From positions 1-59,449 of the IMG/VR virus record IMGVR_UViG_3300016265_001128: 59,449 bases of DNA. One strand, 5' to 3'. Numbering within the stretch: position 1 is the stretch's first letter; each line of letters starts with the position of its first letter. Positions 1 through 59,449 of the stretch are shown one piece after another. The notes below the pieces were generated by a model that made no database searches, was not told where the DNA came from, and worked only from the letters and a program-made list of their open reading frames with translations. The position numbers were made by a program, and so were the translations under genes. Source of the DNA: a virus (Duplodnaviria; Caudoviricetes).

Positions 1-192
1 CCGTCTAGCGCCCGCAGCAGCCAATCGCCTTCCATCGCTTCTAGGCGACCACCGGCGGTATTAACCTTCCAAACGCTGCCAAGCGACTCATGTCTGCCGC
101 CAAAAATGACATCCGCCCGTTGCATTGCCATCGTAACAAACGGCGGTACCGGCGCTATCTCTGACGCTGGAAACCTCCAGGCATCAAACACA
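1..192. repeat. Terminal direct repeat / circular assembly overlap, left copy
   Basis: Bases 1-192 (ccgtctagcg...gcatcaaacaca) are identical to 59258-59449. Confidence 0.95.
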
Positions 193-236
193 GGTGCATC
201 CACTCCCGTGGGCGCTATCTTAAGTGTCACTCTCAC
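1..236 (-). CDS. 5' part of the junction-spanning gene (SH3/PGDYG-like domain + Tad2/DUF2829-like domain)
   Basis: GTG at 236 overlaps the TGA of the upstream gene (GTGA); reads MRVTLKIAPTGVDAPVFDAWRFP and joins in frame with ORF 58939..59448. Confidence 0.75.
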   Translation of the reverse strand, partial: MRVTLKIAPTGVDAPVFDAWRFPASEIAPVPPFVTMAMQRADVIFGGRHESLGSVWKVNTAGGRLEAMEGDWLLRALD

Positions 237-562
237 AACTTGCCCCCATCGTTTAAATTGATAGAAACGTCGAAGTAGCCCTTTTCCTGCCGGTCCCACT
301 TCAAGAGCTTGAGTTGCCCCTGCGTGTAATACGAAGCGACAGCTACCACTGCACCGATGGTCAGTGGATCTCCGATCAGCAGAAGGTAATCGTCAGTCGT
401 GATAGACTGAAGACGTTCGTGGATTGTCGGAATAAGGGAGGGCAGGTGGAACCCAGCGTCATGCGGTAGTACGGTGATGATTTCGCCATACGTACGCGCT
501 GGTCGTATGTTCTTGGTAGGATCTGCTTGGGTCACAAAGACCCGCGCGCCTGGGAACTTCAC
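233..562 (-). CDS. Conserved phage hypothetical protein, first gene of the replication operon
   Basis: GTG at 562 after AGAGAGGAG RBS; DYLLLIGDP...LLKWDRQ..Y motif recalled from phage genes next to SSB/helicase clusters. Confidence 0.7.
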   Translation of the reverse strand: MKFPGARVFVTQADPTKNIRPARTYGEIITVLPHDAGFHLPSLIPTIHERLQSITTDDYLLLIGDPLTIGAVVAVASYYTQGQLKLLKWDRQEKGYFDVSINLNDGGKL

Positions 563-655
563 TCGGCTCTCCTCTCTAGTATAGGTGCTCACGTCAACCT
601 AGGTATTATAGGCTATGCGTTATATCGAAAGAACCTGAAAATTTTTCGTTTGGCT

Positions 656-685
656 ATTTACCGCTGACCGCAAGCGGTGTACATT
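656..685 (+). promoter_or_regulatory. Putative early promoter (ATTTAC-N18-TACATT)
   Basis: Variant of the repeated promoter motif; palindromic spacer ACCGCT..AGCGGT; followed by AGAGAGGAG RBS. Confidence 0.4.
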
Positions 686-732
686 TAAGAGATGCAGAGC
701 CGCGGGGGCGCTGCTATAGAGAGGAGACACGC

Positions 733-1308
733 ATGACGGTCAACGTCCTTGCGCAGATGCCTACCGGAGTTTGGCGGGCATTCGACAACCAGGCCCGAGC
801 GAGGGCTTTCAACCTTCCTGAGAACTATCAGCGTATTTTCACGAGCGTCGACCAGCTGGCCAAGCGTTTGCCGCTTGACGACCTGAAGGCGGAATATGTG
901 CGAATGGTCGGCTGTCAATATTCTGGTGAGCCGGCTGAATTGCCGGACATTGTGTGGGGCTTGTTGCAGCAGACCACGCCCAACCCCTTCATCGTTAATT
1001 GCGAGACTGGCGAAGAAATCCGTCAGCACAATGGCAAGCGGGCGTCGATGGTTTACGAGCCGCTGTATGATCCGTCAAACGCTGAACATGCGGCGGCGTT
1101 CAAGGGCTTGCCGAAGCAGGCGAAGCTTTGTCTGCTGGTCATCATCGAACTCGTCGAGAAGCACCGCCACGTGGGCAATGACTTGCTATACAAGGAGCTG
1201 TACAAGCGCGCCGTCGAGCTGAAGACCAAGCAGGATCCTTGGCGGGTCTTCAAGTATTATCAAGCCAAGCTCATCGAGCTGGGCCTGCTCCGGCTGGGGA
1301 GGCGGTGA
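733..1308 (+). CDS. Hypothetical protein with C-terminal winged-helix-like domain (paralog 1)
   Basis: Strong RBS; C-terminal LPKQAK...LKTKQDPWRVFKYYQAKLIELGLL motif shared with 7532 and 50869. Confidence 0.75.
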   Translation: MTVNVLAQMPTGVWRAFDNQARARAFNLPENYQRIFTSVDQLAKRLPLDDLKAEYVRMVGCQYSGEPAELPDIVWGLLQQTTPNPFIVNCETGEEIRQHNGKRASMVYEPLYDPSNAEHAAAFKGLPKQAKLCLLVIIELVEKHRHVGNDLLYKELYKRAVELKTKQDPWRVFKYYQAKLIELGLLRLGRR

Positions 1309-1511
1309 TGGCCTACAAGCTTCCCACGAAACCCGGCTTGGAACCCCCGAAAGGTTCTGTCGTTCGTCGGTGCGGCGACTTGCCACCTAAGACGGGAAAC
1401 GTGATTGTTGTTCAAGTTATTGAACAGCTTCCTGAAGGATGGCTTGTAAAAAGCATAAGCTTGGAAAAGCGCGACTTCAGCGTTTGGCTTCCCACCAGAG
1501 AGGAGAATTAG
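1308..1511 (+). CDS. Small hypothetical protein
   Basis: ATG in TGATG overlap with GGAGG RBS. Confidence 0.55.
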   Translation: MAYKLPTKPGLEPPKGSVVRRCGDLPPKTGNVIVVQVIEQLPEGWLVKSISLEKRDFSVWLPTREEN

Positions 1512-1514
1512 GTT

Positions 1515-1787
1515 ATGGCAAAGAACAACATTGCGCAATTGAACAAGCTGTCGACCAAGAAGAACAAGGCTTACCGCCGTCGGCAGCCGGATCCCGAGTT
1601 AGATCTTGTCCGGTCGCTGATCGAGAAGTCCGGCTGGAGCATTGCCCAGCTGCAGGACAAGACCGGCATGGCCTACTCGACAATCGCCAACATTGTCCAC
1701 GCCAAAACCCAGCGGCCGCAGAACGCGACGATCAACATGATCGCCCGCATCTTGGGCTACGAGCGGCAGTGGGTGAAGACGCGCTGA
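1515..1787 (+). CDS. XRE-family helix-turn-helix regulator
   Basis: WSIAQLQDKTGMAYSTIANIVHAKTQRPQNATINMIARILG is a typical XRE HTH. Confidence 0.8.
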   Translation: MAKNNIAQLNKLSTKKNKAYRRRQPDPELDLVRSLIEKSGWSIAQLQDKTGMAYSTIANIVHAKTQRPQNATINMIARILGYERQWVKTR

Positions 1788-1795
1788 ACTAACCG

Positions 1796-1832
1796 CGGGC
1801 CCTCGGAGAAATCCCGGGGCCCGAATTATTTT
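1796..1832 (+). terminator. Putative intrinsic terminator
   Basis: GC hairpin cgggccctcgg..ccggggcccg followed by AT-rich tail. Confidence 0.5.
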
Positions 1833-1852
1833 CGGTAAATGCATAGATTTGT

Positions 1853-1882
1853 GTGTACTCAGTGGCGCAATCGCCATAGGAT
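1853..1882 (+). promoter_or_regulatory. Putative early promoter GTGTAC-N18-TAGGAT
   Basis: Intergenic; same motif at 5335 and 50790. Confidence 0.65.
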
Positions 1883-1918
1883 GCTTCTATCAACAACGAC
1901 TTTGCGGGGGCAAAGATT

Positions 1919-2821
1919 ATGACCAGCGTAAAAGAGAAGATCAAGAAGCTGCTTGAGATGACCCAGGCGAACGGCGCCACGGAAGCCGAGGCCGCAGTCG
2001 CCATGGAAAAGGCCCAGAAGCTTCTGGCTGACCACAACCTCTCTGAGGCCGAGATTCTCGGCGTCAAGATCGACAACAACTACCGTGAGCAGGGCGATTT
2101 CCTTGCCTTCGCTTGGGCGAAAAACATCGCCGAGTCTGTCGGGATGCTGTACGACTGCCGATACCACACGCGCCGTAGCGAGAAGAAGAACCACTTCTCG
2201 TCTGTCTTCATTGGCCGGCAGGGCAACGCTGAGACGGCCAAGCTGATCACCGAGTTTGTCGTCAAAACGGTGCTGAAGCTTAGCCGGCAGGCTCAGAAGG
2301 AAGCCGGCGCAGACAACCGCTTTGCGACGGACTTCCAACACGGCTGCGCGGCGCGCGTCAGCGAGACGGCCCTCAAACTCTGGCGCGAAGCGAACAAGGA
2401 GCAGATTGAGCAGGAGACGCGGGCGGCCCGCGAAAAGGCTGAGCACCGCAAAAGCATGCAACCAAACGAAAGAGACCCGAAGCCCGGTCTTTATAGGTTG
2501 GTGCTGCTGAACCAGCATTACCTCCCCAAGTCGGAAGAGCAGCTAGACGAAAAGGCGGTCTTCAAGCGGATGACGCAGATTGGTTGCAACCCGCCGCGCG
2601 GCGTCTACTACATGGCCCTCCAGTGTGTGGAGGGTGAACTGAAAAGCAACTACGTCTACTACTACAATGTTCAAGCTTTGCCCGCTAGCCGGCGTGGCAG
2701 CCTTGGCGGTCGCGAGCTGGTGAAAAACAACGAGGTCTACAACATGGGCCGCGAGGCCGGTCAGAACATTGGTCTGCGGATTCAGATGGGCGGCAACCCG
2801 GACGCTAACAAACTGACGTAA
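1919..2821 (+). CDS. DUF2786-domain protein
   Basis: N-terminal KIKKLL...ATEAEAAVAMEKAQKLLADHNL is the DUF2786 signature. Confidence 0.8.
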   Translation: MTSVKEKIKKLLEMTQANGATEAEAAVAMEKAQKLLADHNLSEAEILGVKIDNNYREQGDFLAFAWAKNIAESVGMLYDCRYHTRRSEKKNHFSSVFIGRQGNAETAKLITEFVVKTVLKLSRQAQKEAGADNRFATDFQHGCAARVSETALKLWREANKEQIEQETRAAREKAEHRKSMQPNERDPKPGLYRLVLLNQHYLPKSEEQLDEKAVFKRMTQIGCNPPRGVYYMALQCVEGELKSNYVYYYNVQALPASRRGSLGGRELVKNNEVYNMGREAGQNIGLRIQMGGNPDANKLT

Positions 2822-2849
2822 TGGGTTTCATCTGCAATCACGTCTTTCA

Positions 2850-2878
2850 GTGTACGTCGCACTGGAAGGCGTGATACT
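2850..2878 (+). promoter_or_regulatory. Putative early promoter GTGTAC-N17-GATACT within a 17-bp inverted repeat
   Basis: Motif match; followed by AGAGAGGAG RBS. Confidence 0.5.
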
Positions 2879-2909
2879 CTTCTCGTAGACGTTAGAGAGG
2901 AGAATCTTC

Positions 2910-3107
2910 ATGAAAAACGTTTTCTATCTCCGCGGACCCGGTATCACCACCGGCATCACTCTCCACCAATTTCCGGATACCAAAACTTGGATGGCCACGT
3001 CCAAGACGTCTGACAACCACGTCTCCGCCATCGCCTACGGACCTAGTCCAGAACAATGTTTTGCGGACATCGTCGCCATCCTCCGTAAAAACAAAGAATT
3101 GATATAA
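2910..3107 (+). CDS. Small hypothetical protein
   Basis: ATG with AGAGGAG RBS. Confidence 0.6.
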   Translation: MKNVFYLRGPGITTGITLHQFPDTKTWMATSKTSDNHVSAIAYGPSPEQCFADIVAILRKNKELI

Positions 3108-3120
3108 CCCCGACCTTGCA

Positions 3121-3188
3121 AAAATATGCGGATTTTTAGCGAAATCCGCATATTTTCTATGTACGGCTTTCAGCGTTCATACTAAGAT
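3121..3188 (+). promoter_or_regulatory. 15-bp perfect inverted repeat followed by promoter ATGTAC-N18-TAAGAT
   Basis: AAAATATGCGGATTT..AAATCCGCATATTTT, then the motif at 3159-3188. Confidence 0.55.
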
Positions 3189-3223
3189 ATCTTTATTGAA
3201 TAACGCAACGCGGGGAATATCAA

Positions 3224-3559
3224 ATGCTCAAGACAGACATCCTTGTTAAGTCGCATCTTGCTAACGACGCCACAGGCTTGCTCGAGCGTGTAGACGTTAT
3301 TGATCGCGACGGCAATATCGTCGTGTGTCCGATTTGGCGCGGTGTTGACCGCCCGAGTGCCGGCGGCATTTCGCTTGGCCATAAGGACGATAAGTCCGTG
3401 TCGCGCTATCTCCCGCGAGTGGTCGCCTGCATATTGGCCGGCGCGTTTCACGAAGTTCACGGCATCAAAACTGACGTCTACGGCAAGACCTACGTGAACG
3501 CTACGGCAAAAGTCTACGGGCGGCATCTCAACGCAGATCTTAAGAAGCTGGGGTTTTAA
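3224..3559 (+). CDS. Hypothetical protein
   Basis: ORF between a promoter motif and a terminator-like hairpin. Confidence 0.65.
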   Translation: MLKTDILVKSHLANDATGLLERVDVIDRDGNIVVCPIWRGVDRPSAGGISLGHKDDKSVSRYLPRVVACILAGAFHEVHGIKTDVYGKTYVNATAKVYGRHLNADLKKLGF

Positions 3560-3576
3560 CCTTTTCTCTGTTCCCT

Positions 3577-3610
3577 CTCCCCCAACGGCACGCTAAAGTT
3601 GGGGGAGTTT
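3577..3610 (+). terminator. Putative intrinsic terminator
   Basis: ctcccccaac..gttgggggag stem followed by TTT. Confidence 0.5.
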
Positions 3611-3667
3611 CCTTCCGTGGGTGACTAGTCGTCTGGTCTTCCACGGAAGGAAACATAGGAGCTTGCA

Positions 3668-3907
3668 ATGGCTTTTGAAATAGGCGACGATGCCGTCGAC
3701 CTCGTCATGTCTTTTGGCGGTGGTCGCGTGGCGCTGCTCAATGAGACCAAGCCGGATGGCGACGTCCGGTATATCTTTATGGTGTACGACTATGACAACA
3801 TGTCCCTGCACATCGAGCTGACCCGCGAAGATGTTGTCGCCTTGGCAAAGGGTCTGCTGACAACCATTGATGACGAGATTGGCCGGACGATGGAGGCCAA
3901 AGAATGA
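3668..3907 (+). CDS. Small acidic hypothetical protein
   Basis: AGGAG RBS and ATG. Confidence 0.65.
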   Translation: MAFEIGDDAVDLVMSFGGGRVALLNETKPDGDVRYIFMVYDYDNMSLHIELTREDVVALAKGLLTTIDDEIGRTMEAKE

Positions 3908-3936
3908 AGACACACAACCAAGAGAGGATATCTGGC

Positions 3937-4068
3937 ATGCATCAGCCTACGACTAATACGGTCTACCACATGATTGTGCCACCCCGTCTCAAACGGACCG
4001 CACGGCCCATCTGGCCATGGTTCCTTGTCGGCGTCGCCATTGGCCTTCTGTTCGGGAGCGCCGTGTAA
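3937..4068 (+). CDS. Small membrane protein (43 aa, below the ORF-track cutoff)
   Basis: AGAGAGGA RBS; MHQPTT...PIWPWFLVGVAIGLLFGSAV; TAATG overlap with next gene. Confidence 0.55.
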   Translation: MHQPTTNTVYHMIVPPRLKRTARPIWPWFLVGVAIGLLFGSAV

Positions 4069-4313
4069 TGGCCCCCGCTACATTGGTGGACGCTTGGGAG
4101 ACCAGCGATGGCAAGCTTTTTAAAGATCGTAAGGCGGCGCTTTTTTACGAAAAATACACCGAGTTGCGCGGGTGGTTAGAAAAAGATTTGTTTGGCAGCG
4201 GAAGCCTGCCAAACGCCGAGCTTGATCGACTGACCACGCAGCTGCTTAAATGCTGGGATATGGTCCGTGTAGTCCCGGATGCTGAACTTCCAGATATACG
4301 CGAGGTGCCATGA
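4068..4313 (+). CDS. Hypothetical protein
   Basis: MAPATLVDAWETSDGKLF; translationally coupled on both sides. Confidence 0.6.
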   Translation: MAPATLVDAWETSDGKLFKDRKAALFYEKYTELRGWLEKDLFGSGSLPNAELDRLTTQLLKCWDMVRVVPDAELPDIREVP

Positions 4314-4531
4314 AACCCACCTTCTGGGACAATGCACTCCTCTGGGCCTTTACTTGGGGAGCGCCAAATACGGCCATCTCAGCCTTCGCCTTTGTCCTTA
4401 CGGGCGATGTCACCGTCTTCAACATGTGGGCGTGGCCGCCGTATTTTCAAATCGCGTCGGGCGGTTGGTTCATCGTCAGTGGTATCGCCATCTGGTGCGA
4501 TTTTCTCCAGCTTAAAGGATTAGACGAATGA
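4310..4531 (+). CDS. Small two-TM membrane protein
   Basis: Two hydrophobic segments; ATGA overlaps. Confidence 0.55.
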   Translation: MKPTFWDNALLWAFTWGAPNTAISAFAFVLTGDVTVFNMWAWPPYFQIASGGWFIVSGIAIWCDFLQLKGLDE

Positions 4532-4719
4532 GCGTTCCCGATATTGGCGTCCACGGTGTCAAGGCCATTCGCATCTTGACGCAGCGCTATATGTTGCAAC
4601 CATCTTCGTCTCAATTTAGCGTAACAAAGATTTTTGTTGATACTGGAGAAGGCGTTGTACTTGAGCTGCGCTTGCATCACGACAGCGGCCTGAATATCAT
4701 CTCCGGACAAAAGCTGTGA
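4528..4719 (+). CDS. Small hypothetical protein
   Basis: Coupled ORF with AAGGA RBS. Confidence 0.55.
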   Translation: MSVPDIGVHGVKAIRILTQRYMLQPSSSQFSVTKIFVDTGEGVVLELRLHHDSGLNIISGQKL

Positions 4720-5162
4720 CCCGCATTAACTGCGTTCCCGTCGAGTCGCTATGTGATCAGCATTTGCTGGCGGAATACCGCGAGCTGCCCCGAGTCTTTG
4801 GCTTGGTGACAGCCGCGGTTAAGCGCGGCGAACGGCCGGACGACCCCAGAAACCCAAAGACATATACGCTGGGATCAGGTCACGTGCGGTTCTTTTACCC
4901 GCGATTGTTTTGGCTGAACGTCCGGCAAGATCAGATCGTCACAGAAATGTTCTGGCGTGGCTTCAAGCCGCAGTTCACAGACAGCTTGTGGAGTCAATTC
5001 AACGAGGCCATCCCCTTCAAAACCGGCTGGTGGGGGGTCTGGGTTCCCTCTGAGGCAGACATCGCCCTCAACCAAGCCCGCATCAACGAACGACTGCCAG
5101 CCAAGGCGCGGTGGTCTTATCCAGCTGGGAGGAAACAAGAGTGCAGCGCTACGACCCAATGA
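4716..5162 (+). CDS. denV: Pyrimidine-dimer DNA glycosylase / endonuclease V (T4 DenV-like)
   Basis: MTRIN...DQHLLAEYRELPRVF and LGSGHVRFFY match T4 DenV catalytic motifs (Thr2, Glu23). Confidence 0.92.
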   Translation: MTRINCVPVESLCDQHLLAEYRELPRVFGLVTAAVKRGERPDDPRNPKTYTLGSGHVRFFYPRLFWLNVRQDQIVTEMFWRGFKPQFTDSLWSQFNEAIPFKTGWWGVWVPSEADIALNQARINERLPAKARWSYPAGRKQECSATTQ

Positions 5163-5332
5163 GGCAATGCCCAAAGTGCGGCTGCAGCCAAGTAAAGACG
5201 CTGCACGTCGCGGCTGGAGAGCGGCAACCGTGGAGGGAACCAGCGCCTTGTGAAGAATACCTGCGGCGTGAATGCGACCGTTGCCAGTATGTCTGGCACG
5301 AAATGTCGCTAAACCAAAATATTTTCTTTTAG
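5141..5332 (+). CDS. Small zinc-ribbon protein
   Basis: CPKC...CDRCQYVW; GTG with GGAGG RBS. Confidence 0.6.
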   Translation: MQRYDPMRQCPKCGCSQVKTLHVAAGERQPWREPAPCEEYLRRECDRCQYVWHEMSLNQNIFF

Positions 5333-5334
5333 CT

Positions 5335-5363
5335 GTGTACAAGCTCGCTAGACGCTGTAGGAT
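5335..5363 (+). promoter_or_regulatory. Putative early promoter GTGTAC-N17-TAGGAT
   Basis: Repeated motif; followed by AGAGAGGA RBS. Confidence 0.65.
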
Positions 5364-5398
5364 GCTTTTATCGAAACGCTTCTAGAGAGGATACAAGC

Positions 5399-6349
5399 AT
5401 GGCACACATGATCGAGACGATGGCCTACGCCGGCGCCACCCCGTGGCACGGCCTGGGCGAGCAAGTCGACCCCAGCCTGTCGTCCCTGGAGATGCTGAAA
5501 GCCGCTGGCCTGGATTGGTCTGTGGAAAAGCAAGCCATGGTGACGGGCGACCTGCTCGATATCCGCATGCCTGACCACTACGCCCTGATCCGCTCATTCA
5601 GCGATGGCCGCAAGGACGTGCTGGGCATTTGCGGCAAGGACTACCAGGTCACCCAGAACGAAAAGGCCTTTGAGTTTTTTAATGAGTTCGTCACGTCCGG
5701 CGGCATGGAGATGCATACGGCTGGCGCGCTGAACGGTGGCCGTCGCGTGTGGGGCTTGGCGTCGATCAAGCAGGGCTTTACTCTGCCCGGCGGCGACGAG
5801 GTTCACGGCTTCCTCCTGCTCAGCCATCCGCACATTTGGGGTGAGGCCCTTCGCGTGATGTTCACGACCGTGCGCGTCGTCTGCAACAACACGCTGACCT
5901 ACGCCCTGGCGAGGTCCGGCGGTTTCCGCATGACGCACAGCTACGTTTTCGACGACGACATGCAGCTTAAGGCCAAGGAAACCCTGGGTCTGGCCGTTGA
6001 GCAGCTGGAGCAAGCTGAGGCGGTCAGCCGGAAGCTGGCTTCCACAAAGGCGACGGACGAGATGCTCAACTCGTTCTTGACCAAGCTCTTCCCGAAGCCG
6101 GACGCTGACAATGACGAGTTGAACCGCACCGGCAAGCTGGTGCTCGACGCTCTCAAAACCCAACCGGGCGCCGAAATGGAGTCGTCTGCTGGCACGATGT
6201 GGGGCGCCTTGAACGCGGTCACTTACGTCGTCGACCATAAGCTTGGGCGTACGGCGGAAGGCCGGCTTGAGAACGCTTGGTTCGGCAGTCGCGCCGAGCT
6301 GAAGCGCAAGGCCGTCAGCACCGCCATGGAGCTTGCTCTCGCGGCGTAA
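5399..6349 (+). CDS. DUF932 / phage-plasmid-like protein
   Basis: MAY..TPWHGLG, AGLDWSV, TAGAL.GGR.VW, VRVVC.NTL and GT.WGA.NAVT motifs. Confidence 0.9.
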   Translation: MAHMIETMAYAGATPWHGLGEQVDPSLSSLEMLKAAGLDWSVEKQAMVTGDLLDIRMPDHYALIRSFSDGRKDVLGICGKDYQVTQNEKAFEFFNEFVTSGGMEMHTAGALNGGRRVWGLASIKQGFTLPGGDEVHGFLLLSHPHIWGEALRVMFTTVRVVCNNTLTYALARSGGFRMTHSYVFDDDMQLKAKETLGLAVEQLEQAEAVSRKLASTKATDEMLNSFLTKLFPKPDADNDELNRTGKLVLDALKTQPGAEMESSAGTMWGALNAVTYVVDHKLGRTAEGRLENAWFGSRAELKRKAVSTAMELALAA

Positions 6350-6365
6350 CAGTTCCTCCCAGCCT

Positions 6366-6396
6366 TGGGGACCTCGAAAGGGGTCCCCATTTTTTT
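6366..6396 (+). terminator. Intrinsic terminator
   Basis: tggggacc-tcgaaagg-ggtcccca followed by T7. Confidence 0.85.
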
Positions 6397-6461
6397 CTCC
6401 GTATCTTTTAAGCTGACCTTTTGGGATAATGAACCTTCTCTCTTGTAGAGCGAGGTTTACC

Positions 6462-7412
6462 ATGAAAGCCAAAACCATCCGCGCAACCTTGCGGAAAAAG
6501 GTTAATGACTGGCTTGAGTCGATCGACGACCCAGTCGTGAGAGAAATTGCCTCCAAGCAGACAATCGTCACCGGTGGCAGCATTGCCTCGATGCTGCTTA
6601 AGGAGCCGGTCAATGACTACGATATCTATTTCTTGACCAAGGACGCCGCCAAGGCAGTGGCCGAATACTACGTCAGCCGGTTCAAGCCAAAGACGGTCAG
6701 CGGGATCCCGGCAAATATCTGCGTCTTCGACGACCCCGCTGACGGTCTGATCAAGATCGTCGTTCAGTCTGCCGGCATTGCGTCAGAAGCCGGCACGGCT
6801 AAGCCGTATCAATACTTCGAAAGCTCGTCAAGCGACGTTGCCGCCGGCGAGTATGTTCAAGACATCATTCTTGGGGGCGAAAACAATGTTGACGCGCAAG
6901 ACGACATGGAAGAGCTGGCTCCTCAGGACGACAGCCCTGACAAACCCAAGTACCGTCCCGTATTCCTATCCACGAACGCCATCACGCTCTCGGGCCAAAT
7001 CCAAATCATCATCCGCTTCTTCGGCGAAGCGGACAAGATCCACGAAAACTTCGACTTCGTCCACTGCACAAACTACTGGTGCAGCTGGAACGACGAGCTG
7101 ACCCTGCGGCAACCAGCCCTTGAGTCGCTGTTAGCCAAAGAGTTGCGCTATGTCGGCAGCAAGTACCCCGTTTGTTCCGTCATCCGGCTGCGCAAGTTCA
7201 TCAAGCGGAACTGGACGATCAACGCCGGCCAAATCCTGAAGATGCTGCTGCAGGTTTCTGAGCTTGATCTGACGGATCCGAAGGTTCTGCAGGACCAGCT
7301 GGTCGGCGTCGACGCTGCCTACTTCTGCGAGCTGATGACGAAGGTTAAGGCCAATGATCCGGACAAGGTCAACTCCGCCTACCTTGTCGAAATCATCGAC
7401 AGGATGTTCTAA
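6462..7412 (+). CDS. Pol-beta-superfamily nucleotidyltransferase-like protein
   Basis: TGGSIASMLL.E.VNDYDIYF (GG/S + DxD) and FDFVHC; ATG 6462 with GAGG RBS. Confidence 0.7.
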   Translation: MKAKTIRATLRKKVNDWLESIDDPVVREIASKQTIVTGGSIASMLLKEPVNDYDIYFLTKDAAKAVAEYYVSRFKPKTVSGIPANICVFDDPADGLIKIVVQSAGIASEAGTAKPYQYFESSSSDVAAGEYVQDIILGGENNVDAQDDMEELAPQDDSPDKPKYRPVFLSTNAITLSGQIQIIIRFFGEADKIHENFDFVHCTNYWCSWNDELTLRQPALESLLAKELRYVGSKYPVCSVIRLRKFIKRNWTINAGQILKMLLQVSELDLTDPKVLQDQLVGVDAAYFCELMTKVKANDPDKVNSAYLVEIIDRMF

Positions 7413-7531
7413 AGGCTGCCCTAAAGAGTAGTCCAGCCTGCGCATTTAGCGGTTTTTAAGTCGCGTTTGCCGTGATAGATTTCAATTATCGAAACGTTGA
7501 GCGCTGCTTAGAGCGCATGGAGTAAGGAGCT

Positions 7532-7843
7532 ATGGCGAAAAAGAAGAACGTTGAAGCGGCCGAGACGGCTGCTGTTGAACCGAAGACCACGCAGGTGAAG
7601 GTGTTCCGCGCTGGCCGCGCGCTCGAAGACGACGACAAGCTGTCGCCGCAGGCAAAGGCCATTGTCGCGTTTTTCCAGGACAACGCGGATCGTGAATTTA
7701 CCCGCAAGGCCCTCATCGAAGCCCTCGAGGCCGACGGCCGGCTGGTGACCAAGCAGCCCATCACGAACATCTTCAACTTCTACCAAAAGACCCTGGTCGA
7801 CAAGGGCCTCGTCCTTGACGAACTGGTCTCCAAGGCCGCCTGA
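7532..7843 (+). CDS. Winged-helix-like DNA-binding protein (paralog 2)
   Basis: LSPQAK...LVTKQPITNIFNFYQKTLVDKGLV; TAAGGAG RBS. Confidence 0.75.
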   Translation: MAKKKNVEAAETAAVEPKTTQVKVFRAGRALEDDDKLSPQAKAIVAFFQDNADREFTRKALIEALEADGRLVTKQPITNIFNFYQKTLVDKGLVLDELVSKAA

Positions 7844-7859
7844 CCTTCTGGTCGGCGCC

Positions 7860-7943
7860 ACGCCAATCTGAATGCGCCCCCGCCAGATTGGCGTTAAAGA
7901 ACCCCGCAGCTTCCCCCTTTCCCCGGCTGCGGGGTTTTCTTTT
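7860..7943 (+). terminator. Tandem hairpins ending in an intrinsic terminator
   Basis: acgccaatctg..cagattggcgt, then aaccccgcagc..gctgcggggtt followed by a T-rich tail. Confidence 0.75.
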
Positions 7944-8023
7944 GTGAATTTCCCGGTTCTCTCAGCTTCAGCATAGCGTTATAATGAGCCCTCTGCTAAT
8001 GAATAGCAAGGAGGCCTATATCT

Positions 8024-8221
8024 ATGGCTAAGTTCTTTCTAGCCACTGGCGTTATTGTTTGGTCTATTAACGCCTACCTGATTTTGTTTGAATTTCTCTC
8101 AAGGCCTACGTGGTGGCGCTTTACGCTGCTGTGTCTAACTGTGCTTTTTACGCACTTTACGGCCCTCGTGTGGCGTGAACTCTATAACCGGGAGACTGAA
8201 AATGGCCAATGCCAGCGGTAG
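8024..8221 (+). CDS. Small two-TM membrane protein
   Basis: AAGGAGG RBS; TATAAT at 7980; two hydrophobic helices. Confidence 0.65.
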   Translation: MAKFFLATGVIVWSINAYLILFEFLSRPTWWRFTLLCLTVLFTHFTALVWRELYNRETENGQCQR

Positions 8222-9071
8222 AAAGGTGGACACAACCCATCTTTCTTGGGAACAGACGGCCGAACGGCTGATCTTCCACAGGGATACACAGGCTCACTTC
8301 ATGCGGTGGAGCCATGTGCTCAAGTACCTCCAAAACTCAAAACATCGGGGCGAAGCGCGGGTCCTTGAACTCGGCTGCGGCAAGGAGCTGCCGTTGCCCC
8401 GGCTGCTGTACAGCAACAAGTGCGTGCCGAAGGCCTACTGCGGCGTCGATTACCGCAAGAACCTTGACCGGCCTGAAATGTTGGCAAAGGTTATCGAGTC
8501 CGGCAAATTCAATTTCAAGCTTTTGCCCAGCCAAGATGCGGCGACCGTCTCTAAGGAGCAAATCGGCTTTACGCCAGACGTGATTGTCAGCTTCGAGTGC
8601 ATCGAGCACGTCGAGCCGCTTCACGCCAGGAACATTTTGCTCAACGCCCGCTACCTGCTGGCGACCGGCGGCGTGATGTTCTTGTCCACGCCCTGCTACG
8701 ACGCAAATGTCGGCGCGGCCGATAACCACGTCAGCGAAATCACCTACCAAGCGCTCGGCTCCCTGCTGGAAGATCTGGGCTTCACTATTGACGGGGTCTG
8801 GGGCACTTTTGCCTCTATCCGCGACTATGAAACTGCCCTTGCTAAGCAGTACGGGAAAGCCGGCACCGATATCTTCAATAAGCTCCGGGAATATTATGAC
8901 ACAAACATCCTCGCCAACGTCTTTGCCCCCCTCTTCCCCGAGCACAGCCGAAACGCCCTTTGGCAGCTCTCCTACGACCCACAAACCAGCCTCGATCGAC
9001 GGTACCCTCCCCTTGCCGACGTTAAAGGACCCTGGACAAGCAGCGCCGCCTGGGCAACTCTTGCCGGCTAA
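8202..9071 (+). CDS. Class I SAM-dependent methyltransferase (not a canonical DNA MTase)
   Basis: VLELGCG motif I, GVD motif II, SFECIEHV and LSTP; no PC or DPPY motif. Confidence 0.85.
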   Translation: MANASGRKVDTTHLSWEQTAERLIFHRDTQAHFMRWSHVLKYLQNSKHRGEARVLELGCGKELPLPRLLYSNKCVPKAYCGVDYRKNLDRPEMLAKVIESGKFNFKLLPSQDAATVSKEQIGFTPDVIVSFECIEHVEPLHARNILLNARYLLATGGVMFLSTPCYDANVGAADNHVSEITYQALGSLLEDLGFTIDGVWGTFASIRDYETALAKQYGKAGTDIFNKLREYYDTNILANVFAPLFPEHSRNALWQLSYDPQTSLDRRYPPLADVKGPWTSSAAWATLAG

Positions 9072-9474
9072 ACACGTCGGCTATTCGCCGTTCAGTTACT
9101 TCGAGGCTGTCGCGTCGTTCCACATCCGCTTTGGCCTAGAGTACAATGGCCCAGGGCGGTTCTTGTCTGACGAGTCCGAAGAGCTGGAAGCCTTTCGGGT
9201 CAAGTTCCTCTATGAGGAACTGGAAGAATACGTCGAAGCCCTAGCCATGGCAAATAAGGCTCAAGCCCTCGACGCGTTGATCGACTTGATCTACGTAGCC
9301 CTAGGCAACGCCTATCTCCACGGTTTCAAGTTCGACGAAGGCTTCTGGCGAGTGCACGAAGCCAACATGGCAAAGGTTCGCGCTGAACGGAAGGGCGACA
9401 GCAAGCGCGGTACCACGTATGATATCGTCAAGCCGGCAGGCTGGACGGCTCCAGACCTTGGAGATTTGGTATGA
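9061..9474 (+). CDS. MazG-like nucleoside triphosphate pyrophosphohydrolase
   Basis: EELEEY...DALIDLIYVALG...VHEANMAK..KPAGW; start taken as the in-frame TTG overlapping the MTase end (uncertain). Confidence 0.85.
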   Translation: MPAKHVGYSPFSYFEAVASFHIRFGLEYNGPGRFLSDESEELEAFRVKFLYEELEEYVEALAMANKAQALDALIDLIYVALGNAYLHGFKFDEGFWRVHEANMAKVRAERKGDSKRGTTYDIVKPAGWTAPDLGDLV

Positions 9475-10472
9475 CCATCAGAGGCATCATCGTTCTAGAT
9501 GGGCCTGACGCATCTGGCAAGTCAACGCTTGCCAAGACGATGCAGGAACTCTACGGCGCCAAGATACTTCATGCCACCTACCGCTTTAAAAACAACATGT
9601 TTGCCTACCACACGGCAATCTTGAAAAAGGCTATTGCGGAAAGCCAAAAAGGTTTGGTTGTCATTGACCGCCTGTGGCTCAGCGAACAGGTCTACGCCAA
9701 CGTTTTTCGCGGGGGTAGCAAGTGGCCGCTTGCCGGTCGCTTTATCGATCGAATGCTCCTCAGGTTTGGGGCGTTGAACGTCATCTGCCTGCCATCGGCG
9801 GTCACGGTTTCTGTAGAAAACCACCGCAAAAACCTCGATCCCAGCCACCCGTACGATGACGATAAAGTCCGTGAGCTTTACGCCGGTTATGACGCGGCTT
9901 GGGGACGCCTGAAGTATCGACACGACTATGCTCGCTATAGCTTTGACAAGGACGGACAAAACACTTACGATTACGCGGACTACTTGGTCGTTCGGCTGAT
10001 GCAAGTTCAAGCCCTGCAACCGAATGACCTAGACGCCAGGCAGTGGCCGGAATTTCGCAACTTTGGAGGTTCGGTCAAATTGTCAAAGACGCTGATCGTA
10101 GGCGAACGGTCCAACCCAAAGTGGAACAGCGTCAACTGGCCGTTCTACGAGCACGGGAACTCAAGCCTATTTCTAGCAAAGGCGCTAGAAACGATTGGCG
10201 CCGGCGAACCATCCCTATGCTTTATGAACGCTGTAGAAGGCGGCCGTTTCCAAAACACTACTGAACTTTGGATTAGTCGTCTCGCTGAAACCAAGCGGGT
10301 GGTCTGCCTCGGCAACGTGGCCTATCGTACTGTCCGTCGGCTTGTGCCTGGAACGAAGCGAGTCAGGTTAGTTCCGCATCCGGCGTACTACCAGCGGTTT
10401 AAGGCCGCCGACGCCGTATCCTACGAGCGACTTCTTTGGGAGGCTATCAGTGACATACCATACGGCGACTGA
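9471..10472 (+). CDS. dNMP-kinase domain fused to a uracil-DNA-glycosylase-like domain
   Basis: N-terminal LDGPDASGKST and IDRLWLSEQVY; C-terminal LIVGER..., FMNA, VVCLGNVA, PHP pattern of the UDG superfamily. Confidence 0.8.
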   Translation: MTIRGIIVLDGPDASGKSTLAKTMQELYGAKILHATYRFKNNMFAYHTAILKKAIAESQKGLVVIDRLWLSEQVYANVFRGGSKWPLAGRFIDRMLLRFGALNVICLPSAVTVSVENHRKNLDPSHPYDDDKVRELYAGYDAAWGRLKYRHDYARYSFDKDGQNTYDYADYLVVRLMQVQALQPNDLDARQWPEFRNFGGSVKLSKTLIVGERSNPKWNSVNWPFYEHGNSSLFLAKALETIGAGEPSLCFMNAVEGGRFQNTTELWISRLAETKRVVCLGNVAYRTVRRLVPGTKRVRLVPHPAYYQRFKAADAVSYERLLWEAISDIPYGD

Positions 10473-11289
10473 CGCTTGGGTATACCTTTTGACTAACGTC
10501 GCAATTCTTGGCGAACGGCAAAAGCCCAGGGGACTCGAGACTCGAGAATTGCTGGGATACCAATTCCGAGTAGATATGGAGTATCCAGTGGTCAACGTCA
10601 AGGCCCGTGAATTAGGCTTTCGCTTCCTTGCGGCAGAAGCCTTCTGGATCCTAAATGGCGACAACCGCGTCAGCACCATCTCACCGTTTTCCAAAGCCAT
10701 CGCCAATTTCAGTGACGATGGCGTTTATTTTGCCGGCGCCTATGGACCTCGCGTGGTTGATCAATTGAGTTATGTCGTCGATCAGCTCGTTGCTGACCCC
10801 TCGACGCGTCAAGCCGTCTTAACGATCTGGCGACCCAACCCCAGGCCTAGTAAAGACATCCCCTGCACGATTGCCTGCCAGTGGCTTATTAGACCACACT
10901 GGGAAACCAAGGAGCCGGCGCTGTACTGCATTGACACGATGCGCTCGTCCGACGCGTGGCTGGGGGTGCCGTACGACGTCTTTAATTTCAGCCAGCTAAG
11001 CTTGCGCATTGCTCTGCTGCTGCGCAACCGCGGACTCCTAGTACGGCTAGGTGGTTTGGTTTTGCAGGCCGGCTCTCAACACCTGTACGAAAAGGATTGG
11101 GAAGCAGCTAGGAAAATCATCACGGGTCCTGGCCTTGATCCTGAGCCAGACCTCAAAGTCAATCCGCATTTCAAAGTGTCGGAATTTGCCGACCCCGAAA
11201 CGCATCTTGACTTCCTCAGCCACGCTCTTAACGACGGCAGATCTTGGTTTGAAGCGGCGTGGCCTGCTGAAGAAGGTTCACAAAAATGA
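10450..11289 (+). CDS. Thymidylate-synthase-family enzyme, predicted dCMP methylase/hydroxymethylase
   Basis: PRG, AYGPR, TRQAV, DIPC (catalytic Cys), MRSSDAWLGVPYD and HLYE; Asp at the E. coli TS Asn177 position. Confidence 0.85.
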   Translation: MTYHTATDAWVYLLTNVAILGERQKPRGLETRELLGYQFRVDMEYPVVNVKARELGFRFLAAEAFWILNGDNRVSTISPFSKAIANFSDDGVYFAGAYGPRVVDQLSYVVDQLVADPSTRQAVLTIWRPNPRPSKDIPCTIACQWLIRPHWETKEPALYCIDTMRSSDAWLGVPYDVFNFSQLSLRIALLLRNRGLLVRLGGLVLQAGSQHLYEKDWEAARKIITGPGLDPEPDLKVNPHFKVSEFADPETHLDFLSHALNDGRSWFEAAWPAEEGSQK

Positions 11290-11771
11290 CAAGCCGTATT
11301 TCCTTTGACGAGTACGCCATGAACTTGGCGTTCGTCGCCTCGTGGCGTGGAACCTGCGCTCGCCGACAAGTTGGCGCTGTATTAGTCAATCGCCGAAACC
11401 ACATTTTGGCCATTGGCTACAATGGGGTGGCTTCGGGAGTTGAGCATTGTCGTGGCTCTAACCCGCTATGCCCCGGGGCTCAGCTACCGTCTGGTACCGG
11501 TCTAGATCTTTGCGGAGCCATCCACGCCGAACAGAATGCGCTGCTGCAGTGTCGTGACGTCTACGACATAAAAACGGTTTACTGTACACTCAGCCCATGC
11601 TTACATTGCGTCAAGCTTCTGATGAACACCGGAGCTGAGCGCATTGTATTTGCCACGCCCTACGCCCATATTGAAAGCGAAGGCTTGTGGGTGTCAAGTC
11701 GAGCCGGGAGGCAGTGGGATTACTTCGACGCCTTCCTGCCGCCCGTCATAGGAAGAGCCGAGCTTGTCTAA
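11286..11771 (+). CDS. dCMP deaminase family protein
   Basis: C.RRQVGAV, GYNG, HAEQNA and SPCLHC Zn motifs. Confidence 0.92.
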   Translation: MTSRISFDEYAMNLAFVASWRGTCARRQVGAVLVNRRNHILAIGYNGVASGVEHCRGSNPLCPGAQLPSGTGLDLCGAIHAEQNALLQCRDVYDIKTVYCTLSPCLHCVKLLMNTGAERIVFATPYAHIESEGLWVSSRAGRQWDYFDAFLPPVIGRAELV

Positions 11772-13671
11772 GCAAAAGTTTATACCTGGGCAATTGTCGC
11801 TCTTTAAGCCCCAAACGACGTGGACACCGCCGCAGCCGTCAGACTGGCCTGATTTCACCAAGGCCAGTCTGATTTCCATTGACACGGAAACAAAAGATCC
11901 AGAGCTTAAGACCAAGGGACCTGGGTTTGCCCGGGGGAAAGCTCATATTGTCGGCGTAAGCCTGGCAGCGGAAGGCCTAGGCTCGATCTACTTGCCCATC
12001 CGCCACGCCGGAGGCGGCAATGTTGACGAGCAACGGGCGCTTGAGTACTTACGACACACCCTCAAAACGCCTGTTCCTAAGGTGGGCGCAAATATCATAT
12101 ACGACCTTGAGGCCTTGCAGGCCGAAGGGGTCGAGGTAGGCGGTAGTGCCTACGACGTTCAGACAGCGGATTCACTGCTAGACGAGACTCAAAACTCTTA
12201 TTCTCTCGGGGCTATTGCTAAGCGTCGACTAGGCGAAAGTAAAGACGAGTCCATGCTTCAGGCTGGCGCTGAAGCATTTGGTGTCAACGCCAAAGACGGC
12301 ATGTGGCAACTGCCGTCTGGTTATGTTGGACAATACGCTGAGACGGACGCCTTTCTGCCGCTGGCCATTTTCAAGGTTCAGCAGCCGCTTCTTGAGGCTG
12401 AAGAAATGAGTCAAGTCTTTGATCTAGAGACAAGACTTATCCGAGCCGTACTGGCCATGCGGTTTAGGGGAGTCCGTGTCGATCTAGACCGAGCCGATCG
12501 TCTGCGCAAAAGGCTTCAGGCTGAAGAAGAAGCCCTGTTGACTGAGATGAAAAAGCAAGCAGGGATTCCGTTCGAGGTGACTCAGCCGCGTTCGATGGGG
12601 CGTGTGTACGATCAGCTTGGTATCCCGTATTTCCTCACGCCGAAGTCAGGAGAACCGTCGTTCACTGCTGAATACTTGAAGGCTCAGGTCGACCCATTTA
12701 GTGCGATGTTCCTCAAGGTCAAGCGTCTCCAAAAAGCTAGACGAGACTTCATTGACGGCTTGATCTTTAACTTTGTCACAGACAAGGGACGCATACACCC
12801 AACGTTCAGAGCTTCTAGAACGGAAGATGGCGGGGCTCGCTCTGGTCGATTTTCGGGCGAACTACCCAACCTTCAACAGGTACCAGCTAAAGACGACGCT
12901 TACGGCCCTGAGATAAGATCCTGCATTATCCCAGAAGACGGCTGTCAGTGGGGAGCCCTTGACTATAGCCAGCAAGAGCCTCGTGTCACAGTTCATTTGG
13001 CCTACAAGCTCAAACTGCGAGGTTCCGCCATTGCTCGGCAGCGTTACATCGACGACCCAAGCACTGACTACCACGCCATGGTCGCCTCGCTGGCCGGCAT
13101 TGAACGCAAGCCTGCGAAGACTTTGAACCTCGGGGCGGCTTACGGCATGGGCATTAGCAAAATGATGGTGCAACTTGGCATGGACCCTGAAAAAGCTAAG
13201 GCTACTTACGAGGCCTACCACCAAGCTATCCCGTACGTAAAGGAGGCCGGTCAAATCTGTTCTAATCTTGCGCAAGAACGAGGCTGGATAAAAACGTTGC
13301 TCGGTCGTCGTCGTCGGTTTAATTTGTGGGAACCGAGGGATCGTAACAAGGGCGAGGCAATTATTCCGACGACCTTAGAGCAGGCTAGGCTTCTTTGGCC
13401 TGATCGACCCATTAGGCGGGCGTTCACTCACAAGGCCTTGAATGCCGCCGTTCAGGGGGGTTCTGCAGACATGGTAAAGAAGGCTATGGTTGACATCCAC
13501 GAGGCTGGCCTTAATACAATGCACTTAACCATGCACGACGAACTTGGCGTTTCGCTAGAGTCTGATGCCGTAAAAGATAAAATCGTTCAGCTCATGCTTG
13601 ATTGTGTAAAGCTTGAGGTTCCACTACGCGTAGACGCCGAGGTTGGGCCTAGCTGGGGAGAAGCCAAGTGA
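11764..13671 (+). CDS. Family A DNA polymerase with 3'-5' exonuclease domain
   Basis: DTET exo I, YAETD exo III, SGRFS..PNLQQ, DYSQQEPR, K..NLG..YG, QG..AD and HDE. Confidence 0.95.
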   Translation: MSKQKFIPGQLSLFKPQTTWTPPQPSDWPDFTKASLISIDTETKDPELKTKGPGFARGKAHIVGVSLAAEGLGSIYLPIRHAGGGNVDEQRALEYLRHTLKTPVPKVGANIIYDLEALQAEGVEVGGSAYDVQTADSLLDETQNSYSLGAIAKRRLGESKDESMLQAGAEAFGVNAKDGMWQLPSGYVGQYAETDAFLPLAIFKVQQPLLEAEEMSQVFDLETRLIRAVLAMRFRGVRVDLDRADRLRKRLQAEEEALLTEMKKQAGIPFEVTQPRSMGRVYDQLGIPYFLTPKSGEPSFTAEYLKAQVDPFSAMFLKVKRLQKARRDFIDGLIFNFVTDKGRIHPTFRASRTEDGGARSGRFSGELPNLQQVPAKDDAYGPEIRSCIIPEDGCQWGALDYSQQEPRVTVHLAYKLKLRGSAIARQRYIDDPSTDYHAMVASLAGIERKPAKTLNLGAAYGMGISKMMVQLGMDPEKAKATYEAYHQAIPYVKEAGQICSNLAQERGWIKTLLGRRRRFNLWEPRDRNKGEAIIPTTLEQARLLWPDRPIRRAFTHKALNAAVQGGSADMVKKAMVDIHEAGLNTMHLTMHDELGVSLESDAVKDKIVQLMLDCVKLEVPLRVDAEVGPSWGEAK

Positions 13672-14024
13672 ACGAAGCCGACTTTTACCGTACTATTTCA
13701 AGGAACCTTAAGCCTCTTGGCTACCTGTTCCAGCGAATAGAGACGTCGACGCAATCAGGCGTATTTGATACGGTCGTCATGAAGAAGCCGTACACGGCTT
13801 GGGTAGAGTTTAAGATTGACAGAGGTCGAGCTGACCAACTGCTGAGACCGTCGCAGCGCGCGTGGGTCTTGCAGGTTAAGCCTTACTGCCAAGAGCTATA
13901 CGTTTTTCGGCTTGAGAAAGATAAGATTTCAGTGTACGGCGCCATTGAAGAAGCGCTACTATTCTCTCATGAGCTTGACGACTGGAAAGCCTTTGCTCAG
14001 AAGTGGCCTAGAGCTTTTCGATAG
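13668..14024 (+). CDS. PD-(D/E)xK nuclease (VRR-NUC / resolvase-like)
   Basis: E..F, RIET...GVFD, WVEFK and LRPSQRAW; typical partner of phage PolA. Confidence 0.8.
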   Translation: MNEADFYRTISRNLKPLGYLFQRIETSTQSGVFDTVVMKKPYTAWVEFKIDRGRADQLLRPSQRAWVLQVKPYCQELYVFRLEKDKISVYGAIEEALLFSHELDDWKAFAQKWPRAFR

Positions 14025-14092
14025 AGAGGAGTGATGACATGGGCGACGATACGGTGACGCCATGACCGCAGCCGTCAGAAAGGGAGAGTGAA

Positions 14093-14755
14093 ATGAAAAC
14101 AACACTAGCGGCAATACGCGCCGAATCGCCATGCACAGATGGCTGGAAAAAGTTGATAAACCATCTCGGCGGGGTCAATCTTTATGGGCTGACCACTCCG
14201 CTTGACGTTGCCACCATCCTCGAAAGCAACGGCTTTGATGACGCGCTATGGGTTCTCGATAAAGCCTGCGGACCCGATGGCACGCGCCTTTGTCACGTCT
14301 TCGCCTGCGACGTGGCGGAAAGAGTTTTGCCCATTTTCGAGCGGGCCAGCTCGAATGACACTCGGCCTCGTAAAGTTATAGAGATCAAACGGCTGTGGAT
14401 TGCCGGTGAAGCGACGGACGAAGAATTATTTGCTGCCTGGGAAGCTGCCTGGGAAGCCGCCAGGGCCCCTGCCAGGGCCGCCGCCAGGGCCGCCGCCAGG
14501 GCCGCTGGCTGGGCCGCTGGCTGGGAAGCTGCCTGGGACGCCTGGGAAGCCTGGGACGCTGCAAGTGCCGCCGCCTGGGACGCTGCCTGGGACGCTGCCA
14601 GGGACGCTGGCTGGGCCGCTGCAAGTGCCGCCGCCTGGGACGCTGCCTGGGACGCTGCCAGGGACGCTGACTGGGACGCTGACTGGGACGCTGCCTGGGC
14701 CGCTGAACGCAATTGGCAAATAGCGCACCTGCACGAGATGCTAAAGGGGGAGTGA
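14093..14755 (+). CDS. Phage protein with Ala/Trp-rich (AAWD) repeats
   Basis: PC.DGW.KL, ILESNG.DDALW, FACD.AE.VL, D.RPR, then a tandem repeat. Confidence 0.8.
   Translation: MKTTLAAIRAESPCTDGWKKLINHLGGVNLYGLTTPLDVATILESNGFDDALWVLDKACGPDGTRLCHVFACDVAERVLPIFERASSNDTRPRKVIEIKRLWIAGEATDEELFAAWEAAWEAARAPARAAARAAARAAGWAAGWEAAWDAWEAWDAASAAAWDAAWDAARDAGWAAASAAAWDAAWDAARDADWDADWDAAWAAERNWQIAHLHEMLKGE
14430..14705 (+). repeat. Coding tandem repeat, about 12-bp unit GCTGCCTGGGAC with a 60-bp higher-order duplication
   Basis: Directly visible; block gctgcaagtgccgccgcctgggacgctgcc at about 14558 and 14618. Confidence 0.9.
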
Positions 14756-14756
14756 A

Positions 14757-15104
14757 ATGTATAAAGTTGACATTACCAAAGAGCAGCTCGATAAATGGCT
14801 CGTTGCACTAAGAAGTGATGAATACAAACAAAGTCGTCATATGCTTCGCTCTACTGATGGCGGTTTCTGTTGTCTTGGACTGTTAGCATACGTTATAAAC
14901 CCAGAAAATTATGATGATACACCAAACGAATCTGGTGGATATATATATCATAGTTCTCAGCGGTCCTCTGCATATTCATTGGCATTTGATTGGCTTTCTA
15001 CAGGAATACAAGATAAGCTTACTGTAATGAATGATGAATCTAAGTTATCATTCAAAGAGATCGCTGATTGGATTGAAGCTAATCTAAAACCAACAGATGC
15101 GTGA
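14757..15104 (+). CDS. Hypothetical protein, AT-rich
   Basis: KWLVALRS.EY.Q...FCCLG...MND...SF.EIAD.IE phage family pattern; visibly lower GC. Confidence 0.75.
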   Translation: MYKVDITKEQLDKWLVALRSDEYKQSRHMLRSTDGGFCCLGLLAYVINPENYDDTPNESGGYIYHSSQRSSAYSLAFDWLSTGIQDKLTVMNDESKLSFKEIADWIEANLKPTDA

Positions 15105-15185
15105 AACAATGACCGATTACGACCAGATCGCTGCGGGCTTATGCGACACCCGCGCCCCGAAGTATCGAAAGAGGAGGCTGGAGCC

Positions 15186-16133
15186 TTGAGACCGTTGTGT
15201 ATCTATCACGGCAACTGCGCGGACGGCTTTGGTGCTGCTTGGGTTGTTCGAAAAGCCCTTGCTGGCAAAGTCGATTTTCATGCTGGCGTATACCAGAACC
15301 CGCCGCCGGACGTGTCCGGCCGTGACGTAATTTTGGTCGATTTCAGCTACAAGCGTCCGGTGCTGGTGAACATGCTGCGCTCTAGTGACATTCAGCAGGC
15401 GAACACGATCCTTATTCTGGATCATCACAAAACGGCGGCGACTGATCTGGCGGAGATTGAGCCTCCAGAGAAAGGTTTGGGCTATGACCCAGGCCGCTGG
15501 CGCCGCGAATGGGAAAGCTGGGCCGTCTGGCCGGTGCGCGCGGTGTTCGACATGGAACGATCCGGCGCAATGATATCGTGGGATTACTTCTTTCCCGGCC
15601 AGGAACCGCCAGCACTGCTGCGCCACATCCAGGACCGCGACCTATGGCTCTTCAAGCTGGACGGTACGCGAGAGATCCAGGCCAACCTATTCAGCTATCC
15701 CTATGACTTCGATGTCTGGGACAAGCTGATGGACATGGACGTGCAGACGCTGCGCATCGAGGGTGCCGCAATCGAGCGCAAGCACCACAAGGACATTGGC
15801 GAGCTAGTCGGTGTGACAAAGCGCCGCATGGTGCTCGGTGGTCATAACGTGCCCGTCGCCAATCTGCCCTACACCCTGACCAGTGACGCCGGCCACCTGA
15901 TGGCGGAGGGTGAGCCTTTTGCGGCCTGCTATTGGGACACGCCAGACGGGCGCGTCTTCTCCCTGCGATCCACGGATGAAGGGCTCGACGTGTCCGAGAT
16001 TGCCAAGAGCTACGGCGGCGGCGGGCATCGCAATGCTGCGGGCTTTCGCATGTCCATTGGCTGGGAAGGCGATGGGCGTCTATCAAGCTATGCGAACTGC
16101 TTGCAGCAGCCATCAGAAAGGGGGAGTGAATGA
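15186..16133 (+). CDS. DHH/DHHA1 family phosphoesterase
   Basis: YH.NCADG, VDFS, LDHHKT, D.DLW, SLRS and GGGGH.NAAGF; start may instead be 15141. Confidence 0.9.
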   Translation: MRPLCIYHGNCADGFGAAWVVRKALAGKVDFHAGVYQNPPPDVSGRDVILVDFSYKRPVLVNMLRSSDIQQANTILILDHHKTAATDLAEIEPPEKGLGYDPGRWRREWESWAVWPVRAVFDMERSGAMISWDYFFPGQEPPALLRHIQDRDLWLFKLDGTREIQANLFSYPYDFDVWDKLMDMDVQTLRIEGAAIERKHHKDIGELVGVTKRRMVLGGHNVPVANLPYTLTSDAGHLMAEGEPFAACYWDTPDGRVFSLRSTDEGLDVSEIAKSYGGGGHRNAAGFRMSIGWEGDGRLSSYANCLQQPSERGSE

Positions 16134-16666
16134 CCGATATCAAGGAACGGCTGCGGGCGGTTGCTGAAACTGTGCTTCAGCCAGGGTCAAAGATGCCTAG
16201 CTGGATGGCACATACGGCACAAGACGCCCACGCAGAGATCGAGCGCCTGGAGAGTGCCATCGTTATGCGGAAGGCTGCGTTTGAGGCAGTGAAAGACGAC
16301 AGCATAGCGTTTGCATCTGAGAACGTCAGTCTTCGCGCCGAACGTGACGCACTCCAGGCCAGCAACGAGCGGATGGAGGCGGCGCTTCGTCGGGCACGTG
16401 ATGACATGGAGGGCTGGGGGGCATACGCCGCTCCGAATTTCCGCGAGAAGTGGGATTTGGACGGAGACCTCGCAGCAATCGATGAGGCGCTGACCCTCTC
16501 CACCCAGCCCGTCGAGACAGACGAAGAACGGGATGAACGAAGGGCAGACGTGATTGACCCGGAGGCGGCTATACGGCGCACATTATTTGGCCAAGTTGAG
16601 CCGTGGGATATTGCACTCAGTAAAGCACGCGCCATCGCGGAGAGCGATAAAGCGAGGAAGTCATGA
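16130..16666 (+). CDS. Coiled-coil hypothetical protein
   Basis: GGGGAG RBS; C-terminus resembles that of 17085..17528. Confidence 0.65.
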   Translation: MTDIKERLRAVAETVLQPGSKMPSWMAHTAQDAHAEIERLESAIVMRKAAFEAVKDDSIAFASENVSLRAERDALQASNERMEAALRRARDDMEGWGAYAAPNFREKWDLDGDLAAIDEALTLSTQPVETDEERDERRADVIDPEAAIRRTLFGQVEPWDIALSKARAIAESDKARKS

Positions 16667-16738
16667 GTTTCCTCATCGGGATGGCTGTCAGCCTTTTCTT
16701 ACATCTACTGCTGGGTTGGCTTTTCGGGGAGCGAGACT

Positions 16739-17092
16739 ATGACTGACGACCTCATCGCCCGCCTGATCGTGGGTCCGGGAAGCCGGGAACTGGATGCGGA
16801 GATCGTAATGTTCTGCTACCCAGATATTGGAGCGCCAGCGCCGCATTGTGCCGGGGATGAACCCATCTTCTGGCACGAACCGTACCGCAAGAAGCCCGTC
16901 CCCAAACTCACCACCTCCCTCGACGCAGCCGTGGCTTTCGCGGTGGCCGTGCTGGGGGCTGAACGGGCGCGCTATCTGGTCAGCCGAACAGTCTACATAC
17001 AGTGGGACGAAGACGAAGACGGGCAGACCGCCCTCGACGCCCTCCCCCGTCACATCGTGGCGGAGATCCTGAAAGCGAGGGGCGATGACTGA
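16739..17092 (+). CDS. Hypothetical phage protein
   Basis: G.SRELDAEI...P..TTSLDAA pattern common in proteobacterial phage accessory genes. Confidence 0.65.
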   Translation: MTDDLIARLIVGPGSRELDAEIVMFCYPDIGAPAPHCAGDEPIFWHEPYRKKPVPKLTTSLDAAVAFAVAVLGAERARYLVSRTVYIQWDEDEDGQTALDALPRHIVAEILKARGDD

Positions 17093-17528
17093 CAAGGAAA
17101 GAGCCGTGATCAAGGCGGCGCAAACAATTAGGCGGGCAGCTTACCTGTGCTCGCGTTGCCAATGCAGCGTCATAGCGAAACACCACATGCAGAAGCTTAT
17201 TGACGCCCTCGCAGCCCTCGACGCGGACAAGCCCGTACAGAAGGAGCCAGCAATGGAGACGCCTGAACAGCGCCGGGAACGGCTGGCGCGGATCATCGAC
17301 GGCAGTGCGTTCATCCAGCTTGAGTTAATGGGGCCGGGCCAGAATGACATCGTGTCGCGATGGAGTTTCAAGGAACGCATAAAGAGTGCATATGCCATAG
17401 CCGACGCCATCATCGCATCCGACGAGGCTGCGGGAATGGTGGTGGTGGTGCCGAAAAGCGAATGTGCCGATCTCGCAAGCTTGCGCGAGAGGCTTGATGT
17501 GTTGCTCGCCAAAATGGCGAAGGAGTGA
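17085..17528 (+). CDS. Hypothetical protein
   Basis: Coupled ORF with GAGGGG RBS. Confidence 0.6.
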   Translation: MTDKERAVIKAAQTIRRAAYLCSRCQCSVIAKHHMQKLIDALAALDADKPVQKEPAMETPEQRRERLARIIDGSAFIQLELMGPGQNDIVSRWSFKERIKSAYAIADAIIASDEAAGMVVVVPKSECADLASLRERLDVLLAKMAKE

Positions 17529-17531
17529 GCA

Positions 17532-17783
17532 ATGATCCAATGCTTGGTACACGACACCGAAGACAAAGAAATCCTGCGTTTCTGGGCGCGCCAAGTTCCG
17601 CGTGTCGGAGAGTTGCTTTGGCTGGCCGCAAACGAGGATCGGGAGCAGGCGAAGGCGGCCAACCGACCGGCGTCATATCGGGTGACCGAGGTCGCCCACT
17701 GGGTCGGCAGCAGCTGGTCTCCCAGCACCCATGCGGGAGATCCGATCCATTCGGTTTGTCTCTACGTCGAACCAGTGACCTGA
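17532..17783 (+). CDS. Hypothetical protein, last gene of the + arm
   Basis: AAGGAG RBS; VPRVGE motif; converges on the structural operon. Confidence 0.6.
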   Translation: MIQCLVHDTEDKEILRFWARQVPRVGELLWLAANEDREQAKAANRPASYRVTEVAHWVGSSWSPSTHAGDPIHSVCLYVEPVT

Positions 17784-17829
17784 ACCGGTCAATGAGGATC
17801 ACTATGGCAAAACCTACCGATATAGCCGA

Positions 17830-19785
17830 TCAATCAGGGCTGTTAAACACGTCTCCAGACAAAAGCCCGAGGCCGCCAGCCGTGCCAATATACCGGTTGG
17901 CCACGCCTCTGGCTTGTCGCTCAATCTCAGCTTGCCGTTCGCCAAGTTGACGAAGCGTCGTTGCGCCGACGCCGCTGTCAGGCGTCGGGATCTGTCGAAA
18001 CAGCAAAGATCCAATCTCGTCTCGAACCGATGGGGGTAAACCAGCCGCCCGCAGCAAGGCGTTGTTAATGCCGTTACGAACGCCTTGAGACGGTTGGCCC
18101 TGCAATACACCTTTGACGATCCCGTTCATGGCACTCGTATCAACGTCTTCAGCCTTGGCGATACGCCGCGCTGTGGCAGGACCTCCCAGCACGCCGCGAG
18201 TTTCGTTAAAGCGGTTTTCGGTTGCCATCTTTGAGGCAAACCGCTCGAAGTCTTCCGGATCCTTAAACAGGACCCCAAGACGATCCCGCATGCCTCGGCT
18301 GTTCCAGAATCGAGCGATTTCGTTACCTGAGTCGCGGGTGTCCCGCATCATTGACCGCAAAGCCTCGGCGGCGCCAGCACGGAAATAGTCCCGCTGAACA
18401 GCCGTCAGGTCTCCAAACGCTTCGCGCAGTTCACCAGGTTGCATCTTGTGGAAATCACGCCCAGCGATCAGCGAGTCAAGCTCCCCAGACGGCATGCCAA
18501 ACTTGCGACGAGCCTCCTTAAATGCTGGGTTCACGTCATCGACGACGCTCAACATTTCGTTCTTTAAGGCTCGCAACGAGCGGGCGCGGCTCGGCGACGC
18601 ATTCTCTATCATCTCGTCAAGGCCGCGCTTGACGTAGTCGAGGTGCATGGTGTCGAGGCCACGGATTTGGCTTAGGTTGCCAGTTTGGTCGTAGACGTAC
18701 TTGATGTCGAGAGGATTACCCTCGTCAGCCGCGTACCGCTTGGCCTTGCTAAGCGCTAACTTGACCGAAGGCCTTGACAAAACGTTCTGCAAGATGCCAA
18801 ACTGATCTGGGCTCATCTTTGCAGGATCCGTAATCTCGCCAAACGAATAGGCCTGCTGGTAAGCCGGCGTCGACTCAAGTTCACGGCGGGCCTTGATGTC
18901 TTTAATCTGGGCGTAGTAATCCTTGCCTGCCGTCTTCGTCAGGTCTGAGTCAATAGCCCGATCAACGCGGACGTCTTGCCCCTCATGCCGCGCTTCAAGC
19001 ATCTCCTTGGCAATCGTTCGAGACTTTCCAGGCGCGTTAGCCACGCTATCGGCTAAGGACAACGTGGCTTCCTTGCCAGCATCAGCGATTGACGCTTCGG
19101 GACCCATCTGCCTCAGCGTGGCTTTCAGCTCGTCGAGGCTAATTTCGTCTCGCTTAAGATCACGAAGAAGTCGCTCCAATGCCTCTTTCTTGGCGTTAGA
19201 TAATCCCAGGGCCGTAATGGCCGCGTCCCAAGTCTTGCCGCCAACCGCCAACAAAGCGCCAGCGCCGGCAGACAACGCCGCTCCGGCGGTTCCGCCTACT
19301 ACAGCCCCTTCAGCGCGTTCGTCTGGATCAGCCCCGCCAGCGCCGGCAATAGCCCCGCTGATACCTCCAGCAAGTGGAACCTTAGCTTTCAGCGGCATTG
19401 CCTCGAGGGCCTTCTGGATCGGCTTACCGATCTTAGGGATGGCTCCAATGATCTTAGGGCCAAGTTTTGCCGCGGCTACTCCTCCACCGACGCCGCCGAT
19501 AATATCAGTAGCAATAGCACTGGCGGGATTTTCATCCTGCCAAGCGTTAATCTTAGCCCCTTCTTCAGCGACAGCCTCGCCTAACGGCTGGTCGGATGTT
19601 GCTGACTTTCCAACGGCGACAGCCTCATCGAGCCAGTTGCCGGTGACAGACTGGCCCAGCTGCCGCAGCAAGCCTTCCAGATAGTCAGGCTTATCCTTGA
19701 CTGGCTTGCCAGACTTCTTCTCCTCTGACAGGATGCGAATGGCCTCTTCGAGCTGTTCGGAAGTCAACGAGCTAAGATCAGCCAT
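17830..19785 (-). CDS. Putative DNA-ejection (internal virion) protein
   Basis: Large helical protein with Gly/Ala-rich TM-like segments; last gene of a podovirus-type structural operon. Confidence 0.65.
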   Translation of the reverse strand: MADLSSLTSEQLEEAIRILSEEKKSGKPVKDKPDYLEGLLRQLGQSVTGNWLDEAVAVGKSATSDQPLGEAVAEEGAKINAWQDENPASAIATDIIGGVGGGVAAAKLGPKIIGAIPKIGKPIQKALEAMPLKAKVPLAGGISGAIAGAGGADPDERAEGAVVGGTAGAALSAGAGALLAVGGKTWDAAITALGLSNAKKEALERLLRDLKRDEISLDELKATLRQMGPEASIADAGKEATLSLADSVANAPGKSRTIAKEMLEARHEGQDVRVDRAIDSDLTKTAGKDYYAQIKDIKARRELESTPAYQQAYSFGEITDPAKMSPDQFGILQNVLSRPSVKLALSKAKRYAADEGNPLDIKYVYDQTGNLSQIRGLDTMHLDYVKRGLDEMIENASPSRARSLRALKNEMLSVVDDVNPAFKEARRKFGMPSGELDSLIAGRDFHKMQPGELREAFGDLTAVQRDYFRAGAAEALRSMMRDTRDSGNEIARFWNSRGMRDRLGVLFKDPEDFERFASKMATENRFNETRGVLGGPATARRIAKAEDVDTSAMNGIVKGVLQGQPSQGVRNGINNALLRAAGLPPSVRDEIGSLLFRQIPTPDSGVGATTLRQLGERQAEIERQARGVANRYIGTAGGLGLLSGDVFNSPD

Positions 19786-21290
19786 TACTTAGAACCTCCG
19801 GCTTCACGACGAGCCTTCTCTTCCTGGAGCCGCTTAAGCAAGGCGGCAGGGTCTTCAGGAACTGGCGCTGCAGCTGGCGTCTTTACCCCAAAGAACTCTT
19901 TGTAGCTCTTGCGGTCTGGGTTTAGTTCAATTTTATCCGGCGCTTTAGGGTTAAAGATTGGGTTAGACGACAGGTACTTCTTCCAAGCCCGATCCCAGCC
20001 CAGCAGGTGACCGTTGACGGCACCGTAATCCCGCTTAAACTCCTCACGGTCAATAGCGTTCTGTGCTGCCTGCAGCCGAGCCCTGGCAGCCATTTCGTTG
20101 ACCTCTGGGGCATTCTTAGCCGACAAGGTCGCCTTGATGAACTGCTTAGCGTCGAAGTCAGAGGTAGCCCCTTCTCCAGGCTGACGCTCTTTGCGAGACA
20201 GCTCAGCCGTAATCTGCTCCATTCGCTGCAGCTTCTTGTTAAACATGGCCGCGCCCGCTTGAGCCGTATCGCCAAGCACGCCTGGCGCACGGAAGACCCC
20301 GCCAGTAGAGACTTCTTTGTTGAGTTCGGTAAACTCCTTGATTAGATCAATGGCTTGCTGATGCGTGGCCATCGCAGCCTCAGAACCTGAGAACTCCTTG
20401 TCCATCGCCTGCTTGTATTTCGACGACAGGGCTTCAGCCCCCTTGGGCGTCATGCCCTTAAAGGGGTTGATATCACTTATTGGAACGCCAAGAGCCTCAG
20501 CTAGCTTGGCATCGGGCTCGTAAACAAACTGGTCGTTCTGGCCTTTCAGCAGGAGCTTGTTCAGAGCTTCGGTAAATTCCGGTGTTCCCCGCTTATGACC
20601 CATGGCGATGACATTCTTGATGGCATCCGTATCTTTGCCCTCGGCGGCATCAGCCCTCATCTTGGCAATAGCCATGGCCACGCGCATCTTCTGCTGCTCG
20701 ATTGAGAGCTTGCTTTCAACGGGAGCCACGACTCGACCGGTGGTGGCATCGACGGCCCCGACGCCTGGAACGGAAATAATGTTTCTACCGACCGCCGCGG
20801 CCTTAATCAGCGCCAAGCCAGTCGAGACGTCTTCTTGGTTTTGTCCGTAGCCAAGCTTGGAAGCTTCAAACTTAGCCTTGGCTCCCTCCAAGTTTTCGCG
20901 ACGCACCATCTCCTGGTTACGGGCTAAAGCCGGCACCAGGGCCGTTCCGGCGTTGCCGAGACTTTCAAAGAAACTGCCGGTAACTGTGGGCTTCAGCATT
21001 GCCGAAGCCCAAGCCAAGATTGGGATGCCAGAATTGCTAGACCTCTGCTGGTATGCCGCAGTCATCTGGTCAGCGGCTTCTTGAAGCTTAGCCCTGGCAG
21101 CACCCTTGTCTCGCAGGCCGGAAAGTAGCTGCGATCCGCCAAGGCTAGTCAAGGCCCCGCGCATCGGAGCTGACAGACCCGCGGAATTTGATCCTGCTGA
21201 CCGTAGAGAGTCGTCAGAGAGCGTCGACAAACCTCCCGACGCTTCCGGGCTCTCGACGTCGTCTTCAAGCAGAAGATCTTCTGGATCCAT
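19785..21290 (-). CDS. Putative ejection protein
   Basis: Helical/coiled-coil; G..SDFD motif; position in operon. Confidence 0.6.
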   Translation of the reverse strand: MDPEDLLLEDDVESPEASGGLSTLSDDSLRSAGSNSAGLSAPMRGALTSLGGSQLLSGLRDKGAARAKLQEAADQMTAAYQQRSSNSGIPILAWASAMLKPTVTGSFFESLGNAGTALVPALARNQEMVRRENLEGAKAKFEASKLGYGQNQEDVSTGLALIKAAAVGRNIISVPGVGAVDATTGRVVAPVESKLSIEQQKMRVAMAIAKMRADAAEGKDTDAIKNVIAMGHKRGTPEFTEALNKLLLKGQNDQFVYEPDAKLAEALGVPISDINPFKGMTPKGAEALSSKYKQAMDKEFSGSEAAMATHQQAIDLIKEFTELNKEVSTGGVFRAPGVLGDTAQAGAAMFNKKLQRMEQITAELSRKERQPGEGATSDFDAKQFIKATLSAKNAPEVNEMAARARLQAAQNAIDREEFKRDYGAVNGHLLGWDRAWKKYLSSNPIFNPKAPDKIELNPDRKSYKEFFGVKTPAAAPVPEDPAALLKRLQEEKARREAGGSK

Positions 21291-21293
21291 GTT

Positions 21294-22178
21294 TTAGACC
21301 TTGCTTAAACCGTAGGCCGTGCCGACGGCGCCAGCCAGCTGCGCCAACGGAGAGGCTCCCATCGAAGTTGCCGGGGCGTTGGTGTTCGTCGACTGCTGCG
21401 TCGGCGGATTGAAGCCGCGGATCATCTGGTTGAGGAACTGCGCCTGCTGCTGCGGGTAGTTACGCTGTTCCAAGAAATCCTGATAGGCGACGTCTGCCGA
21501 CTTCTGACCCTGTTGCTGCTGCGTGTCGCCGACCGCCTGAAGGGCTGCGGCATCTCGCAAGCCAGCCTGTTGCGTTAATTGGCCGAGCGCCCCTAGCTGC
21601 TGACCAGCGTTGATTTTCTGCGTCTGCCCCGTCTGAAAGGCGTTCATCGCAGAGTTGTAGCCGGTGTTGAGCGCCTGCGTTTGGGCGTTCAGAATAGCTT
21701 CGTTGGTGTCGCGAAGAGCACGGCTAGTGAAGTCGCCCCAACGAGAACCACCAAACGTGCCAGAGCCGGTGAACGTGCTGTTGACCTGGGGCAGAAGCTT
21801 CTCGCTAAGGTTGCGAGCCCCCAAGGTGGCGATCTGATCAACGACGCCGGACGTATGCGGGTTAAGGTACCGCTCGAATTCATTCTGATTAAACCCGCCA
21901 GCTCCAGCCGACAAGGCCCCACCCGCTTGATCGGTGTACGGCTGATAAGAGCCTTGGTTGTTGCGAACGGCGTCAAAGGCCGCATTTTGGTCGGCATTGA
22001 GCGGCGCAACGCGTGGTTGCGTGTACGGCTGAAAAGGCTCAGCGGCAATGGCGTTGGACTTGCCAAGCAGTCCTCGCAGATACTCCTGATACCAATCAGG
22101 CATGCTCGTCTGGCTGACGGTCGCAGAGTTAACGTTTTGCGGAGGGCTTCCCTCAAACAGGAAATCCAGGACAGCCAT
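21294..22178 (-). CDS. Putative ejection protein (Gln/Ala-rich)
   Basis: PDW, Y..PRVAP, YLNP, GTFGGSR and hydrophobic C-terminus typical of podovirus DNA-transfer proteins. Confidence 0.7.
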   Translation of the reverse strand: MAVLDFLFEGSPPQNVNSATVSQTSMPDWYQEYLRGLLGKSNAIAAEPFQPYTQPRVAPLNADQNAAFDAVRNNQGSYQPYTDQAGGALSAGAGGFNQNEFERYLNPHTSGVVDQIATLGARNLSEKLLPQVNSTFTGSGTFGGSRWGDFTSRALRDTNEAILNAQTQALNTGYNSAMNAFQTGQTQKINAGQQLGALGQLTQQAGLRDAAALQAVGDTQQQQGQKSADVAYQDFLEQRNYPQQQAQFLNQMIRGFNPPTQQSTNTNAPATSMGASPLAQLAGAVGTAYGLSKV

Positions 22179-22181
22179 TGC

Positions 22182-23612
22182 TTATGCTCCAGCCAGATAG
22201 GCAAGCGGGGATCGAGCCTTAGGAGGATATTTCCCATGGCCCGTCTTCTGTTGACGAATTTGGTTTAAGGCCTCGTCTAAACGCTTAGCCCCAGACTCGC
22301 TAGAACCATCGCCAAGGTGAGCCACGACATCTGCCGGGATAACGTACTCCCCGACAGACAGCCTCGCTGGCACGGTGTCATCTTGGCCTCCCGCTGGTGC
22401 AGCGACTTGAGCCAAGCCGCCACGCTTCATGGCTTGCGGGGCTCGCGGATCAATAAACGTAAATGATGGACCCTGGCCATATCTGTAGATGTCGCCCGAA
22501 TAATCGTAGCGCTGGCGAGCCTGCGGGTTTGACGAGTTGACGTACTGATACGACGGCAACGGCGATCTGAATAGCGGGTCGGCTTGAGGCTGCACCGCCG
22601 ACTGAGGCTTCTTTTTACCGGCCCTTGAGGCCAATGCCGTGATTAGACCGAGAGCCCCCACCGTTTGCAGCGGGTTGCGCGTGATCGTTCCGCCGATGCT
22701 TTCGCGAAGACCACCGAGGTCGGAAATTCTTTCTAGGAAAGGCCGGTTGTCTTCACCAACCCCAAGAGGAAATTGCATAGCCGTGTTAGACGTAGGCCCA
22801 GGCGAGTTGACGCTAAACCGCATGGGTCCAGTGGCAGGTTGGTCGAATCCGCCAAATTGAGGAGGTGCGGCTGATGCCGGAGGCCCGTACATTTGATCCT
22901 GGTAACCTGCAACCAGCGCATCTGGCGCATCGTAGCCAGAAGCGTCAAATATTGCGTCGTCATACGGATCAGCGCCATAGGTCAAGTTGCCCATAGGCGT
23001 CGTCGAGCCGCTAGGTGCCATTGCCAACGAGGACAACGTGCCAGTTGGCGTAGAGACCGACGCTTCTCCAGTATTGACAACGGTTTCAGGACTTGGGCCT
23101 TCAGAAGCAGCCCCTTTAATCCCGGCCGACAAGCTGCCCGTCATCGCGCCAGATAAGGCAGCCTCCAGCGGATCTTGACCTGTGACCGCCGTTCGGCCGA
23201 GGCTCGACAAGCCACCGACCAAGGCGCCGTTACCGATCGGGCCTAGGTTGATGCCCATTTCTGGCAGAGCCGCGCCAATGCCAGCTCCAAGGCCTCCAGA
23301 CAAGGCCCCGCCAAGGACACCTTTGCCAATGCTGCCGCCAGTCAGACTAGAGCCAAGACCACTCAGGCTGCCGCCAAGAATTGCTGAGCCAAGGATCGAA
23401 GCGCCGGTACCAGAGGCTCCAAGGGCGGTACCAATTGCTGTACCAAGGCCAGGGGCAAGAACCGATAGCGCAATCGGGGCCGCCATGGATGCGATAGACG
23501 CCACGCCACCACTTTTCTTCCCCTTGAACCGGTGGCCTAGGGAAGTTGACAGTTGCGGTCTATAGGCGTGCGTGGTGTGGCGGCGCTCGTGCGCTAGTAC
23601 GCTATGGATCAA
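22182..23612 (-). CDS. Putative ejection protein with Gly-zipper hydrophobic N-terminal domain
   Basis: TTG start with GGAGG RBS directly after the acyltransferase stop; FKGKKSGG; long GxxxG segments; C-terminal GGQDD.VPARLS.GEYVIPADVV. Confidence 0.7.
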   Translation of the reverse strand: MIHSVLAHERRHTTHAYRPQLSTSLGHRFKGKKSGGVASIASMAAPIALSVLAPGLGTAIGTALGASGTGASILGSAILGGSLSGLGSSLTGGSIGKGVLGGALSGGLGAGIGAALPEMGINLGPIGNGALVGGLSSLGRTAVTGQDPLEAALSGAMTGSLSAGIKGAASEGPSPETVVNTGEASVSTPTGTLSSLAMAPSGSTTPMGNLTYGADPYDDAIFDASGYDAPDALVAGYQDQMYGPPASAAPPQFGGFDQPATGPMRFSVNSPGPTSNTAMQFPLGVGEDNRPFLERISDLGGLRESIGGTITRNPLQTVGALGLITALASRAGKKKPQSAVQPQADPLFRSPLPSYQYVNSSNPQARQRYDYSGDIYRYGQGPSFTFIDPRAPQAMKRGGLAQVAAPAGGQDDTVPARLSVGEYVIPADVVAHLGDGSSESGAKRLDEALNQIRQQKTGHGKYPPKARSPLAYLAGA

Positions 23613-24062
23613 CTATTCCTCCGACGCGCGCGTGGGTCGTATGCTTAAGCGGACGTAACGTTCGCCCTTCTCGCGGTAAAAGTAGACTTGGCGGAAGCCT
23701 TGGTTGGCTAGGGCACCAGCTACGTGCTTTGCGATTTCCGCGCCATGGCCAAACGGCGCGATCAGGTCGACTAGCCACGCCTCTTTTCCAGAGACCCAGT
23801 CGGTAGGGCTCCACTGCTTGGAGCCATCGAGAATACCCTCGCTCGTCTCTGGCGTTGTAAAAGCAATCGAGACAAAGCCAACAAGGTCATCCTCGATATA
23901 GTACGTATACCCCTGTCGCCATGCAAGAGGCGGAACGATCAGGTTCTTAAAGTCTGTCTCATCGTAATCCTGATGGGACTTTGATTGCGAGACTAACTTG
24001 GTAACAACCTCTAGCTCGTATATCGAGCAAACTTGGGGGCGTAAACCTATCTTGGTTGTCAT
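23613..24062 (-). CDS. RTX-toxin-activating lysine acyltransferase (HlyC/TAAT family)
   Basis: S27-x-x-H30, IVPP...Q, VGF...A and DW.SG..AWLVD99LIAPFGH match the HlyC/ApxC family. Confidence 0.85.
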   Translation of the reverse strand: MTTKIGLRPQVCSIYELEVVTKLVSQSKSHQDYDETDFKNLIVPPLAWRQGYTYYIEDDLVGFVSIAFTTPETSEGILDGSKQWSPTDWVSGKEAWLVDLIAPFGHGAEIAKHVAGALANQGFRQVYFYREKGERYVRLSIRPTRASEE

Positions 24063-24089
24063 TATACGCCAAGTCCTTTCAGTTGGAAA

Positions 24090-24317
24090 CTAAATTACAA
24101 ACGTTTCCTTCACTCGAGCGGCCCAGTCCTGCCAATCATCAAACATCGTAGGTTGCGGAACCCCGGAATACCCCGACTGTTCGTAAACCCTGGCGGCCCA
24201 ATCTTGCCACGGTTCAAACGGAGCTGGTAGAAACAAGCCAGCCGCTTCAACCAGGCGAGTTCCCCAAGTCTGAAAATCAGTTGCGTACGGATCAAGAATG
24301 ACAGCGGTATTGCTCAT
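24090..24317 (-). CDS. Small Trp-rich virion-module protein
   Basis: WQDWA twice; coupled to upstream gene. Confidence 0.7.
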   Translation of the reverse strand: MSNTAVILDPYATDFQTWGTRLVEAAGLFLPAPFEPWQDWAARVYEQSGYSGVPQPTMFDDWQDWAARVKETFVI

Positions 24318-25837
24318 TGGCGCGCAGATCCGATTGACAGGTGAAGAAGCGGTTGACCCATTTGGTAGTTGCCGCCGGCCACATTGCTCTCAAACTTAAT
24401 ACGCATCTGGCGGCGCTGCTGGTTGATGTCAAACTTCTCTGTAGTGGGATCGAAGTAGTAGACTGTTTCCTGAGTTTCAGTCGACTGCGCATACTTCTTA
24501 CCAAGGATGGTAGCCGTCATTTGACCAGTTTGGACAAAGTCAGGCTCAATGCGATCAATGCGAGTCCAGCGGTCAACACCAATCCAGCTTTCGCCAGGAC
24601 CTGAAGCACACCAAGAAAGATCGCATGTCGTAAAGTACGATTGAATGGCCTGGGCTTGGTTCTCTATCACCTGATCCACGCCAGTCTCGTGGACCCAGAG
24701 ACGGTACGTATCGGCTGCCGTCGGGTCAACGCCAAACCATAGCGGGTTCCTGAAAACTTGCGAGAAGTAACCGCAAGACCTAGCGATCGATGTGTCATAC
24801 CACGTGCTTTCGCGAACGTTGTAGATGACGGCTCTACCGCACTCGGCTTGGTTCATTGTCGGATAGAACCACCAGATTTCGCCATACCTGGGAACCTTGG
24901 TGCCCCAGACTTTTTGGCGCTGCGAGAAATTCAGATTGTCGAAGAACCAATTAAGGTTCATCTGGTTTGGAACTTCCCTAACAACCCCGTTATACACCAA
25001 GAACCTGTCAACGGCTGGCCAGAAGAACAAACCGTCATACTCAATCACCGCCGACGAGGACAGGATTGACATTTCGCGAGCGACAGTGTCAACGTTGAAA
25101 ACTGAGTCGCCTCCGGTGTAACTTACGCGTAGCAAACAATCCAGCGACCAAAAGAGACCAGAAGGTGCTGTCGTGCCACCTGCTCGGCTATGCGCCCCGT
25201 AGACAATCTTTTCAGCCGTAACTCGAGCAGAACCGGCATCGCCGGTTGCAAAGTTTGTTGGCTCGTTGACGTTGCTCCAAGCAAGGTACCCATCGTTACC
25301 ATAGACAAAAAGATACTGACCAAGCACACAGGCTCCGCCGCTAACGCTTTGACCTGTCGATGTTAGTGCCGCAGTACCGTAGATATCTCCGTAATACACC
25401 GGGGTGTCAACGTCAGACGCAATGCTCGCAAGGTTTTGACCAGCGTGCGCGATAAGCACTGAGCCACTACCGCCGGCGTCGAACATTGAGTCGAATTGCC
25501 AAACGTTGAGGTCACTAGTGGCAAATCCTGAAGGTGTCCGGTCGATTAGGCCAGAGACAGAACCGTCTGGAAAGATCGTCAGCTTCTCAAGCACTTCAGC
25601 CGAGCCGGCGTACACGTCGATGGCGTCGTTGGCCGAGCTGACAAAACACCCGCGCACTGGGCCGGCTAGGGCATCAGTGATCTGTTGGTAACCGCCCATC
25701 TTACGAGGAAGACCTCGCTGAAAACGACACCATTGCCCGTCTAGATAGAAATTGCCCTCAAACTCCGTGCCATCCCGCTTAATACCGGGTTTGGTCGTGA
25801 TCGGAAAAACGTCTTGTTTAGGAGGCTGTGGAGGCAT
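24314..25837 (-). CDS. Putative tail nozzle / DNA-stabilization protein (P22 gp10-like position)
   Basis: Beta-rich; RF..G.P.KMGG, WS, EIWWFYP and YN...W motifs. Confidence 0.65.
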   Translation of the reverse strand: MPPQPPKQDVFPITTKPGIKRDGTEFEGNFYLDGQWCRFQRGLPRKMGGYQQITDALAGPVRGCFVSSANDAIDVYAGSAEVLEKLTIFPDGSVSGLIDRTPSGFATSDLNVWQFDSMFDAGGSGSVLIAHAGQNLASIASDVDTPVYYGDIYGTAALTSTGQSVSGGACVLGQYLFVYGNDGYLAWSNVNEPTNFATGDAGSARVTAEKIVYGAHSRAGGTTAPSGLFWSLDCLLRVSYTGGDSVFNVDTVAREMSILSSSAVIEYDGLFFWPAVDRFLVYNGVVREVPNQMNLNWFFDNLNFSQRQKVWGTKVPRYGEIWWFYPTMNQAECGRAVIYNVRESTWYDTSIARSCGYFSQVFRNPLWFGVDPTAADTYRLWVHETGVDQVIENQAQAIQSYFTTCDLSWCASGPGESWIGVDRWTRIDRIEPDFVQTGQMTATILGKKYAQSTETQETVYYFDPTTEKFDINQQRRQMRIKFESNVAGGNYQMGQPLLHLSIGSARQ

Positions 25838-27045
25838 CAGGTCACCCAAAACGGCATCAAGCAGCCAGACGAAACGTTAACCGAAGTCAACCGACCCTGA
25901 GCGTCGACAACAAAACCAAGCTCGCCGTAGGTGCCAGGAGTCACAGCCGTATTAGCAAGGCTGATAGTGCCTGAGCCTGTGATTGGGCCGCCAGTCAAAC
26001 CTGTGCCAGTTGCCACAGACGTGACGGTACCACCGCCACCTTCGTCTGGGTCAATAATGTCGGTACCGTCGCAGGCGACCATCTCCCAGGTGCCTTGAGC
26101 AATCTCAAGTCCCGTCCCAGCAGACGTCTTGACAGTCAACGTATAGGCCCCGGTCGTATTGTTGTAGATCCAATAGACGGCAGCATTCGTTGGCTCAATA
26201 ACATTAATGTTACCGGTCAAGGTGCCCGTAAACTCTTGAAGCTGGTTAGCTGCTTGGGCAGAGGTTAGGGTAACATCAGTGTTACCGGCAACTGACAACG
26301 TGAGCTTAGACACCGTCACCGTCGGAGATTGCCCAAGGCCAAGCGTGTAGAACGAGGTGCCGCCGCAGATGATGAAACAGGCGTCGCCCGGGTTCATTGT
26401 CAACGAAGACTCTCCGTCGATCGTCCCTTGCGGATCAACAGTAAGAGCCCCAGAACCAGAATTGCTGACGCCGATAAACCAGTTGTTGCCTAGCGTGGCC
26501 GCGGCCGTAAGGGTCAAGGTTCCCACGCCGGCCGTCCAAGCAATCAGGTTAGCCCTGTCGTTGACATTTGCGGTATACGCGCTGTTTTTGGTAACAACGC
26601 TAAAGCTTTGGTTCAGTAAGCCCGCAGCCGCAACCAAACCAGCTCCTGCCAAGCTAGCGGCGTCAACGTAGCTAGCCCCAACTCCAAACTGTAAGGTTCC
26701 CCAAGTGCCAGCTGCCGTTGAATTAGTCTTGATGTACGTATAATAGGCTTGGCCGGCACCGACAGTGCAGATGGTGCCGCCAGCGTTGTCGAGGACGCTG
26801 AAGGAGTATGCCCCCAGGTTCCTCCAAATCGTATCGTAGCCAACTCCAACGTTACGAGCATCGTCTAACGTGATCGTATAGCCGCCCGCAGACGGTGTGA
26901 CGTCCATGATGCGAGCAACAACGTCGTCCGTGTCGACATATTCTTGTGGCCACAGCAGGTCAATACTGGCAGTTAACGCGATGCCTCGGTAAGCAACTTC
27001 CGAAGCAACGACTGGAGAACCGCTAAAGACGTCTGTATACGGCAT
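25837..27045 (-). CDS. Putative tail fiber / tail structural protein
   Basis: Thr/Gly-rich beta repeats; GTVTSV.TGTGLTGGPIT.SGTISLA and DAQGRLTS. Confidence 0.6.
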   Translation of the reverse strand: MPYTDVFSGSPVVASEVAYRGIALTASIDLLWPQEYVDTDDVVARIMDVTPSAGGYTITLDDARNVGVGYDTIWRNLGAYSFSVLDNAGGTICTVGAGQAYYTYIKTNSTAAGTWGTLQFGVGASYVDAASLAGAGLVAAAGLLNQSFSVVTKNSAYTANVNDRANLIAWTAGVGTLTLTAAATLGNNWFIGVSNSGSGALTVDPQGTIDGESSLTMNPGDACFIICGGTSFYTLGLGQSPTVTVSKLTLSVAGNTDVTLTSAQAANQLQEFTGTLTGNINVIEPTNAAVYWIYNNTTGAYTLTVKTSAGTGLEIAQGTWEMVACDGTDIIDPDEGGGGTVTSVATGTGLTGGPITGSGTISLANTAVTPGTYGELGFVVDAQGRLTSVNVSSGCLMPFWVT

Positions 27046-27049
27046 GGCC

Positions 27050-27673
27050 TTACCCCTTTACCACGGCGCCAGCATCCACTGTGCGGCTCTTGTTCTCGCT
27101 ACCGAGGGCCTGGGCAGCTCGGTCGTATCTCGATTGCCAAACCTCGATCTTGTCCATCTCTTGCAGGTACGGGATGGCCTCAAGCAGAGTGGCGTACAGG
27201 ATCAGATCTGGCGCGTATTGCGTCAGCCAGTTGGTGCTGACTTGATCCGACAAAGGCTCAGGCAGCTGGAAAAAAGACAGCTCGAAGTTGGATGCAGCTA
27301 CCGGGGTCGGCGCAATTAAAAAGTAGTCGAACGAATAGTCAGCAAAATATTTGGGAGCCCCGGTTTCTGTGGCCGTTGGCCAATAGTTGCGGCAGAAATC
27401 GAGCGGCCTCAGAAATAACTGAGTACGCTCCGGGCCGTAGAAAAACCACAGCGTTTCACGCCAGCGAGCAGGCTTCGGGAGTGTTGGGCTGCCTGGGGTA
27501 AAGTTGCCAGTGACAAAGGACTCGAGGCCAAGAACCTTCACCTCGCGGGCAATGCGAGCCTCAGCCAAGGTGATCAAGGTGGGGATTACCGCCACAAACG
27601 TTTCGTCGGTGCGCTCGGTCCAACGTTGGACGTCTTGCTGCAACGAGGTGTACGTCATGTTTGGCACGGGCAA
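27050..27673 (-). CDS. Putative head-tail adaptor
   Basis: TY.SL, I.LAE.RI.R, G.P..F, PTP and TNWL...PD..LYA.L.EA. Confidence 0.7.
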   Translation of the reverse strand: MPVPNMTYTSLQQDVQRWTERTDETFVAVIPTLITLAEARIAREVKVLGLESFVTGNFTPGSPTLPKPARWRETLWFFYGPERTQLFLRPLDFCRNYWPTATETGAPKYFADYSFDYFLIAPTPVAASNFELSFFQLPEPLSDQVSTNWLTQYAPDLILYATLLEAIPYLQEMDKIEVWQSRYDRAAQALGSENKSRTVDAGAVVKG

Positions 27674-27727
27674 CGCTCCAATTAAACCAAGATGATCCTA
27701 TCACCTTGACGCGTCCAGGGGAACAAA

Positions 27728-28183
27728 TCAACTATCGGGTTGGTGCCAGAGCTGTACTTCTAAAGCTCTACGTTTGATCAAGCCTGGAAGCTTTACGCCT
27801 CCGCCATAGATCCACTTTGACATTTCAGCGGGAACTTCGCTGTAGTTACCGCGGTTCAATTTTGCCCTTAAGGTCGATCCGCGAAACCTTCCTGAGCCAA
27901 GATTAAAGACCCAGCTTGTCAAAGCGTCCCGCTGATTAGCCGTTAACGGTACGGAAACCAGCCGACAGACACTGTTACTTGCCGAAACTAAGTCTTCCTT
28001 AAGCCACGCCTCAGCCTGTTCTCGCGTACACGGCGGCGAGTTCGGTAGACATAAGTGACCGTACCCAACAGTCCAATAACCCGCCGGACAGAGGTAGGGA
28101 GCAGCCATCGGAGGAGAACTAAGCTTGACAACCTTGTGAAACCCCTCGCACTCCTTGACCAGCTCAACTAACCTTATGGCCAT
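27728..28183 (-). CDS. Endolysin, GH24 lysozyme
   Basis: EG...YLCPAGYWTVGYGH, Q.DAL.S..FNLG and LPGL..RR..E; ATG at 28183. Confidence 0.92.
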   Translation of the reverse strand: MAIRLVELVKECEGFHKVVKLSSPPMAAPYLCPAGYWTVGYGHLCLPNSPPCTREQAEAWLKEDLVSASNSVCRLVSVPLTANQRDALTSWVFNLGSGRFRGSTLRAKLNRGNYSEVPAEMSKWIYGGGVKLPGLIKRRALEVQLWHQPDS

Positions 28184-28667
28184 GCCGAATAGTCCTATCG
28201 ACAAACCAGAAGCCAATGATGGTACCCAAGATGGCCCCATCAGACGGCGTCCAGATACGCGTGTTAAACTCCTCAAGGCTCTTGGACGTATTCCAAGCCA
28301 AGCAAATGGCCACGACCTTATGGACTGTGAGCAGGGTCATCCACCAATACGTGATTATTGGACGGACCGACGCGTTAAGAGCATCAACCCAACGGATTCC
28401 AGTAGGTTGAGCCTGGGCCTGCGTTGCGGCGACAATCGCCTGGATGTCAGCAAGTGACAGCTGGCCTTGAAGCTGAGAGTCCATCTGACGAGCGGTTTGA
28501 TCAGCCAGCTTGGCGGCAGCTTCGATATCAAGCTTCCGCATGTCCAACTCGTGCTGACGATCAGCCTTAGACTGAAACATCCGCAAGACTTCGGGTGCCA
28601 ATCGAAGTAAGCCGCCTGCAATGCCGCCGGACAGAAAGTTCGCGGCAAAGCCAAGAAGGTCCATCAT
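28164..28667 (-). CDS. Holin (GTA 3TM-holin-like)
   Basis: D..HEL, WVDALNASVRPIITY and I.GFWF..R; adjacent to the endolysin. Confidence 0.7.
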   Translation of the reverse strand: MMDLLGFAANFLSGGIAGGLLRLAPEVLRMFQSKADRQHELDMRKLDIEAAAKLADQTARQMDSQLQGQLSLADIQAIVAATQAQAQPTGIRWVDALNASVRPIITYWWMTLLTVHKVVAICLAWNTSKSLEEFNTRIWTPSDGAILGTIIGFWFVDRTIRHGHKVS

Positions 28668-28999
28668 CTGTGTTTCTCCACAGCTTCGCGCATGGCAGAC
28701 ATAAGGCGACTTTCCATGTTGCTCAGGTCAACTTTAGAGGGAAACTCGCGCAGCATCATCTCGCGTGTTTCCTTCATGTCTTCGCTGTGCTTTTCAAGGT
28801 GTTTCCAGACAACCTCTTGGTCCTTAGAATATTCTTCCTTAGACACGACCTTCTGAAGCTTGTCGCCTTGACCTTTAACGTTGACGTCAATCAAGTTAAC
28901 CCACCTCGTAATAAGCGCCACGACTGTTCCCCCAAGCAAGACAATAGCTCCCCAAGCCCAGTCTAGGACCCTTGCTTCTGATATTGGGAAGTCGGCCAT
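28664..28999 (-). CDS. Single-TM coiled-coil protein in the lysis cassette
   Basis: N-terminal TM followed by a charged helix. Confidence 0.65.
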   Translation of the reverse strand: MADFPISEARVLDWAWGAIVLLGGTVVALITRWVNLIDVNVKGQGDKLQKVVSKEEYSKDQEVVWKHLEKHSEDMKETREMMLREFPSKVDLSNMESRLMSAMREAVEKHR

Positions 29000-29015
29000 A
29001 GCACCAACCTTTTTG

Positions 29016-29522
29016 TTAAAACACAGCCGCTAGGTAAACGCCTGCAACATCCGCCGCGTAGGCTAAACATGCGCCAAAAATAAGTCCCGCCCCAGCTTCG
29101 CCAGCGGCCACGTATCCGTCAATGAACCGTCCGACCGTCCAGTTACGCGGCCAAAACCAATCAGCCAGCAGCCAGCCTAACGAACACGGCCCATAGCGAA
29201 CGATATTTGCAACCTGCCAACCAGGACCGGCAAAACGGTGGTTAGGCAGAAACGGGGCGCCGTTCCAAAAGACCACCGTAAAGATAGCCCCAACAAAACC
29301 AGACCACCAAGGCCCAAAAGCTATAAACGGAGCGGCAGCTAAAAGAGCCATGAGAACCAGCGTCGGCGTGCGGCGTGGCTTATACGCGCTGCCATCAAAT
29401 TCCCAAAAGAGCGGTTGCGCAAATGTACCAAAAAACGGTTGGTAAATTGTCGGGGCGCCGCCAAGCGTACGCCTGAGAACCATGAAGGCAAGCGCTAATC
29501 CAAAAGCCCAAAAAATCAACAT
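29016..29522 (-). CDS. Multi-pass membrane protein
   Basis: About 4-5 hydrophobic segments. Confidence 0.65.
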   Translation of the reverse strand: MLIFWAFGLALAFMVLRRTLGGAPTIYQPFFGTFAQPLFWEFDGSAYKPRRTPTLVLMALLAAAPFIAFGPWWSGFVGAIFTVVFWNGAPFLPNHRFAGPGWQVANIVRYGPCSLGWLLADWFWPRNWTVGRFIDGYVAAGEAGAGLIFGACLAYAADVAGVYLAAVF

Positions 29523-29532
29523 TTATTCCATC

Positions 29533-30345
29533 CTAGTAGATTACCACTCGGCCGTTGCCGCCGACTGTGCTAGCCGCGCCGCCGACCCCGACCCCAGCTG
29601 CATAATCAGCGTCGCCGGTTCCGGGTGGCGTTGTGCCGCTGCCTGCCGTCGTGGTGGCCGTGCCGCCGATGCAGCCGCCGATATAGCCAGACCCGCCGCC
29701 TGCACCCTTGTCGTTAAGGTTGGTTCCGCCGCCACCGCCGTAATAGCCGCCGCCACCGCCACAGCCCGTGGCCGTCGCGCCATCCGTCAGGCCGGCGCCA
29801 CCGCCGCCGTAGGCATTGCCGGAAGATGTGGCTCCAGGGCCACCATTACCGCCCTGGAATGCTGAGCCTGCCTGCGTGCCGCTGCCGGAATTTCCGCCTG
29901 CTCCGCCCGCTGATTGCGTTCCGGGACCGCCTGCTCCGGATGCAACAGCCTCACCTTGGTTGCCGCCGCCTGCCCAGCCGTTGCGACTAACACCGGCGGT
30001 GGTGCTACCACCACCACCGCCGCCAGCCGTGGCGAGTTCGGTTGACGAACGACGTATGGCAGAACGACCGCCGCCGCCCGCTGTATTGCCGTTTCTCTGG
30101 CCGCCTTGCCCTACAACCACCGTTAGCGTTTCGCCGCCAGTGACCGCGATCTCACCATAGGTCCAGCCGCCCGCGCCGCCTGCCGCGCCTGACCCCGCGC
30201 CACCCGCCCCCCACATCTTGAAGCGGATAATCGAGACGCCCGCGGGCACGACATAGTTCTGGTTAGCGCCAGTGTATGTCAGCGTCGTTTTGCTGGAAGG
30301 GTAGGTAGTATTTACAGTCGAGGGCAGTAGGGCTTCTGCAAACAT
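29533..30345 (-). CDS. Glycine-rich-domain tail/receptor-binding protein
   Basis: YTGA.Q.YVVPAGV...WGAGG, GGGGGYYGGGGG and GGNGRVVI. Confidence 0.7.
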   Translation of the reverse strand: MFAEALLPSTVNTTYPSSKTTLTYTGANQNYVVPAGVSIIRFKMWGAGGAGSGAAGGAGGWTYGEIAVTGGETLTVVVGQGGQRNGNTAGGGGRSAIRRSSTELATAGGGGGGSTTAGVSRNGWAGGGNQGEAVASGAGGPGTQSAGGAGGNSGSGTQAGSAFQGGNGGPGATSSGNAYGGGGAGLTDGATATGCGGGGGYYGGGGGTNLNDKGAGGGSGYIGGCIGGTATTTAGSGTTPPGTGDADYAAGVGVGGAASTVGGNGRVVIY

Positions 30346-30770
30346 CAGCTTATGGTCTTTGCCGCCGAGAGGAACACGCGTGCCGTCGACGTGATGTGGT
30401 AGTAAACGTTGTCCTGAGCATTAGCCCCGGTCGACGTCGTGATAGAGGTAATCCCGCCAGCCGCAGCGTAGACGCCGGACGTTGCAAATGTATAGGTTCG
30501 ACCGCCGGTGCCATCCTGATTGCACTGGATCATGCCTCGTTGACCCACCATGTCAGACGTCAGCGTCGGCGCGGCAATTGCCACGGCTTGCGTCGCGGTG
30601 TAGTAAAAGTCCTGGTACAATGCCATATTAGGTGTCTCAGTCGAAGCTGCAGATGTGGCCGTATACCGAGCCCCGGGTCGCTGTGGAGCCGGCCAAGACT
30701 GAGCCGTGAAGAGTCTGGCGAAAGGCCCAAGCAGACCGGCGCCAGACCAAAGACCGCCACGTTGATCCAT
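30345..30770 (-). CDS. Putative tail fiber component
   Basis: QDGTGGRT...T.ANA.D motif common in phage fiber proteins. Confidence 0.55.
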   Translation of the reverse strand: MDQRGGLWSGAGLLGPFARLFTAQSWPAPQRPGARYTATSAASTETPNMALYQDFYYTATQAVAIAAPTLTSDMVGQRGMIQCNQDGTGGRTYTFATSGVYAAAGGITSITTSTGANAQDNVYYHITSTARVFLSAAKTIS

Positions 30771-31126
30771 TACGAAGCCCTCAAGACGTAGCCAAAGATC
30801 GACACGACGCTACCTGTTGTCGTGGCTCCGGAGACCACTAGCGAGTTGCGAAGCAACAGACCGGACATAACCGGCGTCGTAGTGACCGGCGGCAGGCTGA
30901 ACTTCATCAAGTCGTTGGGGTCCGTGCTGCCACCGAAGCCGATCGTCAAGGTAATCGGTGACGAGCTGGAGTTGTAGGCGTACAGCACCACTTCATCTCC
31001 CAAGCCGTCAGTCGTGACAGCTTGAGCTGTGTGAAGCGTCGTGCCTGAACCGATCGCTGTCGCCGTGACAAGGACGCCACGACCGTTTGTCGACGCAGAA
31101 AGCGGGATCTTTGTTAGAGTGGCCAT
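30770..31126 (-). CDS. Putative tail structural protein
   Basis: LS.ST.GR, DEV.LYA.N and I.GYV; beta-sandwich-like. Confidence 0.6.
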   Translation of the reverse strand: MATLTKIPLSASTNGRGVLVTATAIGSGTTLHTAQAVTTDGLGDEVVLYAYNSSSSPITLTIGFGGSTDPNDLMKFSLPPVTTTPVMSGLLLRNSLVVSGATTTGSVVSIFGYVLRAS

Positions 31127-31133
31127 GTCGTCC

Positions 31134-32144
31134 TCATGCAAACCAGAAGCGAGAAAGCATTGCGTAGTCGTCGTTGATCGTCAGTGTAGGATTACCGGCA
31201 ACGCCGTCGCCGTTTGTTACGTCAAGCCCAGCGGATCCCGTTAGGGTCCTAGCGGTTACGGCCGTGGCGCTTGTCTTTACGAGGATGCCGGTGGCGGTAA
31301 GGGCCGCCAGGGAAGAGACAAGGTCGGGCACGCCTTGTACCGAAGCCCACGTAGGCGTCACCGTCACATTCGACGCCGTCGTCAGTCGACCGTATAGGTC
31401 AACTGTAAACGTGCCTGTCTCAGTAGAATTTCCGTAAGATCCCGCGGTAACCGTCGACGTCGCCGCGGCTACTGCCGCAGTGGTTGCGGTTGTTATCCTG
31501 CCATATGCGTCGATCGTTATCACTGGCACCAAGGACCCACTGCCCACGGTTGCCGGAGTCACTGTCGTTGTTGCCAAGGCCAATGTAACATCAGAAGCCA
31601 ACGTGCCGCCGCCAGCTAATCCTGTCCCGGCCGTGACTGCCCTTGTCGTGGTCGGAACATTCGTAATTCCATAACCGGAAGCTGTCGTCGGCGTGCCGGT
31701 GACCACGCTCCATGGCACGGCTGTAGCCGATGAAACGGCAATTGTTGTGGCTGAGGTTACCCGTCCATATGCGTCTACGGTTAAGACAGGGATAGCGTCC
31801 CCGGCGCCATACGTCCCGGCTGAGACGCCGGAATTTGGCAAATCAGCCGCAGCAAAGGTCCTGAACAGGGGAGCGCCGGCTGAGCCGTTAGGCGATGCAA
31901 ACATCAGGTTAGCGGTCTGCGAAGCCCACGTAGCCGTTAGCGTGCCTGTTGTTGTAACTGGGCTTCCAGACACCGTTAGCTCAGACGGAAGCGACAGACC
32001 CACCGACGTCACAACATCGAGAGTTGGCGCAATCTGGCCAAGTGTGCCTTGATATGTAATACCTCCCTGAACGACAATGATCAGGTCGGTACTCGCCAAG
32101 GTCGTGGCGACTGGCAGCTGCGGGATTTGGATAACGCCTGACAT
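31134..32144 (-). CDS. Putative tail fiber with internal repeats
   Basis: Three repeats of G.Y/G...TVD.YGR.T.A; NGDGVAGNPT. Confidence 0.65.
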   Translation of the reverse strand: MSGVIQIPQLPVATTLASTDLIIVVQGGITYQGTLGQIAPTLDVVTSVGLSLPSELTVSGSPVTTTGTLTATWASQTANLMFASPNGSAGAPLFRTFAAADLPNSGVSAGTYGAGDAIPVLTVDAYGRVTSATTIAVSSATAVPWSVVTGTPTTASGYGITNVPTTTRAVTAGTGLAGGGTLASDVTLALATTTVTPATVGSGSLVPVITIDAYGRITTATTAAVAAATSTVTAGSYGNSTETGTFTVDLYGRLTTASNVTVTPTWASVQGVPDLVSSLAALTATGILVKTSATAVTARTLTGSAGLDVTNGDGVAGNPTLTINDDYAMLSRFWFA

Positions 32145-32437
32145 CAGCTGGCCACCAATAAGTTATTGTTGTTGTCCGTGATGTACCAGTTCCCCTCAGG
32201 CGACGTCCCAAGGTAAACTGAGTTATCAGCAATGCTAGTATCAGGCCTCGGATGCTGCAACGTCAACGGGTCCGGTTGACGCGGCGGTAACCGATAAGGG
32301 TCTATAGTATCCCAACATTCTCCACAAACCTTCAGACCCGGGCTATTGCCGTCAGGACGCAACATCTGGTACGGCAACTTGGTGCGGCACCTGTCGCAAA
32401 TTGCAATCGAGAGTTGGCCGTCAGCGATCATTGACAT
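32144..32437 (-). CDS. Small conserved Cys-containing protein
   Basis: AICDRC...VC.ECWD...PRPD. Confidence 0.7.
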   Translation of the reverse strand: MSMIADGQLSIAICDRCRTKLPYQMLRPDGNSPGLKVCGECWDTIDPYRLPPRQPDPLTLQHPRPDTSIADNSVYLGTSPEGNWYITDNNNNLLVAS

Positions 32438-32439
32438 GG

Positions 32440-33516
32440 CTACCTCGTATACACTGAGATGCCAGGGACGTAGTAAATCGGACTGTTGTCGCGTTCTTCC
32501 TGCTCAGCTTCGTACGTAGCCCGCTGAGCCATCTGGTCCAGCAAAGCAATCCGAGCCTCATCAACATTTGCCAGCTCAAGGGAAAGTCTTGAAGCGCAGT
32601 TAGTAATCAGCGCCTCGATCCAGCGCTGTGGGGCTGAAATGGTGTCCGTCAAGCTGCCAACATCCTCGATCTGGCTGTGCGTAAACATGACCACTTGATC
32701 GAAGTTGTTGTTTGGCACAGGCCACAGGTACAACGTCGGGGCATCAACAAGCCTGTCCACCCAGAACTGACGAGGCGGGTTAGCCTGCACCTTGTTTGGC
32801 AGTGACGAATAATCGTCGCGGTTCAGTCTGGCCATCGGCGTCTCTGATGGCGTGTTACCAAAGAATAGTTCACGACAAGCTAGCGTGGCTCCGCCAGTCT
32901 CACGCCAACGGAGACCAGTTGCCGAGGCAGGCCGGGTGATATCCCACCAGTACCATGTTTTGTCGGTCATCGCTATAGACGTCGAGTCAGGGTCAGGCGG
33001 GGGCGTGAAGTAGGTTTCCCACGTGACACCTCCGTCGACTGTAAACTCAACCACCGGGGTCAAGTCTAGATCTCCGTATGGCATAAAGCCGACAGAGGTT
33101 ACGGTTGTGCTTGAGGCAAACTCATAACTGATGTTGCCGTTGGCTGAGGTCTGCTGGCACCAAGTATCGATGTCTTCGTCAAATGCGAAGGATGCCGTGC
33201 CGCCAGCCGAGGAACCTGGGTTACCGTACTGCTGACGAGCTAAGGTACGCGCATTGACATTCAGAACGTCAACGATGCCGCGTGGCAAAGGCATAGAAGC
33301 TTGGTTCAAGTATTGACCAAGGATCCGGCGCTTAATCGTCCAGAGGCTGATCCCGCGGTTAGCCAGTGCCGACGTATAGAAATACAGCGCATCGCGGCCA
33401 ATCTCCAACACTTCACCGGTTATCTGGGAAGATGGAAGCTTGCACCGACGCGCCGCATGTTCTATAATCTTGGCTACGTTGATCTGGGTTAGACCAACAG
33501 TACCGCTTGTGGCCAC
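32440..33516 (-). CDS. Putative head-tail connector / tail tubular protein
   Basis: MATSGT, IIE.A..RC, ANRG..LW, Y..LPNK...P.Q, LWPVP, P.RW and EER. Confidence 0.65.
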   Translation of the reverse strand: MATSGTVGLTQINVAKIIEHAARRCKLPSSQITGEVLEIGRDALYFYTSALANRGISLWTIKRRILGQYLNQASMPLPRGIVDVLNVNARTLARQQYGNPGSSAGGTASFAFDEDIDTWCQQTSANGNISYEFASSTTVTSVGFMPYGDLDLTPVVEFTVDGGVTWETYFTPPPDPDSTSIAMTDKTWYWWDITRPASATGLRWRETGGATLACRELFFGNTPSETPMARLNRDDYSSLPNKVQANPPRQFWVDRLVDAPTLYLWPVPNNNFDQVVMFTHSQIEDVGSLTDTISAPQRWIEALITNCASRLSLELANVDEARIALLDQMAQRATYEAEQEERDNSPIYYVPGISVYTR

Positions 33517-33526
33517 AAGTCACCCC

Positions 33527-33688
33527 TTATTTGCTACGGGGCCGAGGCGAGTCCTTCTTAGGTCTACGCTTGTCGGCGTCCGAGAACTCTTTGCCAACGC
33601 TCTTCGGGATGCCTACCTTCTTTGCGAAGGTTGGGTTATTCGCTACGGCGCGCATTAGATTTGCCTGCGCCTTAGACTTAGACGGCAT
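33527..33688 (-). CDS. Small basic virion-associated protein (53 aa, below cutoff)
   Basis: MPSKSKAQANLMRAVANNPTFAKKVGIPKSVGKEF...; fills the gap in the operon. Confidence 0.7.
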   Translation of the reverse strand: MPSKSKAQANLMRAVANNPTFAKKVGIPKSVGKEFSDADKRRPKKDSPRPRSK

Positions 33689-33689
33689 G

Positions 33690-34001
33690 TTACTGCGTGC
33701 CCTGCTGCGTAATCACCAGGCCAAACGTACCTGCAGCGCTAGCCGTGATACGGAACGCTCGCACCGGAAGCGTAACAGCACCGGCCGTGGTTGTCGTCAA
33801 GGCCTGAAACGCCGTCGACAGGACAAAACCGTATGGAGTCGTTGTTGCAAACACGTTATCGTACGTGCCCTCAACTTGGCAACCGGCGCCAGTTGACGTG
33901 ACTTTTAGCCCGTAGATCGCGTTCGGGACGTACGCGTCAACCGGCAGCCAGTTGCTTGAACCAGCCGCCGTGGCAGTAAACGTATAGCTGATTGGCCTCA
34001 T
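33690..34001 (-). CDS. Putative virion structural protein
   Basis: Beta-rich, Thr/Ala-rich; coupled in the capsid operon. Confidence 0.65.
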   Translation of the reverse strand: MRPISYTFTATAAGSSNWLPVDAYVPNAIYGLKVTSTGAGCQVEGTYDNVFATTTPYGFVLSTAFQALTTTTAGAVTLPVRAFRITASAAGTFGLVITQQGTQ

Positions 34002-34654
34002 GTCGTTGGCACCTCCGGCGCAGATTTCTTCACAACGTACCGCTGCTTCTCAACGTCAGCCGAAACCTCGATCTTTTCCCGATAGCCGTAGAACGTGCGG
34101 ATCGGTTGGTTCGAGTCAAGCAGAGAACTGCTTGCGGCAACGTTAATCTGGATCCCACGACTGACAGCGACGCCAATCAGAAACTCCACGCAACCGCGAC
34201 CTGTCTCGCTGGCATGCGCGTTCTCGTAGGTGAAGTCACAGCCCCACAAAGAAATGGCTGAGACTTTCTCCAAGATTGCCAACGCCACGGCATACGCCAC
34301 TGAGTTGTTCAGGTAGGCGAATCCGATAGCGTTGATCACGTCTTCGAGCGGATACTCAACGCTGGTAGGGCAAAGGTCAGGAATTACCCGAGTCGTATAG
34401 ACCGGCACCTTTGTCTGCTTCAGCGTCTCTACGTAGGCCTTAGAGCCTTCGTAGCCATGCTCGTTAACGTATTCCAAGTCATCCATGGCGATCACGCGAT
34501 CGCACTGAATAACCCCAGCCATGTGATTAATGGCCCAAACTTCGTCTGCAATCGCATGCCGATTGCCTTGGACGACCGCCCCTAGGACGTAGTCGCGATG
34601 GGAAAGACCCATCGCGACGATCGCCACTGTCTTGCCTTTAGGCTTGGCTGACAC
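33998..34654 (-). CDS. Putative glycosyltransferase (Maf/DUF115, sialyltransferase-like fold)
   Basis: VAIVAMG.S, VWAIN, D.V.AMD and NSVAYA.ALA......I.LWGCDF. Confidence 0.55.
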   Translation of the reverse strand: MSAKPKGKTVAIVAMGLSHRDYVLGAVVQGNRHAIADEVWAINHMAGVIQCDRVIAMDDLEYVNEHGYEGSKAYVETLKQTKVPVYTTRVIPDLCPTSVEYPLEDVINAIGFAYLNNSVAYAVALAILEKVSAISLWGCDFTYENAHASETGRGCVEFLIGVAVSRGIQINVAASSSLLDSNQPIRTFYGYREKIEVSADVEKQRYVVKKSAPEVPTT

Positions 34655-35354
34655 CGTAGACTTGCTCCTTGGTTTGATTTCCGCCGAGCAAGATCAAGGC
34701 CGAAAACAGCTTGGACGAATCCGGGGTAGTCGTTGGCACCACCGTGCCGCGAACGTCACCCGTCGTTGCCGTCGACACGGCTGTGGTCGAAAGACCTGCC
34801 GTAACCACGGTCGTCGTTGCCGTTGCTGTCGAGTCAGCTTGGCCATTCACGTAGATGCCAAGCAACTTGCCCTTATCCGCCAAGCGGTGGCTGAAGCCGA
34901 GAGCTGGGCCAGAACCAACGTTCACAGCCGTGGACACGGCCGCAGTCGTCGTCGGAGCGCCCACCAGAAGGAAAGCTTTCAGGCCGTACACCGTGGTGTT
35001 GTTCGGGCCCGTAATGTCTTCCGTCGTCGTTTCGCCGTACTCATCCTCGCCCGCAAACGAGAAAGTCAGGCCAGACAAGTTGCCCGTCGAGGTGATGCTA
35101 AGGTTACGCGGCACGTCAAAGACGGCCGTGGCACCAGACATCAGCGCGCCGGTTGCTGACAAGGTTCCAGCAGCTGTCGAGGTAACGGCATCGCAAATGC
35201 CGTTAGGGTCAGCGACAACGACCGCGCCGAACTGCTGCACGACCAGCCGGGGGATTTCAACCCCGTTGGTCGAGCTGTCGGTACGCGTCGCCAGCACGTT
35301 CGCAGGCGGGTAATAAGCAGCCCCGACGTAGAGGTCGTCAGAAAACTGAGTCAT
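34638..35354 (-). CDS. Putative capsid decoration protein
   Basis: Follows the MCP; DVPR, G.D.YG, G.KAF and TATTGDVRGT..P. Confidence 0.6.
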   Translation of the reverse strand: MTQFSDDLYVGAAYYPPANVLATRTDSSTNGVEIPRLVVQQFGAVVVADPNGICDAVTSTAAGTLSATGALMSGATAVFDVPRNLSITSTGNLSGLTFSFAGEDEYGETTTEDITGPNNTTVYGLKAFLLVGAPTTTAAVSTAVNVGSGPALGFSHRLADKGKLLGIYVNGQADSTATATTTVVTAGLSTTAVSTATTGDVRGTVVPTTTPDSSKLFSALILLGGNQTKEQVYGVSQA

Positions 35355-35369
35355 CTGTCATCCTCCTCA

Positions 35370-35399
35370 ATAAGAGGAGGGGGCCGAAGCCCCCTCGCC
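35370..35399 (-). terminator. Hairpin after the major capsid gene (partial terminator or mRNA stabilizer)
   Basis: GAGGGGGC-TTCG-GCCCCCTC with a UUCG tetraloop. Confidence 0.65.
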
Positions 35400-36314
35400 T
35401 TAGATGCCAGGGGTCCCGAACAACGCGCGCGGGTCGGTCCAGCCGGGGATGTAACGCTCGGTGGCCTTGTAGCGCATGCTGTCGGTTTCGAAATCGCCCT
35501 CCATCGACTTCTCCAGCTTCCGGCGCATCATGAGCTTCATGCCTTCCGGCGTGTCGGTCTTCACCCACCAAGCGGTGGAGGAAGTGACGCGGCTCATGAC
35601 CGCAAGACCCTGGGAGAACAACCCGAGCGACTTGACCGGGTTGATGTCGTTGTTGGCGGTGCCGGCGCGCAGAACCGACTTGAGCAGGACTTCGCCTTGG
35701 AAGACGTTGTTCGTGCTCACGACGAGCCGCTTGGGCTCGAGGCGGATCTTCTTGCCGTTGTTGTCGACGGCCTGGCGGACCTGAATGCACATCTGTTCCA
35801 GACTGGTCTGGGAGAGCGCGGCCGGGGTCGTCAGGAGGTTCGAGAACGTACCATTGACGATTGGGTGGTTGGTCACGTTCAGTGCCACGCCGTCGCCGCC
35901 GGTGTAGGAGCCGTTGAAGGCTCGGTTCAGGATGTTCGCGCACAGCGTCTCCTTCGTCTCGATCAGCGACTGCGCCAGATGGCGAGAGTAGATCGTTCCG
36001 AGTCGGATGTGATCGCCGTCTTCGACGAGCACCTTGGTCAGGGCAAAAGCCAGACCGTAGACCTTGTACACGTAACGGGCGATGAAGAGAATACCGCCCT
36101 GTTGGTAGGTGATGGGAGTGCCGTCGGGAAGTTCCGGAGCGGCGCCGAAGCCGTACAGAACAGGCTCTTCGTGGTAAGTGCGCGGAATACCCTGCTTCTC
36201 GTCGAAGACCTGGGCCCATTCATCCGCACGCTGGTCGTACAGGCCATCGAACTCTTCGTTGAGGATCGGCTCAACGATTGCCCGAAAGTCTGTACTGCGC
36301 ATAACTGTTGCCAT
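35400..36314 (-). CDS. Major capsid protein
   Basis: 304 aa, strongly C/G-ending codons, follows the scaffold; DFET..MRYKA.ERY..GW.DPR. Confidence 0.85.
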   Translation of the reverse strand: MATVMRSTDFRAIVEPILNEEFDGLYDQRADEWAQVFDEKQGIPRTYHEEPVLYGFGAAPELPDGTPITYQQGGILFIARYVYKVYGLAFALTKVLVEDGDHIRLGTIYSRHLAQSLIETKETLCANILNRAFNGSYTGGDGVALNVTNHPIVNGTFSNLLTTPAALSQTSLEQMCIQVRQAVDNNGKKIRLEPKRLVVSTNNVFQGEVLLKSVLRAGTANNDINPVKSLGLFSQGLAVMSRVTSSTAWWVKTDTPEGMKLMMRRKLEKSMEGDFETDSMRYKATERYIPGWTDPRALFGTPGI

Positions 36315-36326
36315 GCCTCAGACTCC

Positions 36327-36899
36327 TCAGATGGCCGTTTGCGGGTAGACGAACTGATGGTAGGCAACCATCACGCGCAGGGTGGTGTAGGCATCACCCC
36401 AGTCGTTGTTCACGTCGTAGGACTTGTCGATGATGCGCAGCTGGCCCTGCACGCCGGACCCCGTCGGGGTGGCGCTCACGGTGCACTGGCTCAGACCGGT
36501 CGTCGTCGAACCGTTGGTCAGGTTCGAGAAGTTGACCTGGTCACCGACGGCGGATTGGGCGACCGAACCGTCGGCCTGGATTTCGTAGATCATGTTCGGA
36601 TCATCCACGAAATACACGACGATGTCGGTGGCCGCGGTATTCGCCGGCCAATAGTTCGACTCGCGACGGCGGCCGGTCGTGTCGGTGTACTCGACGCCAA
36701 CGAACGTGCCCATAAAGGCTTCGGTGGCCGTGACGGGGGCGATGTAGCCGGTGGTCAAGAGCTTGACCGGCTGGTTTTGATAGATGGTCGAGGTATAACC
36801 GGTCGGCAAACCGCCGGGGAAAGCACGAACGCCTCGAGTGCCATACCCGGAGATGTGCTGCTCGGACCTCAGACCAAAGGGTGCGCTAGTGCTGGGCAT
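36327..36899 (-). CDS. Putative capsid cement/decoration protein
   Basis: APFGLR, G.F.G.EY.D..G and DDP...YEIQ; directly upstream of the MCP. Confidence 0.65.
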   Translation of the reverse strand: MPSTSAPFGLRSEQHISGYGTRGVRAFPGGLPTGYTSTIYQNQPVKLLTTGYIAPVTATEAFMGTFVGVEYTDTTGRRRESNYWPANTAATDIVVYFVDDPNMIYEIQADGSVAQSAVGDQVNFSNLTNGSTTTGLSQCTVSATPTGSGVQGQLRIIDKSYDVNNDWGDAYTTLRVMVAYHQFVYPQTAI

Positions 36900-36908
36900 C
36901 CAATGCTC

Positions 36909-37436
36909 CTATTTGCGAAGGCCAAAGTCAGGTCGTCCACGGAGAGGTTCGGACTTCATGCCATCACCGATTTCTGCAACAAGACTGTTGCCACGGCCGT
37001 CACGCATGAGTTCAAGCTGCGCTCGAAGTTTCTCCTCCTCCTCGAGCGGAGCGGTGTGATGCAGCTCGGTCATATACTTTTCCCATTGCTCGATCGGGAG
37101 CTTGAATGCCAACATTTCGTTGACGCCGATCATGCCGTCGTACTCGCCAGACTTCATCTTCAGGTTTTCAAAACCCGGAATGTCGGCGGCCGTGACTGGG
37201 GTATAGCCAAGACGTATCCTAGCTTGGATAGTATCTCGAGGATTTGTAGTTGTTAACCAAATTGTTTTGTAGCCTGGAATATTTGGCAAATTTGGCAACG
37301 CGTCGAACGAGAACTCATTACGAAACGACACAGCGGGGATTGCTTCTTCGCGAGGGTCGTTGTCGGTAGCGGCCCCGCGGTTTTCACGGCCCGTGTCAGC
37401 GGCCTTCTTCAGGCGGTCATCAGTGGAGTTTGCCAT
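36909..37436 (-). CDS. Conserved head-module protein
   Basis: P.IPGY...W, R.GY.PV and G.IGVNEML.FK.P. Confidence 0.7.
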   Translation of the reverse strand: MANSTDDRLKKAADTGRENRGAATDNDPREEAIPAVSFRNEFSFDALPNLPNIPGYKTIWLTTTNPRDTIQARIRLGYTPVTAADIPGFENLKMKSGEYDGMIGVNEMLAFKLPIEQWEKYMTELHHTAPLEEEEKLRAQLELMRDGRGNSLVAEIGDGMKSEPLRGRPDFGLRK

Positions 37437-37447
37437 GTCTGAAATCC

Positions 37448-38434
37448 TTATTTCTTCTGCGCTTTATCGTGCGCGATGTAGGCCTTGATCATCTTGTTGC
37501 GCTTGGCAACGTCGTCCCAGGCGCCAGCCTCCTTCAAGGCCGCGACGCGCTCCGCAGACAGCGTGATCTTGGTACCTGATGAACTTGACGCCGACACCGA
37601 GCCTTTGCCAGAGCCGCCGGTCACAGCGCGCGGACGATTTTCACCGTCCCGGTGAGCGGCCTGCTTGTAACGATGCGGCAGACGACGTTTCAGGCGGCGA
37701 TCCAGCTCGTCCCAATACTCAGGGGTTGCTGGGTCGTAGCCTTCCTCGATCACCTTGGTGTCGATAATCAGGGCAATTCTGGAATCCTCGTCGCCACGCT
37801 TGGGATCGTACCAGCGATTGCGACTCATCCAGTCTTCGCCGTAAGACCGGACCAACGGATCAATCGTCGCCCGCGGCGGTTGACGGACGGCATGTTTTTT
37901 CAGCTCGGATAGTTGTTCAACCGCTCGGCTGGCCTCGTACCACTTCTCCTGAGCCAACGCAAGGGTCTCGCCGTCACCTTTAGTCGCCGCGTCGGCCACC
38001 AATTGGCGATATTGAGCTGCAGCATTAGCCGCGTTGCGCAAGGCCGTGTCGATCTGCGTGACGTCCTGAGAAACCGAGCGACGTTCGGCCGCGTCAAGAC
38101 GCTTCTGCATGTCAGAAAGCATCTTTCTGGTGGCCTGCAGCTCAAGATCCTTGGCGCGGTCGTAGTTCCGCTTCTTTTCCTTGCGCTCTTGGCGTTCGCG
38201 CCGTCGACGTTCGCGTTTTTCTTCAGCGGTTTCGCCGTCGACGTCATCTTCTTGGTCGCCGTCGTCCTTTTCAGGCTCGACGTCGCCCTCGTCGGAGCCT
38301 TGGTCATCGTCTGGCTCATCCGAGTCGTCATCTTCTTGGTCAGTTTCCTTAGATTTCTTCTTCGGATCCTCTTCGATGATCTCAAAAGTGACGTCGTCTT
38401 CCTTCTCGACCTCAGCCGTGATTTTCTCAGCCAT
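37448..38434 (-). CDS. Putative scaffolding protein
   Basis: Acidic N-terminus, coiled coil, W..RN.WY, GYDP...EYW.ELD.R. Confidence 0.75.
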   Translation of the reverse strand: MAEKITAEVEKEDDVTFEIIEEDPKKKSKETDQEDDDSDEPDDDQGSDEGDVEPEKDDGDQEDDVDGETAEEKRERRRRERQERKEKKRNYDRAKDLELQATRKMLSDMQKRLDAAERRSVSQDVTQIDTALRNAANAAAQYRQLVADAATKGDGETLALAQEKWYEASRAVEQLSELKKHAVRQPPRATIDPLVRSYGEDWMSRNRWYDPKRGDEDSRIALIIDTKVIEEGYDPATPEYWDELDRRLKRRLPHRYKQAAHRDGENRPRAVTGGSGKGSVSASSSSGTKITLSAERVAALKEAGAWDDVAKRNKMIKAYIAHDKAQKK

Positions 38435-38444
38435 TTAGACCTCC

Positions 38445-38864
38445 TTAGACGAACGCTTTGATCGTGCGGGGGTCCACGGTGACGTGGCCGATCAGCTCGT
38501 GGTCATTGAAAATGACGAAAAGGGCCTCATCGTCGCCCCCTTTGCCAGGGATTTTGACGGCCCAACGGTCACCGCCAAATTTGGGCACGCGAACGTAGTC
38601 GCCGACGCTCGCCCAGGCGCCTTCCGGCCAAGGTTCGAGCGAATCGCGCTTCTTAAAGGCCAGCGGGCCAATGGCGCGAACCTTTGCGACAGTCGTGTTC
38701 CACTTTTCGACGTCCACGGCGTCAGCGACGATGATAATGCCGCCCTTTGACTTGGTCGCCGGGGTCCGGATTTGGACAAGGACGCGATGGCCGAGAGGCA
38801 GAACGCCCGGATCTAGGTTCGGGAACGCGTCGTCCATGCTTTGGTATTCGTCAAGCGCACTCAT
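38445..38864 (-). CDS. groES: GroES-like co-chaperonin
   Basis: PLGHRVLV, SKGGII, V.AIGP, VGD.V...K.GG and ND. Confidence 0.85.
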   Translation of the reverse strand: MSALDEYQSMDDAFPNLDPGVLPLGHRVLVQIRTPATKSKGGIIIVADAVDVEKWNTTVAKVRAIGPLAFKKRDSLEPWPEGAWASVGDYVRVPKFGGDRWAVKIPGKGGDDEALFVIFNDHELIGHVTVDPRTIKAFV

Positions 38865-39037
38865 ATCTCATCTTCCTCTTCTAAGATGCCTTTGACTATG
38901 TTCAGGGCTTCTTCCAAGCCCTCGTAACGACCTTGAACGCGGAGAAAAGCTTCCCAGTTACCGCAGCTTTTTACAGCCCCTAGGGCTAAATCAGCTTTTC
39001 TCCGCTCAAGTTGGTCGATGAATTTTTCGACTAACAG
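38861..39037 (-). CDS. Small hypothetical protein with CTG start (58 aa)
   Basis: GGAGGT RBS then CTG; in-frame TAA two codons upstream excludes an earlier start; ATGA overlap with groES. Confidence 0.6.
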   Translation of the reverse strand: MLVEKFIDQLERRKADLALGAVKSCGNWEAFLRVQGRYEGLEEALNIVKGILEEEDEI

Positions 39038-39204
39038 GCTTTACCTCCTTTCTTAAACCCCTTCGGCGACTTCTTGGTGTAGCCGGCGGGGTTCTTTTCG
39101 ACTTTCTCGTTGGCGGCCATTTTGACGAAGCCGCCCTTCTTCATGCCAGTAACCTTTTCCCCCATGGCCATCGCCTTGTGCTGGGGAACCTTGCCGTTAG
39201 CCAT
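39031..39204 (-). CDS. Small Lys-rich protein with two [MF]KKGG motifs (57 aa, below cutoff)
   Basis: MANGKVPQHKAMAMGEKVTGMKKGGFVK...KGFKKGGKAC; GAGGAG RBS. Confidence 0.7.
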   Translation of the reverse strand: MANGKVPQHKAMAMGEKVTGMKKGGFVKMAANEKVEKNPAGYTKKSPKGFKKGGKAC

Positions 39205-40756
39205 AGTTCTGATGCTCCTCTGTCACGACGCCGCCCTTCTTGAAGAGAGGGAAACCCTCCTTCAAGAGCTTATCACGGGCCTCTGGCGTCAGGCGAAGGC
39301 CGTGAACTGGGTAGGAACTAAGCCTCTCGTCTGGGGTGTTGGCCCAGTGGTGAACGATGTCTTGGAATTTATCAAACAGATCTTCTATAAAATCCTCTGG
39401 AGCTTGCGGCCCAGACGCGGGCAGCATCTGTTGATAGCTGCGCTGCCAGTTTAAAATATCAGGCACTATTTCGGGAGGTACGAGTGTGGTATCAAACAGG
39501 CGATGGTTTTGAGCACTTGGGACGGCTAAGGCGCGATCATTTGCAAGTCGCTCGAAAAGCTCTAAAGGTGAGTCGATGTCTTCACGAAACCGCTCATATT
39601 CTTCTCGAACAATGTTTCTAGCGTCTCGTTGAGGGCGGGTTAATAATTCGGGAGTGTCAGACATGTCCACCATCCTGGGTCCATCAACCCCCAGACGACG
39701 AGCTTCTTTTGCCATGACTTTGCCCATACGGCTGTCATAATTTAGGACATTCCCAGCTTCCTGCTTGCCACCGAGCTGTTGGGCGTTAACCTGTGTCTTC
39801 AACCGGCCAGGTGTCCAGGTAACTGCGTCTAAGCCACGCGTAGCCGCGTCGTATAGCGCTTGGCGAGCCGCGGCGTTTAGGTAGCCAGGGGCGCCGCCTA
39901 TTTCAGTCAGGAAAGGGGAATATGGGACACTGGCTTCGTAGTTGTTTTCTAAAAACTGCTCCACCCTATATTCAGGCCAACCCTGGCCCAGAAGGGGTTT
40001 TCTGATCTGTTTGATCATTGGCCCAGGCGGCGCCATGGTCTGTTCTTTATCCCGCACCGCCCGCTCAAGGTCGGATTGAATTTCTTCAATCAGAAGAGCT
40101 TTAGACTTGTCAGGCAGCTCGCGGTCAGACTGACGGCGCCAGTAGGCTGGCTTATCGCCATTAATCTTAAAATGTCCTCCGGTGGCATCGCCGTACGCTG
40201 GTTGCGTAGCCCACTTTGTAAGGACCTCGTTATAGTTTTCAAAGGGTCCGGGGAGACGTTGAAAACTTGCGTATTCTGGATCTCGTGCTTCCGGGTAATT
40301 AATCCAGGAATCGCGGATTGCTTGGCGGTGTGGTTCTTCTTCTCTAATACGACGCTGAAGCCACGCCATTCTCTCAGCGTCTGTTGTATTTAGCCCAGGT
40401 CGAGGTGAATTGTCCGCAATGGCCTCTATGGCTTCGTAGGCTTGGCGCTGGGCGGCATCGCGAGCGTCGGCAACCGATGGATCAACCTCGCGGCCAAGAT
40501 ACTCATCCCTATACCTCTGCCCTTCTGGCGGTGTTTGGATCAGCTCGCGCAACTCGTCCGCCGGCACCTTTTCCCGGCCCTCAAATTTGCTGGCAAAGTC
40601 GTATATGTCGGCTTCGGCCTTGGGCACGTTCTGATTATTGCCCAGCCACTTCAAGAACTGTTCACGGGTCATCTTGCCCGACAGCTTCTCAAGCTCGTCG
40701 CCTAAACGAGAGGTGGCTCCCTTAATCCCGAGATAACCCTCGCCCCAGTTAGGCAT
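39197..40756 (-). CDS. Polyvalent-protein-type domain protein with C-terminal FKKGG tag
   Basis: GHF......R..DR.......LIEEIQSD and A..G.DAV.W.PG motifs recalled from large polyvalent proteins. Confidence 0.65.
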   Translation of the reverse strand: MPNWGEGYLGIKGATSRLGDELEKLSGKMTREQFLKWLGNNQNVPKAEADIYDFASKFEGREKVPADELRELIQTPPEGQRYRDEYLGREVDPSVADARDAAQRQAYEAIEAIADNSPRPGLNTTDAERMAWLQRRIREEEPHRQAIRDSWINYPEARDPEYASFQRLPGPFENYNEVLTKWATQPAYGDATGGHFKINGDKPAYWRRQSDRELPDKSKALLIEEIQSDLERAVRDKEQTMAPPGPMIKQIRKPLLGQGWPEYRVEQFLENNYEASVPYSPFLTEIGGAPGYLNAAARQALYDAATRGLDAVTWTPGRLKTQVNAQQLGGKQEAGNVLNYDSRMGKVMAKEARRLGVDGPRMVDMSDTPELLTRPQRDARNIVREEYERFREDIDSPLELFERLANDRALAVPSAQNHRLFDTTLVPPEIVPDILNWQRSYQQMLPASGPQAPEDFIEDLFDKFQDIVHHWANTPDERLSSYPVHGLRLTPEARDKLLKEGFPLFKKGGVVTEEHQNYG

Positions 40757-41544
40757 TACTGATCTCCCTGACGACGGCGGAGGTAATCGTAGGCTTTCTG
40801 CAAGGACGCCTCGGAGGCCTGCATATTCCTCCAGAGCTGCTTGGCGTACGCTGTTGCGCCTTTAGGAGCTGCCGCCAACTCTTCGTCGGTAGGAGACTCC
40901 GCTATAACACCGCCAACGACGGCGGGTGCTGCTAGCTTCTTAGCAAAGAGAGAACTTGCAAGAGACCCGGCATCCATGATTGACGGCAGCAAGTGCTCTG
41001 CTACCTTTGCGGCGCCTTTGATCGGAGCCCCAGCCAAATACGTTGCCACATCAATCGGGGCAGCGACTCCCGCAAGCAGGCTGTTCGTCACCCCTTGACC
41101 AGTATCACCTCGTTGGTAAGCCTCGCGACCCTCGCGAAGCATACTCATGGATGGAGGCTCTACAACGCTATAGAGCATATCAAGCGCGTCTTTCATGGTG
41201 ACTTGGTTGCCGTAACGAATCGCGTCGCCAAACATTCCCTCGCCGGAGAACGGACGATCAAAGGCGCCTGCCTTGGCTGCGTCGACAACGGCCTCGCCGG
41301 CACCAACCCCTGGGCTAAAGCGGTTCATCATGGCCAAGGCGCCGGAGAGCGAGGGGGACGAAGACACCGGCTCAGGTGTAGGCCTTGATGGGTCGTACCA
41401 GCTCTGTCCTTCCCGCAGCTGCGACAAGGCCGAGTTGCGCGGGACGTTTCGCATATAGGCTCGAGCCCGCAAGGCCTCAAGCTGCTCAGGCGATAACGAC
41501 TGCAGGTCTTGGCGGCGTGCGTTCCTGTTGGTTGGCGACATCAA
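40756..41544 (-). CDS. Hypothetical cargo-like protein
   Basis: 262-aa ORF coupled in the portal-GroES interval. Confidence 0.65.
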   Translation of the reverse strand: MMSPTNRNARRQDLQSLSPEQLEALRARAYMRNVPRNSALSQLREGQSWYDPSRPTPEPVSSSPSLSGALAMMNRFSPGVGAGEAVVDAAKAGAFDRPFSGEGMFGDAIRYGNQVTMKDALDMLYSVVEPPSMSMLREGREAYQRGDTGQGVTNSLLAGVAAPIDVATYLAGAPIKGAAKVAEHLLPSIMDAGSLASSLFAKKLAAPAVVGGVIAESPTDEELAAAPKGATAYAKQLWRNMQASEASLQKAYDYLRRRQGDQ

Positions 41545-41611
41545 AACCTACCACCGTGACAAAGGCGTTAAGACTGTAGCACGAAGACGTGGACCTAGGG
41601 AACGGGTTTGT

Positions 41612-42562
41612 TTATTCATCTCGAACCTTAACCCAATTTGGCAGAGGCTCATCGTATTGCATAAGATGCTCGTCTGCAAGCCTATCAAAGGCATCTTTCG
41701 AAAGGCCACGTGTTTTCACCAAGTTAACAACTTCAGGTGGCCAATCTTCAATTGGCGTGCTTGATAGCAGATCTTCAAATGTTTCGTGCCCTATCTTCCC
41801 GCCAAAATTAGACAAGTTATAATCCATGTATTCTGCGCCCTGGCTTTCCATTTCTTTAAAGGCGTCAACTAATTCAGGGTCATGCTTTTTAACCAGGTTT
41901 ACGTAGTCATCGCCAGTGTAGTTTTTACCAGCGTGTTTTAAAAGCATAAACTCGTCTTGAGGGACGACCTCCAACGGATTGTCGTTGGTTCGGTAATCGA
42001 ATAACGTTCTAAAAGACTCCTTTGGAGAGGAATACCCAAGCCCGTCTCCGAATGGGTCAAGCCGCAACCTATCCTGCTGATACGTCGTCAAAAAACTACG
42101 AGCGTCGTCAAGGTCGTCGCCGGATAACTTCTTCTCTAAAAAACGATCAAGGTGTCGGATTGGACCTTCGCCTTCATCCATCATGCTAGTCATAAAATAC
42201 GGTTTTAGGCCGGGACGCTTAAGGATCTCTTCAATCAGGGATAAGACCGGGTTAATAGCCGGAGGAGCTGAAGCTTGCCCTAAACCTCCAACTAGCTTTT
42301 CCGCCAAACCGACTCTCCCCGGTATTGAAGCGGCGGCAGCGGCATTTCGCATGCCTTCCAAAAACTCACGGCGAGATGGTTCCGCCTCTAAAACAGATCT
42401 TCCCGCCTGACCAAGTCCACCTTCCGTGAGAGTCGGCAACTGCGGAGTCTCAACGACCGCCTGCGGGTTAGCAACTGGCGGGGCCTCTTTTGGGGCAAGC
42501 ATCTGAAAAAGCTTTCGCTTTCCTAAGTCCACGCCCTCCTCTATGATTTTCTTGCCAGCCAT
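41612..42562 (-). CDS. Hypothetical cargo-like protein with internal SRREFL motif
   Basis: ATG 42562 with GGAG RBS; long ORF after the portal. Confidence 0.7.
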   Translation of the reverse strand: MAGKKIIEEGVDLGKRKLFQMLAPKEAPPVANPQAVVETPQLPTLTEGGLGQAGRSVLEAEPSRREFLEGMRNAAAAASIPGRVGLAEKLVGGLGQASAPPAINPVLSLIEEILKRPGLKPYFMTSMMDEGEGPIRHLDRFLEKKLSGDDLDDARSFLTTYQQDRLRLDPFGDGLGYSSPKESFRTLFDYRTNDNPLEVVPQDEFMLLKHAGKNYTGDDYVNLVKKHDPELVDAFKEMESQGAEYMDYNLSNFGGKIGHETFEDLLSSTPIEDWPPEVVNLVKTRGLSKDAFDRLADEHLMQYDEPLPNWVKVRDE

Positions 42563-42594
42563 CAGTAGGTACTCCAAAGAGTGGAATGATTGCG

Positions 42595-45255
42595 CTATTC
42601 TACAGCGCTTGGCGGAGGTTCAACAACGTTTTCTTCTGTCACCAAGCCGCCCGCAGCCATCAGCCGACCAGGGTCGATGCCGTCACCATCTTTGAGGTTG
42701 CCAGTACCTTGGCCTGAGGCAACGCGCATCGACGAGATGTTGATGGCCGTCTGGTTGTCCTGCATATTGGTGGTCAGCTTGATCTGCATTTCTCGCATGT
42801 TGGCCTCAAGATCAGCGGCGATTTTCTCGCGTTCAAGGCGCATTTCCTCGATGAACTGCTGTTGCTTGGCCTGCATCTCGGCAATGTCCTGCTGCAGCTT
42901 GACCTGCTCCGCCTGGGCCTTGTTGGCGGCTTCTTGCTGGTCAACGTTAAGCTTCGCCTTGTCCAGCTCAAACTTCTGTTGATCAGCGGCCTTCTTACGC
43001 TCGATCTCAGCTTGGCCAAGCTGCATCTGAACCTGCGACGGATCAACCGGCGGAGGCATCTGCATCGACCGCATCAGGTCAACGGCCTTCTTGATGACGT
43101 CCTCGATTGGCTGAATTGTCTGCAACACTTCCTGGTTAATCATCGGGCTAGCCGCAGCCAACAGCTGCTCAACGGCCTGATCGACCTCGTCGCCCATCTT
43201 CATGAAGTCCGATAGCTCCTGACCAGCGGCGGCCGACGCTTTCTCGTACATCATGACCGTGTACAGCATGGCGATGTGCTGTTTCAGATGCTCAATGCAC
43301 AACGGCGCAAACTTCGGGATTGCCAGCTCGTTGCCGCCCAAGGCCGGGTTCTGCATGAAGTCGATGTGGACGGCGATGTGGCTCAGGTGATCCTGCGTAA
43401 TGAACGCCAAGGCCGGAGAACCCATGAGCATGGCGACATTCTCGTTCACCGGGTTCATGCGCTTGGGTTCGGGCGACTTGGCGAGAAGCTCCTCAAAGTC
43501 AGGAACCTTCATCATCTGCAAGATGCGCTTCTCAACCGTCCTAAGGTCGTACAGGCCAGGGACGGCTGCTGCCCGCTGAGACACCGCATTGATCTGGGCA
43601 AAACGCTGAGTTTCAGACCAAATCTGCGGGTCAGACACGGGGATGACGTCCATGTCACCCTCGTAGTCTTCCTTGCGGACGATCAGCTCGTCATCGATCC
43701 GAACCTCGTTATCCATGTACATCCGGTTAAGCCGGTGCAGGATGGCGAGCGTCTTCTCCTGGCTGGCGTGAAGGCGAGCGTGAATGGCCGAAAAGACCTT
43801 GCTGCCTTGCTCAATCAGCGCCATGGCCGTGCCGACCGGCATGTTATTACCGGCCTCGCTGATCTTCTCCTCAGCCGTCGACACGACACCCTTGGCAGCG
43901 TCCGTCAGCCAACCGAGTAGCTGGAACAACACTGTTGACGGCGGGTTGAACGGCATCGGCATGGCGAGCTTGCGGATGTCGTCAACGCCAGCCGAACCTT
44001 CAATCTCTTGAATCTGGGTAACGGCAACTTCGTCAGACTGACCCGACAGGCGGGCGCCCTTCATCTTCAGCAGGGTGGCGGCGTTATTGATGTGGGCCGA
44101 GTCAAGCAAGGCTCGAAGCGCCCCAGTAGCTGCCCCCGACAGGCCGCCAATCAGGTGCGGCAGGCCGATGCCGTAAGCCCCGCGCCAGGGGATAAAGACG
44201 TATTCAACGATCCAATCGAGCTTTTGCTGGAGCTCGTCGTTTTCTTCCCAGTTGCGGTAAATCGACAGCACGGTTTGGGTCGTTTCATCAACCGTGATGA
44301 TGTACGGCGCAGGTTCACCCTTGGTGGCGTATTCGTCTTCTTCAAATTCCCAAGTGGTATAGACCTCGTAGTCGATCCGAAGACCGTCTTCGTTGTAAGC
44401 GGTCTTATCCTTGCCTTCAATCTTGTCGTTGGCCTTCTCGGCCTTGGTGCGATCGGGTTCCTGCGAGGCGACAATGATGTCAACGTCGCGCCACAAGCCG
44501 GTGTTGATCCGGTTAAGGTATTCGACCTCGTCCAGCTCCATCATGTGCGTCGCGCGGCTGGACGTGTAGAAATTGGTAGCCGAATAGGGAAGAATGATGT
44601 TGTCGATCGGCACAAACTCGACGTCTGGGCGCTTCAACTTGAAGTTCCAGAACATTTTCATGTACTGAGAACCGCCCAACGGCAGCTGGGTCAGCATCTG
44701 CTCCAGCTCAGGCCGGTAAGATTGGATCTCCTTTGTGAGCTGCAGGTTCATGTGCTGGGCTTTACGGTAAGCCTTGGCCTGCTTTTTCTCCGTGTCCTTG
44801 CCCAAGATCTGAGTCTTCACCGGCCCGTTTGGCGGGAAGATTTCCTTGATTGCCGCAGACTCAAAGTCAACGCAGGCCTCGGCCAAGCACGGGTGCACGA
44901 CCTTAGAGGCGCCGTTGAATTGAGCCCCACCGGGGGCATCCTTGCCGAGGCCAGTCCGACGCAGGCCTTCTTCGTACTGCTCGTCGCGTTTTTTCCGGGC
45001 TTCTTTGTCCAGCTTGATCTTCTCAAGCAACTCGGTCGCAATAGACTTCAGCTCGCCTTCGTCCATATCTTCGGCAAGGTTTGCGTAGAAGTCAGTTTTA
45101 TCGGCGGCCTCTTTGGCATCGCCCTCGAGCGAAACAATGGCCGAGCCGTCTGGAAGCTCTTCGACCTCCGGCTCGTCGTCCGCTGGTGCCTCGATCTCCA
45201 AGCCACCAACGGCCTGCTCGTCGAGTTCTTCCTGGTCGTCCTGACTAATAGGCAT
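42595..45255 (-). CDS. Portal protein (P22-like, long C-terminal coiled-coil barrel)
   Basis: F.ANLAE, F.GAS.V.HP, P..GPVKT, YG.GL.HLIGGL..AAT.ALR.L.D and PVGT..AL.EQGSKV.SAIH.RLH. Confidence 0.9.
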   Translation of the reverse strand: MPISQDDQEELDEQAVGGLEIEAPADDEPEVEELPDGSAIVSLEGDAKEAADKTDFYANLAEDMDEGELKSIATELLEKIKLDKEARKKRDEQYEEGLRRTGLGKDAPGGAQFNGASKVVHPCLAEACVDFESAAIKEIFPPNGPVKTQILGKDTEKKQAKAYRKAQHMNLQLTKEIQSYRPELEQMLTQLPLGGSQYMKMFWNFKLKRPDVEFVPIDNIILPYSATNFYTSSRATHMMELDEVEYLNRINTGLWRDVDIIVASQEPDRTKAEKANDKIEGKDKTAYNEDGLRIDYEVYTTWEFEEDEYATKGEPAPYIITVDETTQTVLSIYRNWEENDELQQKLDWIVEYVFIPWRGAYGIGLPHLIGGLSGAATGALRALLDSAHINNAATLLKMKGARLSGQSDEVAVTQIQEIEGSAGVDDIRKLAMPMPFNPPSTVLFQLLGWLTDAAKGVVSTAEEKISEAGNNMPVGTAMALIEQGSKVFSAIHARLHASQEKTLAILHRLNRMYMDNEVRIDDELIVRKEDYEGDMDVIPVSDPQIWSETQRFAQINAVSQRAAAVPGLYDLRTVEKRILQMMKVPDFEELLAKSPEPKRMNPVNENVAMLMGSPALAFITQDHLSHIAVHIDFMQNPALGGNELAIPKFAPLCIEHLKQHIAMLYTVMMYEKASAAAGQELSDFMKMGDEVDQAVEQLLAAASPMINQEVLQTIQPIEDVIKKAVDLMRSMQMPPPVDPSQVQMQLGQAEIERKKAADQQKFELDKAKLNVDQQEAANKAQAEQVKLQQDIAEMQAKQQQFIEEMRLEREKIAADLEANMREMQIKLTTNMQDNQTAINISSMRVASGQGTGNLKDGDGIDPGRLMAAGGLVTEENVVEPPPSAVE

Positions 45256-45261
45256 TGACGT

Positions 45262-46047
45262 TTACTCTCTATCAAAGAAAATGCTTTGCAGCGGGCTACC
45301 GGTTTCTACTTTTGAGAAGTGTTGTGGATCACGACTTAAGCTTGGCAATTGAGACCGGTACAGACTCAGCTCATCCAGTAGGTGCTCAGGTAGGTAAGTA
45401 GCGTAATCCATCAAACCGTCATCGGCCATGCCAGACAGCACCGCTCGAAACCCCATGCTCGACTTAAATGAGGGGTCGGTTTCAATGGCTTTACCCCAAC
45501 TGCGACTTGCCTCGTGTTTTAAAGCGTTGTAAATCGGGAGGTTTACCGGGCGACCGTTTAACACGCGGTCAGTGGTCCCAAAAGGCTGGTTCATAAATGC
45601 CGAGTCTAGGCTAAACCCCCCAAACTCATCTGGGGCAACGGCCATGTGGTCAATACCTCGAAAGTTGTCGACAAGCATCATATCTTGTGGCGATAACGGA
45701 GTATACTGCCAGCCGCCCAATAAGCCACTTGGGTGGGTGTGCATCGCGTACGGGTCCTCAACAGACGGACCTAGTCTTTTATTTCCGCGGTAGTTCATCG
45801 AGTTAAAGTACTCGGCTGCTTGCGGCGGTATCTTTATGCTATCAACATCGCCAGCGAGCATCTCAAGTGGACCTTTCAAGCGGTCGCCATACTCAAGTAC
45901 TTCTTGACCAGCCGTTTGATTTGACTTTGTTGCGGCTATAATTCGTTTTGCGGCATCCTCAACCCACGTAGGCAAAGACTCTAAGACCTTAAACCGCACA
46001 TCTTCAGCCGGCTTGCCAGGAATAGGCTTAGGCGCTCTAGTCGGCAT
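45262..46047 (-). CDS. JAB/MPN-like metalloprotein
   Basis: Upstream Glu (GQEV), MHTHPS and LSPQD give the E...HxH...SxxD pattern. Confidence 0.6.
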   Translation of the reverse strand: MPTRAPKPIPGKPAEDVRFKVLESLPTWVEDAAKRIIAATKSNQTAGQEVLEYGDRLKGPLEMLAGDVDSIKIPPQAAEYFNSMNYRGNKRLGPSVEDPYAMHTHPSGLLGGWQYTPLSPQDMMLVDNFRGIDHMAVAPDEFGGFSLDSAFMNQPFGTTDRVLNGRPVNLPIYNALKHEASRSWGKAIETDPSFKSSMGFRAVLSGMADDGLMDYATYLPEHLLDELSLYRSQLPSLSRDPQHFSKVETGSPLQSIFFDRE

Positions 46048-46660
46048 GGTGATCCTTCATTTGGGCAAGGCCGCCTTTAGCGAAAGGCTTGAAGTAGTCG
46101 GAGAAATCTAACGGTTCTGGGTCATCACGCCGAAAACCTCTTTCTGGGACAACGGACCTTACCTGCCTTAGGTTTTCAAGTAGGGAATTAATGCTTTCGT
46201 CGTACAGCACGTTTTCCCCTTTAAGGGGACCGTATCCAAAGTATGGAAACAACCCGAGGATCGTTTTGTCTTGGCCTTGGTTAACTAAGCCTCGGTTTCG
46301 GTGGCGACCTTCGTGGCCGGCTATTCGGGCGACTGACAGATCTGACGGATCTCTTGGAATAATACTTAAGTGTGGCACGCTTGAAAAGCCGCCCTGATCC
46401 AAATACTTTTCTACCTTGGTTACATTCTTCAATGTCTGCTTTGCGCGATGCTCGGGAAGTCCAATGGCTAGTTCCTCAAACCGAGACGGGTCAAACGGCG
46501 TGATTGCAGCGCCAGCGTGGTTAAACAGGTGCGACAACGCCCCGTCCGTAAATTGTTGCTCAATTGCCGGAACCTCATCGGTTGCGCGTTCTAACCGACG
46601 GGCTCCAAGCACGCCTCGGCTCTGGGCTAACGCTCGGATTAACGCGGGGATGTCAGCCAC
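46037..46660 (-). CDS. ParB/Srx-like domain protein with C-terminal FAKGG tag
   Basis: VP.L...I.GHEGRHR motif; GTG with GGAGG RBS. Confidence 0.6.
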   Translation of the reverse strand: MADIPALIRALAQSRGVLGARRLERATDEVPAIEQQFTDGALSHLFNHAGAAITPFDPSRFEELAIGLPEHRAKQTLKNVTKVEKYLDQGGFSSVPHLSIIPRDPSDLSVARIAGHEGRHRNRGLVNQGQDKTILGLFPYFGYGPLKGENVLYDESINSLLENLRQVRSVVPERGFRRDDPEPLDFSDYFKPFAKGGLAQMKDHHAD

Positions 46661-46975
46661 GGGTACCTCCACTGGCTTGGGCGAGGCCGCCTTTTCTAAA
46701 ACCTAAACGCTTAGCAAAGGGAATGTCTTCGAACTCTTGCGGGGAATGGTTGTTGTCGTAAGGTAGTAAAGGGATATGGGTCCGCTGTTCAAATCTTGAA
46801 GCCTGCTCAGATGGAACGATAAGCGCAGACACGTCATCAAGCGTCACGGGTTTATGCACTTGGGCCTCAACATACGGGGTGGCTTGCTTCAGCATATCCT
46901 TAGACGCTCCCAAGCGTCGTCGCCCTTAGCTAGCCACTTGGTAAGTACCTTTCTCAAGGCATCGACGCTGGCCAA
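46653..46975 (-). pseudogene. Broken cargo gene: 28-aa N-terminal ORF out of frame with a C-terminal fragment (YVEAQVH motif, FRKGG tag)
   Basis: TTG 46975 (GAGGA RBS) ends at 46889; the other frame encodes PYVEAQVHKPVTLDDV, resembling DUF3626/ART-like C-termini. Confidence 0.5.
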
Positions 46976-46978
46976 TCC

Positions 46979-48376
46979 TCAAACTCCGTACGGATTTTCG
47001 CGCGGTTGGCGCGGCTCGGGTTCAGGCTCTGGGGGATCAATCGTCAACCACCGCTGGTCGCGCAGCAAGGCAAGCGCTTGGGTGAAAGAGTCGACGTAAT
47101 CGTCATGTTCTAACACGCTATCGTCGCCGTTGAACACACAAATTTGGTCGAGAAAAGGCGTAGCCCAGTCACAAAACATACCGGGACGCCGCTTTGACTC
47201 AGGGATCCAGACTCTCCCGTTGACGGGGAAGTGGCTCACGGCGTGCGCTCGCTGAGCCTTGTCAGCACGCCCCGGGTTGTAAGGCCGAACCGGCACGCCA
47301 GCCCGATGCAGCTCTTGGCAAAGAGAGATACCGGAGCCCTTGTCCTCAATCAGCAGGATATCAGGACGACGCGGCGGATCGCCATATTCTGCGATTGCCT
47401 CTTCCTTTGCCTTGGCCCGCAAGTCTGGAAACGTCAGGCGATCGGCCCAGGCGTCGCACAGCAGGACGTTAAGCTGCCGCTCAGGCCCGTGCTCGAAGAC
47501 ACCCCACGTAGTGCAGGCGGTCTGGTCGTTGATCGTCTTGTCCGTGAACGCCGTGTCATACGACTGGACAACGTACAGAAACTCAGGCAGATCCTTGTTA
47601 CTTGGCCAGAGTCGGAAGTCCTTGCGCTTGAAGATACCGCCCTCTTCAAGGTCAAGCAGTTCGCCGTACAGCTCTTGGCGGCCAATGGCCGTGCCCTCGT
47701 ATTGGGCGATGGCGGTGAAGAACGACGGGGCTAGGTTCTTGCGGTTCTCGTACGTTGTCCCCATGACCTTCATGATCCGGGGATTATTCACCAGGTCTCG
47801 GATAATCTTCTTGGGTTTTGGCGTCGTGGCCATGAGGATCTTTGGCCGTGTGCCGAGGCGGAGGCCAAACTGCATCATGTCCCAGGTGTCTTGGGGCCGA
47901 ACCCAGGCGGCAACCTCGTCACACAAGACGGCGTGATGCTGCGGACCACGAAGGCGTTCCGGTGACTCGGACGAGAAGCCCTTGAAGATGGTGCCGTTTT
48001 TCAACACCATCTCGAACAGCGACTTGTTGTAGTTCTCTATCAACTCGGGCGGCGTCGAGGCCAAGAGGCCGGACTCACCCTCAAAGCACGTGTCTCGGAC
48101 GTCAGAGCTTGTTGGAGCAATGACAGCGATGCGCCAGTTGGCGTTTTTGTAACCAAGCCACCAACCAGCTTCTGACAGACACTTGGTCTTGCCAAAGCCG
48201 CGACCAGCGAGCCACAAGATGCCGTCCCAATCTTCGTGGTCGGGAGCTAGTTGCTTGGGTCGAGCCTGCCCGATCCATTCCGTTCGCTTGGCAATAGCCG
48301 CCAAGTCCTCCAATGGCAGATCATACAGATCGCTCTGGAGGTTAAACAGCTCAGCGTCGTTCAGCAGAAAAGACAA
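46979..48376 (-). CDS. terL: Terminase large subunit
   Basis: AGRGFGKT Walker A, LRGPQ...CDE Walker B, TTP, SYDTAF, IEDK.SG and HDD.VD. Confidence 0.95.
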   Translation of the reverse strand: MSFLLNDAELFNLQSDLYDLPLEDLAAIAKRTEWIGQARPKQLAPDHEDWDGILWLAGRGFGKTKCLSEAGWWLGYKNANWRIAVIAPTSSDVRDTCFEGESGLLASTPPELIENYNKSLFEMVLKNGTIFKGFSSESPERLRGPQHHAVLCDEVAAWVRPQDTWDMMQFGLRLGTRPKILMATTPKPKKIIRDLVNNPRIMKVMGTTYENRKNLAPSFFTAIAQYEGTAIGRQELYGELLDLEEGGIFKRKDFRLWPSNKDLPEFLYVVQSYDTAFTDKTINDQTACTTWGVFEHGPERQLNVLLCDAWADRLTFPDLRAKAKEEAIAEYGDPPRRPDILLIEDKGSGISLCQELHRAGVPVRPYNPGRADKAQRAHAVSHFPVNGRVWIPESKRRPGMFCDWATPFLDQICVFNGDDSVLEHDDYVDSFTQALALLRDQRWLTIDPPEPEPEPRQPRENPYGV

Positions 48377-48664
48377 TGGTTAATAGCCCTGGGTCATGAA
48401 CCAAGGCTATTGTAACCCGAGATATGACTTAGATGAAACGGGTTAAGGCCGCGGCCTCACCAGATAACGGAACGCTGAATTGTCAGCGTAGCTTCCGAGG
48501 ATCAAGGCTTTGTAATCCAATCACCTGGGGGCTTTCGACTAGCGGGCGGAAACACACAATTTCCACCGTCCGCGTTGACCCGGAAAGAGGGCACAATATC
48601 CACCGGGCCTGTTCGCCGCCGTCATCTGGCGAGGTCGCTACTCAATCCCGACTAGCGGGTAGGC

Positions 48665-48778
48665 TTGACGCGACGACGGAGGGAGTCGAACCCCCGGCAG
48701 GGCCAGCCCGTCAACGGCTATTGGCCTCAGTCTTGTTGGCGTCACGTTTAAGCCATCTCACGCACGCCGCCGCGTCAA
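48665..48778 (-). ncRNA. tRNA-like element (class II-like) with unpaired anticodon arm and extended acceptor helix
   Basis: Acceptor GGCGGCG/CGTCGTC, D-arm CGT-GAGATGGCTTAA-ACG, T-arm GGGGG-TTCGACT-CCCTC, long variable arm; no CCA. Confidence 0.6.
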
Positions 48779-48805
48779 CTCTGTGCCATTGTTGGAAAAA
48801 TCGGT

Positions 48806-49141
48806 CTATTTCCCTTCTCGTATGGCTGCGATCATTGACGTCAAACGCTGCCTCATTTTGATTTCAAACTTCTCTCGCGGCGAACAGTGGGAAGCCTTTC
48901 GCCAAAACCCGCTTGGAAGTTTATTCATATCAGAAAACGCCCGCTCTATCACCGCGTCACTCGGCTTTTCCAGTTCGGAAAGGATGGCGTCGATGACCGG
49001 CTGAAGATAAAAATCCCCGTCAAGAACCACGTAGGTAGAAACGCCATTGGCTTGGCGCTGCTCGCAGAAATCTTGCTCATTCAGCGCGTCAAATGCCGCC
49101 TTGACCAGCCTATCGCGGGTTGACTCAGTCATTTGAAACAA
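48806..49141 (-). CDS. Hypothetical protein
   Basis: AIL.EL..PS...I and AMIAA pattern; start may be 49132. Confidence 0.6.
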   Translation of the reverse strand: MFQMTESTRDRLVKAAFDALNEQDFCEQRQANGVSTYVVLDGDFYLQPVIDAILSELEKPSDAVIERAFSDMNKLPSGFWRKASHCSPREKFEIKMRQRLTSMIAAIREGK

Positions 49142-49225
49142 CCACCGGAGATTGAGTCGCCCGTGGCGACTCAGCCTGCGACGCGCAGAAGATGCTCAAT
49201 GCCGTTGCCAACGAAATCAAGAAGC

Positions 49226-49843
49226 TCACGACTCTCTCCCGTGGTGACGGCAAAACTCTTTGCCGAGCTTACGATGCGCGCGACAACCGTCCTTTGCGCA
49301 GAGCATCGTGGGGTTGACGTATGGCTTATTTCCGGCTAATCCTAACCTAAGAACCTTTTTCTGTACATAGCTCATTGAGCAGTTAAGCTTTTCTTTGATC
49401 TGCCGATAGCTAAGGTCGGACCGGTAAAGCTCGATGAACTCCTCGTCCGTAATTAGCTTCTGCCGCGTCCGTTTTGTTAAGCCGGCGTTATCCTTCCAGT
49501 GACGCAGCGTCGTCATCCCGATGCCAAGCTCAACCAAGATAACGGAAGTCTTCTCGCCGTCTCGGAACATCTGTAAGGCCTTGGCCCTAATAGACGCTGG
49601 CTTTTTGTTGCCGACCTGTCTTGGAGAGACTAGGCCCTCAACCCATTTGCGCATTGTCCGAGGCGCTATCTTCAGCTCTTCTCGGATCTTGCGCGGATTA
49701 ATGCCAGCCTTGAACAGCTGGATTGCCCGCGTTCGCTTATCGTTCCATTGGATTCGATCGAGCTTCTCGGTCGCGTAGTTCGGAACAAGGTTGACACGCT
49801 GCTCCAACGGCAGCGGCAAGCGGACGCGAACGTCCATCGTCAC
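49226..49843 (-). CDS. Multi-HTH DNA-binding protein
   Basis: Three tandem HTH-like units (RKIREELKIAPRTMRKW; ELGIGMTTLRHW; SYRQIKEKLNCSMSYV) and C-terminal Cys/His. Confidence 0.7.
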   Translation of the reverse strand: MTMDVRVRLPLPLEQRVNLVPNYATEKLDRIQWNDKRTRAIQLFKAGINPRKIREELKIAPRTMRKWVEGLVSPRQVGNKKPASIRAKALQMFRDGEKTSVILVELGIGMTTLRHWKDNAGLTKRTRQKLITDEEFIELYRSDLSYRQIKEKLNCSMSYVQKKVLRLGLAGNKPYVNPTMLCAKDGCRAHRKLGKEFCRHHGRES

Positions 49844-49845
49844 GG

Positions 49846-50046
49846 CTAAAGCTCCCCCTTGCCAAGGCGATACGCGACTCGGATAGAACGTTCTATGGCC
49901 GCGGCCAGCTTAATGGGATCGTTTGGGTATAGGTTAACCAGTTCCAGCGCCGACAATGAGCTATTGCTGTGGTAAACAATTGGACCAGGGTCAGCCGTGT
50001 ATGGGTTTTGCCACCGCAGCAAAGCCTCAATGAGAGCCTCGTCCAT
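49846..50046 (-). CDS. Small hypothetical protein
   Basis: GAGGG RBS; packed in the operon. Confidence 0.55.
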   Translation of the reverse strand: MDEALIEALLRWQNPYTADPGPIVYHSNSSLSALELVNLYPNDPIKLAAAIERSIRVAYRLGKGEL

Positions 50047-50226
50047 TCAACCCTCTGACAGCATCTTGGCTCGGTGTTTTTCCATGCCAATGCGCATCAA
50101 CTCTTGCGCCACGTAGCGATCAACGGCTTTGTTGACTAAGTCCGTCTTGGATTCGTGCGTAAGCCGCGACAAAGTGTACAGTCGCTCGGTAACCTCCTTG
50201 CGGAGATGGTACGCGTTGTCTGACAT
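50047..50226 (-). CDS. Ribbon-helix-helix-like protein
   Basis: YHL..EV.ERL..LS..T..SKTDLVNKAVD.Y. Confidence 0.65.
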   Translation of the reverse strand: MSDNAYHLRKEVTERLYTLSRLTHESKTDLVNKAVDRYVAQELMRIGMEKHRAKMLSEG

Positions 50227-50411
50227 CAGGCAGCTCGCGACTGGCGACCGCGCCACGGCCAACCGTTTACCACCGCGGTCCGCTCAAGTCCGGGATCCGG
50301 GTTAGCTTTGCCGTCCAGCAGGAACTTGTACCAGATGTCGCGCAGCTTGCCCGGGTTCTTGGCGGCGAGACGCCGCCGTTCACCGCGGTAGGTGCTCTGA
50401 TCTCTTGCCAT
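50226..50411 (-). CDS. Small basic hypothetical protein
   Basis: GAGGA RBS; TGATG overlap. Confidence 0.55.
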   Translation of the reverse strand: MARDQSTYRGERRRLAAKNPGKLRDIWYKFLLDGKANPDPGLERTAVVNGWPWRGRQSRAA

Positions 50412-50431
50412 TGTCTATCCTCAGGCTGCCG

Positions 50432-50698
50432 CTATTCGACCAATTCATAGGTCAATTCGAAAATGTCCGGCTTGCACGGGTAAAATTCGCTCTTCACGCC
50501 CTTGATGATCCAGTCGCCAAAATTGGCTTCCATCTCGCCTTCAAGCGTAGGGATCTGAATGATCCGGTCTTGCGGAGGGAGCCGTGTACCCCGCAACGAG
50601 CCGCCACACCATTCCGCCAGCCGGTTTTGCTCCGCCATAACAATAGAGTCAAAAGGCTTGGCCTCGATAACAACCGGCTTCTTTCTAAACTTGGGCAT
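50432..50698 (-). CDS. Conserved phage protein (KKPVVIEA / PGDYG-like family)
   Basis: KFRKKPVVIEA...TLEG.M.A..GDWIIKGV..EFYPCKPDIF..TYE. Confidence 0.8.
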   Translation of the reverse strand: MPKFRKKPVVIEAKPFDSIVMAEQNRLAEWCGGSLRGTRLPPQDRIIQIPTLEGEMEANFGDWIIKGVKSEFYPCKPDIFELTYELVE

Positions 50699-50789
50699 GT
50701 TCTTACCTCATTGGCGTTTGCTCGCATATCTTACGCGGAGCAGGCTAAACAGGGAACAGAAAAATAATTGCGAATTGCCCACATTTTCT

Positions 50790-50819
50790 GTGTACGACCT
50801 GCATAGAACCGTATAGGAT
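50790..50819 (+). promoter_or_regulatory. Putative early promoter GTGTAC-N18-TAGGAT
   Basis: Same motif as 1853 and 5335; drives the isolated + strand gene. Confidence 0.65.
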
Positions 50820-50868
50820 ACCTATATGAACAACGCGCATCCCGCGCGTCCAGAGAGGAGAGACGAGC

Positions 50869-51306
50869 ATGACCAAGAAGCAGCTGATCGCCCGCGCCAC
50901 CGAGCTGAAGATCGTCGGCCGTTGGGACATGACCACCGAGCAACTGACCAACGCGATCGCGGTCATCGAGCTGGCCAACAAGCCCAAGCGCCGCAAGGGC
51001 AACGGCGAGCGCAAGCCCTACCACTTCAAGCTGTACCGCCTCTCGGCCGTCCGTAACACGCGGTCGCTGAAGGACGAGGCCCGTCAGGTTCGCGCGATGG
51101 TCGCCGCGATGTACAAGGCCGGCACGCCGATGATTGGCTCGCAGATCGCCCAGCTGGCGATCGACATCGGCTTCATGAAGACGAAGTCCGATCCGGCCGT
51201 GATCTTCGCGTATTACCGCAAGCGTCTGGAAATCTACGGCCTCGAGTTTGTCGGCTACGCCAACGCCGAGGACATCGTGTCGCTGAAGCTGGCCAAGCTC
51301 GCCTAA
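50869..51306 (+). CDS. Winged-helix-like protein (paralog 3)
   Basis: ARQVR...MKTKSDPAVIFAYYRKRLEIYGL; AGAGAGGAG RBS. Confidence 0.75.
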   Translation: MTKKQLIARATELKIVGRWDMTTEQLTNAIAVIELANKPKRRKGNGERKPYHFKLYRLSAVRNTRSLKDEARQVRAMVAAMYKAGTPMIGSQIAQLAIDIGFMKTKSDPAVIFAYYRKRLEIYGLEFVGYANAEDIVSLKLAKLA

Positions 51307-51391
51307 TGGGCGAGCAGCTAGCGATCTACTCCGCCCTCGCTGGAATGGGCTTGGGCGGAGTTGTGTTTCTGATACTGCTGTGGAAAGGATG

Positions 51392-51416
51392 AAGGGCTGG
51401 AGCGATCCGGCCCTTT
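51392..51416. terminator. Putative bidirectional terminator
   Basis: aagggctgga-gcga-tccggcccttt between convergent genes. Confidence 0.55.
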
Positions 51417-52095
51417 ACCTATCGAGCCAGTGGCGAACTAAACCGCCGTGAGCAAACCAACCGCCGGCATCTCCAGCGGCACCGAAGCCAGCTGAGCCGT
51501 CGACGCCACCTTGGCTGCCGCCGCCGATGTCACCGCCCTGGTCACCTGAAGTATCGAACGAGAAGTCGTCGCCCTCCATGTCGACATCTTGGCTCAGGTC
51601 CGCGACGTTCCCCGGCAAGTCATAGGACAAACTGTTCGAGTCCACGTTTGACGCATCAATGCCGGGAAGGCCCATGATGCCGTCAATGGCGATCGTGTTC
51701 AGGTTGCGGTCGCGGGCATTGGTAACCGAGGTGCCAAGCATCCCTAGACTTAACGAGTTGACCAGGCCGCTGAAGTAGTCGCTAACGCCAAGGCCGAGAC
51801 CAGCTTGGTCGTTGGCCGCCGAGATAGAGTCGTTGGCATTCGAGATGTCGAATGCATTGCCGATGGCCGAGCCGATTGGACCGGCAAGTGAGCCGAGACC
51901 AAGCATCCCGGCTAAGGTGCCAGCATACCCCATGGCCGTGGAGTTGGACATATCGTTCCAAGCCGACGATATCGAACCCAAGGCGCCTTGTGCGGCAGCC
52001 TCGGCGTCCAAGTCATTGACCTGACCATCAAGGTTAAAGTCCTGCGTAGGACCTTGACCGTTCACGCTGCCAGGGGAATAGACCTCTAAAGCCAT
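51415..52095 (-). CDS. Acidic Gly/Asp/Ser-rich protein with TM-like segment and C-terminal FAHGG tag
   Basis: Follows TerS; AGGA RBS; GxxxG hydrophobic stretch. Confidence 0.7.
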   Translation of the reverse strand: MALEVYSPGSVNGQGPTQDFNLDGQVNDLDAEAAAQGALGSISSAWNDMSNSTAMGYAGTLAGMLGLGSLAGPIGSAIGNAFDISNANDSISAANDQAGLGLGVSDYFSGLVNSLSLGMLGTSVTNARDRNLNTIAIDGIMGLPGIDASNVDSNSLSYDLPGNVADLSQDVDMEGDDFSFDTSGDQGGDIGGGSQGGVDGSAGFGAAGDAGGWFAHGGLVRHWLDR

Positions 52096-52163
52096 GTCAC
52101 CATCCTAGGCCACGTTGTTTCACGATCATTTCCTTGGTCAAAACCGCGCGGTTTAGGTCGTCC

Positions 52164-52529
52164 TCATTCCGAACTGCCATCTTCGCTCTCCTCTCTCTTC
52201 TGCTCGGTTGCTCGGGCCAAGGCGCCGAACAGCTTGTCGACGATTTGCATCTTGGCCTCCATGTGCACGTCGATATCGCCAGTGATCTCGACGGCCTTCA
52301 ACTGGGGCCTAATGTACTTTGCCGCTTCCTTGTGGGCCGTGGTTCGGATGTCAAGCGGGTTTGTCAGGGTGTTGGCGATCTCAGCCAAGGCGATCACAGG
52401 ATCGTACTTTTCGATGCCAAACTTTTCCTTCATCTCGCGCTGCATACGCTCGACGAGTTCAGCCGGCCCGCGGTTCTTGACGCCGGGCTTTCGACCAGCG
52501 GGATTGCCACTCTGTCCTTTGACAAACAT
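52164..52529 (-). CDS. Putative terminase small subunit (DUF5681-like N-terminus)
   Basis: FVKGQSGNPAGR.PG..N, DP...LA.IA and A.Y..PQLKAVE. Confidence 0.7.
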   Translation of the reverse strand: MFVKGQSGNPAGRKPGVKNRGPAELVERMQREMKEKFGIEKYDPVIALAEIANTLTNPLDIRTTAHKEAAKYIRPQLKAVEITGDIDVHMEAKMQIVDKLFGALARATEQKREESEDGSSE

Positions 52530-52578
52530 TCTATTTTGCTCTGTCTTTGCTAAAAACAAACTTCACTACGAAGCTTTC

Positions 52579-54039
52579 TCACAAAACATCCAGCAGTTGT
52601 TTCCACTCGCCAAGAACCTTGGCTTCTAGTTCCTGCTTACTGCGAAGGGCATTCAATACCCTTTCATCGATAGTACCTTGACTTATTAAATCAGTGTACA
52701 AACAATTTTGCCGTTGGCCAATTCTATGGGTTCTATCTTCACTCTGACGGCGCTCCTCGGCCTTAAAGCTATTGCTATAGTATAGCGCGTTTGAGCTTGC
52801 CGTGAGCGTAATGCCGTAGCCTCCGACTGCCGGGTTGCCAAGAAAGAACCTCGCATCACCTGACTGAAACCTATCTAGGCCTTCGACGCGTTGCTCCTGA
52901 GTAGCTCCTCCCCAATACTCAACCACGGCCGCGGGTCCTCCCCACTTGGCTCGGAGGTGGTTGCCAACAAGCTTGATTGCCTCGCGATAGTTTGTCCAGA
53001 TGATCAGCTTGCCGGCCGTCTCTTCAATCACCTCATCTAGGGCATCGAGCCGATTGTTGGGCAGGTGGCTCACGGTGCCATCGTCGTGCAAAAGAAAGCC
53101 AAGAGCAATCTGGTGAAGCCGTACCAGCTTTGTCAGCGCGTGGGGCGTGCTCGTCACAAGTCCTGCTTCAAATTCGTGCACCAGCTTTTCGCGCAGGTCC
53201 TTATACGCGCGCGCCTGCTCACGCGTAAGCTCGACCGCGCGCGTGGCATATATCTTCTCCGGCAAATCCAAGCAGTCAGCCTTGAGAAGCCTCGTGCTGA
53301 ACGCCTTCATCTTCTCGCCAAGCTCATCGAGCATCCGGTAGCCGCTGACATACACAAAGCTTCGATTGCCGTATTGCTTGATGTCTTCAATGGCGTACCG
53401 CTCCTTAAATGCCGTGTAGCTCGTAAAGCCGAGAATGCCGTGTCGCAAAAACTCGCATTGCCCCCAGGCATTCAGCGGGCTTTCTGGTAATGGGCTGCCT
53501 GTCATGATGCGCTTTGCCACCGCTGATTTGCCAAGCTTGACGATGGCTTTGCTCCTGCCTGACTTGTGGTGTTTGATGACAGTCGACTCATCGACAACCA
53601 TCAGGATCTTCCGGCCTTTCATAAACTTGGGCAGCTCATCAAGCAACCGCTGGCTGCTAAACGCCTCGACGTTGATTGCCAAGATGACAAACTTGTCTTT
53701 GGTCTTGCAGGCCCGTTCCCATTGTCTTTTCCACTCGCTTGTTTGGTAGCTGCTCCAGTACGCCAGCTCCACCGGTTCGTCGTCAGGCCAATGGGCTGGA
53801 ATCTCAAGCCTCAGCCAATTCATGTAACTACCCTTATTGCCGATAACGATCATTGCGTCGATGCGCTTTTCTCGCCACATCCACAACGCCGTCGCCAGAG
53901 CAATGAGAGTCTTGCCCAGCCCTTGCTCTAGCAGCAGTGCCCAGACGTCTTCCGCTCGACTGCGCAGCCACGTCTCCGCCTGGTGGGCGAAGGGTTTCGT
54001 CTTCATTCCTAGCTTCAAAAACTCTCCAAAAGCGTCCAT
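52579..54039 (-). CDS. SNF2-family helicase
   Basis: EQGLGKT, VVDES, MTGSP, GGYGITLT and QSEDR.HRIGQ; ATG 54039 with GAGG RBS. Confidence 0.92.
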   Translation of the reverse strand: MDAFGEFLKLGMKTKPFAHQAETWLRSRAEDVWALLLEQGLGKTLIALATALWMWREKRIDAMIVIGNKGSYMNWLRLEIPAHWPDDEPVELAYWSSYQTSEWKRQWERACKTKDKFVILAINVEAFSSQRLLDELPKFMKGRKILMVVDESTVIKHHKSGRSKAIVKLGKSAVAKRIMTGSPLPESPLNAWGQCEFLRHGILGFTSYTAFKERYAIEDIKQYGNRSFVYVSGYRMLDELGEKMKAFSTRLLKADCLDLPEKIYATRAVELTREQARAYKDLREKLVHEFEAGLVTSTPHALTKLVRLHQIALGFLLHDDGTVSHLPNNRLDALDEVIEETAGKLIIWTNYREAIKLVGNHLRAKWGGPAAVVEYWGGATQEQRVEGLDRFQSGDARFFLGNPAVGGYGITLTASSNALYYSNSFKAEERRQSEDRTHRIGQRQNCLYTDLISQGTIDERVLNALRSKQELEAKVLGEWKQLLDVL

Positions 54040-54060
54040 TTTAACCTCATTGTTTTTGGT

Positions 54061-54365
54061 CTGTCCAAGGTCTGACCATACCCTGCCCATCGCCCTGCCC
54101 ATGCTTTTCCAAGGTTCCGAACAGCCAAGCCCTTATTATTATTATCTTTTTTTAAATAATAATAATAATGGTCAGGGCGAACAGGGCGGTCAGGCACTAT
54201 CGCTCCATGTGTGCGTGTGTCGCGTACGCACGCACGCACGCCGACGCACACACGCACACACACATGGTAATTTGGGGGTGCCCAGACCGCTGGCCGCGCT
54301 GACCAAGGCTCACCATGCTCTTGATATATAACATACAATCATGGTCAGGCCCACGGTCAGCCATG
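54061..54365. other. Putative replication origin
   Basis: AT-only 13-bp inverted repeat 54133-54168, (GT/CA)n inverted repeat and several GGTCAG/CTGACC iteron-like hexamers right after the primase gene. Confidence 0.5.
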
Positions 54366-54446
54366 TTTTTCAATGTCATTTTCTACGTCGATTTTAGGTT
54401 TTAGGCTGTCCACAGAATTACCTCGACTGTCCATAGAAGTGGTCAC

Positions 54447-56765
54447 CTAGAAAGGCAGGTCATCAGTTCTGGCCTGTTCACCGTCGATCTCTTCTGGCCA
54501 GTCCACGACTTGCTTCATGGCCTCTTCGAATAGCTGGCGGCACTCCAATAGGTCAGGGATGGCGTAACCGTTGGCCTTTTTCTTTACCGCGTACTGCCCG
54601 CTGCCAAACGTTGCCCAACGGCGACTGGGGTTCAAAGTCTTTGCCATGATCTTGTTCATCTTAATCCAGAACTGGGCATCAGTCATCTTGAAATGCTGCC
54701 CGACTCGTTGCAGGCTGCTGATGTAATCCCCATACAGCTTCTCGCTTGGAACCCAGTCGCCAAAATTCCAGTCGTCGCTCTCTAGATCAAGGTCTCCGTT
54801 TCGCAGCTTACTGAACCACCAGCCTTCGAATGCCGGCAAGCTATGAAGCTTCTGCTCAACCAGGCCTTCTGTCTGCGGTACCGTCCTCACCGAGAAATCA
54901 CTTAGGTCAAGCGTCTGCATGTCGTGCAGCCAAGCCTCGTAGCCGCCATCTTTCAGCTGGTCTTCAATCGCCTTGAAGTACCCTTCTTTCTGTGCTTGCT
55001 CTTCTCCAACCTTAAACACGGCAAAGCGACGTTCGTCCATGCCTGCTGGCACCACCCACTCGTTGTTGCTTGCCATGACAATGTGCAGCCTGTTCGGCAC
55101 CGTGATCATCTTGCGGCCTTTTGGCTCCACGTTCAGCGTATCACCGGTCACCAGCGTCTTCAGCACATTCTCGCTTGCCTTGTCGCCAGCCCAGAACGCC
55201 TCATCTGCAAACAGCAGCACCACGTCTCTCAGATGCTCGTTAAAATTCCCGGTGACGTGTTTGCTGTTGCTCACCATCAGATAGTGTTGCCCAAAGAGAT
55301 ACCCAAACTGCTTCACAAAGAACGTCTTGCCCGTCCCTCGCTTTCCCTGTAGTACTAGGGCAACTTCTCCTTGCACCCCAGGATGCTGGACTGCGGTCGC
55401 CATCCAGCCTACAACATAGCGATAATATTCCCTGTTCTTCCCGCAAATATTGTCAAAGATATGTCGCTTCATCAGGTCCCACGACCCGGGCTTTGCCTCA
55501 ACCCTCCAGCCTCTCCACAGGTTATATACTCCCGGTCCCACATCAACGTCTGGCGAGAACCTGACGGCCTCGTATTGCCGTCTGTTAGGATGCTTTAGCC
55601 AGTACTCGCCGACAGTCTGAACCTTGGGGATCCCGTCGCTTCCCACACTAAGAATAGTCCTGTTCATGTAAAAGTGCGTGAAGTCCGTAAAGCTCATGTA
55701 ATTCAGCAATGTTCGTTGGCGATGTTCATCCAGTTCTTCTTCGATTACCCAAGTTTTTCCTGACTCCTTGGCAACGGCGTATTTGGCGTTTAAGTCTATT
55801 AGCCATTGGCTACCCGTTGTACCCTCGCCTAACCCTTCTAAGATCTGGTCATGTTGATTTGGCCCTTTTGACCCATCATCCTCCCCTTGGCCGCCTAGAG
55901 ACGTCGCTTGGTCCATAACCTGCCTTACCGCCGCCTCTCCTTCGCGCATCAGCACGTCATTCAGGTCAGTTCCCGGCTTGTCTTCATAGGCATGTGGTTG
56001 GGCCACGCGAACCCTTAATCCTCTCTTCTGATAGACTCTAATTCTCTTGATCAGCGCCTGATGCGCTTGGCCTCGATCGTCGTCCGCTTCGCCAGCGATC
56101 ACGACCTCATCGACGTCTCCAAGCTTTGGATTATTTGTCAGCGTCAGCGTCGCCATCACGTGCAGGCCGGTGGCTTGCCAGATAGACAGGGCTGTCTCGA
56201 CCCCTTCTGCAATCACGAGGGGACCGCGTCCGGGCAGCACCACGGCGCCATCTTTTGGATTGCCGAAGGTCCTACGATGCGGCGTCAGTTTGCCCTTGGC
56301 GGACAAGCCTTCTTTCGTCAGATACGTGTGCTGATAGGCTAGAAGCGTGCCATCTTCGCCCATCACGAAGCTCGTCAGAGCATCGAAAACTTCGTCAGAA
56401 TCTCGGTAAGCGTCCTTCGTAAAGCGTATCCCAGGTGGAGGAAGTAGGGTAATTCCTCTACTTTTAAGATATGTCTCGGCACCTGTTCCCTCTATACCTA
56501 CGCTATAATCCCAGGCTTCTTTGATCTTCGGCTTGGCTGGTTTAGCACCGGTTACGTAGCCTTTTTCAGGCCAGAGATTGCGTTTTGCTAGGGCCGCGAC
56601 CACGCTATCGTATGAGCAGCCGGCGTAGCATTTCAGCCCAATCGAGCCGCCCGCGTCGTATAGCAGGAGCGAGGGGCTGTTATCGTCGTGGGCCGGACAG
56701 CGGCATTGCCAGCCGTGACCGGTCCTCCTTCCCCCTAGACCTTGCGCGATTTCTTCTAAGCGCAT
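54447..56765 (-). CDS. Primase-helicase (Zn finger, Toprim, SF3/DUF5906 helicase)
   Basis: CPAHDD.SPSL...C.AGC, YL.SRGI, EG.ETALS, G.RGTGKT, FADEA, SN and ERRF. Confidence 0.92.
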   Translation of the reverse strand: MRLEEIAQGLGGRRTGHGWQCRCPAHDDNSPSLLLYDAGGSIGLKCYAGCSYDSVVAALAKRNLWPEKGYVTGAKPAKPKIKEAWDYSVGIEGTGAETYLKSRGITLLPPPGIRFTKDAYRDSDEVFDALTSFVMGEDGTLLAYQHTYLTKEGLSAKGKLTPHRRTFGNPKDGAVVLPGRGPLVIAEGVETALSIWQATGLHVMATLTLTNNPKLGDVDEVVIAGEADDDRGQAHQALIKRIRVYQKRGLRVRVAQPHAYEDKPGTDLNDVLMREGEAAVRQVMDQATSLGGQGEDDGSKGPNQHDQILEGLGEGTTGSQWLIDLNAKYAVAKESGKTWVIEEELDEHRQRTLLNYMSFTDFTHFYMNRTILSVGSDGIPKVQTVGEYWLKHPNRRQYEAVRFSPDVDVGPGVYNLWRGWRVEAKPGSWDLMKRHIFDNICGKNREYYRYVVGWMATAVQHPGVQGEVALVLQGKRGTGKTFFVKQFGYLFGQHYLMVSNSKHVTGNFNEHLRDVVLLFADEAFWAGDKASENVLKTLVTGDTLNVEPKGRKMITVPNRLHIVMASNNEWVVPAGMDERRFAVFKVGEEQAQKEGYFKAIEDQLKDGGYEAWLHDMQTLDLSDFSVRTVPQTEGLVEQKLHSLPAFEGWWFSKLRNGDLDLESDDWNFGDWVPSEKLYGDYISSLQRVGQHFKMTDAQFWIKMNKIMAKTLNPSRRWATFGSGQYAVKKKANGYAIPDLLECRQLFEEAMKQVVDWPEEIDGEQARTDDLPF

Positions 56766-56780
56766 ATTCGTCCCCTGAAG

Positions 56781-56812
56781 AAAATAAGGGCCCGAGCGAC
56801 AACCCGGGCCCT
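56781..56812 (-). terminator. Putative terminator after the SSB-like gene
   Basis: AGGGCCCGGG..CTCGGGCCCT followed by TATTTT. Confidence 0.6.
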
Positions 56813-56828
56813 ATACCTAAGTCTAGTG

Positions 56829-57635
56829 TTAAACGACTTCGCCGGTATCCGGGTCAACCTTCTCGACAGGTTGACGACTGACTTGGACGGCGCCGCTCGA
56901 GACCAGTTCGGCAAACTCGCGGCCGGCCTTGAGGATCTGGCTGTTGACCAGACCTTCATTTTCGATCTTCCAGCCCATCCAGTTGCCGTCATTATTGGAC
57001 TCAGGCACCGTCGTCAGGCGGTATTTGTGGCTGTAGGTCGGCGGCGTGAAGAAGCCGTTTTTGCCCGACAGCTTGATTTCAGCCATGATCGAGTTCCACG
57101 CACGGCTTTTCTTGAGCTGCGTCGACGTCATGCCGATGACGGCTCGTCCCGGCGTGCCCGACTCTTCGTCAAGGATGATGCCGTAGTGATAGGCCGTCAG
57201 CACGAGAATGTTGCCGTTCGGCAGCACGTCTTGCTTCTTCTCGTTCTTTCGCGTCCGATAGATCAGGTCGGTCGTCGCCGGATGGGACGCCACCAGACCA
57301 CCACCGGCCTCTCGCGGGGTCCATTCGTTCATCGCCGATTGGAACGAACAGGGAACAAACAGGATCCCGCGATCACGCGAATAGAGGCGCTTGTTGACGG
57401 TGTTGATGATCACGCCGGGCTTGGCGCCGTCGATGTACTCGCCGAGTGCCTCGTCGCATTCCGGGCTGCCCTTCTGAAGGATCGCCAAGAACGGGATCGA
57501 CATATCACTGGCGGTGACATTTTCAAGGCCGCCGCCAGCCAGACCTTCGAGTTCTTCCATATCCAAGTCGGTGACTGTGACCGCCGTCGACTCGTCGTTG
57601 ACAGTGACTTCTTTACTACCCTTGGCTGCAGCCAT
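56829..57635 (-). CDS. Putative ssDNA-binding protein
   Basis: G.EN....D..IPFL.ILQ..SP, EW.PR and M.STQLKKSR.WNS; acidic C-terminus; position before primase. Confidence 0.6.
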   Translation of the reverse strand: MAAAKGSKEVTVNDESTAVTVTDLDMEELEGLAGGGLENVTASDMSIPFLAILQKGSPECDEALGEYIDGAKPGVIINTVNKRLYSRDRGILFVPCSFQSAMNEWTPREAGGGLVASHPATTDLIYRTRKNEKKQDVLPNGNILVLTAYHYGIILDEESGTPGRAVIGMTSTQLKKSRAWNSIMAEIKLSGKNGFFTPPTYSHKYRLTTVPESNNDGNWMGWKIENEGLVNSQILKAGREFAELVSSGAVQVSRQPVEKVDPDTGEVV

Positions 57636-57663
57636 AGCAGCTCTCCTTTACAATGACTGTGGA

Positions 57664-58233
57664 TTAGGCCTTTTTCCTCGTGATGACCGCCTTGGTGCCC
57701 ACGTGAACGCCAAAGAGGTCCATCGGCAGCGGGTGGCCTTGTTCCAGCTGCTCCTTCACAAAGCTCTTGAGGGTGGCAGAATGCACGCCCTCCTTCTTGA
57801 TGTAGCTGGCGCCTTGCTCTTGAAGCTCGGCCTCCAGAGAGAGGGCCATATTGTCCTGGCCCATCTTCAGTTCTACCTCAAGCTTGTTCTTGATAATGTC
57901 GCCGAAGCCATTTGTCCGCAGCCAGTCATGGGCCGAGGCGGCGCGGTCTTCGCTGATATGCGCCGCGTAGAACGGCTTGCACTGTACCTTTGCCCCATTC
58001 TCAAGGGCAAAATCCTTCATCTTCAGCTCCTGCATCGCCATCGGCAGGCGGACCTCGCTGACCTTTCGGAGCTTCTCCTTTAGATCCTTGACATAGGTTT
58101 CCGCCTTGGCGATCTGGTCTTCGAGCTTGACCATATAGTGCGCCAGCTCGGAGACGGCCTTCAGCCCTTCGTCGCTGACCGGCGTTTCTTGCTCAGACAG
58201 CTGCTCGAGTTCTGAGAGAAGATCGTCTGTCAT
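57664..58233 (-). CDS. Conserved replication-module protein
   Basis: LP.AM.E, WLR.NG.GDIIKN and VH..TLK.FVKE. Confidence 0.7.
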   Translation of the reverse strand: MTDDLLSELEQLSEQETPVSDEGLKAVSELAHYMVKLEDQIAKAETYVKDLKEKLRKVSEVRLPMAMQELKMKDFALENGAKVQCKPFYAAHISEDRAASAHDWLRTNGFGDIIKNKLEVELKMGQDNMALSLEAELQEQGASYIKKEGVHSATLKSFVKEQLEQGHPLPMDLFGVHVGTKAVITRKKA

Positions 58234-58499
58234 CGCCGTTTCTCCCAAACCTTGTAATCCGGCTGGATGTTCCAGTCATCAAGGTATTCCATCGCCACGT
58301 CGACGCGCACGTCGTGGGGGAAGTTGTTCCACTTGGCGATCAGGTGCATCGGTGGCTTGCTGCGAGGCGCCGTCTTGAAGGCCGCGTGAATGATTCGAGC
58401 CTGCGCGCGGGCCAACTCCTTGAGCGGCGTTTCAGGTCCCGGCTTCCATTTGGCCAGCGGCGGGTACCGAAACTCTTCGGGGGTAATCAGGTCAACCAT
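58230..58499 (-). CDS. Hypothetical protein
   Basis: ATG 58499 with GAGGAGG RBS. Confidence 0.55.
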   Translation of the reverse strand: MVDLITPEEFRYPPLAKWKPGPETPLKELARAQARIIHAAFKTAPRSKPPMHLIAKWNNFPHDVRVDVAMEYLDDWNIQPDYKVWEKRR

Positions 58500-58749
58500 G
58501 CTCGGGTACCTCCTCAAAGAGCAGGCGGAATACCTCGTGAGCGTACACCGCCAGACCGTGCTGGCTCTTGACCACCCACCAGCCGGGGGGCGCCGCCGAC
58601 ACTTGGGTTGGCTGCGTGATCTCCATATAGCCACCGGGAAGTATGGTGATCCGCGAGCGGTCCTTCTCCGTCAGCCAGTCGATGCCGTTGAGCTGGGCAT
58701 CGGAGCCAGACCAGCGGAACGCGTCCACTGGCTTAAGTCGATACTTCAC
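58492..58749 (-). CDS. PGDYG-like family paralog
   Basis: MKYRLKPVDAFRW...PG.WVVK.......F...FE; AGAGGAG RBS. Confidence 0.65.
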   Translation of the reverse strand: MKYRLKPVDAFRWSGSDAQLNGIDWLTEKDRSRITILPGGYMEITQPTQVSAAPPGWWVVKSQHGLAVYAHEVFRLLFEEVPEHG

Positions 58750-58750
58750 G

Positions 58751-58942
58751 TTACTCTCCTCTCTTTGTTGCCGTCACGAGGCCTTGAACGACGGCCTCCA
58801 TTTCCTTAGCCGCAATACGCGGTGCCAGGGCAACCACGTTCTCGGCACTGAAGCAGTGCACCAGCACCGCCGTAGCATACTCTGCTGACACGCCGCAGCG
58901 TTTGCAGAAGCCTGTTCGTTGACAGAAGCTGTGGAGGCTCAT
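58751..58942 (-). CDS. Small Cys-containing protein
   Basis: ATG 58942 in ATGA overlap; C.RCG. Confidence 0.55.
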   Translation of the reverse strand: MSLHSFCQRTGFCKRCGVSAEYATAVLVHCFSAENVVALAPRIAAKEMEAVVQGLVTATKRGE

Positions 58943-59449
58943 GCGACCTCCCAATCTTCGGCGAGCAGGTCGTCGCTGCTGAGGGTAACGGCTCGCGACT
59001 CGCCTCGGGCAGTCAGCCAAAACAAGACGGTTTCGCCGGCATGATCAATCAAGGACATGGGAACCGTCCAATGGCCGCGCTTCACCCTTTCCCCAGCCTT
59101 TGCCCGTCGCACTGCTTCGCCAATGCCAAAGGTCTTCGGTGCTTCCGGCTTTGAGGCGTCAGTGACCACGTCAAAGCCGCTCTCGCTCCGATCCCACGGG
59201 TCTTTGTGCTGGACAAACGTCTGGCGGAAGGCCGTGTCGTTGTAGACGTACAGCTTGCCGTCTAGCGCCCGCAGCAGCCAATCGCCTTCCATCGCTTCTA
59301 GGCGACCACCGGCGGTATTAACCTTCCAAACGCTGCCAAGCGACTCATGTCTGCCGCCAAAAATGACATCCGCCCGTTGCATTGCCATCGTAACAAACGG
59401 CGGTACCGGCGCTATCTCTGACGCTGGAAACCTCCAGGCATCAAACACA
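58939..59449 (-). CDS. 3' part of the junction-spanning gene; C-terminal Tad2/DUF2829-like domain
   Basis: F.IGEAV...K.G.RV.R..W...S.DDLLAEDWEV; upstream domain T..G...A.EGDWL.....G..Y.Y....F..TF. Confidence 0.7.
   Translation of the reverse strand, partial: VFDAWRFPASEIAPVPPFVTMAMQRADVIFGGRHESLGSVWKVNTAGGRLEAMEGDWLLRALDGKLYVYNDTAFRQTFVQHKDPWDRSESGFDVVTDASKPEAPKTFGIGEAVRRAKAGERVKRGHWTVPMSLIDHAGETVLFWLTARGESRAVTLSSDDLLAEDWEVA
59258..59449. repeat. Terminal direct repeat / circular assembly overlap, right copy
   Basis: Identical to 1-192. Confidence 0.95.

Follow-up and report, generated by a model that had tools for sequence, protein, structure and literature searches.

A phage cassette linking a predicted dCMP hydroxymethylase to a viral methyltransferase as a possible route to a tailored cytosine

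Results

Six coupled genes of nucleotide metabolism and replication

The window analysed here, 59,449 bp long and bounded by direct terminal repeats, comprises an entire virus record and represents a complete phage. Between positions 8202 and 13671, its plus strand carries six translationally coupled genes encoding a class I SAM methyltransferase (MTase), a MazG-like enzyme, a dNMP kinase/UDG-fold fusion, a thymidylate synthase (TS) homolog, a dCMP deaminase and PolA, in that order, with overlaps of 4 to 23 nt between neighbours (Table 1). This confirmed both the gene content and the coordinates given in a first-pass annotation. The cassette genes were also found, in unchanged order, in phages AXL3, PW916 and MW202510 and in dozens of IMG/VR contigs, and such recurrence indicates that the arrangement is not due to chance. 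The TS homolog is the only one in the window. Neither a second TS beside it nor a ThyX was found in the complete 59,449 bp, as had been noted before.

Table 1 Features of the cassette in the 59,449-bp window
Feature	Position	Strand	Evidence
MTase, class I SAM-dependent, 289 aa	8202..9071	+	PF13489 E 2.8e-14, 53.6 bits (cut-off 27)
MazG-like NTP pyrophosphohydrolase, PRA-PH, all-alpha	9058..9474	+	PF01503 E 1.4e-10, 41.9 bits (cut-off 21.3)
dNMP kinase domain, residues 1-185 of 333-aa fusion	9471..10025	+	P-loop, profile, Foldseek
UDG-superfamily domain, residues 186-333 of 333-aa fusion	10026..10472	+	Foldseek, motifs
TS homolog, predicted dCMP hydroxymethylase	10450..11289	+	PF00303 E 5.6e-22, 78.6 bits (cut-off 24.3)
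dCMP/dCTP deaminase family	11286..11771	+	PF00383 E 2.6e-21, 75.9 bits (cut-off 25)
PolA, family A DNA polymerase with 3'-5' exonuclease domain	11764..13671	+	PF00476 E 6.2e-55; PF01612 E 4.5e-5

The MazG-like gene, which probably starts with a TTG at 9058 and overlaps the MTase stop codon, encodes a protein matching phrog_671 (nucleotide pyrophosphohydrolase, E 3.5e-26). All 43 TS-centred loci that contain the MTase also carry it, and by analogy its product is proposed to be a dCTPase. For the fusion protein (9471-10472), both Pfam matches fell below cut-off, and the two folds were later confirmed by profile and Foldseek searches. The kinase domain displays a visible P-loop (GPDASGKST), matches SPbeta YorR (2axp) by profile (E 2.5e-14) and thymidylate kinases by Foldseek, and Thymidylate_kin matched 26 of 30 family members. 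The UDG-like domain retrieved family-4 UDGs (1l9g, 1vk2 and 1ui1) and UdgX (6iob) in Foldseek; its VG(E/D)..N.K and HP(S/A/Q)..RF motifs are conserved, with G211, H303, P304 and F310 invariant, and conserved cysteines for an Fe-S cluster are absent among the family members. Every cassette with this kinase-fused domain contains the MTase as well; the domain may serve as a pyrimidine-recognition module or as a glycosylase that guards against U, hmU or unmodified bases. The deaminase contains HAE and PCxxC zinc motifs, matches phrog_174 (E 2.2e-37) and shares 32% identity with the Xp12 deaminase. PolA lies directly downstream, and most related loci have PolA in this place too. Together, the MazG, kinase, deaminase and PolA surroundings support the earlier assignment of the cassette to a cytosine-replacement context.

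The TS homolog carries the residue signature of T4 gp42

The TS homolog contains the motif RSSDAWLGVPYD. Its final Asp takes the place of Asn177 in the alignment with E. coli ThyA, bearing out the substitution described in the first-pass annotation, and matches the corresponding Asp of MilA, T4 gp42, Xp12 and RB69. At the ThyA positions it reads D143 (L143 in ThyA), C146 (the catalytic Cys, kept), T147 (H147 in ThyA), D169 and D177 (N177 in ThyA). All five residues are identical in T4 gp42, whereas Xp12 differs by N143/P147 and RB69 by E143/N169. The closest solved relative was MilA, a CMP 5-hydroxymethylase (E 4e-21), and scores against the NCBIfam TS equivalogs were far under the cut-offs. 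A quick tree, unfinished and containing long branches, placed Xp12 TS with canonical ThyA (SH-aLRT 98) and T4 gp42 with L030 and L051, both of them MTase-linked TS homologs (SH-aLRT 100). One point against a T4-type reading is that W80 of ThyA is replaced by Ile in the TS clade of the window, unlike in T4 gp42. According to the rules described for TS homologs, N177D confers dCMP preference, hydroxymethyl products are associated with an acidic residue at 143, and D169N marks 5-hydroxy-dCMP synthases (PMC13326640).

The Asp at the N177 position thus points to an enzyme that is likely dCMP-directed, and the five-residue signature and the quick tree suggest 5-hydroxymethyl-dC as its likely product. 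This is favoured over 5-methyl because D143/T147/D169/D177 match T4 gp42 and not Xp12. Of the earlier proposal that 5m- or 5hm-dCMP is made, the dCMP-directed enzyme was supported and the 5-methyl option disfavoured. The proposed derivation of dTMP by deamination was weakened as well, since deaminating a 5-hydroxymethyl nucleotide would give 5hmdU instead of dT; by analogy with T4 cd, it is more likely that dUMP is passed to the host ThyA.

A nearly all-viral methyltransferase family

The AF2 model of the MTase (pLDDT 92) adopts a Rossmann-type MTase fold. Foldseek returned generic matches to small-molecule O-methyltransferases and CmoM (TM 0.41-0.57), with CmoM giving the top TM-score (0.57) in the list. 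PKMT2, UbiG and HEN1 were weakly matched in a PDB profile search, the best match being a protein lysine MTase (E 3.7e-6), followed by UbiG (~2e-4) and the RNA 2'-O-MTase HEN1. The only named sequence families matched were of the UbiG type (TIGR01983, E 6.5e-5). In total, 827 relatives were found. The family is almost exclusively viral, and a published characterisation of the family was not found in the literature.

Motif I (ELGCG) and a nearly invariant Asp83 ending the second strand are read as SAM-binding residues. An N-terminal HRDxxxHxxRWxH segment, a YYDxN motif and an SRNxLW motif are specific to the viral MTases. Its members are acidic to neutral (median pI 6.0), and none of 33 exceeds pI 8. 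The amino-MTase motif (D/N/S)PP(Y/F/W) is absent from the sequence. The first-pass description of a SAM MTase lacking DNA-MTase motifs and unexplained by folate-dependent C5 chemistry was supported. With CmoM/UbiG-type O-methyltransferases the protein shares the Rossmann fold and, following strand 4, a FExxEH segment of the UbiG type; CmoM methylates an oxygen on the C5 side chain of a tRNA pyrimidine. However, identity is 11-18% and the scores lie well below the cut-offs of these families, and membership in the CmoM or UbiG family is not supported. As judged from its model, the MTase resembles small-molecule O-methyltransferases, and it is proposed to tailor the modified cytosine.

The MTase and the TS homolog are linked across viral loci

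A D177-type TS was found in 73 of 87 viral MTase loci, at a distance of 3 kb or less in 68 of these; the counts are non-independent events, given the common ancestry of related contigs. The co-occurrence proposed in the first-pass annotation was therefore strongly positive. Among the 14 TS-less loci, the sequence of 12 stops within 1.6 kb on the downstream side of the MTase; the two with sufficient flanks, L070 and L088, showed no TS in the ~4.3 to 6.4 kb fetched on each side. All complete MTase-linked TS homologs (72/72) read D-C-T-D-D at the five positions. The adjacency persists through four gene orders and several TS clades, and the two genes are direct neighbours in L030, L051, L082 and L085. 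The MTase-TS linkage is real. In the other direction, among the 69 close TS homologs for which enough upstream sequence was available, 28 had no such MTase, so the TS does not need it. Two related contigs, L065 and L071, hold a canonical ThyA in addition to the D177-type homolog.

Restriction resistance of the cultured relative AXL3

The cultured phage AXL3 has the same five genes in the same order, and additionally ThyX (PMC7504290). As reported there, 35 of 37 restriction enzymes failed on its DNA, the exceptions being TasI and Tru1I, whose sites consist of A and T alone. KpnI and Eam1105I were among the enzymes that failed (PMC7504290), whereas both cut the DNA of AXL1, a phage of the 5mC type described by the same laboratory (PMC9206674), and Xp12 DNA was cut by KpnI and AhdI (PMC7653180). 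DNA of T4gt, which contains 5hmC, resisted 81.9% of the type II enzymes tested (PMC7653180); the AXL3 phenotype thus needs no extra group.

Discussion

Our preferred reading, held tentatively and at slightly less than even confidence, is that the cassette represents a T4-like pre-replicative cytosine-replacement pathway with one linked methyl-transfer step. The MazG-like enzyme would convert dCTP into dCMP, as T4 gp56 does, thereby excluding canonical C and feeding the pathway. The residue signature predicts that the TS homolog converts dCMP into 5-hydroxymethyl-dCMP with methylene-tetrahydrofolate; the YorR/thymidylate-kinase-like domain would phosphorylate the modified dNMP, host NDP kinase would yield the modified triphosphate, and the adjacent PolA would incorporate it. 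Because the phage itself lacks both ThyA and ThyX, the deaminase would supply dUMP to the host ThyA. The MTase would take either the 5hmC nucleotide or 5hmC-containing DNA as its substrate, most likely for O-methylation of the 5-hydroxymethyl group. The product would possibly be 5-methoxymethylcytosine, the methylation site being the least certain step.

The logic and enzyme classes are those of T4 (gp56 dCTPase, gp42, gp1 dNMP kinase, cd dCMP deaminase, then glucosyltransferases), and in both the tailoring enzyme adjoins the hydroxymethylase, beta-gt lying by gene 42 in T4. In contrast to T4, the pyrophosphatase is of the MazG/PRA-PH type without detectable sequence similarity to gp56, the kinase is YorR/thymidylate-kinase-like and carries a fused UDG-fold domain, tailoring would fall to a SAM methyltransferase instead of a glycosyltransferase, a phage TS for dTMP is lacking, and the polymerase belongs to family A. 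A further parallel, drawn by description, is the bacimethrin gene cluster, a bacterial small-molecule antivitamin pathway comprising a CMP hydroxymethylase, a methyltransferase, a kinase and a glycosidase. There, too, a TS-homolog cytosine hydroxymethylase is combined with a SAM MTase acting on a 5-hydroxymethylcytosine compound, but the methylation falls on O2 of the free base, unlike in our proposal.

Among cytosine-modified metavirome contigs, a neighbourhood of TS, PRA-PH, deaminase and PolA is over-represented (bioRxiv 10.1101/2024.12.05.627091), and the MetaGPA cassettes share TS(Asp177), PRA-PH, dCMP deaminase and PolA with ours (PMC8670742; bioRxiv 10.1101/2024.12.05.627091). One extra enzyme in those cassettes is a 5hmC carbamoyltransferase that decorates the 5-hydroxymethyl group and can use the triphosphate (PMC8670742), whereas the extra enzyme here is an MTase of the Methyltransf_23 type. 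The main text of PMC8670742 (eLife) nowhere uses the word methyltransferase, and in the text of the preprint (bioRxiv 10.1101/2024.12.05.627091) it denotes only DNA MTases, e.g. Dcm and DNMT3a.

The carbamoyltransferase is also a precedent against plain 5hmdCTP replacement as in T4, in which the MTase would methylate a protein, RNA, metabolite or host factor instead of a DNA base and accompany the module for reasons of regulation or lineage. We regard this as unlikely, although it draws on several observations: the lysine MTase, UbiG and HEN1 profile matches and the generic structural matches of the MTase, the close TS homologs that function without it, and the sufficiency of 5hmC for the AXL3 phenotype (PMC7653180). 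Opposed to it are the linkage kept through four gene orders and several TS clades, the nearly all-viral MTase family, and the gene overlaps, which resemble one translational unit.

An Xp12-like 5-methylcytosine system, in which the TS homolog methylates dCMP, the deaminase turns part of the 5-methyl-dC pool into dT nucleotides and the MTase adds a second methyl group, e.g. at N4, appears improbable. It accords with the Asp at N177, the lack of ThyA and ThyX and the deaminase adjoining the TS, a pairing also seen in Xp12, DLP4 and AXL1; moreover, some such deaminases prefer 5mdCTP, and five of seven partner TS homologs tested make 5mdCMP (bioRxiv 10.1101/2024.12.05.627091). Nevertheless, D143 and T147 follow T4 gp42, the Xp12 enzyme groups with canonical ThyA in the quick tree, away from the clade of the window, its neighbours are DHFR and an HAD hydrolase, Xp12, DLP4 and AXL1 all have a TS of another clade and no MTase of this family, and the MTase lacks the amino-MTase motif. 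AXL3 DNA further resists KpnI and Eam1105I, cutters of the 5mC phages (PMC7504290, PMC9206674, PMC7653180). The similarity to Xp12/DLP4 suggested in the first-pass annotation therefore held for the TS-plus-deaminase pair and not for the rest.

Even less credence is given to 5-hydroxycytosine, made by the TS homolog as a flavin-dependent 5-hydroxy-dCMP synthase and O-methylated on the ring hydroxyl by a UbiG-like MTase into 5-methoxycytosine. N177D TS homologs are able to hydroxylate dCMP, the RB69/DLP3 synthases combine N177D with an acidic 143 as here, and group transfer to the new oxygen follows (PMC13326640); UbiG-type phenol O-MTases are also the only named sequence families matched. However, every 5-hydroxy-dCMP synthase tested has Asn169, and the RB69/DLP3 tailoring is arabinosylation on DNA (PMC13326640), whereas Asp169 is kept in the window and in all 72 complete MTase-linked homologs. 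Ordinary thymidylate supply (deaminase to dUMP, TS to dTMP, kinase to dTDP, with canonical DNA and an unrelated MTase), as in the published AXL3 (PMC7504290) and PW916 annotations and the Pfam and NCBIfam labels, is hardly credible against the replacement of dUMP-specific Asn177, His147 and Leu143, the low equivalog scores, the additional ThyA of L065 and L071 and ThyX of AXL3, and the failure of all G/C-containing enzymes tested on AXL3 DNA (PMC7504290).

Under the preferred reading of cytosine hydroxymethylation followed by methyl transfer, the MTase may turn the modified cytosine into a DNA base not yet described.

Organization of the cassette and its genome setting

The record represents a whole virus bounded by direct terminal repeats. 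Gene calls, Pfam matches and genome-wide searches bore out in every particular the gene order read by the first-pass annotation, in which a methyltransferase (MTase), a MazG-like protein, a kinase/UDG protein, a thymidylate synthase (TS) homolog and a deaminase precede the DNA polymerase, with overlaps of 4 to 23 nt between gene ends. The 59,449-bp genome contained neither a second TS nor ThyX, again as had been read, and no glycosyltransferase or DNA methyltransferase was detected by a Pfam scan of 29 of its ORFs. Near-identical DNA to the cassette region was not matched by megablast among 50,697 phage records. A GC-rich hairpin with a run of T after it, just 5' of a small membrane-protein ORF and the cassette, may show where the transcription unit begins; terminator-like sites across the region overall, and consensus sites inside the unit, occurred at chance level.

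Features of the viral record (window) and of related viral loci
Sequence	Feature	Position	Strand	Evidence
Window	T4 endonuclease V-type pyrimidine-dimer DNA glycosylase homolog	4716-5162	+	PF03013, E 1.9e-13
Window	327-aa protein, unknown function	6429-7412	+	phrog_4400, E 2e-67
Window	Terminator-like hairpin and T-run	7921-7934	+	
Window	Small membrane-protein ORF	8024-8221		
Window	Class I SAM methyltransferase (MTase)	8202-9071	+	PF13489, 53.6 bits, cut-off 27
Window	MazG/PRA-PH-type NTP pyrophosphohydrolase	9058 (TTG) to 9474	+	PF01503, 41.9 bits, cut-off 21.3; phrog_671, E 3.5e-26
Window	P-loop kinase + UDG-like protein, 333 aa	9471-10472	+	Two Pfam matches, each below cut-off
Window	TS homolog	10450-11289	+	PF00303, 78.6 bits, cut-off 24.3
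Window	dCMP-deaminase family protein	11286-11771	+	PF00383, 75.9 bits, cut-off 25
Window	Family A DNA polymerase (PolA)	11764-13671	+	PF00476, E 6e-55
Window	220-aa protein, unknown function	14093-14755	+	phrog_18326
Window	DHH/DHHA1 phosphoesterase	15141-16133	+	phrog_4771, E 1e-107
L065	Canonical ThyA	759-1589		L143, H147, N177
L071	Canonical ThyA	383-1288		L143, H147, N177
L095	HTVC200P gp013, 157-aa 'hypothetical protein'	5505-5978		
L133	627-aa ThyX with LAGLIDADG domain	2995-4875		
L163	C5 DNA cytosine methylase	2826-3872		PF00145
L164	C5 DNA cytosine methylase	1-1035		PF00145
L175	C5 DNA cytosine methylase	2898-3953		PF00145

Among the flanking genes, the 327-aa protein has an N-terminus (TGGS...DYDIYF) that by eye resembles a polymerase-beta-type nucleotidyltransferase motif. 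The 220-aa protein carries a long Ala/Trp/Asp repeat (AAWDAAWDAARDA...), and the phosphoesterase gene lies a few genes 3' of PolA.

Active-site residues of the TS homolog

The best solved relative of the TS homolog was MilA, a CMP 5-hydroxymethylase (E 4e-21). The enzyme was aligned with E. coli ThyA, T4 gp42 (dCMP hydroxymethylase), the Xp12 TS, RB69 gp48 (5-hydroxy-dCMP synthase) and four relatives; the catalytic C146 and the phosphate-binding pair R166 and S167 were invariant columns. The Asp of RSSDAWLGVPYD paired with the Asp of MilA and with Asn177 of bacterial TS including ThyA, which confirmed the earlier placement of Asp at the Asn177 position (E. coli ThyA numbering is used). Lee et al. 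2026 report that N177D makes dCMP the favoured substrate, that a bulky Leu143 is associated with methyl products, an acidic residue 143 with hydroxymethyl products and water access, and that D169N marks 5-hydroxy-dCMP synthases (PMC13326640).

The published assignments for T4 (D143/D169/D177), RB69 (E143/N169/D177) and MilA were recovered by the alignment. With D143, C146, T147, D169 and D177, the window enzyme is the same as T4 gp42 at these positions and carries its dCMP hydroxymethylase-type signature, Asp177 together with an acidic 143 and Asp169. Position 143 corresponds to the Asp of KDIPC, three residues ahead of the catalytic Cys, in an ungapped register that fits the T4, RB69 and MilA assignments, with a gap in one pairwise HMMER alignment to bacterial TS. 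At position 80, the window's clade has Ile versus Trp in T4. An Xp12-type dCMP methyltransferase is expected to combine a non-acidic residue 143 with Pro147 and membership of the Xp12 clade, as in the 5-methyl-dCMP-making Xp12 TS itself (N143, P147). A quick maximum-likelihood tree with flagged long branches placed Xp12 with canonical ThyA (SH-aLRT 98) and T4 gp42 with two MTase-linked TS homologs (SH-aLRT 100), while the window's clade stood apart (SH-aLRT 90). Because its residues are of the T4 gp42 type, unlike those of Xp12, and given its place in the tree, the TS homolog probably makes 5-hydroxymethyl-dCMP; 5-methyl-dCMP and 5-hydroxy-dCMP are less likely products.

The methyltransferase belongs to a largely viral family

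The MTase model (pLDDT 92) showed the alternating strands and helices of a Rossmann-type fold. G58 and G60 were invariant in the family alignment and D83, at the end of strand 2, nearly so; this glycine-rich motif I and the strand-2 Asp are taken as intact SAM-binding residues. The segment after strand 4, FECIEHVEP, resembles the FExxEH of UbiG. As the first-pass annotation had noted, motifs of DNA methyltransferases are lacking: the (D/N/S)PP(Y/F/W) of DNA amino-MTases was absent from the sequence and the family alignment, and PF00145 (DNA cytosine-C5 MTase) was not among its Pfam results at E<=1e-2. The family has its own features, namely the motifs YYDxN and SRNxLW and an invariant N-terminal helix rich in His and Arg.

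Relatives numbered 827 at E<=1e-5 among 1513 candidates, and an alignment-based search found 271 stretches in IMG/VR. ESM Atlas clusters were nearly all viral, with unnamed or generic entries and no functional name. Foldseek neighbours in the PDB (TM 0.41-0.57) included StiD, StiE and RebM/AtmM, which are small-molecule O-methyltransferases, as well as MitM, cap N7 MTases and CmoM; profile searches reached only as far as protein lysine MTase, UbiG and HEN1. With a median pI of 6.0 and 0 of 33 members above pI 8, the family ranges from acidic to neutral, which weakly favours a soluble nucleotide over DNA as substrate. Fused forms were absent at E<=1e-10 among proteins of 507-2000 aa, which is weak evidence. 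The predicted complex of two TS copies with the MTase (score 0.00, mark 0.32) was counted neither for nor against binding. PADLOC defence models gave weak partial matches only, for the MTase and the kinase. Uracil-C5 methylation (dUMP to dTMP) by the MTase was set aside because the family has no conserved Cys other than the nearly invariant C59, which lies in motif I.

Kinase-UDG fusion, MazG-like protein and deaminase

A 30-homolog alignment yielded a model of the kinase-UDG fusion with pLDDT 90, and the folds agreed with the "kinase/UDG" label of the first-pass annotation. The N-terminal half matched thymidylate kinases by Foldseek and SPbeta YorR by profile (E 2.5e-14), and its P-loop, GPDASGKST, accords with a dNMP kinase fold of the thymidylate kinase/YorR type; Thymidylate_kin matched 26 of 30 family members at E<=1e-2, the window protein scoring below the cut-off. 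The C-terminal 148 residues matched family-4 uracil-DNA glycosylases (1l9g, 1vk2, 1ui1) and UdgX (6iob) by Foldseek, and counterparts of motif A VG(E/D) and motif B HP were conserved. Its Pfam match reached 17.6 bits (cut-off 24.3), the domain falls short of the solved enzymes by about 45 residues, and no Cys, as would be needed for 4Fe-4S ligands, occupied an invariant or nearly invariant column of the 30-homolog alignment. The model thus suggests a UDG-fold module, for which membership of family 4 is not claimed. A DNA kinase/base-exchange pair of the aminoglutamyl- or putrescinyl-thymine type was also considered. It was set aside because the kinase domain matches dNMP kinases and the PaMx11 glycinyltransferase is described as a novel fold, in a paper whose text mentions neither UDG nor glycosylase. 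The fusion is a second undescribed element beside the MTase.

The MazG-like protein is a candidate dCTPase of the PRA-PH type, and the deaminase contains the zinc motifs HAE and PCxxC, as IHAEQ and SPCLHC. In two other loci (L131 and L159), a single ORF (351 and 323 aa) 5' of TS combines the MazG-like domain with the kinase domain, a further sign that pyrophosphatase and kinase act in one pathway.

The methyltransferase is linked to the TS homolog across viral loci

The co-occurrence of the MTase with Asp-type TS, proposed earlier as a check, was assessed with alignment-based searches, since single-sequence searches gave only 6 MTase loci and 1 TS locus. An MTase homolog (E<1e-20) marked 87 loci, and a D177-type TS was found in 73 of them, within 3 kb in 68; the MTase-centred and TS-centred sets overlap in contigs and share ancestry, so that all these counts are of sequences and not of independent events. 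In 12 of the 14 loci without TS, the downstream sequence stops less than 1.6 kb from the MTase; L070 and L088 alone lack a TS with 3 kb or more available on either side. Eight loci without a tblastn TS match (L012, L013, L016, L018, L019, L022, L027 and L030) were ruled out as exceptions, each containing a TS homolog that is more divergent but carries the same signature. The residues D-C-T-D-D were present at the five diagnostic positions in all 72 complete MTase-linked TS homologs. Adjacency was kept through four gene orders: MTase-MazG-kinase-TS-deaminase in most loci, MazG-TS-MTase-deaminase in L030 and L051, kinase-MTase-TS in L005-L007, and kinase-TS-MTase in L082 and L085.

IMG/VR contains at least 533 TS stretches, and the TS-centred set comprised 80 loci. 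Among the 69 with at least 2.6 kb upstream, the MTase was present in 41 and absent from 28. MazG occurred in 43/43 MTase-containing TS-centred loci but in only 9 of the 28 without MTase, and a deaminase in 6 of those 28; in most of the 28, kinase and TS form a minimal pair, as they do in Pelagibacter phage HTVC200P. The UDG-fold domain was found in 30/43 MTase-positive and 0/28 MTase-negative loci, four other cases being truncated upstream.

Several loci differ in other ways. L163, L175 and L164, MTase-less and of the same TS clade as the window, encode a C5 DNA cytosine methylase 5' of MazG, at the MTase's place (E 7e-22 and 2e-30), and a 341-346 aa protein without a Pfam match between MazG and kinase; a C5 methylase adjoining a dCMP hydroxymethylase is unexpected. 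L065 and L071 encode a canonical ThyA besides the D143/T147/D177 homolog, comparable to td and gene 42 of T4. The ThyX of L133, 5' of a kinase-TS pair, contains a LAGLIDADG domain that is probably an intein or homing-endonuclease insertion. Directly 5' of the TS homolog of HTVC200P, gp013 matches the short kinase of MTase-less IMG/VR loci in size and position.

Comparison with known systems

The core of the cassette, with predicted dCTPase, dCMP hydroxymethylase, dNMP kinase and dCMP deaminase roles, follows the T4 scheme. It also shares the TS, PRA-PH, deaminase and PolA neighbourhood that MetaGPA is reported to find enriched in cytosine-modified viral contigs (PMC8670742; bioRxiv 10.1101/2024.12.05.627091). 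In one MetaGPA cassette, 5hmC, also in the form of 5hmdCTP, is turned into 5-carbamoyloxymethylcytosine by a carbamoyltransferase (PMC8670742); by analogy, the MTase may be the tailoring enzyme of the window's variant. The core is thus of a known kind, and the MTase is the new element. The likeness to Xp12- and DLP4-like phages suggested by the first-pass annotation is only partial and applies to the TS-plus-deaminase pair. Xp12, DLP4 and AXL1 have a TS of a different clade, DHFR and HAD hydrolase as neighbours, and no MTase of this type. The proposal that dTMP is derived by deamination agrees with a preprint idea that deaminases beside 5mC-type TS make dTTP from 5mdCTP (bioRxiv 10.1101/2024.12.05.627091), but this idea does not transfer to a 5hm-type TS.

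Cultured relatives and alternative readings

The window's order of MTase, NTP pyrophosphohydrolase, kinase(-UDG), TS and deaminase recurs in Stenotrophomonas phage AXL3 and Pseudoxanthomonas phage PW916. The best reading, in which we place just short of even confidence, is replacement by 5hmC with a linked methyl-tailoring step, whose likeliest outcome, a tentative one overall, is O-methylation giving 5-methoxymethylcytosine. Equally tentative is the full proposal that C is replaced by a methylated 5hmC derivative, likeliest 5-methoxymethylcytosine, in the window phage, in AXL3 and PW916 and in hundreds of uncultured phages of podovirus- or siphovirus-like type. Under this proposal, a virus-specific O-methyltransferase working with the dCMP hydroxymethylase would make the derivative before replication, at the nucleotide level, and the UDG-fold domain fused to the kinase would be adapted to the new base.

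Plain 5hmC replacement, with the MTase unrelated to the base, is doubtful. In a published panel, AXL3 DNA was cut by 2 of 37 enzymes, TasI and Tru1I, both A/T-only cutters (PMC7504290). The modification in AXL3 could still be plain 5hmC, because T4gt DNA already resists 81.9% of enzymes (PMC7653180).

An Xp12-like 5mC pathway, with which the preprint idea of dTTP from 5mdCTP would fit, is improbable given D143/T147 in the window and the grouping of Xp12 with ThyA. The restriction data also argue against it: KpnI and Eam1105I did not cut AXL3 DNA (PMC7504290), yet the same laboratory reports partial cutting of Xp12-like AXL1 DNA by both (PMC9206674), and the 5mC DNA of Xp12 is cut completely by KpnI and AhdI (PMC7653180). 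The AXL3 modification is therefore probably other than plain 5mC. A 5-hydroxy- or 5-methoxy-cytosine route is quite improbable, since the Asn169 of RB69 gp48 is replaced by Asp169 in the window and in 72/72 complete linked homologs. Ordinary dTMP synthesis, the pathway annotated in the AXL3 and PW916 source papers (AXL3: PMC7504290), is very improbable and is contradicted by the residue signature.

Significance

Replacing bases in their DNA is a main way for phages to evade restriction and CRISPR, and it also yields enzymes for epigenetic sequencing. The cassette type is widespread, tightly conserved and undescribed in open-access literature and bioRxiv, and the same search returned no paper on, or function for, this almost exclusively viral MTase family, whose tight bond with the hydroxymethylase persists through different gene orders and clades. 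The results also correct the published reading of the AXL3 and PW916 genes as a thymidylate-synthesis pathway, and the question is directly testable because both are cultured carriers and AXL3 DNA is strongly restriction-resistant. If the MTase methylates 5hmC, the product would be a new natural DNA base, absent from the literature searched, and the MTase would found a new family of nucleotide-modifying enzymes that may serve as a 5hmC-specific labelling tool.

Follow-up and report, generated by a model that had tools for sequence, protein, structure and literature searches.

A phage gene cassette predicted to replace cytosine with 5-hydroxymethylcytosine, and a linked methyltransferase that may tailor the new base

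The window, a stretch of 59,449 nucleotides that is a complete 59-kb virus genome, carries six overlapping genes at 8202-13671 (Table 1) for which we tentatively favour the following reading: a T4-like pathway would replace cytosine with 5-hydroxymethylcytosine (5hmC) before replication, and a methyltransferase (MT) would act as its tailoring enzyme, most plausibly O-methylating the base to 5-methoxymethylcytosine. That cytosine in the phage DNA is replaced by 5hmC is most likely, the product of the thymidylate synthase (TS) homolog being assigned by a residue rule. The gene order claimed by a sequence-only reading of this DNA, MT > MazG-like > kinase/UDG > TS homolog > deaminase > PolA, is borne out by the coordinates and by Pfam, PHROG and model matches. 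It is not a chance arrangement, because dozens of IMG/VR contigs repeat it with proteins 40-60% identical. Read from the ATG at 8202, MT begins MANASGRK, in agreement with the N-terminus of its family, and the MazG-like gene probably starts with TTG. The small PD-(D/E)XK / VRR-NUC-like gene overlapping the PolA stop codon is a neighbour of the cassette to which we assign no pathway role; a gene annotated 'vrR-nuC' occupies the equivalent place in MW202510.

Table 1. Genes of the cassette and its 3' neighbour; Pfam bit scores are quoted against the gathering cut-off.
Gene	Product	Position	Strand	Overlap with preceding gene	Match
MT	class I SAM-dependent methyltransferase, 289 aa	8202..9071	+		Methyltransf_23, 53.6 bits vs 27, E 2.8e-14
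MazG-like	MazG-like / PRA-PH nucleoside-triphosphate pyrophosphohydrolase, 137 aa	9061..9474	+	11 nt	PF01503, 41.9 bits vs 21.3, E 1.3e-10
kinase/UDG	fusion, 333 aa: N-terminal P-loop dNMP/dN-kinase-fold + C-terminal UDG-fold	9471..10472	+	4 nt	PHROG, profile, Foldseek
TS homolog	predicted dCMP 5-hydroxymethylase, 279 aa	10450..11289	+	23 nt	PF00303 Thymidylat_synt, 78.6 bits vs 24.3
deaminase	dCMP deaminase, 161 aa	11286..11771	+	4 nt	PF00383 dCMP_cyt_deam_1, 75.9 bits vs 25, E 2.6e-21
PolA	family A DNA polymerase + 3'-5' exonuclease domain, 635 aa	11764..13671	+	8 nt	PF00476 DNA_pol_A, 187.1 bits vs 34.3, E 6e-55; PF01612
PD-(D/E)XK	small PD-(D/E)XK / VRR-NUC-like protein	13668..14024	+		weak: PF08011 E 0.005; phrog_2165 E 3e-7

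Which product is the TS homolog making? According to Lee et al. 2026 (PMC13326640), Asp177 marks a dCMP enzyme, Asp or Glu143 a product other than methyl and Asn169 a hydroxylase. The protein contains the motif RSSDAWLGVPYD, whose final Asp aligns with E. coli Asn177; the alignment thus confirms the substitution seen earlier, and this signature supports the dCMP-directed replacement of cytosine then proposed. At five diagnostic positions (E. coli 143/146/147/169/177) it reads D-C-T-D-D, as does the dCMP hydroxymethylase T4 gp42, so 5-hydroxymethyl-dCMP, and not 5-methyl-dCMP, is the predicted product. In control alignments the Xp12 dCMP methylase reads N-C-P-D-D, E. coli ThyA and the high-scoring RB69 copy L-C-H-D-N, and the second RB69 homolog E-C-T-N-D, in agreement with the 5-hydroxy-dCMP synthase rule; SPO1, ViI, M6 and phiW-14, phages with 5hmU-derived bases, each have a single TS homolog with Asp143 and Asn177. 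The 5-hydroxy-dCMP synthases themselves (RB69 gp48 and DLP3 gp80), as described in PMC13326640, share Asp177 and an acidic residue 143 with the window protein, but use Asn169 and a flavin where it retains Asp169. Its best solved relative is the CMP hydroxymethylase MilA (E 4e-21), and Ser167 together with an Arg aligned to MilA Lys133' is compatible with a deoxy substrate. Sequence identity as a whole does not place the protein nearer gp42 (24%, measured over 120 aa) than the Xp12 TS (26%) or E. coli ThyA (25%). In a single pairwise alignment, with TS 6auj, a gap sets Ile instead of Asp opposite Leu143; the profile and MilA alignments are free of this gap.

Of the earlier '5m- or 5hm-dCMP', then, the hydroxymethyl half is the one predicted and the methyl half falls away. 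The same holds for the idea that dTMP derives from the deaminated product: with 5-hydroxymethyl-dCMP this would fail, because its deamination gives 5hm-dUMP. The whole record holds one TS homolog and neither ThyX nor DHFR was found in it, so the reported lack of ThyA(Asn) and ThyX stands; a separate dTMP synthase is missing from this genome and from 30 of 34 related long records.

How would the cassette work? The MazG-like protein (phrog_671 nucleotide pyrophosphohydrolase, E 3.5e-26) is proposed to be a dCTPase, which would convert dCTP to dCMP, excluding cytosine from DNA while supplying the next step. From this dCMP and methylene-tetrahydrofolate the TS homolog would form 5-hydroxymethyl-dCMP, as its active-site residues predict. 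The modified dNMP, presumably unacceptable to host kinases, would be phosphorylated by the fused kinase, by analogy with T4 gp1, and the triphosphate would be incorporated by the phage PolA. The deaminase (phrog_174, E 2.2e-37; zinc motifs HAE and PCxxC intact) would act like T4 cd and convert dCMP to dUMP, from which host ThyA would make dTMP. MT would then take the role of the T4 glucosyltransferases or the MetaGPA carbamoyltransferase, transferring the SAM methyl to the 5-hydroxymethyl oxygen either on the nucleotide or on DNA. The fused protein scores below the Pfam cut-offs (Cytidylate_kin 19.6, UDG 17.6 bits), and it matches phrog_761 thymidylate kinase (E 7e-10); a profile of its family hits SPbeta YorR (2axp, E 1.8e-12). 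In its AlphaFold model (pLDDT 85.7) Foldseek relates the N-terminal half to dNK/thymidylate-kinase folds and the C-terminal half to family-4-type UDGs (UdgX and T. maritima UDG, E about 5e-5). Both parts lie in a single ORF at all 95 loci where both were detected.

The logic and set of activities are those of T4 (gp56 dCTPase, gp42, gp1 dNMP kinase, cd and the alpha/beta-glucosyltransferases), where b-gt adjoins gene 42 just as the putative tailoring gene of the window lies in the hydroxymethylase cassette. However, the proteins are not close relatives. The window also differs in having a MazG-type instead of a dUTPase-type dCTPase, a kinase joined to a UDG fold and a family A polymerase, and its tailoring enzyme would be a SAM methyltransferase in place of a glycosyltransferase. 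The same scaffold, as described by Yang et al. 2021 (PMC8670742), occurs in the MetaGPA phages, where a TS homolog, PRA-PH, dCMP deaminase and one 5hmC-decorating transferase yield 5-carbamoyloxymethylcytosine; that transferase is a carbamoyltransferase, unlike MT, and the word 'methyltransferase' is absent from the main text of that paper.

What, then, is the methyltransferase doing? The sequence-only reading saw an unexplained extra enzyme lacking DNA-methyltransferase hallmarks that may add a further modification, with O-methylation among its guesses, and this description holds. The co-occurrence analysis that it suggested ties MT closely to the Asp-type TS. Among well-flanked IMG/VR loci (at least 3.5 kb on either side of MT; n=52) 50 have a TS homolog, as do all 34 long MT-bearing records, and the readable TS copies at MT loci are D-C-T-D-D without exception (69/69). 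In the other direction, MT is present in 47 of 52 well-flanked loci drawn from the 80 nearest TS relatives. PolA lies 3' of the deaminase in 37/52 of the MT loci. The family of MT is large, confined to viruses and uncharacterised (827 relatives at E<=1e-5; pI 5.1-7.8; viral members make up 95-100% of the nearest ESM Atlas clusters by features), and a search in it for fused forms found none. The AF2 model of MT (pLDDT 91.5) is a class I fold that is matched best by methyltransferases of small molecules and RNA; these matches are generic (Z 19.7, 19.2, 17.4 ...) and do not indicate the acceptor atom. The family alignment has no invariant Cys, so covalent C5 chemistry is unlikely.

Could MT methylate something other than the hydroxymethyl group? 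That 5hm-dC is made as proposed and MT acts on another atom (for instance cytosine N4 or N3, or a hydroxyl of the sugar) or on another nucleotide-pool metabolite, leaving 5hmC with a second mark or plain 5hmC, is unlikely but the strongest of the alternatives. All the hydroxymethylase evidence holds for it too. MT sits in nucleotide-metabolism contexts in all architectures seen, adjoining a class II ribonucleotide reductase, SSB and a dUTPase-like gene at two loci (L090 and L087) and lying among T4-like replication genes at a third (L071). It also tracks the MazG-like gene and the deaminase (43/52 loci each), as frequently as the kinase, so MT need not be partnered with the hydroxymethyl group; and its invariant His/Arg-rich N-terminal segment (H26 R27 D28 H32 R35 W36 H38) could bind phosphate. 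Against this, the (D/N/S)PP(Y/F) amino-methyltransferase motif is absent after strand 4 of MT, MT gave no tblastn match in Xp12-type 5mC phages, and the hydroxymethyl group as acceptor is the simplest account of such strict dependence on a hydroxymethylase-type TS. It is improbable that the substrate of MT is an RNA, a protein or a host metabolite and that the nucleotide genes are no more than its companions in an early operon, as might be suggested by structural neighbours such as HEN1, RNMT and Trm9 (tRNA, small-RNA and mRNA-cap methyltransferases), a PHROG 'tRNA methyltransferase' match (E 4e-4) and one GenBank record that labels a relative 'capping protein'. Such a role predicts neither the near-absolute tie to one TS subtype, which persists in podovirus-like, siphovirus and T4-like contexts and under altered gene orders, nor the lack of an MT match in 5mC phages whose cassettes are otherwise alike.

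The remaining alternative, quite improbable in our view, follows the Xp12 analogy drawn earlier: the TS homolog would be a dCMP methylase, the DNA would contain 5mC, the deaminase would make dTMP from some of the 5-methyl-dCMP, and MT would add something else or be unrelated. Xp12-type phages (Xp12, DLP4, AXL1, PaMx74) do share an Asp177-type TS homolog beside a dCMP deaminase and a MazG-like domain, and their DNA resists most enzymes with G/C sites; the lack of a separate dTMP synthase here and in most related records is as expected from it. In a 2024 preprint (10.1101/2024.12.05.627091), PRA-PH, TS, deaminase and PolA are enriched around 5mC-selective deaminases, and 5-methyl-dCMP was the product of 5/7 deaminase-linked TS homologs tested from neighbourhoods like this one. 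However, the window protein has Asp143 and Thr147, equal to gp42, where Xp12 has Asn143 and Pro147, and DHFR, adjacent to TS in Xp12 and AXL1, is missing from the window and from every fetched IMG/VR locus. The ThyX of AXL3, and the ThyX (two) or canonical ThyA (two) of four MT-bearing records, would be redundant if deamination supplied dTMP. The Xp12/DLP4-like relatives named earlier have the other TS type, and tblastn over 50,697 phage records matched MT in five records, none of them Xp12-type; the cultured phages among these are only Stenotrophomonas phage AXL3 and Pseudoxanthomonas phage PW916.

These two siphoviruses of 47.5 kb (MT identity 34%, TS 45-47%) have their cassette genes annotated as ordinary thymidylate synthesis. 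AXL3 keeps the order MT > pyrophosphohydrolase > kinase-fusion > TS > deaminase, but PolA is not adjacent in either phage and AXL3, unlike the window, additionally carries ThyX. Of 37 enzymes tried on AXL3 DNA only TasI and Tru1I cut, and its authors give the nature of the modification as unknown (PMC7504290); the publication text for PW916 yielded no restriction data. The published digests show resistance to KpnI and Eam1105I (PMC7504290), for which the AXL3 genome has 13 and 14 (Eam1105I/AhdI) sites. In contrast, the fully 5mC DNA of Xp12 is cut by KpnI and AhdI (PMC7653180), and the 5mC DNA of AXL1, a phage that has an Xp12-type TS and was digested in the same laboratory as AXL3 with a largely shared enzyme panel, is cut partially by KpnI and Eam1105I. 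This difference speaks against the 5mC reading and for the hydroxymethyl one, although plain 5hmC would also account for the AXL3 resistance.

For the favoured reading, 5hmC capped by MT, the meaning is twofold. If the hydroxyl is capped, the base would be concealed from 5hmC-recognising nucleases; and if MT does add this methyl cap, these phages would carry a DNA base not yet described.

The cassette outlined by the sequence-only reading holds up in the gene coordinates and the Pfam/PHROG matches: six mutually overlapping genes (by 4 to 23 nt) lie on the + strand between 8202 and 13671, within a 59,449-bp virus record that is complete and has direct terminal repeats. They encode a SAM methyltransferase, a MazG-like PRA-PH protein, a P-loop kinase of 333 aa that is extended at its C terminus, a thymidylate synthase (TS) homolog, a dCMP deaminase and a family A DNA polymerase. 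The zinc motifs of the deaminase, HAE and PCxxC, are present in its translation as AIHAEQN and SPCLHC. That reading had also seen no ThyA(Asn) or ThyX, and the whole record indeed has neither ThyX nor a second TS homolog; a search of the whole record for DHFR was negative too. Among 20 further large ORFs between 17830 and 48376, Pfam recognized an SU10-type adaptor and a terminase only, with 18 of the 20 matchless and no glycosyltransferase or other modification enzyme found; adaptor and terminase suggest an SU10-like podovirus. Directly downstream of the replication genes lies a DHH/DHHA1 phosphoesterase, possibly a nuclease or phosphodiesterase supplying the nucleotide pool. The C-terminal half of a 220-aa ORF consists of Ala/Trp/Asp-rich repeats (AAWDAAWDAARDA...), and this repeat leaves long ORFs open there in several frames of both strands. 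The 5.5-kb region had no megablast match among 50,697 phage records.

Coordinates of the features discussed, in the window unless another record is named (L-numbers are handles of single loci, mostly from IMG/VR)
Feature	Record	Coordinates	Strand	Evidence
SAM methyltransferase	window	8202-9071	+	Methyltransf_23, 53.6 bits (cut-off 27)
MazG-like protein	window	9061-9474	+	PRA-PH profile, 41.9 bits (cut-off 21.3); phrog_671, E 3.5e-26
Kinase/UDG protein	window	9471-10472	+	UDG (Pfam), 17.6 bits, below cut-off (24.3)
TS homolog	window	10450-11289	+	Thymidylat_synt (PF00303), 78.6 bits (cut-off 24.3)
Deaminase	window	11286-11771	+	PF00383, 75.9 bits (cut-off 25)
PolA	window	11764-13671	+	polymerase domain 187.1 bits, 3'-5' exonuclease domain 23.8 bits, both above cut-offs
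ORF with Ala/Trp/Asp-rich repeats	window	14093-14755
DHH/DHHA1 phosphoesterase	window	15141-16133		phrog_4771, E 1e-107
SU10-type adaptor protein	window	27050-27673		PF24175, E 3e-25
T4-type large terminase	window	46979-48376
Canonical ThyA	L066	741-1589		339-373 bits (range for both ThyA copies)
Canonical ThyA	L072	314-1288		339-373 bits (range for both ThyA copies)
TS homolog	HTVC200P (L093)	4965-5783
'HAD superfamily hydrolase' beside TS	Xp12 (L004)	46207-46980		stretch 43% identical to window MazG-like protein

Which product does the TS homolog make? At 24-26%, it is about equally identical overall to the T4, Xp12 and E. coli enzymes; overall similarity places it nowhere, and we therefore relied on active-site residues. 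Signatures, that is the residues at positions 143, 146, 147, 169 and 177 in E. coli ThyA numbering, were read from a profile alignment of the window enzyme with reference enzymes from public records; positions 80 and 83 were left out because the alignment is unreliable there. The catalytic Cys146 lies within KDIPCT, Asp169 is retained (RSSD), and position 177 is Asp (GVPYD) where dUMP-specific enzymes have Asn, as had been noticed from the sequence alone. Asp177 in place of Asn selects dCMP (PMC13326640, Lee et al. 2026; also PMC5175136). According to PMC13326640, position 143 is bulky and hydrophobic in enzymes with methyl products and is Asp or Glu in T4-like hydroxymethylases and MilA, and Asn169 marks the flavin-dependent 5-hydroxy-dCMP synthases.

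Active-site signatures of TS homologs (positions 143-146-147-169-177)
Enzyme	Signature
E. coli ThyA	L-C-H-D-N
RB69 high-scoring copy	L-C-H-D-N
SPO1, ViI, M6, phiW-14 (single TS homolog each)	D-C-N-D-N
T4 gp42	D-C-T-D-D
RB69 second homolog	E-C-T-N-D
Xp12 dCMP methylase	N-C-P-D-D
Window TS homolog	D-C-T-D-D

The window signature is identical to that of T4 gp42, whereas canonical ThyA has Leu143, His147 and Asn177 where the window enzyme has Asp, Thr and Asp. Asp143, a position displaced by one residue in one pairwise alignment, is common to T4 gp42 and the enzymes of SPO1, ViI, M6 and phiW-14, while in the three tested enzymes that transfer a methyl group the residue is Leu or Asn; phiW-14 we take to belong with M6 and ViI to the phages with 5hmdU-derived bases. 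The SPO1 enzyme is named as a dUMP hydroxymethylase (PMC5175136), and an abstract that also names a Delftia phage describes the M6 and ViI bases as 5hmdU-derived. Asn169, the mark of 5-hydroxy-dCMP synthases, is absent from the window enzyme and present in the control, the second RB69 homolog. Among solved structures, the CMP hydroxymethylase MilA is the closest relative (E 4e-21); Ser167 and an Arg opposite MilA Lys133' are deoxy-type residues. The analogy with Xp12, which makes 5mC through a dCMP methylase, fares less well, as the Xp12 enzyme has Asn143 and Pro147 against Asp143 and Thr147 in the window, at 26% identity over 248 aa. Judged by these residues, the TS homolog is quite probably a dCMP 5-hydroxymethylase.

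The methyltransferase, in turn, belongs to a large viral family: 827 of 1513 candidate proteins match at E<=1e-5, many on contigs of 40-70 kb, and viral proteins make up 95-100% of the ESM Atlas clusters nearest to it by features, whose names are all generic. Its model (pLDDT 91.5) has seven strands in a Rossmann-like class I fold, with motif I reading LELGCGKE (G58 and G60 invariant). DNA C5 methyltransferases depend on an invariant catalytic Cys, and the amino (N4/N6) enzymes have (D/N/S)PP(Y/F) after strand 4. Neither was found here, which bears out the earlier impression that DNA-methyltransferase motifs are lacking: no Cys is invariant among 31 family members (C59 occurs in about 90% and C165 is variable), and FExxEHVEP follows strand 4. 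A role as C5-pyrimidine methyltransferase, making dTMP or 5mC with SAM, was considered and rejected because no Cys is invariant. Besides motif I, the invariant segments of the 31-member alignment are an N-terminal HRD...H..RW.H, FExxEH after strand 4, STP, H176/E179, YYDxN and SRN. Fold matches are to class I small-molecule and RNA methyltransferases with no clear winner: Foldseek ranks the polyketide O-methyltransferase StiD and a cap N7-methyltransferase best, VIA-align 4htf (Z 19.7), ChlM (19.2) and HEN1 (17.4), and the NCBIfam matches, UbiG and BioC, fall far under cut-off. The family has a pI of 5.1-7.8, and fused, longer forms were looked for and not found, which counts as weak evidence. 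Nothing points to one of the known DNA methyltransferase classes.

The sequence-only reading had proposed to check whether the methyltransferase co-occurs with Asp-type TS, and it does. A relative of the methyltransferase is encoded in 271 IMG/VR stretches; the best 80 of these and 6 from a first scan gave 86 loci, with the gene near full-length in 84. A TS homolog is present in 69 of the 84, and 13 of the 15 loci lacking one end within 3.5 kb of the methyltransferase; where flanks of at least 3.5 kb are available on either side, the count is 50 of 52. Since tblastn with the window TS overlooked the divergent TS of seven loci, which a small profile recovered, the tblastn counts for the other genes in those 52 loci are lower bounds (MazG at least 43, kinase at least 41, UDG part at least 36, deaminase at least 43, PolA at least 37). 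In an alignment of 78 TS sequences, one fragment (locus L057) having been dropped, D-C-T-D-D occurs in 74: 69 copies from IMG/VR loci, the window, T4, the pelagiphage HTVC200P, the cultured phage AXL3 and MW202510. The remaining four are Xp12 (N-C-P-D-D) and three L-C-H-D-N sequences, from E. coli and from the canonical second copy that L066 and L072 each have. The link survives reordering (kinase-methyltransferase-TS, kinase-TS-methyltransferase, TS-methyltransferase-deaminase) and persists in genomes of other types, such as those in which a class II ribonucleotide reductase is the neighbour; a T4-like fragment (L071) showed no TS homolog within the stretch fetched. Conversely, among the best 80 of at least 553 TS relatives, a set that partly overlaps the first, 47 of 52 well-flanked loci have the methyltransferase, and the other 5 look like T7-like pelagiphages with kinase and TS only, as in HTVC200P. 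All 34 long methyltransferase-bearing records have a TS homolog; canonical ThyA is also present in 2 of them (L066 and L072) and ThyX in 2 (the records behind L012 and L045). AXL3 too has ThyX.

The kinase is joined to a second domain. Its P-loop reads GPDASGKST; no Pfam kinase model reaches its cut-off, and the family profile matches YorR (E 1.8e-12). In the AlphaFold model (pLDDT 85.7) the first half resembles thymidylate and deoxynucleoside kinases (Foldseek target TM 0.55-0.69 to thymidylate/deoxyadenosine kinases), and for the second half the matches are UdgX and T. maritima UDG (E about 5e-5, target TM about 0.5); among the best 60 matches listed by a profile search of the PDB there was no UDG. 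Family-4 UDGs have motif A (GE..), motif B (HP.) and an iron-sulfur cluster bound through four Cys. The putative UDG-fold domain conserves G(E/D)xxNxK and HP(S/A/Q)xxxRF, and no conserved Cys set was seen in its alignment. Both parts form one ORF in all 95 loci where both were detected (from L012-L172, some on the same contigs); MW202510 and HTVC200P have the kinase without the UDG part.

How might these proteins work together? Domain identities, signature, synteny and co-occurrence were computed here, the residue rules and restriction behaviour come from published papers, and we infer the rest. The MazG-like protein would act as a dCTPase, the TS homolog as a dCMP hydroxymethylase, followed by a dedicated kinase and by incorporation through PolA; the deaminase would supply dUMP to host ThyA, and the methyltransferase would decorate the hydroxymethyl group. 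Among published systems, the MetaGPA cassette is the nearest precedent: a carbamoyltransferase, a TS homolog, PRA-PH and a deaminase occur together there, and the product is 5-carbamoyloxymethylcytosine (PMC8670742). By analogy with that transferase, the methyltransferase would yield 5-methoxymethylcytosine. The calculated nucleoside masses are 227 Da for dC, 241 Da for 5-methyl-dC, 257 Da for 5hm-dC and 271 Da for 5-methoxymethyl-dC. We consider the whole pathway, O-methylation included, plausible, at somewhat less than even chances. The broader proposal, that a large virus-only family turns 5hmC (as nucleotide or in DNA) into 5-methoxymethylcytosine replacing all C in the window virus, the cultured phages AXL3 and PW916 and hundreds of marine, freshwater and soil phage genomes, is put forward tentatively.

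A cultured phage allows these readings to be weighed. By tblastn, only 5 of the 50,697 phage records have relatives of the methyltransferase: AXL3 (two accessions), PW916 and two metagenomic genomes. Xp12-type phages gave no match in this collection, at odds with the similar cassettes that the sequence-only reading placed in Xp12/DLP4-like siphoviruses. AXL3 has methyltransferase, pyrophosphohydrolase, kinase fusion, TS and deaminase in the order of the window. Of 37 enzymes with sites in its genome, only TasI and Tru1I cut AXL3 DNA, as reported in PMC7504290; we counted 13 KpnI and 14 Eam1105I/AhdI sites. Fully 5mC-substituted Xp12 DNA is completely digested by KpnI and AhdI (PMC7653180), and DNA of AXL1, which has an Xp12-type TS (78% identity) and DHFR, is cut partially by KpnI and Eam1105I in work from AXL3's laboratory with a largely shared enzyme panel and the same host strain (PMC9206674). 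DNA of the AXL3-type cassette thus behaves unlike 5mC DNA, and its pattern fits 5hmC or something bulkier, either alike. An Xp12-like 5mC phage would nevertheless find a parallel in the 2024 preprint (10.1101/2024.12.05.627091), where 5-methyl-dCMP was the product of 5 of 7 TS homologs linked to deaminases in PRA-PH/PolA neighbourhoods. The separate dTMP synthase of some methyltransferase-bearing phages speaks against 5mC only weakly, being confined to 4 of the 34 long records. Altogether we regard 5mC as quite improbable. Methylation of another atom, or of another substrate from the nucleotide pool, is rather unlikely. That the methyltransferase has no connection with DNA is improbable; RNA enzymes are among its fold matches, and its link with TS is kept through reordering. 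Beside the Xp12 TS, the protein annotated 'HAD superfamily hydrolase' contains the stretch resembling the window MazG-like protein, so 5mC phages likewise pair a MazG-like domain with a TS homolog.

Known phage cytosine replacements comprise 5mC, 5hmC with its glycosyl and carbamoyl derivatives, and derivatives of 5-hydroxy-C. The scaffold itself is already known (T4; Yang 2021 and 2024); a SAM methyltransferase on it is undescribed in the literature searched. That search, beyond which supplementary tables may hold more, found no report of methoxymethyl-cytosine in phage, of an O-methyltransferase on 5hmC or of this gene combination. The main text of PMC8670742 does not contain the word 'methyltransferase', and in the 2024 preprint the word refers to unrelated DNA methyltransferases only; O-methyltransferase domains are merely listed near phage TET/JBP-like dioxygenases in PMC13229309. 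The methyltransferase-bearing version is common, as its 271 stretches and 827 proteins attest.

Some annotations change as a consequence: the 'thymidylate synthase' of AXL3, PW916 and the Pelagibacter phages HTVC200P and HTVC119P is a predicted dCMP hydroxymethylase. T7-like pelagiphages (HTVC200P, HTVC119P and loci L129, L162, L163 and L171) have only a small kinase and a TS homolog about 50% identical to that of the window. Since HTVC200P has the T4-like signature of a predicted dCMP hydroxymethylase, 5hmC is possible in these abundant marine phages, and T7-like pelagiphages of this type may contain it. The proposal for the methyltransferase is directly testable because the cassette exists in two cultured phages, AXL3 and PW916, the former with DNA already known for its unusual resistance. 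If the methyltransferase does methyl-cap 5hmC, the product would be a new natural DNA base and the protein a new enzyme to label or protect 5hmC, and the phages would have a cheap escape from both classical restriction and 5hmC-dependent nucleases.

Follow-up and report, generated by a model that had tools for sequence, protein, structure and literature searches.

The window analysed here is the whole genome of a phage, a 59 kb (59,449-nucleotide) virus record with direct terminal repeats, in which a gene for a toxin-activating acyltransferase (TAAT) lies directly upstream of the gene for a 476-aa protein, here termed X (Table 1). PHROG annotation, which covered 57 ORFs of the genome, assigned the neighbours of the TAAT gene to virion structural protein, tail fiber protein and DNA ejection protein families, identifying it as a member of an ejection-gene module. 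The TAG stop of the TAAT gene (23613-23615) abuts the TTG start of X (23610-23612), and both this junction and the ribosome-binding site inside the acyltransferase gene can be read in the sequence as the initial annotation had described them. Also in agreement with that annotation, which had noted the lack of an RTX toxin, no RTX repeat (PF00353) was detected in the complete genome; nor was an acyl carrier protein (ACP) gene (PF00550), and no type I secretion genes were named by the PHROG annotation of the 57 ORFs. Given the lack of a phage ACP gene, the donor for any acyl transfer would be host acyl-ACP. The short ORF upstream of the TAAT gene has a counterpart of 75-79 aa directly preceding X in many relatives, including the 78-aa gp67c in the matching slot of Caulobacter phage RW.

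Table 1. Genes and sequence features of the ejection-gene module, in order of transcription (features of X follow its gene).
Feature	Positions	Strand	Evidence
Virion structural protein, 511 aa, opens the module	24314..25849	-	phrog_3287, E 3.7e-30
ORF of 75 aa, preceding the TAAT gene	24090..24317	-	ORF calling, position
TAAT (HlyC/ApxC-family) acyltransferase, 149 aa, ATG start	23613..24062	-	PF02794, phrog_20210, ApxC match
GGAGG ribosome-binding site of X, within the TAAT gene	23618..23622	-	Read from sequence, 5 nt before TTG
X, 476 aa, TTG start; Gly-zipper protein of the ejection module, membrane-type	22182..23612	-	ORF calling, alignment A3
K30-G-K32-K33 of X, candidate acylation site before first hydrophobic helix	23514..23525	-	Sequence, alignment A3
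GxxxG-rich helical region of X, residues 38-170	23103..23501	-	Alignment A3, AF2
K333-K335 (AGKKK) of X, after short hydrophobic helix 315-328	22608..22616	-	Sequence, AF2
Conserved C-terminal domain of X	22185..22421	-	Alignment A3; similarity searches
294-aa 'DNA ejection protein', gene after X	21294..22178	-	phrog_4287, E 2.5e-19
501-aa ejection-module protein	19785..21290	-	N-proximal Gly/Ser/Asp tract; alternative substrate candidate
651-aa protein, last gene of the module	17830..19785	-	phrog_5880, E 1.4e-51

Family, fold and conserved residues of the acyltransferase

The TAAT motifs claimed for the 149-aa protein from its sequence are present as described (S27-x-x-H30 and D88-W89..S91-G92..W96..D99..I101-A-P-F-G105). 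In an alignment of 30 sequences (A1), S27 is invariant, and conservation of H30 and D99 reaches at least 90%; D99 falls inside the ApxC block W-x-I-D-x-I-A-P-F-G, while the correspondence of H30 derives from the family alignment, not from superposition. In the TAAT family, catalysis is carried out by a His/Asp dyad (His24 of ApxC; His37/Asp107 of CdiC), according to the sections of the CdiC study consulted (PMC8510554). The protein matches the Pfam HlyC profile (PF02794) with 60.9 bits (E 1.5e-16; cut-off 25), residues 20-134 aligning to positions 5-120 of 127, and this match was repeated in a six-frame search of the genome. ApxC (4WHN) was the best PDB sequence match by phmmer (E 2e-6), and with the AF2 model (pLDDT 90.2) as query, Foldseek returned three chains of 4WHN as the best PDB matches (E 1.8e-7, TMq 0.69-0.71), with generic GNATs behind. 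These comparisons with PF02794 and ApxC, which the initial annotation had proposed as a check, do not bear out a generic GNAT: the 149-aa protein is a genuine TAAT, and its sequence indicates that it is probably an intact, active acyltransferase of this family.

Among the families searched, no NCBIfam model matches either the TAAT or X. A word-index protein search with the window TAAT recovered the query alone from eight candidates, and profile and related-locus searches using the window TAAT, its nearest relative (P0005) and, in metagenome contigs, a three-sequence alignment found no relative; no close relative carrying the TAAT-X pair emerged from any of them. In a quick tree of 53 TAATs, mostly without resolution, the window TAAT pairs only with P0005 (SH-aLRT 94). 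T7 gp13 was considered as a homologue and rejected, hhalign assigning it a probability of 0.5% against A1 in what, with a single-sequence template, is a weak test; the PHROG match of the window TAAT is to phrog_20210 and not to phrog_308, the T7 gp13 family.

A role resembling that of T7 gp13 was weighed separately from homology. The TAAT might be a gp13-like (IVP-A) morphogenesis factor, non-catalytic or working at the acetyl level, that loads ejection proteins while itself absent from the virion and attaching no lipid. Consistent with this, an acetyltransferase-like, non-structural gene consistently precedes IVP-B in podoviruses, as described in the consulted part of a comparative study (PMC4819975), and Tyr replaces the catalytic His in 15 of 85 unique phage TAATs. 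The window enzyme, however, retains Ser, His and Asp and shows no similarity to T7 gp13 by hhalign, and in marine T7-like contigs a TAAT occurs alongside a gp13 homologue (phrog_308), which argues that the TAAT is not simply IVP-A. We therefore regard such a role as quite unlikely.

Protein X and its relatives

X has no PHROG match at E<=0.01 and no Pfam match at E<=1, and its ejection role is suggested solely by its position and by the phrog_4287 'DNA ejection protein' encoded next door; likewise, neighbouring genes are the sole grounds on which we infer that X would be a virion component. Similarity searches identified 556 homologues at E<=1e-3. The AF2 model (pLDDT 42.6) was too poor for fold searches and places helices, at low confidence, at residues 38-63, 69-90, 95-115, 125-144 and 148-170, while Kyte-Doolittle analysis gives a TM-like segment at residues 34-65. 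The sequence FKGKKSGG, containing K30, K32 and K33, directly precedes the hydrophobic GxxxG-rich region, in which P46-G61 is nearly invariant across the family. Both this element and a second one, AGKKK after a further TM-like segment, had been pointed out in the initial annotation and are present; no Lys cluster occurs at the K333-K335 position in the homologues of alignment A3. The C-terminal domain is common to gp66c of Caulobacter phage RW and to short stretches of tape-measure-type PHROGs.

Examination of the upstream slot across relatives of X revealed that, among the loci compared, the association with a TAAT is peculiar to this genome. No TAAT was found at any of the 80 viral loci with a relative of X, the enzyme thus occurring once, in the window itself, among 81 genomes or loci of the lineage; Caulobacter phage RW, for instance, has the X homologue and lacks the TAAT. 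In 22 of the 80 relatives a GNAT acyl-CoA N-acyltransferase (phrog_4470) takes this position immediately before the X gene, and in 56 of them there is no acyltransferase whatever upstream of X. These frequencies indicate that X functions without lipidation in most relatives. The slot GNAT gave hhalign probabilities of about 1% or less against both the TAAT and T7 gp13. Its position bears out the statement, in the initial annotation, that a small GNAT-like gene often precedes podovirus ejection genes, for which the consulted part of the IVP-A study also provides support (PMC4819975).

Lys and Gly residues before the TM helix are likewise found in relatives of X that have no TAAT (alignment A3). 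As judged from this alignment, the basic residues are ancestral to the X family, and the K30/K32/K33 motif is accordingly not specific to TAAT coupling. The idea that an N-proximal GK motif followed by a Gly zipper should travel with the enzyme thus fails among the relatives of X, and we consider it improbable that K30, K32 or K33 is the acceptor.

The singular occurrence of the TAAT also bears on whether it has any role for the phage. It could be a recent passenger whose insertion cut the X gene short at its 5' end, for the ~135 residues that open the N-terminal domain in homologues of X are missing from X itself, and the TAAT gene occupies the place where that domain would be encoded. Against such an origin, the TAAT ORF is unbroken and retains every conserved residue, its fold is predicted with confidence, and it is precisely coupled to X with a ribosome-binding site; what remains of the X N-terminus can still be aligned with homologues, which indicates that translation of X begins at the coupled start. 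A passenger without function is, in our estimation, very unlikely.

Acyltransferases and tagged partners in other phages

Surveying phage TAATs, we defined a partner as an abutting downstream ORF on the same strand with an N-proximal Gly/Ser/Asp-rich tract or the core [M/Y/F/W]-x-[G/S]-[D/E]-[G/S/P]. Among the loci listed, an ORF with the Gly/Ser/Asp tract abuts the TAAT in 83 of 99 informative phage loci, and a tract-bearing partner is present in 18 of 25 informative clusters formed at 50% TAAT identity; the background rate of such an N-proximal tract was 14 in 283 other ORFs. In the reverse direction, a search from the C-terminus of one partner family placed a TAAT directly upstream in 65 of 67 informative loci. 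The pairs are located between the portal and scaffold/capsid genes, or in the T7-like internal-virion-protein block. Past residue 80, the partner sequences separate into 18 groups that BLAST does not connect with one another, indicating that the tag travels with the enzyme.

TAAT and tagged internal virion protein together recur in many uncultured marine phages, the module being abundant in marine viral contigs (at least the number listed), with a 133-aa type among the abundant ones. A tblastn search with five TAAT queries against 50,697 phage records gave either the Roseobacter phage CRP-235 or no match, so that cultured phages with a TAAT are very rare in that collection. On one 'viral' contig (L034), a TAAT lies upstream of a long protein that appears hemagglutinin/CdiA-like when read by eye.

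The survey of phage HlyC homologues had been proposed in the initial annotation together with the expectation that the downstream gene would carry a GK motif and a Gly zipper. The linkage itself holds up, a TAAT nearly always preceding an abutting internal or portal-proximal gene; the motif rule does not, as the partner tag is acidic (Gly/Ser/Asp) and the partners are mostly not hydrophobic. No lysine is invariant in nine aligned members of the largest partner family and none is conserved within the tag, which may mean a non-lysine acceptor or a substrate other than the partner; nor is any other nucleophile conserved in the tag.

X itself departs from this pattern, since it abuts the TAAT but has neither the tract nor the core, and its locus belongs to the 7 of 25 informative clusters without a tract. 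Its closest look-alike of the tag is F-K-G-K-K-S-G-G, which is basic, not acidic. The locus designated L006 has the same order as the window (phrog_3287, TAAT, partner, phrog_4287), and BLASTP of X against its partner gave no match; against the partner at locus L005, the sole similarity was a 13-residue Y-R-Y-G-x-G-P motif (E 0.045). A tract scan flagged 3 of 82 ORFs in the window, namely the 501-aa protein and two ORFs antisense to annotated genes. The TAAT could therefore lipidate another virion or ejection protein, chiefly the 501-aa protein, with X merely the adjacent gene: that protein is the only plausible gene product of the window with an N-proximal tract like those of TAAT partners, and is encoded in the same co-directional module. 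It lacks the core, however, and lies two genes away, whereas in other phages the tagged protein gene abuts the TAAT. On this evidence the 501-aa protein seems a quite improbable substrate.

Enzymes encoded in structural modules can also be injected cargo, as with T4 Alt. By that precedent, the TAAT might act on a host protein or molecule, its purpose being takeover, counter-defence or superinfection exclusion; it would do this inside the cell under infection, or else ride into the next one docked on the tagged internal protein. A tag without a conserved nucleophile fits a docking site as well as a substrate site, and PHROGs assigns the GNAT that X relatives have in the corresponding slot to the category 'moron, auxiliary metabolic gene and host takeover'. 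Tight linkage of TAAT and partner (65 of 67 loci) is, on the other hand, more simply explained by an enzyme-substrate pair, and characterised TAATs modify a cognate protein, the substrate of CdiC being encoded next door in the account consulted (PMC8510554). A host target is thus unlikely, if less so than the other alternatives considered.

A possible lipidation system and its known counterparts

Our preferred reading, which remains tentative and somewhat doubtful, is that the TAAT acylates X using host acyl-ACP and so aids envelope entry during DNA delivery. The enzyme would be made late in infection alongside the ejection proteins and would transfer a fatty acyl chain from host acyl-ACP to the downstream-encoded X; this Gly-zipper protein would then be packaged and ejected, its lipid helping it to anchor in or penetrate the host envelope. 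The initial annotation had proposed that the phage lipidates its first ejected protein. In its general form this gains support from the linkage statistics above, while the version centred on K30/K32/K33 fails the synteny comparison. Recurrence of the TAAT with a tagged partner suggests that some phages lipidate injected proteins. More broadly, and more doubtfully still, phage TAATs and their tagged partners may constitute a widespread and undescribed virus-encoded lipidation system for internal or ejection proteins that enter the host envelope, present in uncultured marine podoviruses and sporadically in other lineages such as that of the window phage, with recognition through a short, acidic N-terminal Gly/Ser tag and an acceptor that may not be lysine, in which case the chemistry would be new to the TAAT family.

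Little is understood of how short-tailed phages bring their ejection proteins into and across the Gram-negative envelope. In the literature searched, HlyC genes of phages are annotated, and we found no paper proposing lipidated phage ejection proteins; a 2022 review of ejection proteins, searched by term, contains no mention of acyl, lipidat, myristoyl, acetyl or post-translational. If true, a virus-encoded enzyme that attaches lipid to an ejected protein would be a new principle of phage entry, would account for the acyltransferase-fold gene that so often opens the ejection-gene block, and would add virion proteins to the known TAAT substrates, RTX toxins and CdiA. The idea is directly testable, as the cultured phage CRP-235 carries the TAAT and partner module as the pair gp30/gp29.

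The closest known systems are the RTX TAATs (HlyC, CyaC and ApxC; PF02794; 4WHN), which share with the window enzyme the Pfam family, the fold, the conserved Ser/His/Asp and a small size. Enzymes of this family use acyl-ACP to acylate the epsilon-amino group of particular lysines in a cognate protein. As in the hlyC-hlyA gene order, the TAAT gene lies immediately upstream of that for a membrane-active protein. The window enzyme differs in being phage-encoded, within an ejection module and in a genome without an RTX toxin, and in its length (149 aa, with many phage versions of 130-137 aa, compared with 170-183 residues in the ApxC chains), and the candidate substrate X is unrelated to the acylated domains of RTX proteins. 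A cognate RTX substrate, absent here by PF00353, is not strictly defining for TAATs, as the CdiC case illustrates in the part of that study used here (PMC8510554). CdiC-CdiA, from class IV contact-dependent inhibition, is the only non-RTX TAAT system to have been characterised. There, the substrate gene cdiA directly follows cdiC, and the enzyme puts 3-hydroxydecanoate on Lys, a lipid that helps CdiA engage the target outer membrane (same source). It is thus a precedent for co-option of a TAAT for a non-RTX delivered protein, with the lipid in the role proposed here for the phage ejection protein, although CdiA is a type V secretion effector and not a virion protein, and acylation is proven there and inferred in the phage.

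IVP-A (T7 gp13 and its P22 and epsilon15 homologues) provides a phage parallel: like the window TAAT, it is a small gene with an acyltransferase fold, presumably non-structural, that immediately precedes the gene for the first ejection protein. Hardies et al. describe podovirus IVP-A as acetyltransferase-like and T7 IVP-A as needed for morphogenesis yet not in the virion, with no substrate or catalysis described in the sections consulted (PMC4819975). No sequence relationship to the window TAAT is detectable (hhalign probability about 1% or less), nor does X match IVP-B of the T7 gp14 or P22 gp7 type (phrog_805) in sequence. Membership of the TAAT family furthermore implies long-chain acyl-ACP chemistry, not acetyl-CoA.

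Among animal viruses, picornavirus VP4 and reovirus mu1N are myristoylated internal capsid proteins that are released at entry, insert in the target membrane and deliver the genome. Their N-terminal glycine is myristoylated by host NMT, whereas the phage encodes the enzyme itself, one that belongs to another branch of the GNATs. If true, the phage lipidation system would be the bacteriophage counterpart of myristoylated VP4 and mu1N.

Identity and setting of the window enzyme

The 149-aa ORF of the window matched the toxin-activating acyltransferase (TAAT; HlyC/ApxC family) profile PF02794 with 60.9 bits, against a Pfam cut-off of 25, and its sole PDB sequence match under E 0.01 was ApxC (4WHN, E 2e-6), in an alignment spanning the D-W-x-S-G...W-x-x-D-x-I-A-P-F-G block. 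For an AF2 model built from 30 homologues (pLDDT 90.2), the top three PDB fold matches were likewise ApxC chains (E 1.8e-7, TMq 0.69-0.71), with generic GNATs ranking lower. Across a 30-sequence TAAT alignment, S27 was invariant and H30, W89, W96, D99, A102 and P103 were at least 90% conserved; the catalytic pair of the family is a His/Asp dyad (ApxC His24; CdiC His37/Asp107), as described in the available portion of PMC8510554. By profile, alignment and modelled fold, the protein is a true TAAT. These comparisons bear out the initial annotation, whose named residues, TAG/TTG abutment and GGAGG were all found in the sequence. An exhaustive HMMER search returned 555 relatives at E<=1e-3, none besides the query itself closer than ~40% identity, and further sequence searches including viral loci and metagenome contigs found no closer relative. 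Fusion forms occur among the relatives (P0028, P0071 and P0056): one, of 988 aa, has its TAAT domain at the C-terminal end (residues 861-955); another, of 633 aa, has it N-terminally, together with a methyltransferase domain and a QueC-like region; and the third, of 412 aa, is a tandem TAAT. Lys/Ala-rich N-terminal tails were seen on the relatives P0105 and P0127.

The genome (59,449 bp, direct terminal repeats, completeness estimate 100%) carries this gene within one co-directional block running from the tail fiber gene to a 651-aa ORF. The TAG of the TAAT ORF (23613-23615) abuts the TTG of the Gly-zipper protein X (23610-23612), which is preceded by GGAGG 5 nt upstream. That the phage carries a bona fide TAAT inside its ejection-gene block is firm.

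Genes of the ejection block in the window, and an example of a GNAT preceding a relative of X
Feature	Coordinates	Strand	Remarks
Tail fiber gene	25837..27045	-	first in block
511-aa virion structural protein	24314..25849	-	phrog_3287
75-aa ORF	24090..24317	-	between 511-aa gene and TAAT gene
TAAT gene, 149 aa	23613..24062	-	ORF under study
X, 476 aa	22182..23612	-	directly after TAAT gene
294-aa "DNA ejection protein"	21294..22178	-	phrog_4287
501-aa ORF	19785..21290	-	after 294-aa gene
651-aa ORF	17830..19785	-	phrog_5880
Example slot GNAT	L132:7112-7561		among loci L132-L211

Elsewhere the genome encodes DNA polymerase, primase, helicase, large terminase, portal, a GroES-like protein and endolysin, with no tRNA genes. 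Neither an acyl carrier protein gene nor an RTX repeat was found in the complete genome, the latter in agreement with the earlier statement that no RTX toxin is present. Action of the enzyme on a host target, or its delivery as injected cargo, is an unlikely alternative to modification of a phage protein. The GroES-like co-chaperonin (38445-38864, minus strand; phrog_3188, E 2.8e-6) and the thymidylate synthase and dCMP deaminase genes (10450-11771, plus strand) were also noted; GroES and HlyC are named together in a figure legend for HTVC023P-type pelagiphages (available portion of 10.1101/2019.12.14.876532).

Protein X and the slot preceding it

Neither Pfam nor PHROG matches X, which belongs to a large set of hypothetical proteins (556 of the 8000 candidates scored reached E<=1e-3), typically of 570-640 aa and encoded on 50-65-kb contigs. 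In the family alignment the start of the Gly-zipper region (X residues 46-61) is nearly invariant; a helical region rich in Gly and a middle part that varies were also seen, along with a conserved C-terminal domain that Caulobacter phage RW gp66c shares. Five helices are predicted across residues 38-170 of X, in an AF2 model of poor quality (pLDDT 42.6). Homologues possess an N-terminal domain of ~170 residues of which X retains only the last ~30, so that the TAAT gene sits where the first ~135 residues would be encoded. Since the leader of X (residues 1-33) still aligns with the end of this domain, the sequences suggest an ancestral gene that was longer and whose 5' part gave way to the TAAT gene.

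Among 80 viral loci encoding X relatives, with flanks of up to 8 kb each, no TAAT was detected (HMM from the 30-sequence alignment, E<=1e-2), nor was one in Caulobacter phage RW, Roseobacter phage CRP-235 serving as positive control. A GNAT of 144-165 aa lay directly upstream of X and overlapped its start in 22 loci (21 by a strict rule, plus L192), matching phrog_4470, "acyl-CoA N-acyltransferase" (E 1e-19 to 1e-25); the Pfam Acetyltransf_3 cut-off was passed by two of the six checked against it. Another 56 of the 80 loci lack any acyltransferase and often have a 75-79-aa ORF before X. The slot is therefore variably empty, GNAT-filled or, in the window genome only when set against these 80 loci, TAAT-filled, and the TAAT-X pairing is not conserved among X relatives. 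A passenger insertion would account for so isolated an occurrence; given the conserved catalytic residues and the abutment with X, we regard it as highly improbable. The proposed rule of a GK site plus Gly zipper is not supported here, both in view of this absence of TAATs and because the FK-GK-K basic residues before the first helix have counterparts in homologues; AGKKK, after helix 315-328, has none in the aligned homologues.

TAAT-partner pairs in viral contigs

At least 119 stretches of the viral contigs searched matched a degenerate DNA pattern modelled on the conserved TAAT block, almost all of those listed being true TAAT ORFs (at least 112 HMM hits across loci, window included). As D, A-P and G are fixed in this pattern, the sample is biased towards TAATs keeping the block. 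Leaving out duplicate loci (L003, L023 and L131) gave 110 loci among the matches listed; in 11 of these the downstream sequence was shorter than 150 nt. In 83 of the 99 informative loci listed, an abutting or overlapping same-strand ORF (the partner) bore, within its first 70 residues, a tract rich in Gly, Ser and Asp; in 15, including the window, the abutting ORF lacked it, and in one there was no abutting ORF. Near-duplicates were many among these contigs, and counted as clusters at 50% TAAT identity the tract was present in 18 of 25 informative clusters among the matches listed; it occurred in 14/283 other ORFs of at least 150 aa at the same loci. The tract follows the core [M/Y/F/W]-x-[G/S]-[D/E]-[G/S/P], located at the extreme N-terminus or behind a 12-45-residue leader usually ending Cys-Tyr/Phe, and shows no lysine conservation. 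When the 64 complete partners that reach 200 aa or more were compared past residue 80, they formed 18 groups without a BLAST link at E<=1e-5; partners are mostly acidic and without TM-like segments, X being the clear exception.

A reverse search started from the C-terminal end conserved in the largest partner family, hence from a criterion independent of TAAT, though on contigs partly the same as those of the pattern survey. It placed a TAAT directly upstream in 65 of 67 informative loci (64 by the scoring rule plus L235, which the rule missed through an ORF called too long; 11 loci without room upstream and one without a partner found were left out). The other two, L283 and L289, had none in 3-kb flanks; their partner-family proteins begin M-C-G-G-G.

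Several side observations concern these loci. Pairs of TAAT and tagged partner are very common in uncultured viral contigs (L012-L130, L212-L290; e.g. L019:5746-7310), and the largest partner group combines a conserved leader, M-V-R-S-Y-L-I-E-N-R-I-C-[Y/F], with a hypervariable middle. Tyr replaces the catalytic His (window H30 position) in 15 of 85 unique phage TAAT ORFs, and the catalytic Asp, which the search pattern itself demands, is kept in all 85. Small Lys-rich basic proteins adjoin some TAATs without a tagged partner (L057:4092-4364, L009:4221-4574, L011:1503-1661, L096) and might serve as substrates for lysine acylation or be internal proteins that bind DNA.

Gene order places the pairs in morphogenesis modules: TerL - portal - TAAT - partner - ... 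- major head protein in L019-type contigs (~33-35 kb), portal - TAAT - partner - scaffold - capsid in L009, L015 and L072, and, as in the window, phrog_3287 - TAAT - partner - phrog_4287 in L006. A cell-wall hydrolase domain of the amidase type (phrog_1794, E 6.9e-10) lies within the 1156-aa partner of L072 (L072:2411-5881), and its presence fits an internal protein that is ejected and attacks the envelope. A T7-like block runs capsid - ... - 689 aa - gp13 homologue - 208 aa - TAAT - partner - 196 aa - 437 aa - at least 1059 aa, the gp13 homologue belonging to phrog_308, to which T7 gp13 is also assigned. Hardies et al. report, in the available portion of PMC4819975, that a small non-structural gene opens the podovirus internal virion protein operon, with an acetyltransferase match in T7 (IVP-A, gp13) and most phiRIO-1-like phages, which confirms the initial annotation's statement on small GNAT-like genes before podovirus ejection genes. 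A gp13-like morphogenesis role for the window TAAT draws on this precedent; with a gp13 homologue and a TAAT both present as separate genes in the T7-like block, we consider it quite unlikely.

It is firm that TAAT-partner pairs are common in phage morphogenesis modules and tightly linked there, and the most economical explanation is an enzyme-substrate pair lipidating an internal or ejected protein. The general idea of a lipidated ejection protein survives and gains comparative support, the GK-plus-Gly-zipper rule remaining unsupported. The window genome is an atypical member among TAAT-carrying phages. Its TAAT would lipidate the abutting, translationally coupled X, the prime candidate substrate, a possibility in which our confidence is modest because X lacks the tag, TAAT is unique in its lineage and no lysine is conserved in the aligned partner family. 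Another virion protein as the target seems rather improbable.

Relation to known acylation systems

No published proposal or test of phage ejection protein acylation was found in searches that covered subscription journals thinly; acyl, lipidat, myristoyl, acetyl and post-translational have no occurrences in a 2022 ejection-protein review (PMC8954989), nor do acetyltransferase, GNAT, acyl and lipid in the phiGT1 paper. HlyC genes are annotated in HTVC023P-type pelagiphages (available portion of 10.1101/2019.12.14.876532) and in the CRP-235 record. A virus-encoded lipidation system for ejection proteins would surprise specialists, and the idea is directly testable. One locus classed as viral, L034, has a TAAT (5692-6219) with an ORF of 1463 aa or more behind it; the N-terminus of this ORF resembles, by eye, a filamentous hemagglutinin/CdiA secretion domain, so the two genes may represent CdiC and CdiA and not a phage module. 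According to the available portion of PMC8510554, TAATs lipidate RTX protoxins from acyl-ACP, and CdiC, encoded directly upstream of cdiA, puts 3-hydroxydecanoate on a CdiA Lys, an acylation that promotes binding to the target-cell outer membrane. Phages have co-opted this same family, and the idea that they use it for lipidation rests on synteny and motifs.
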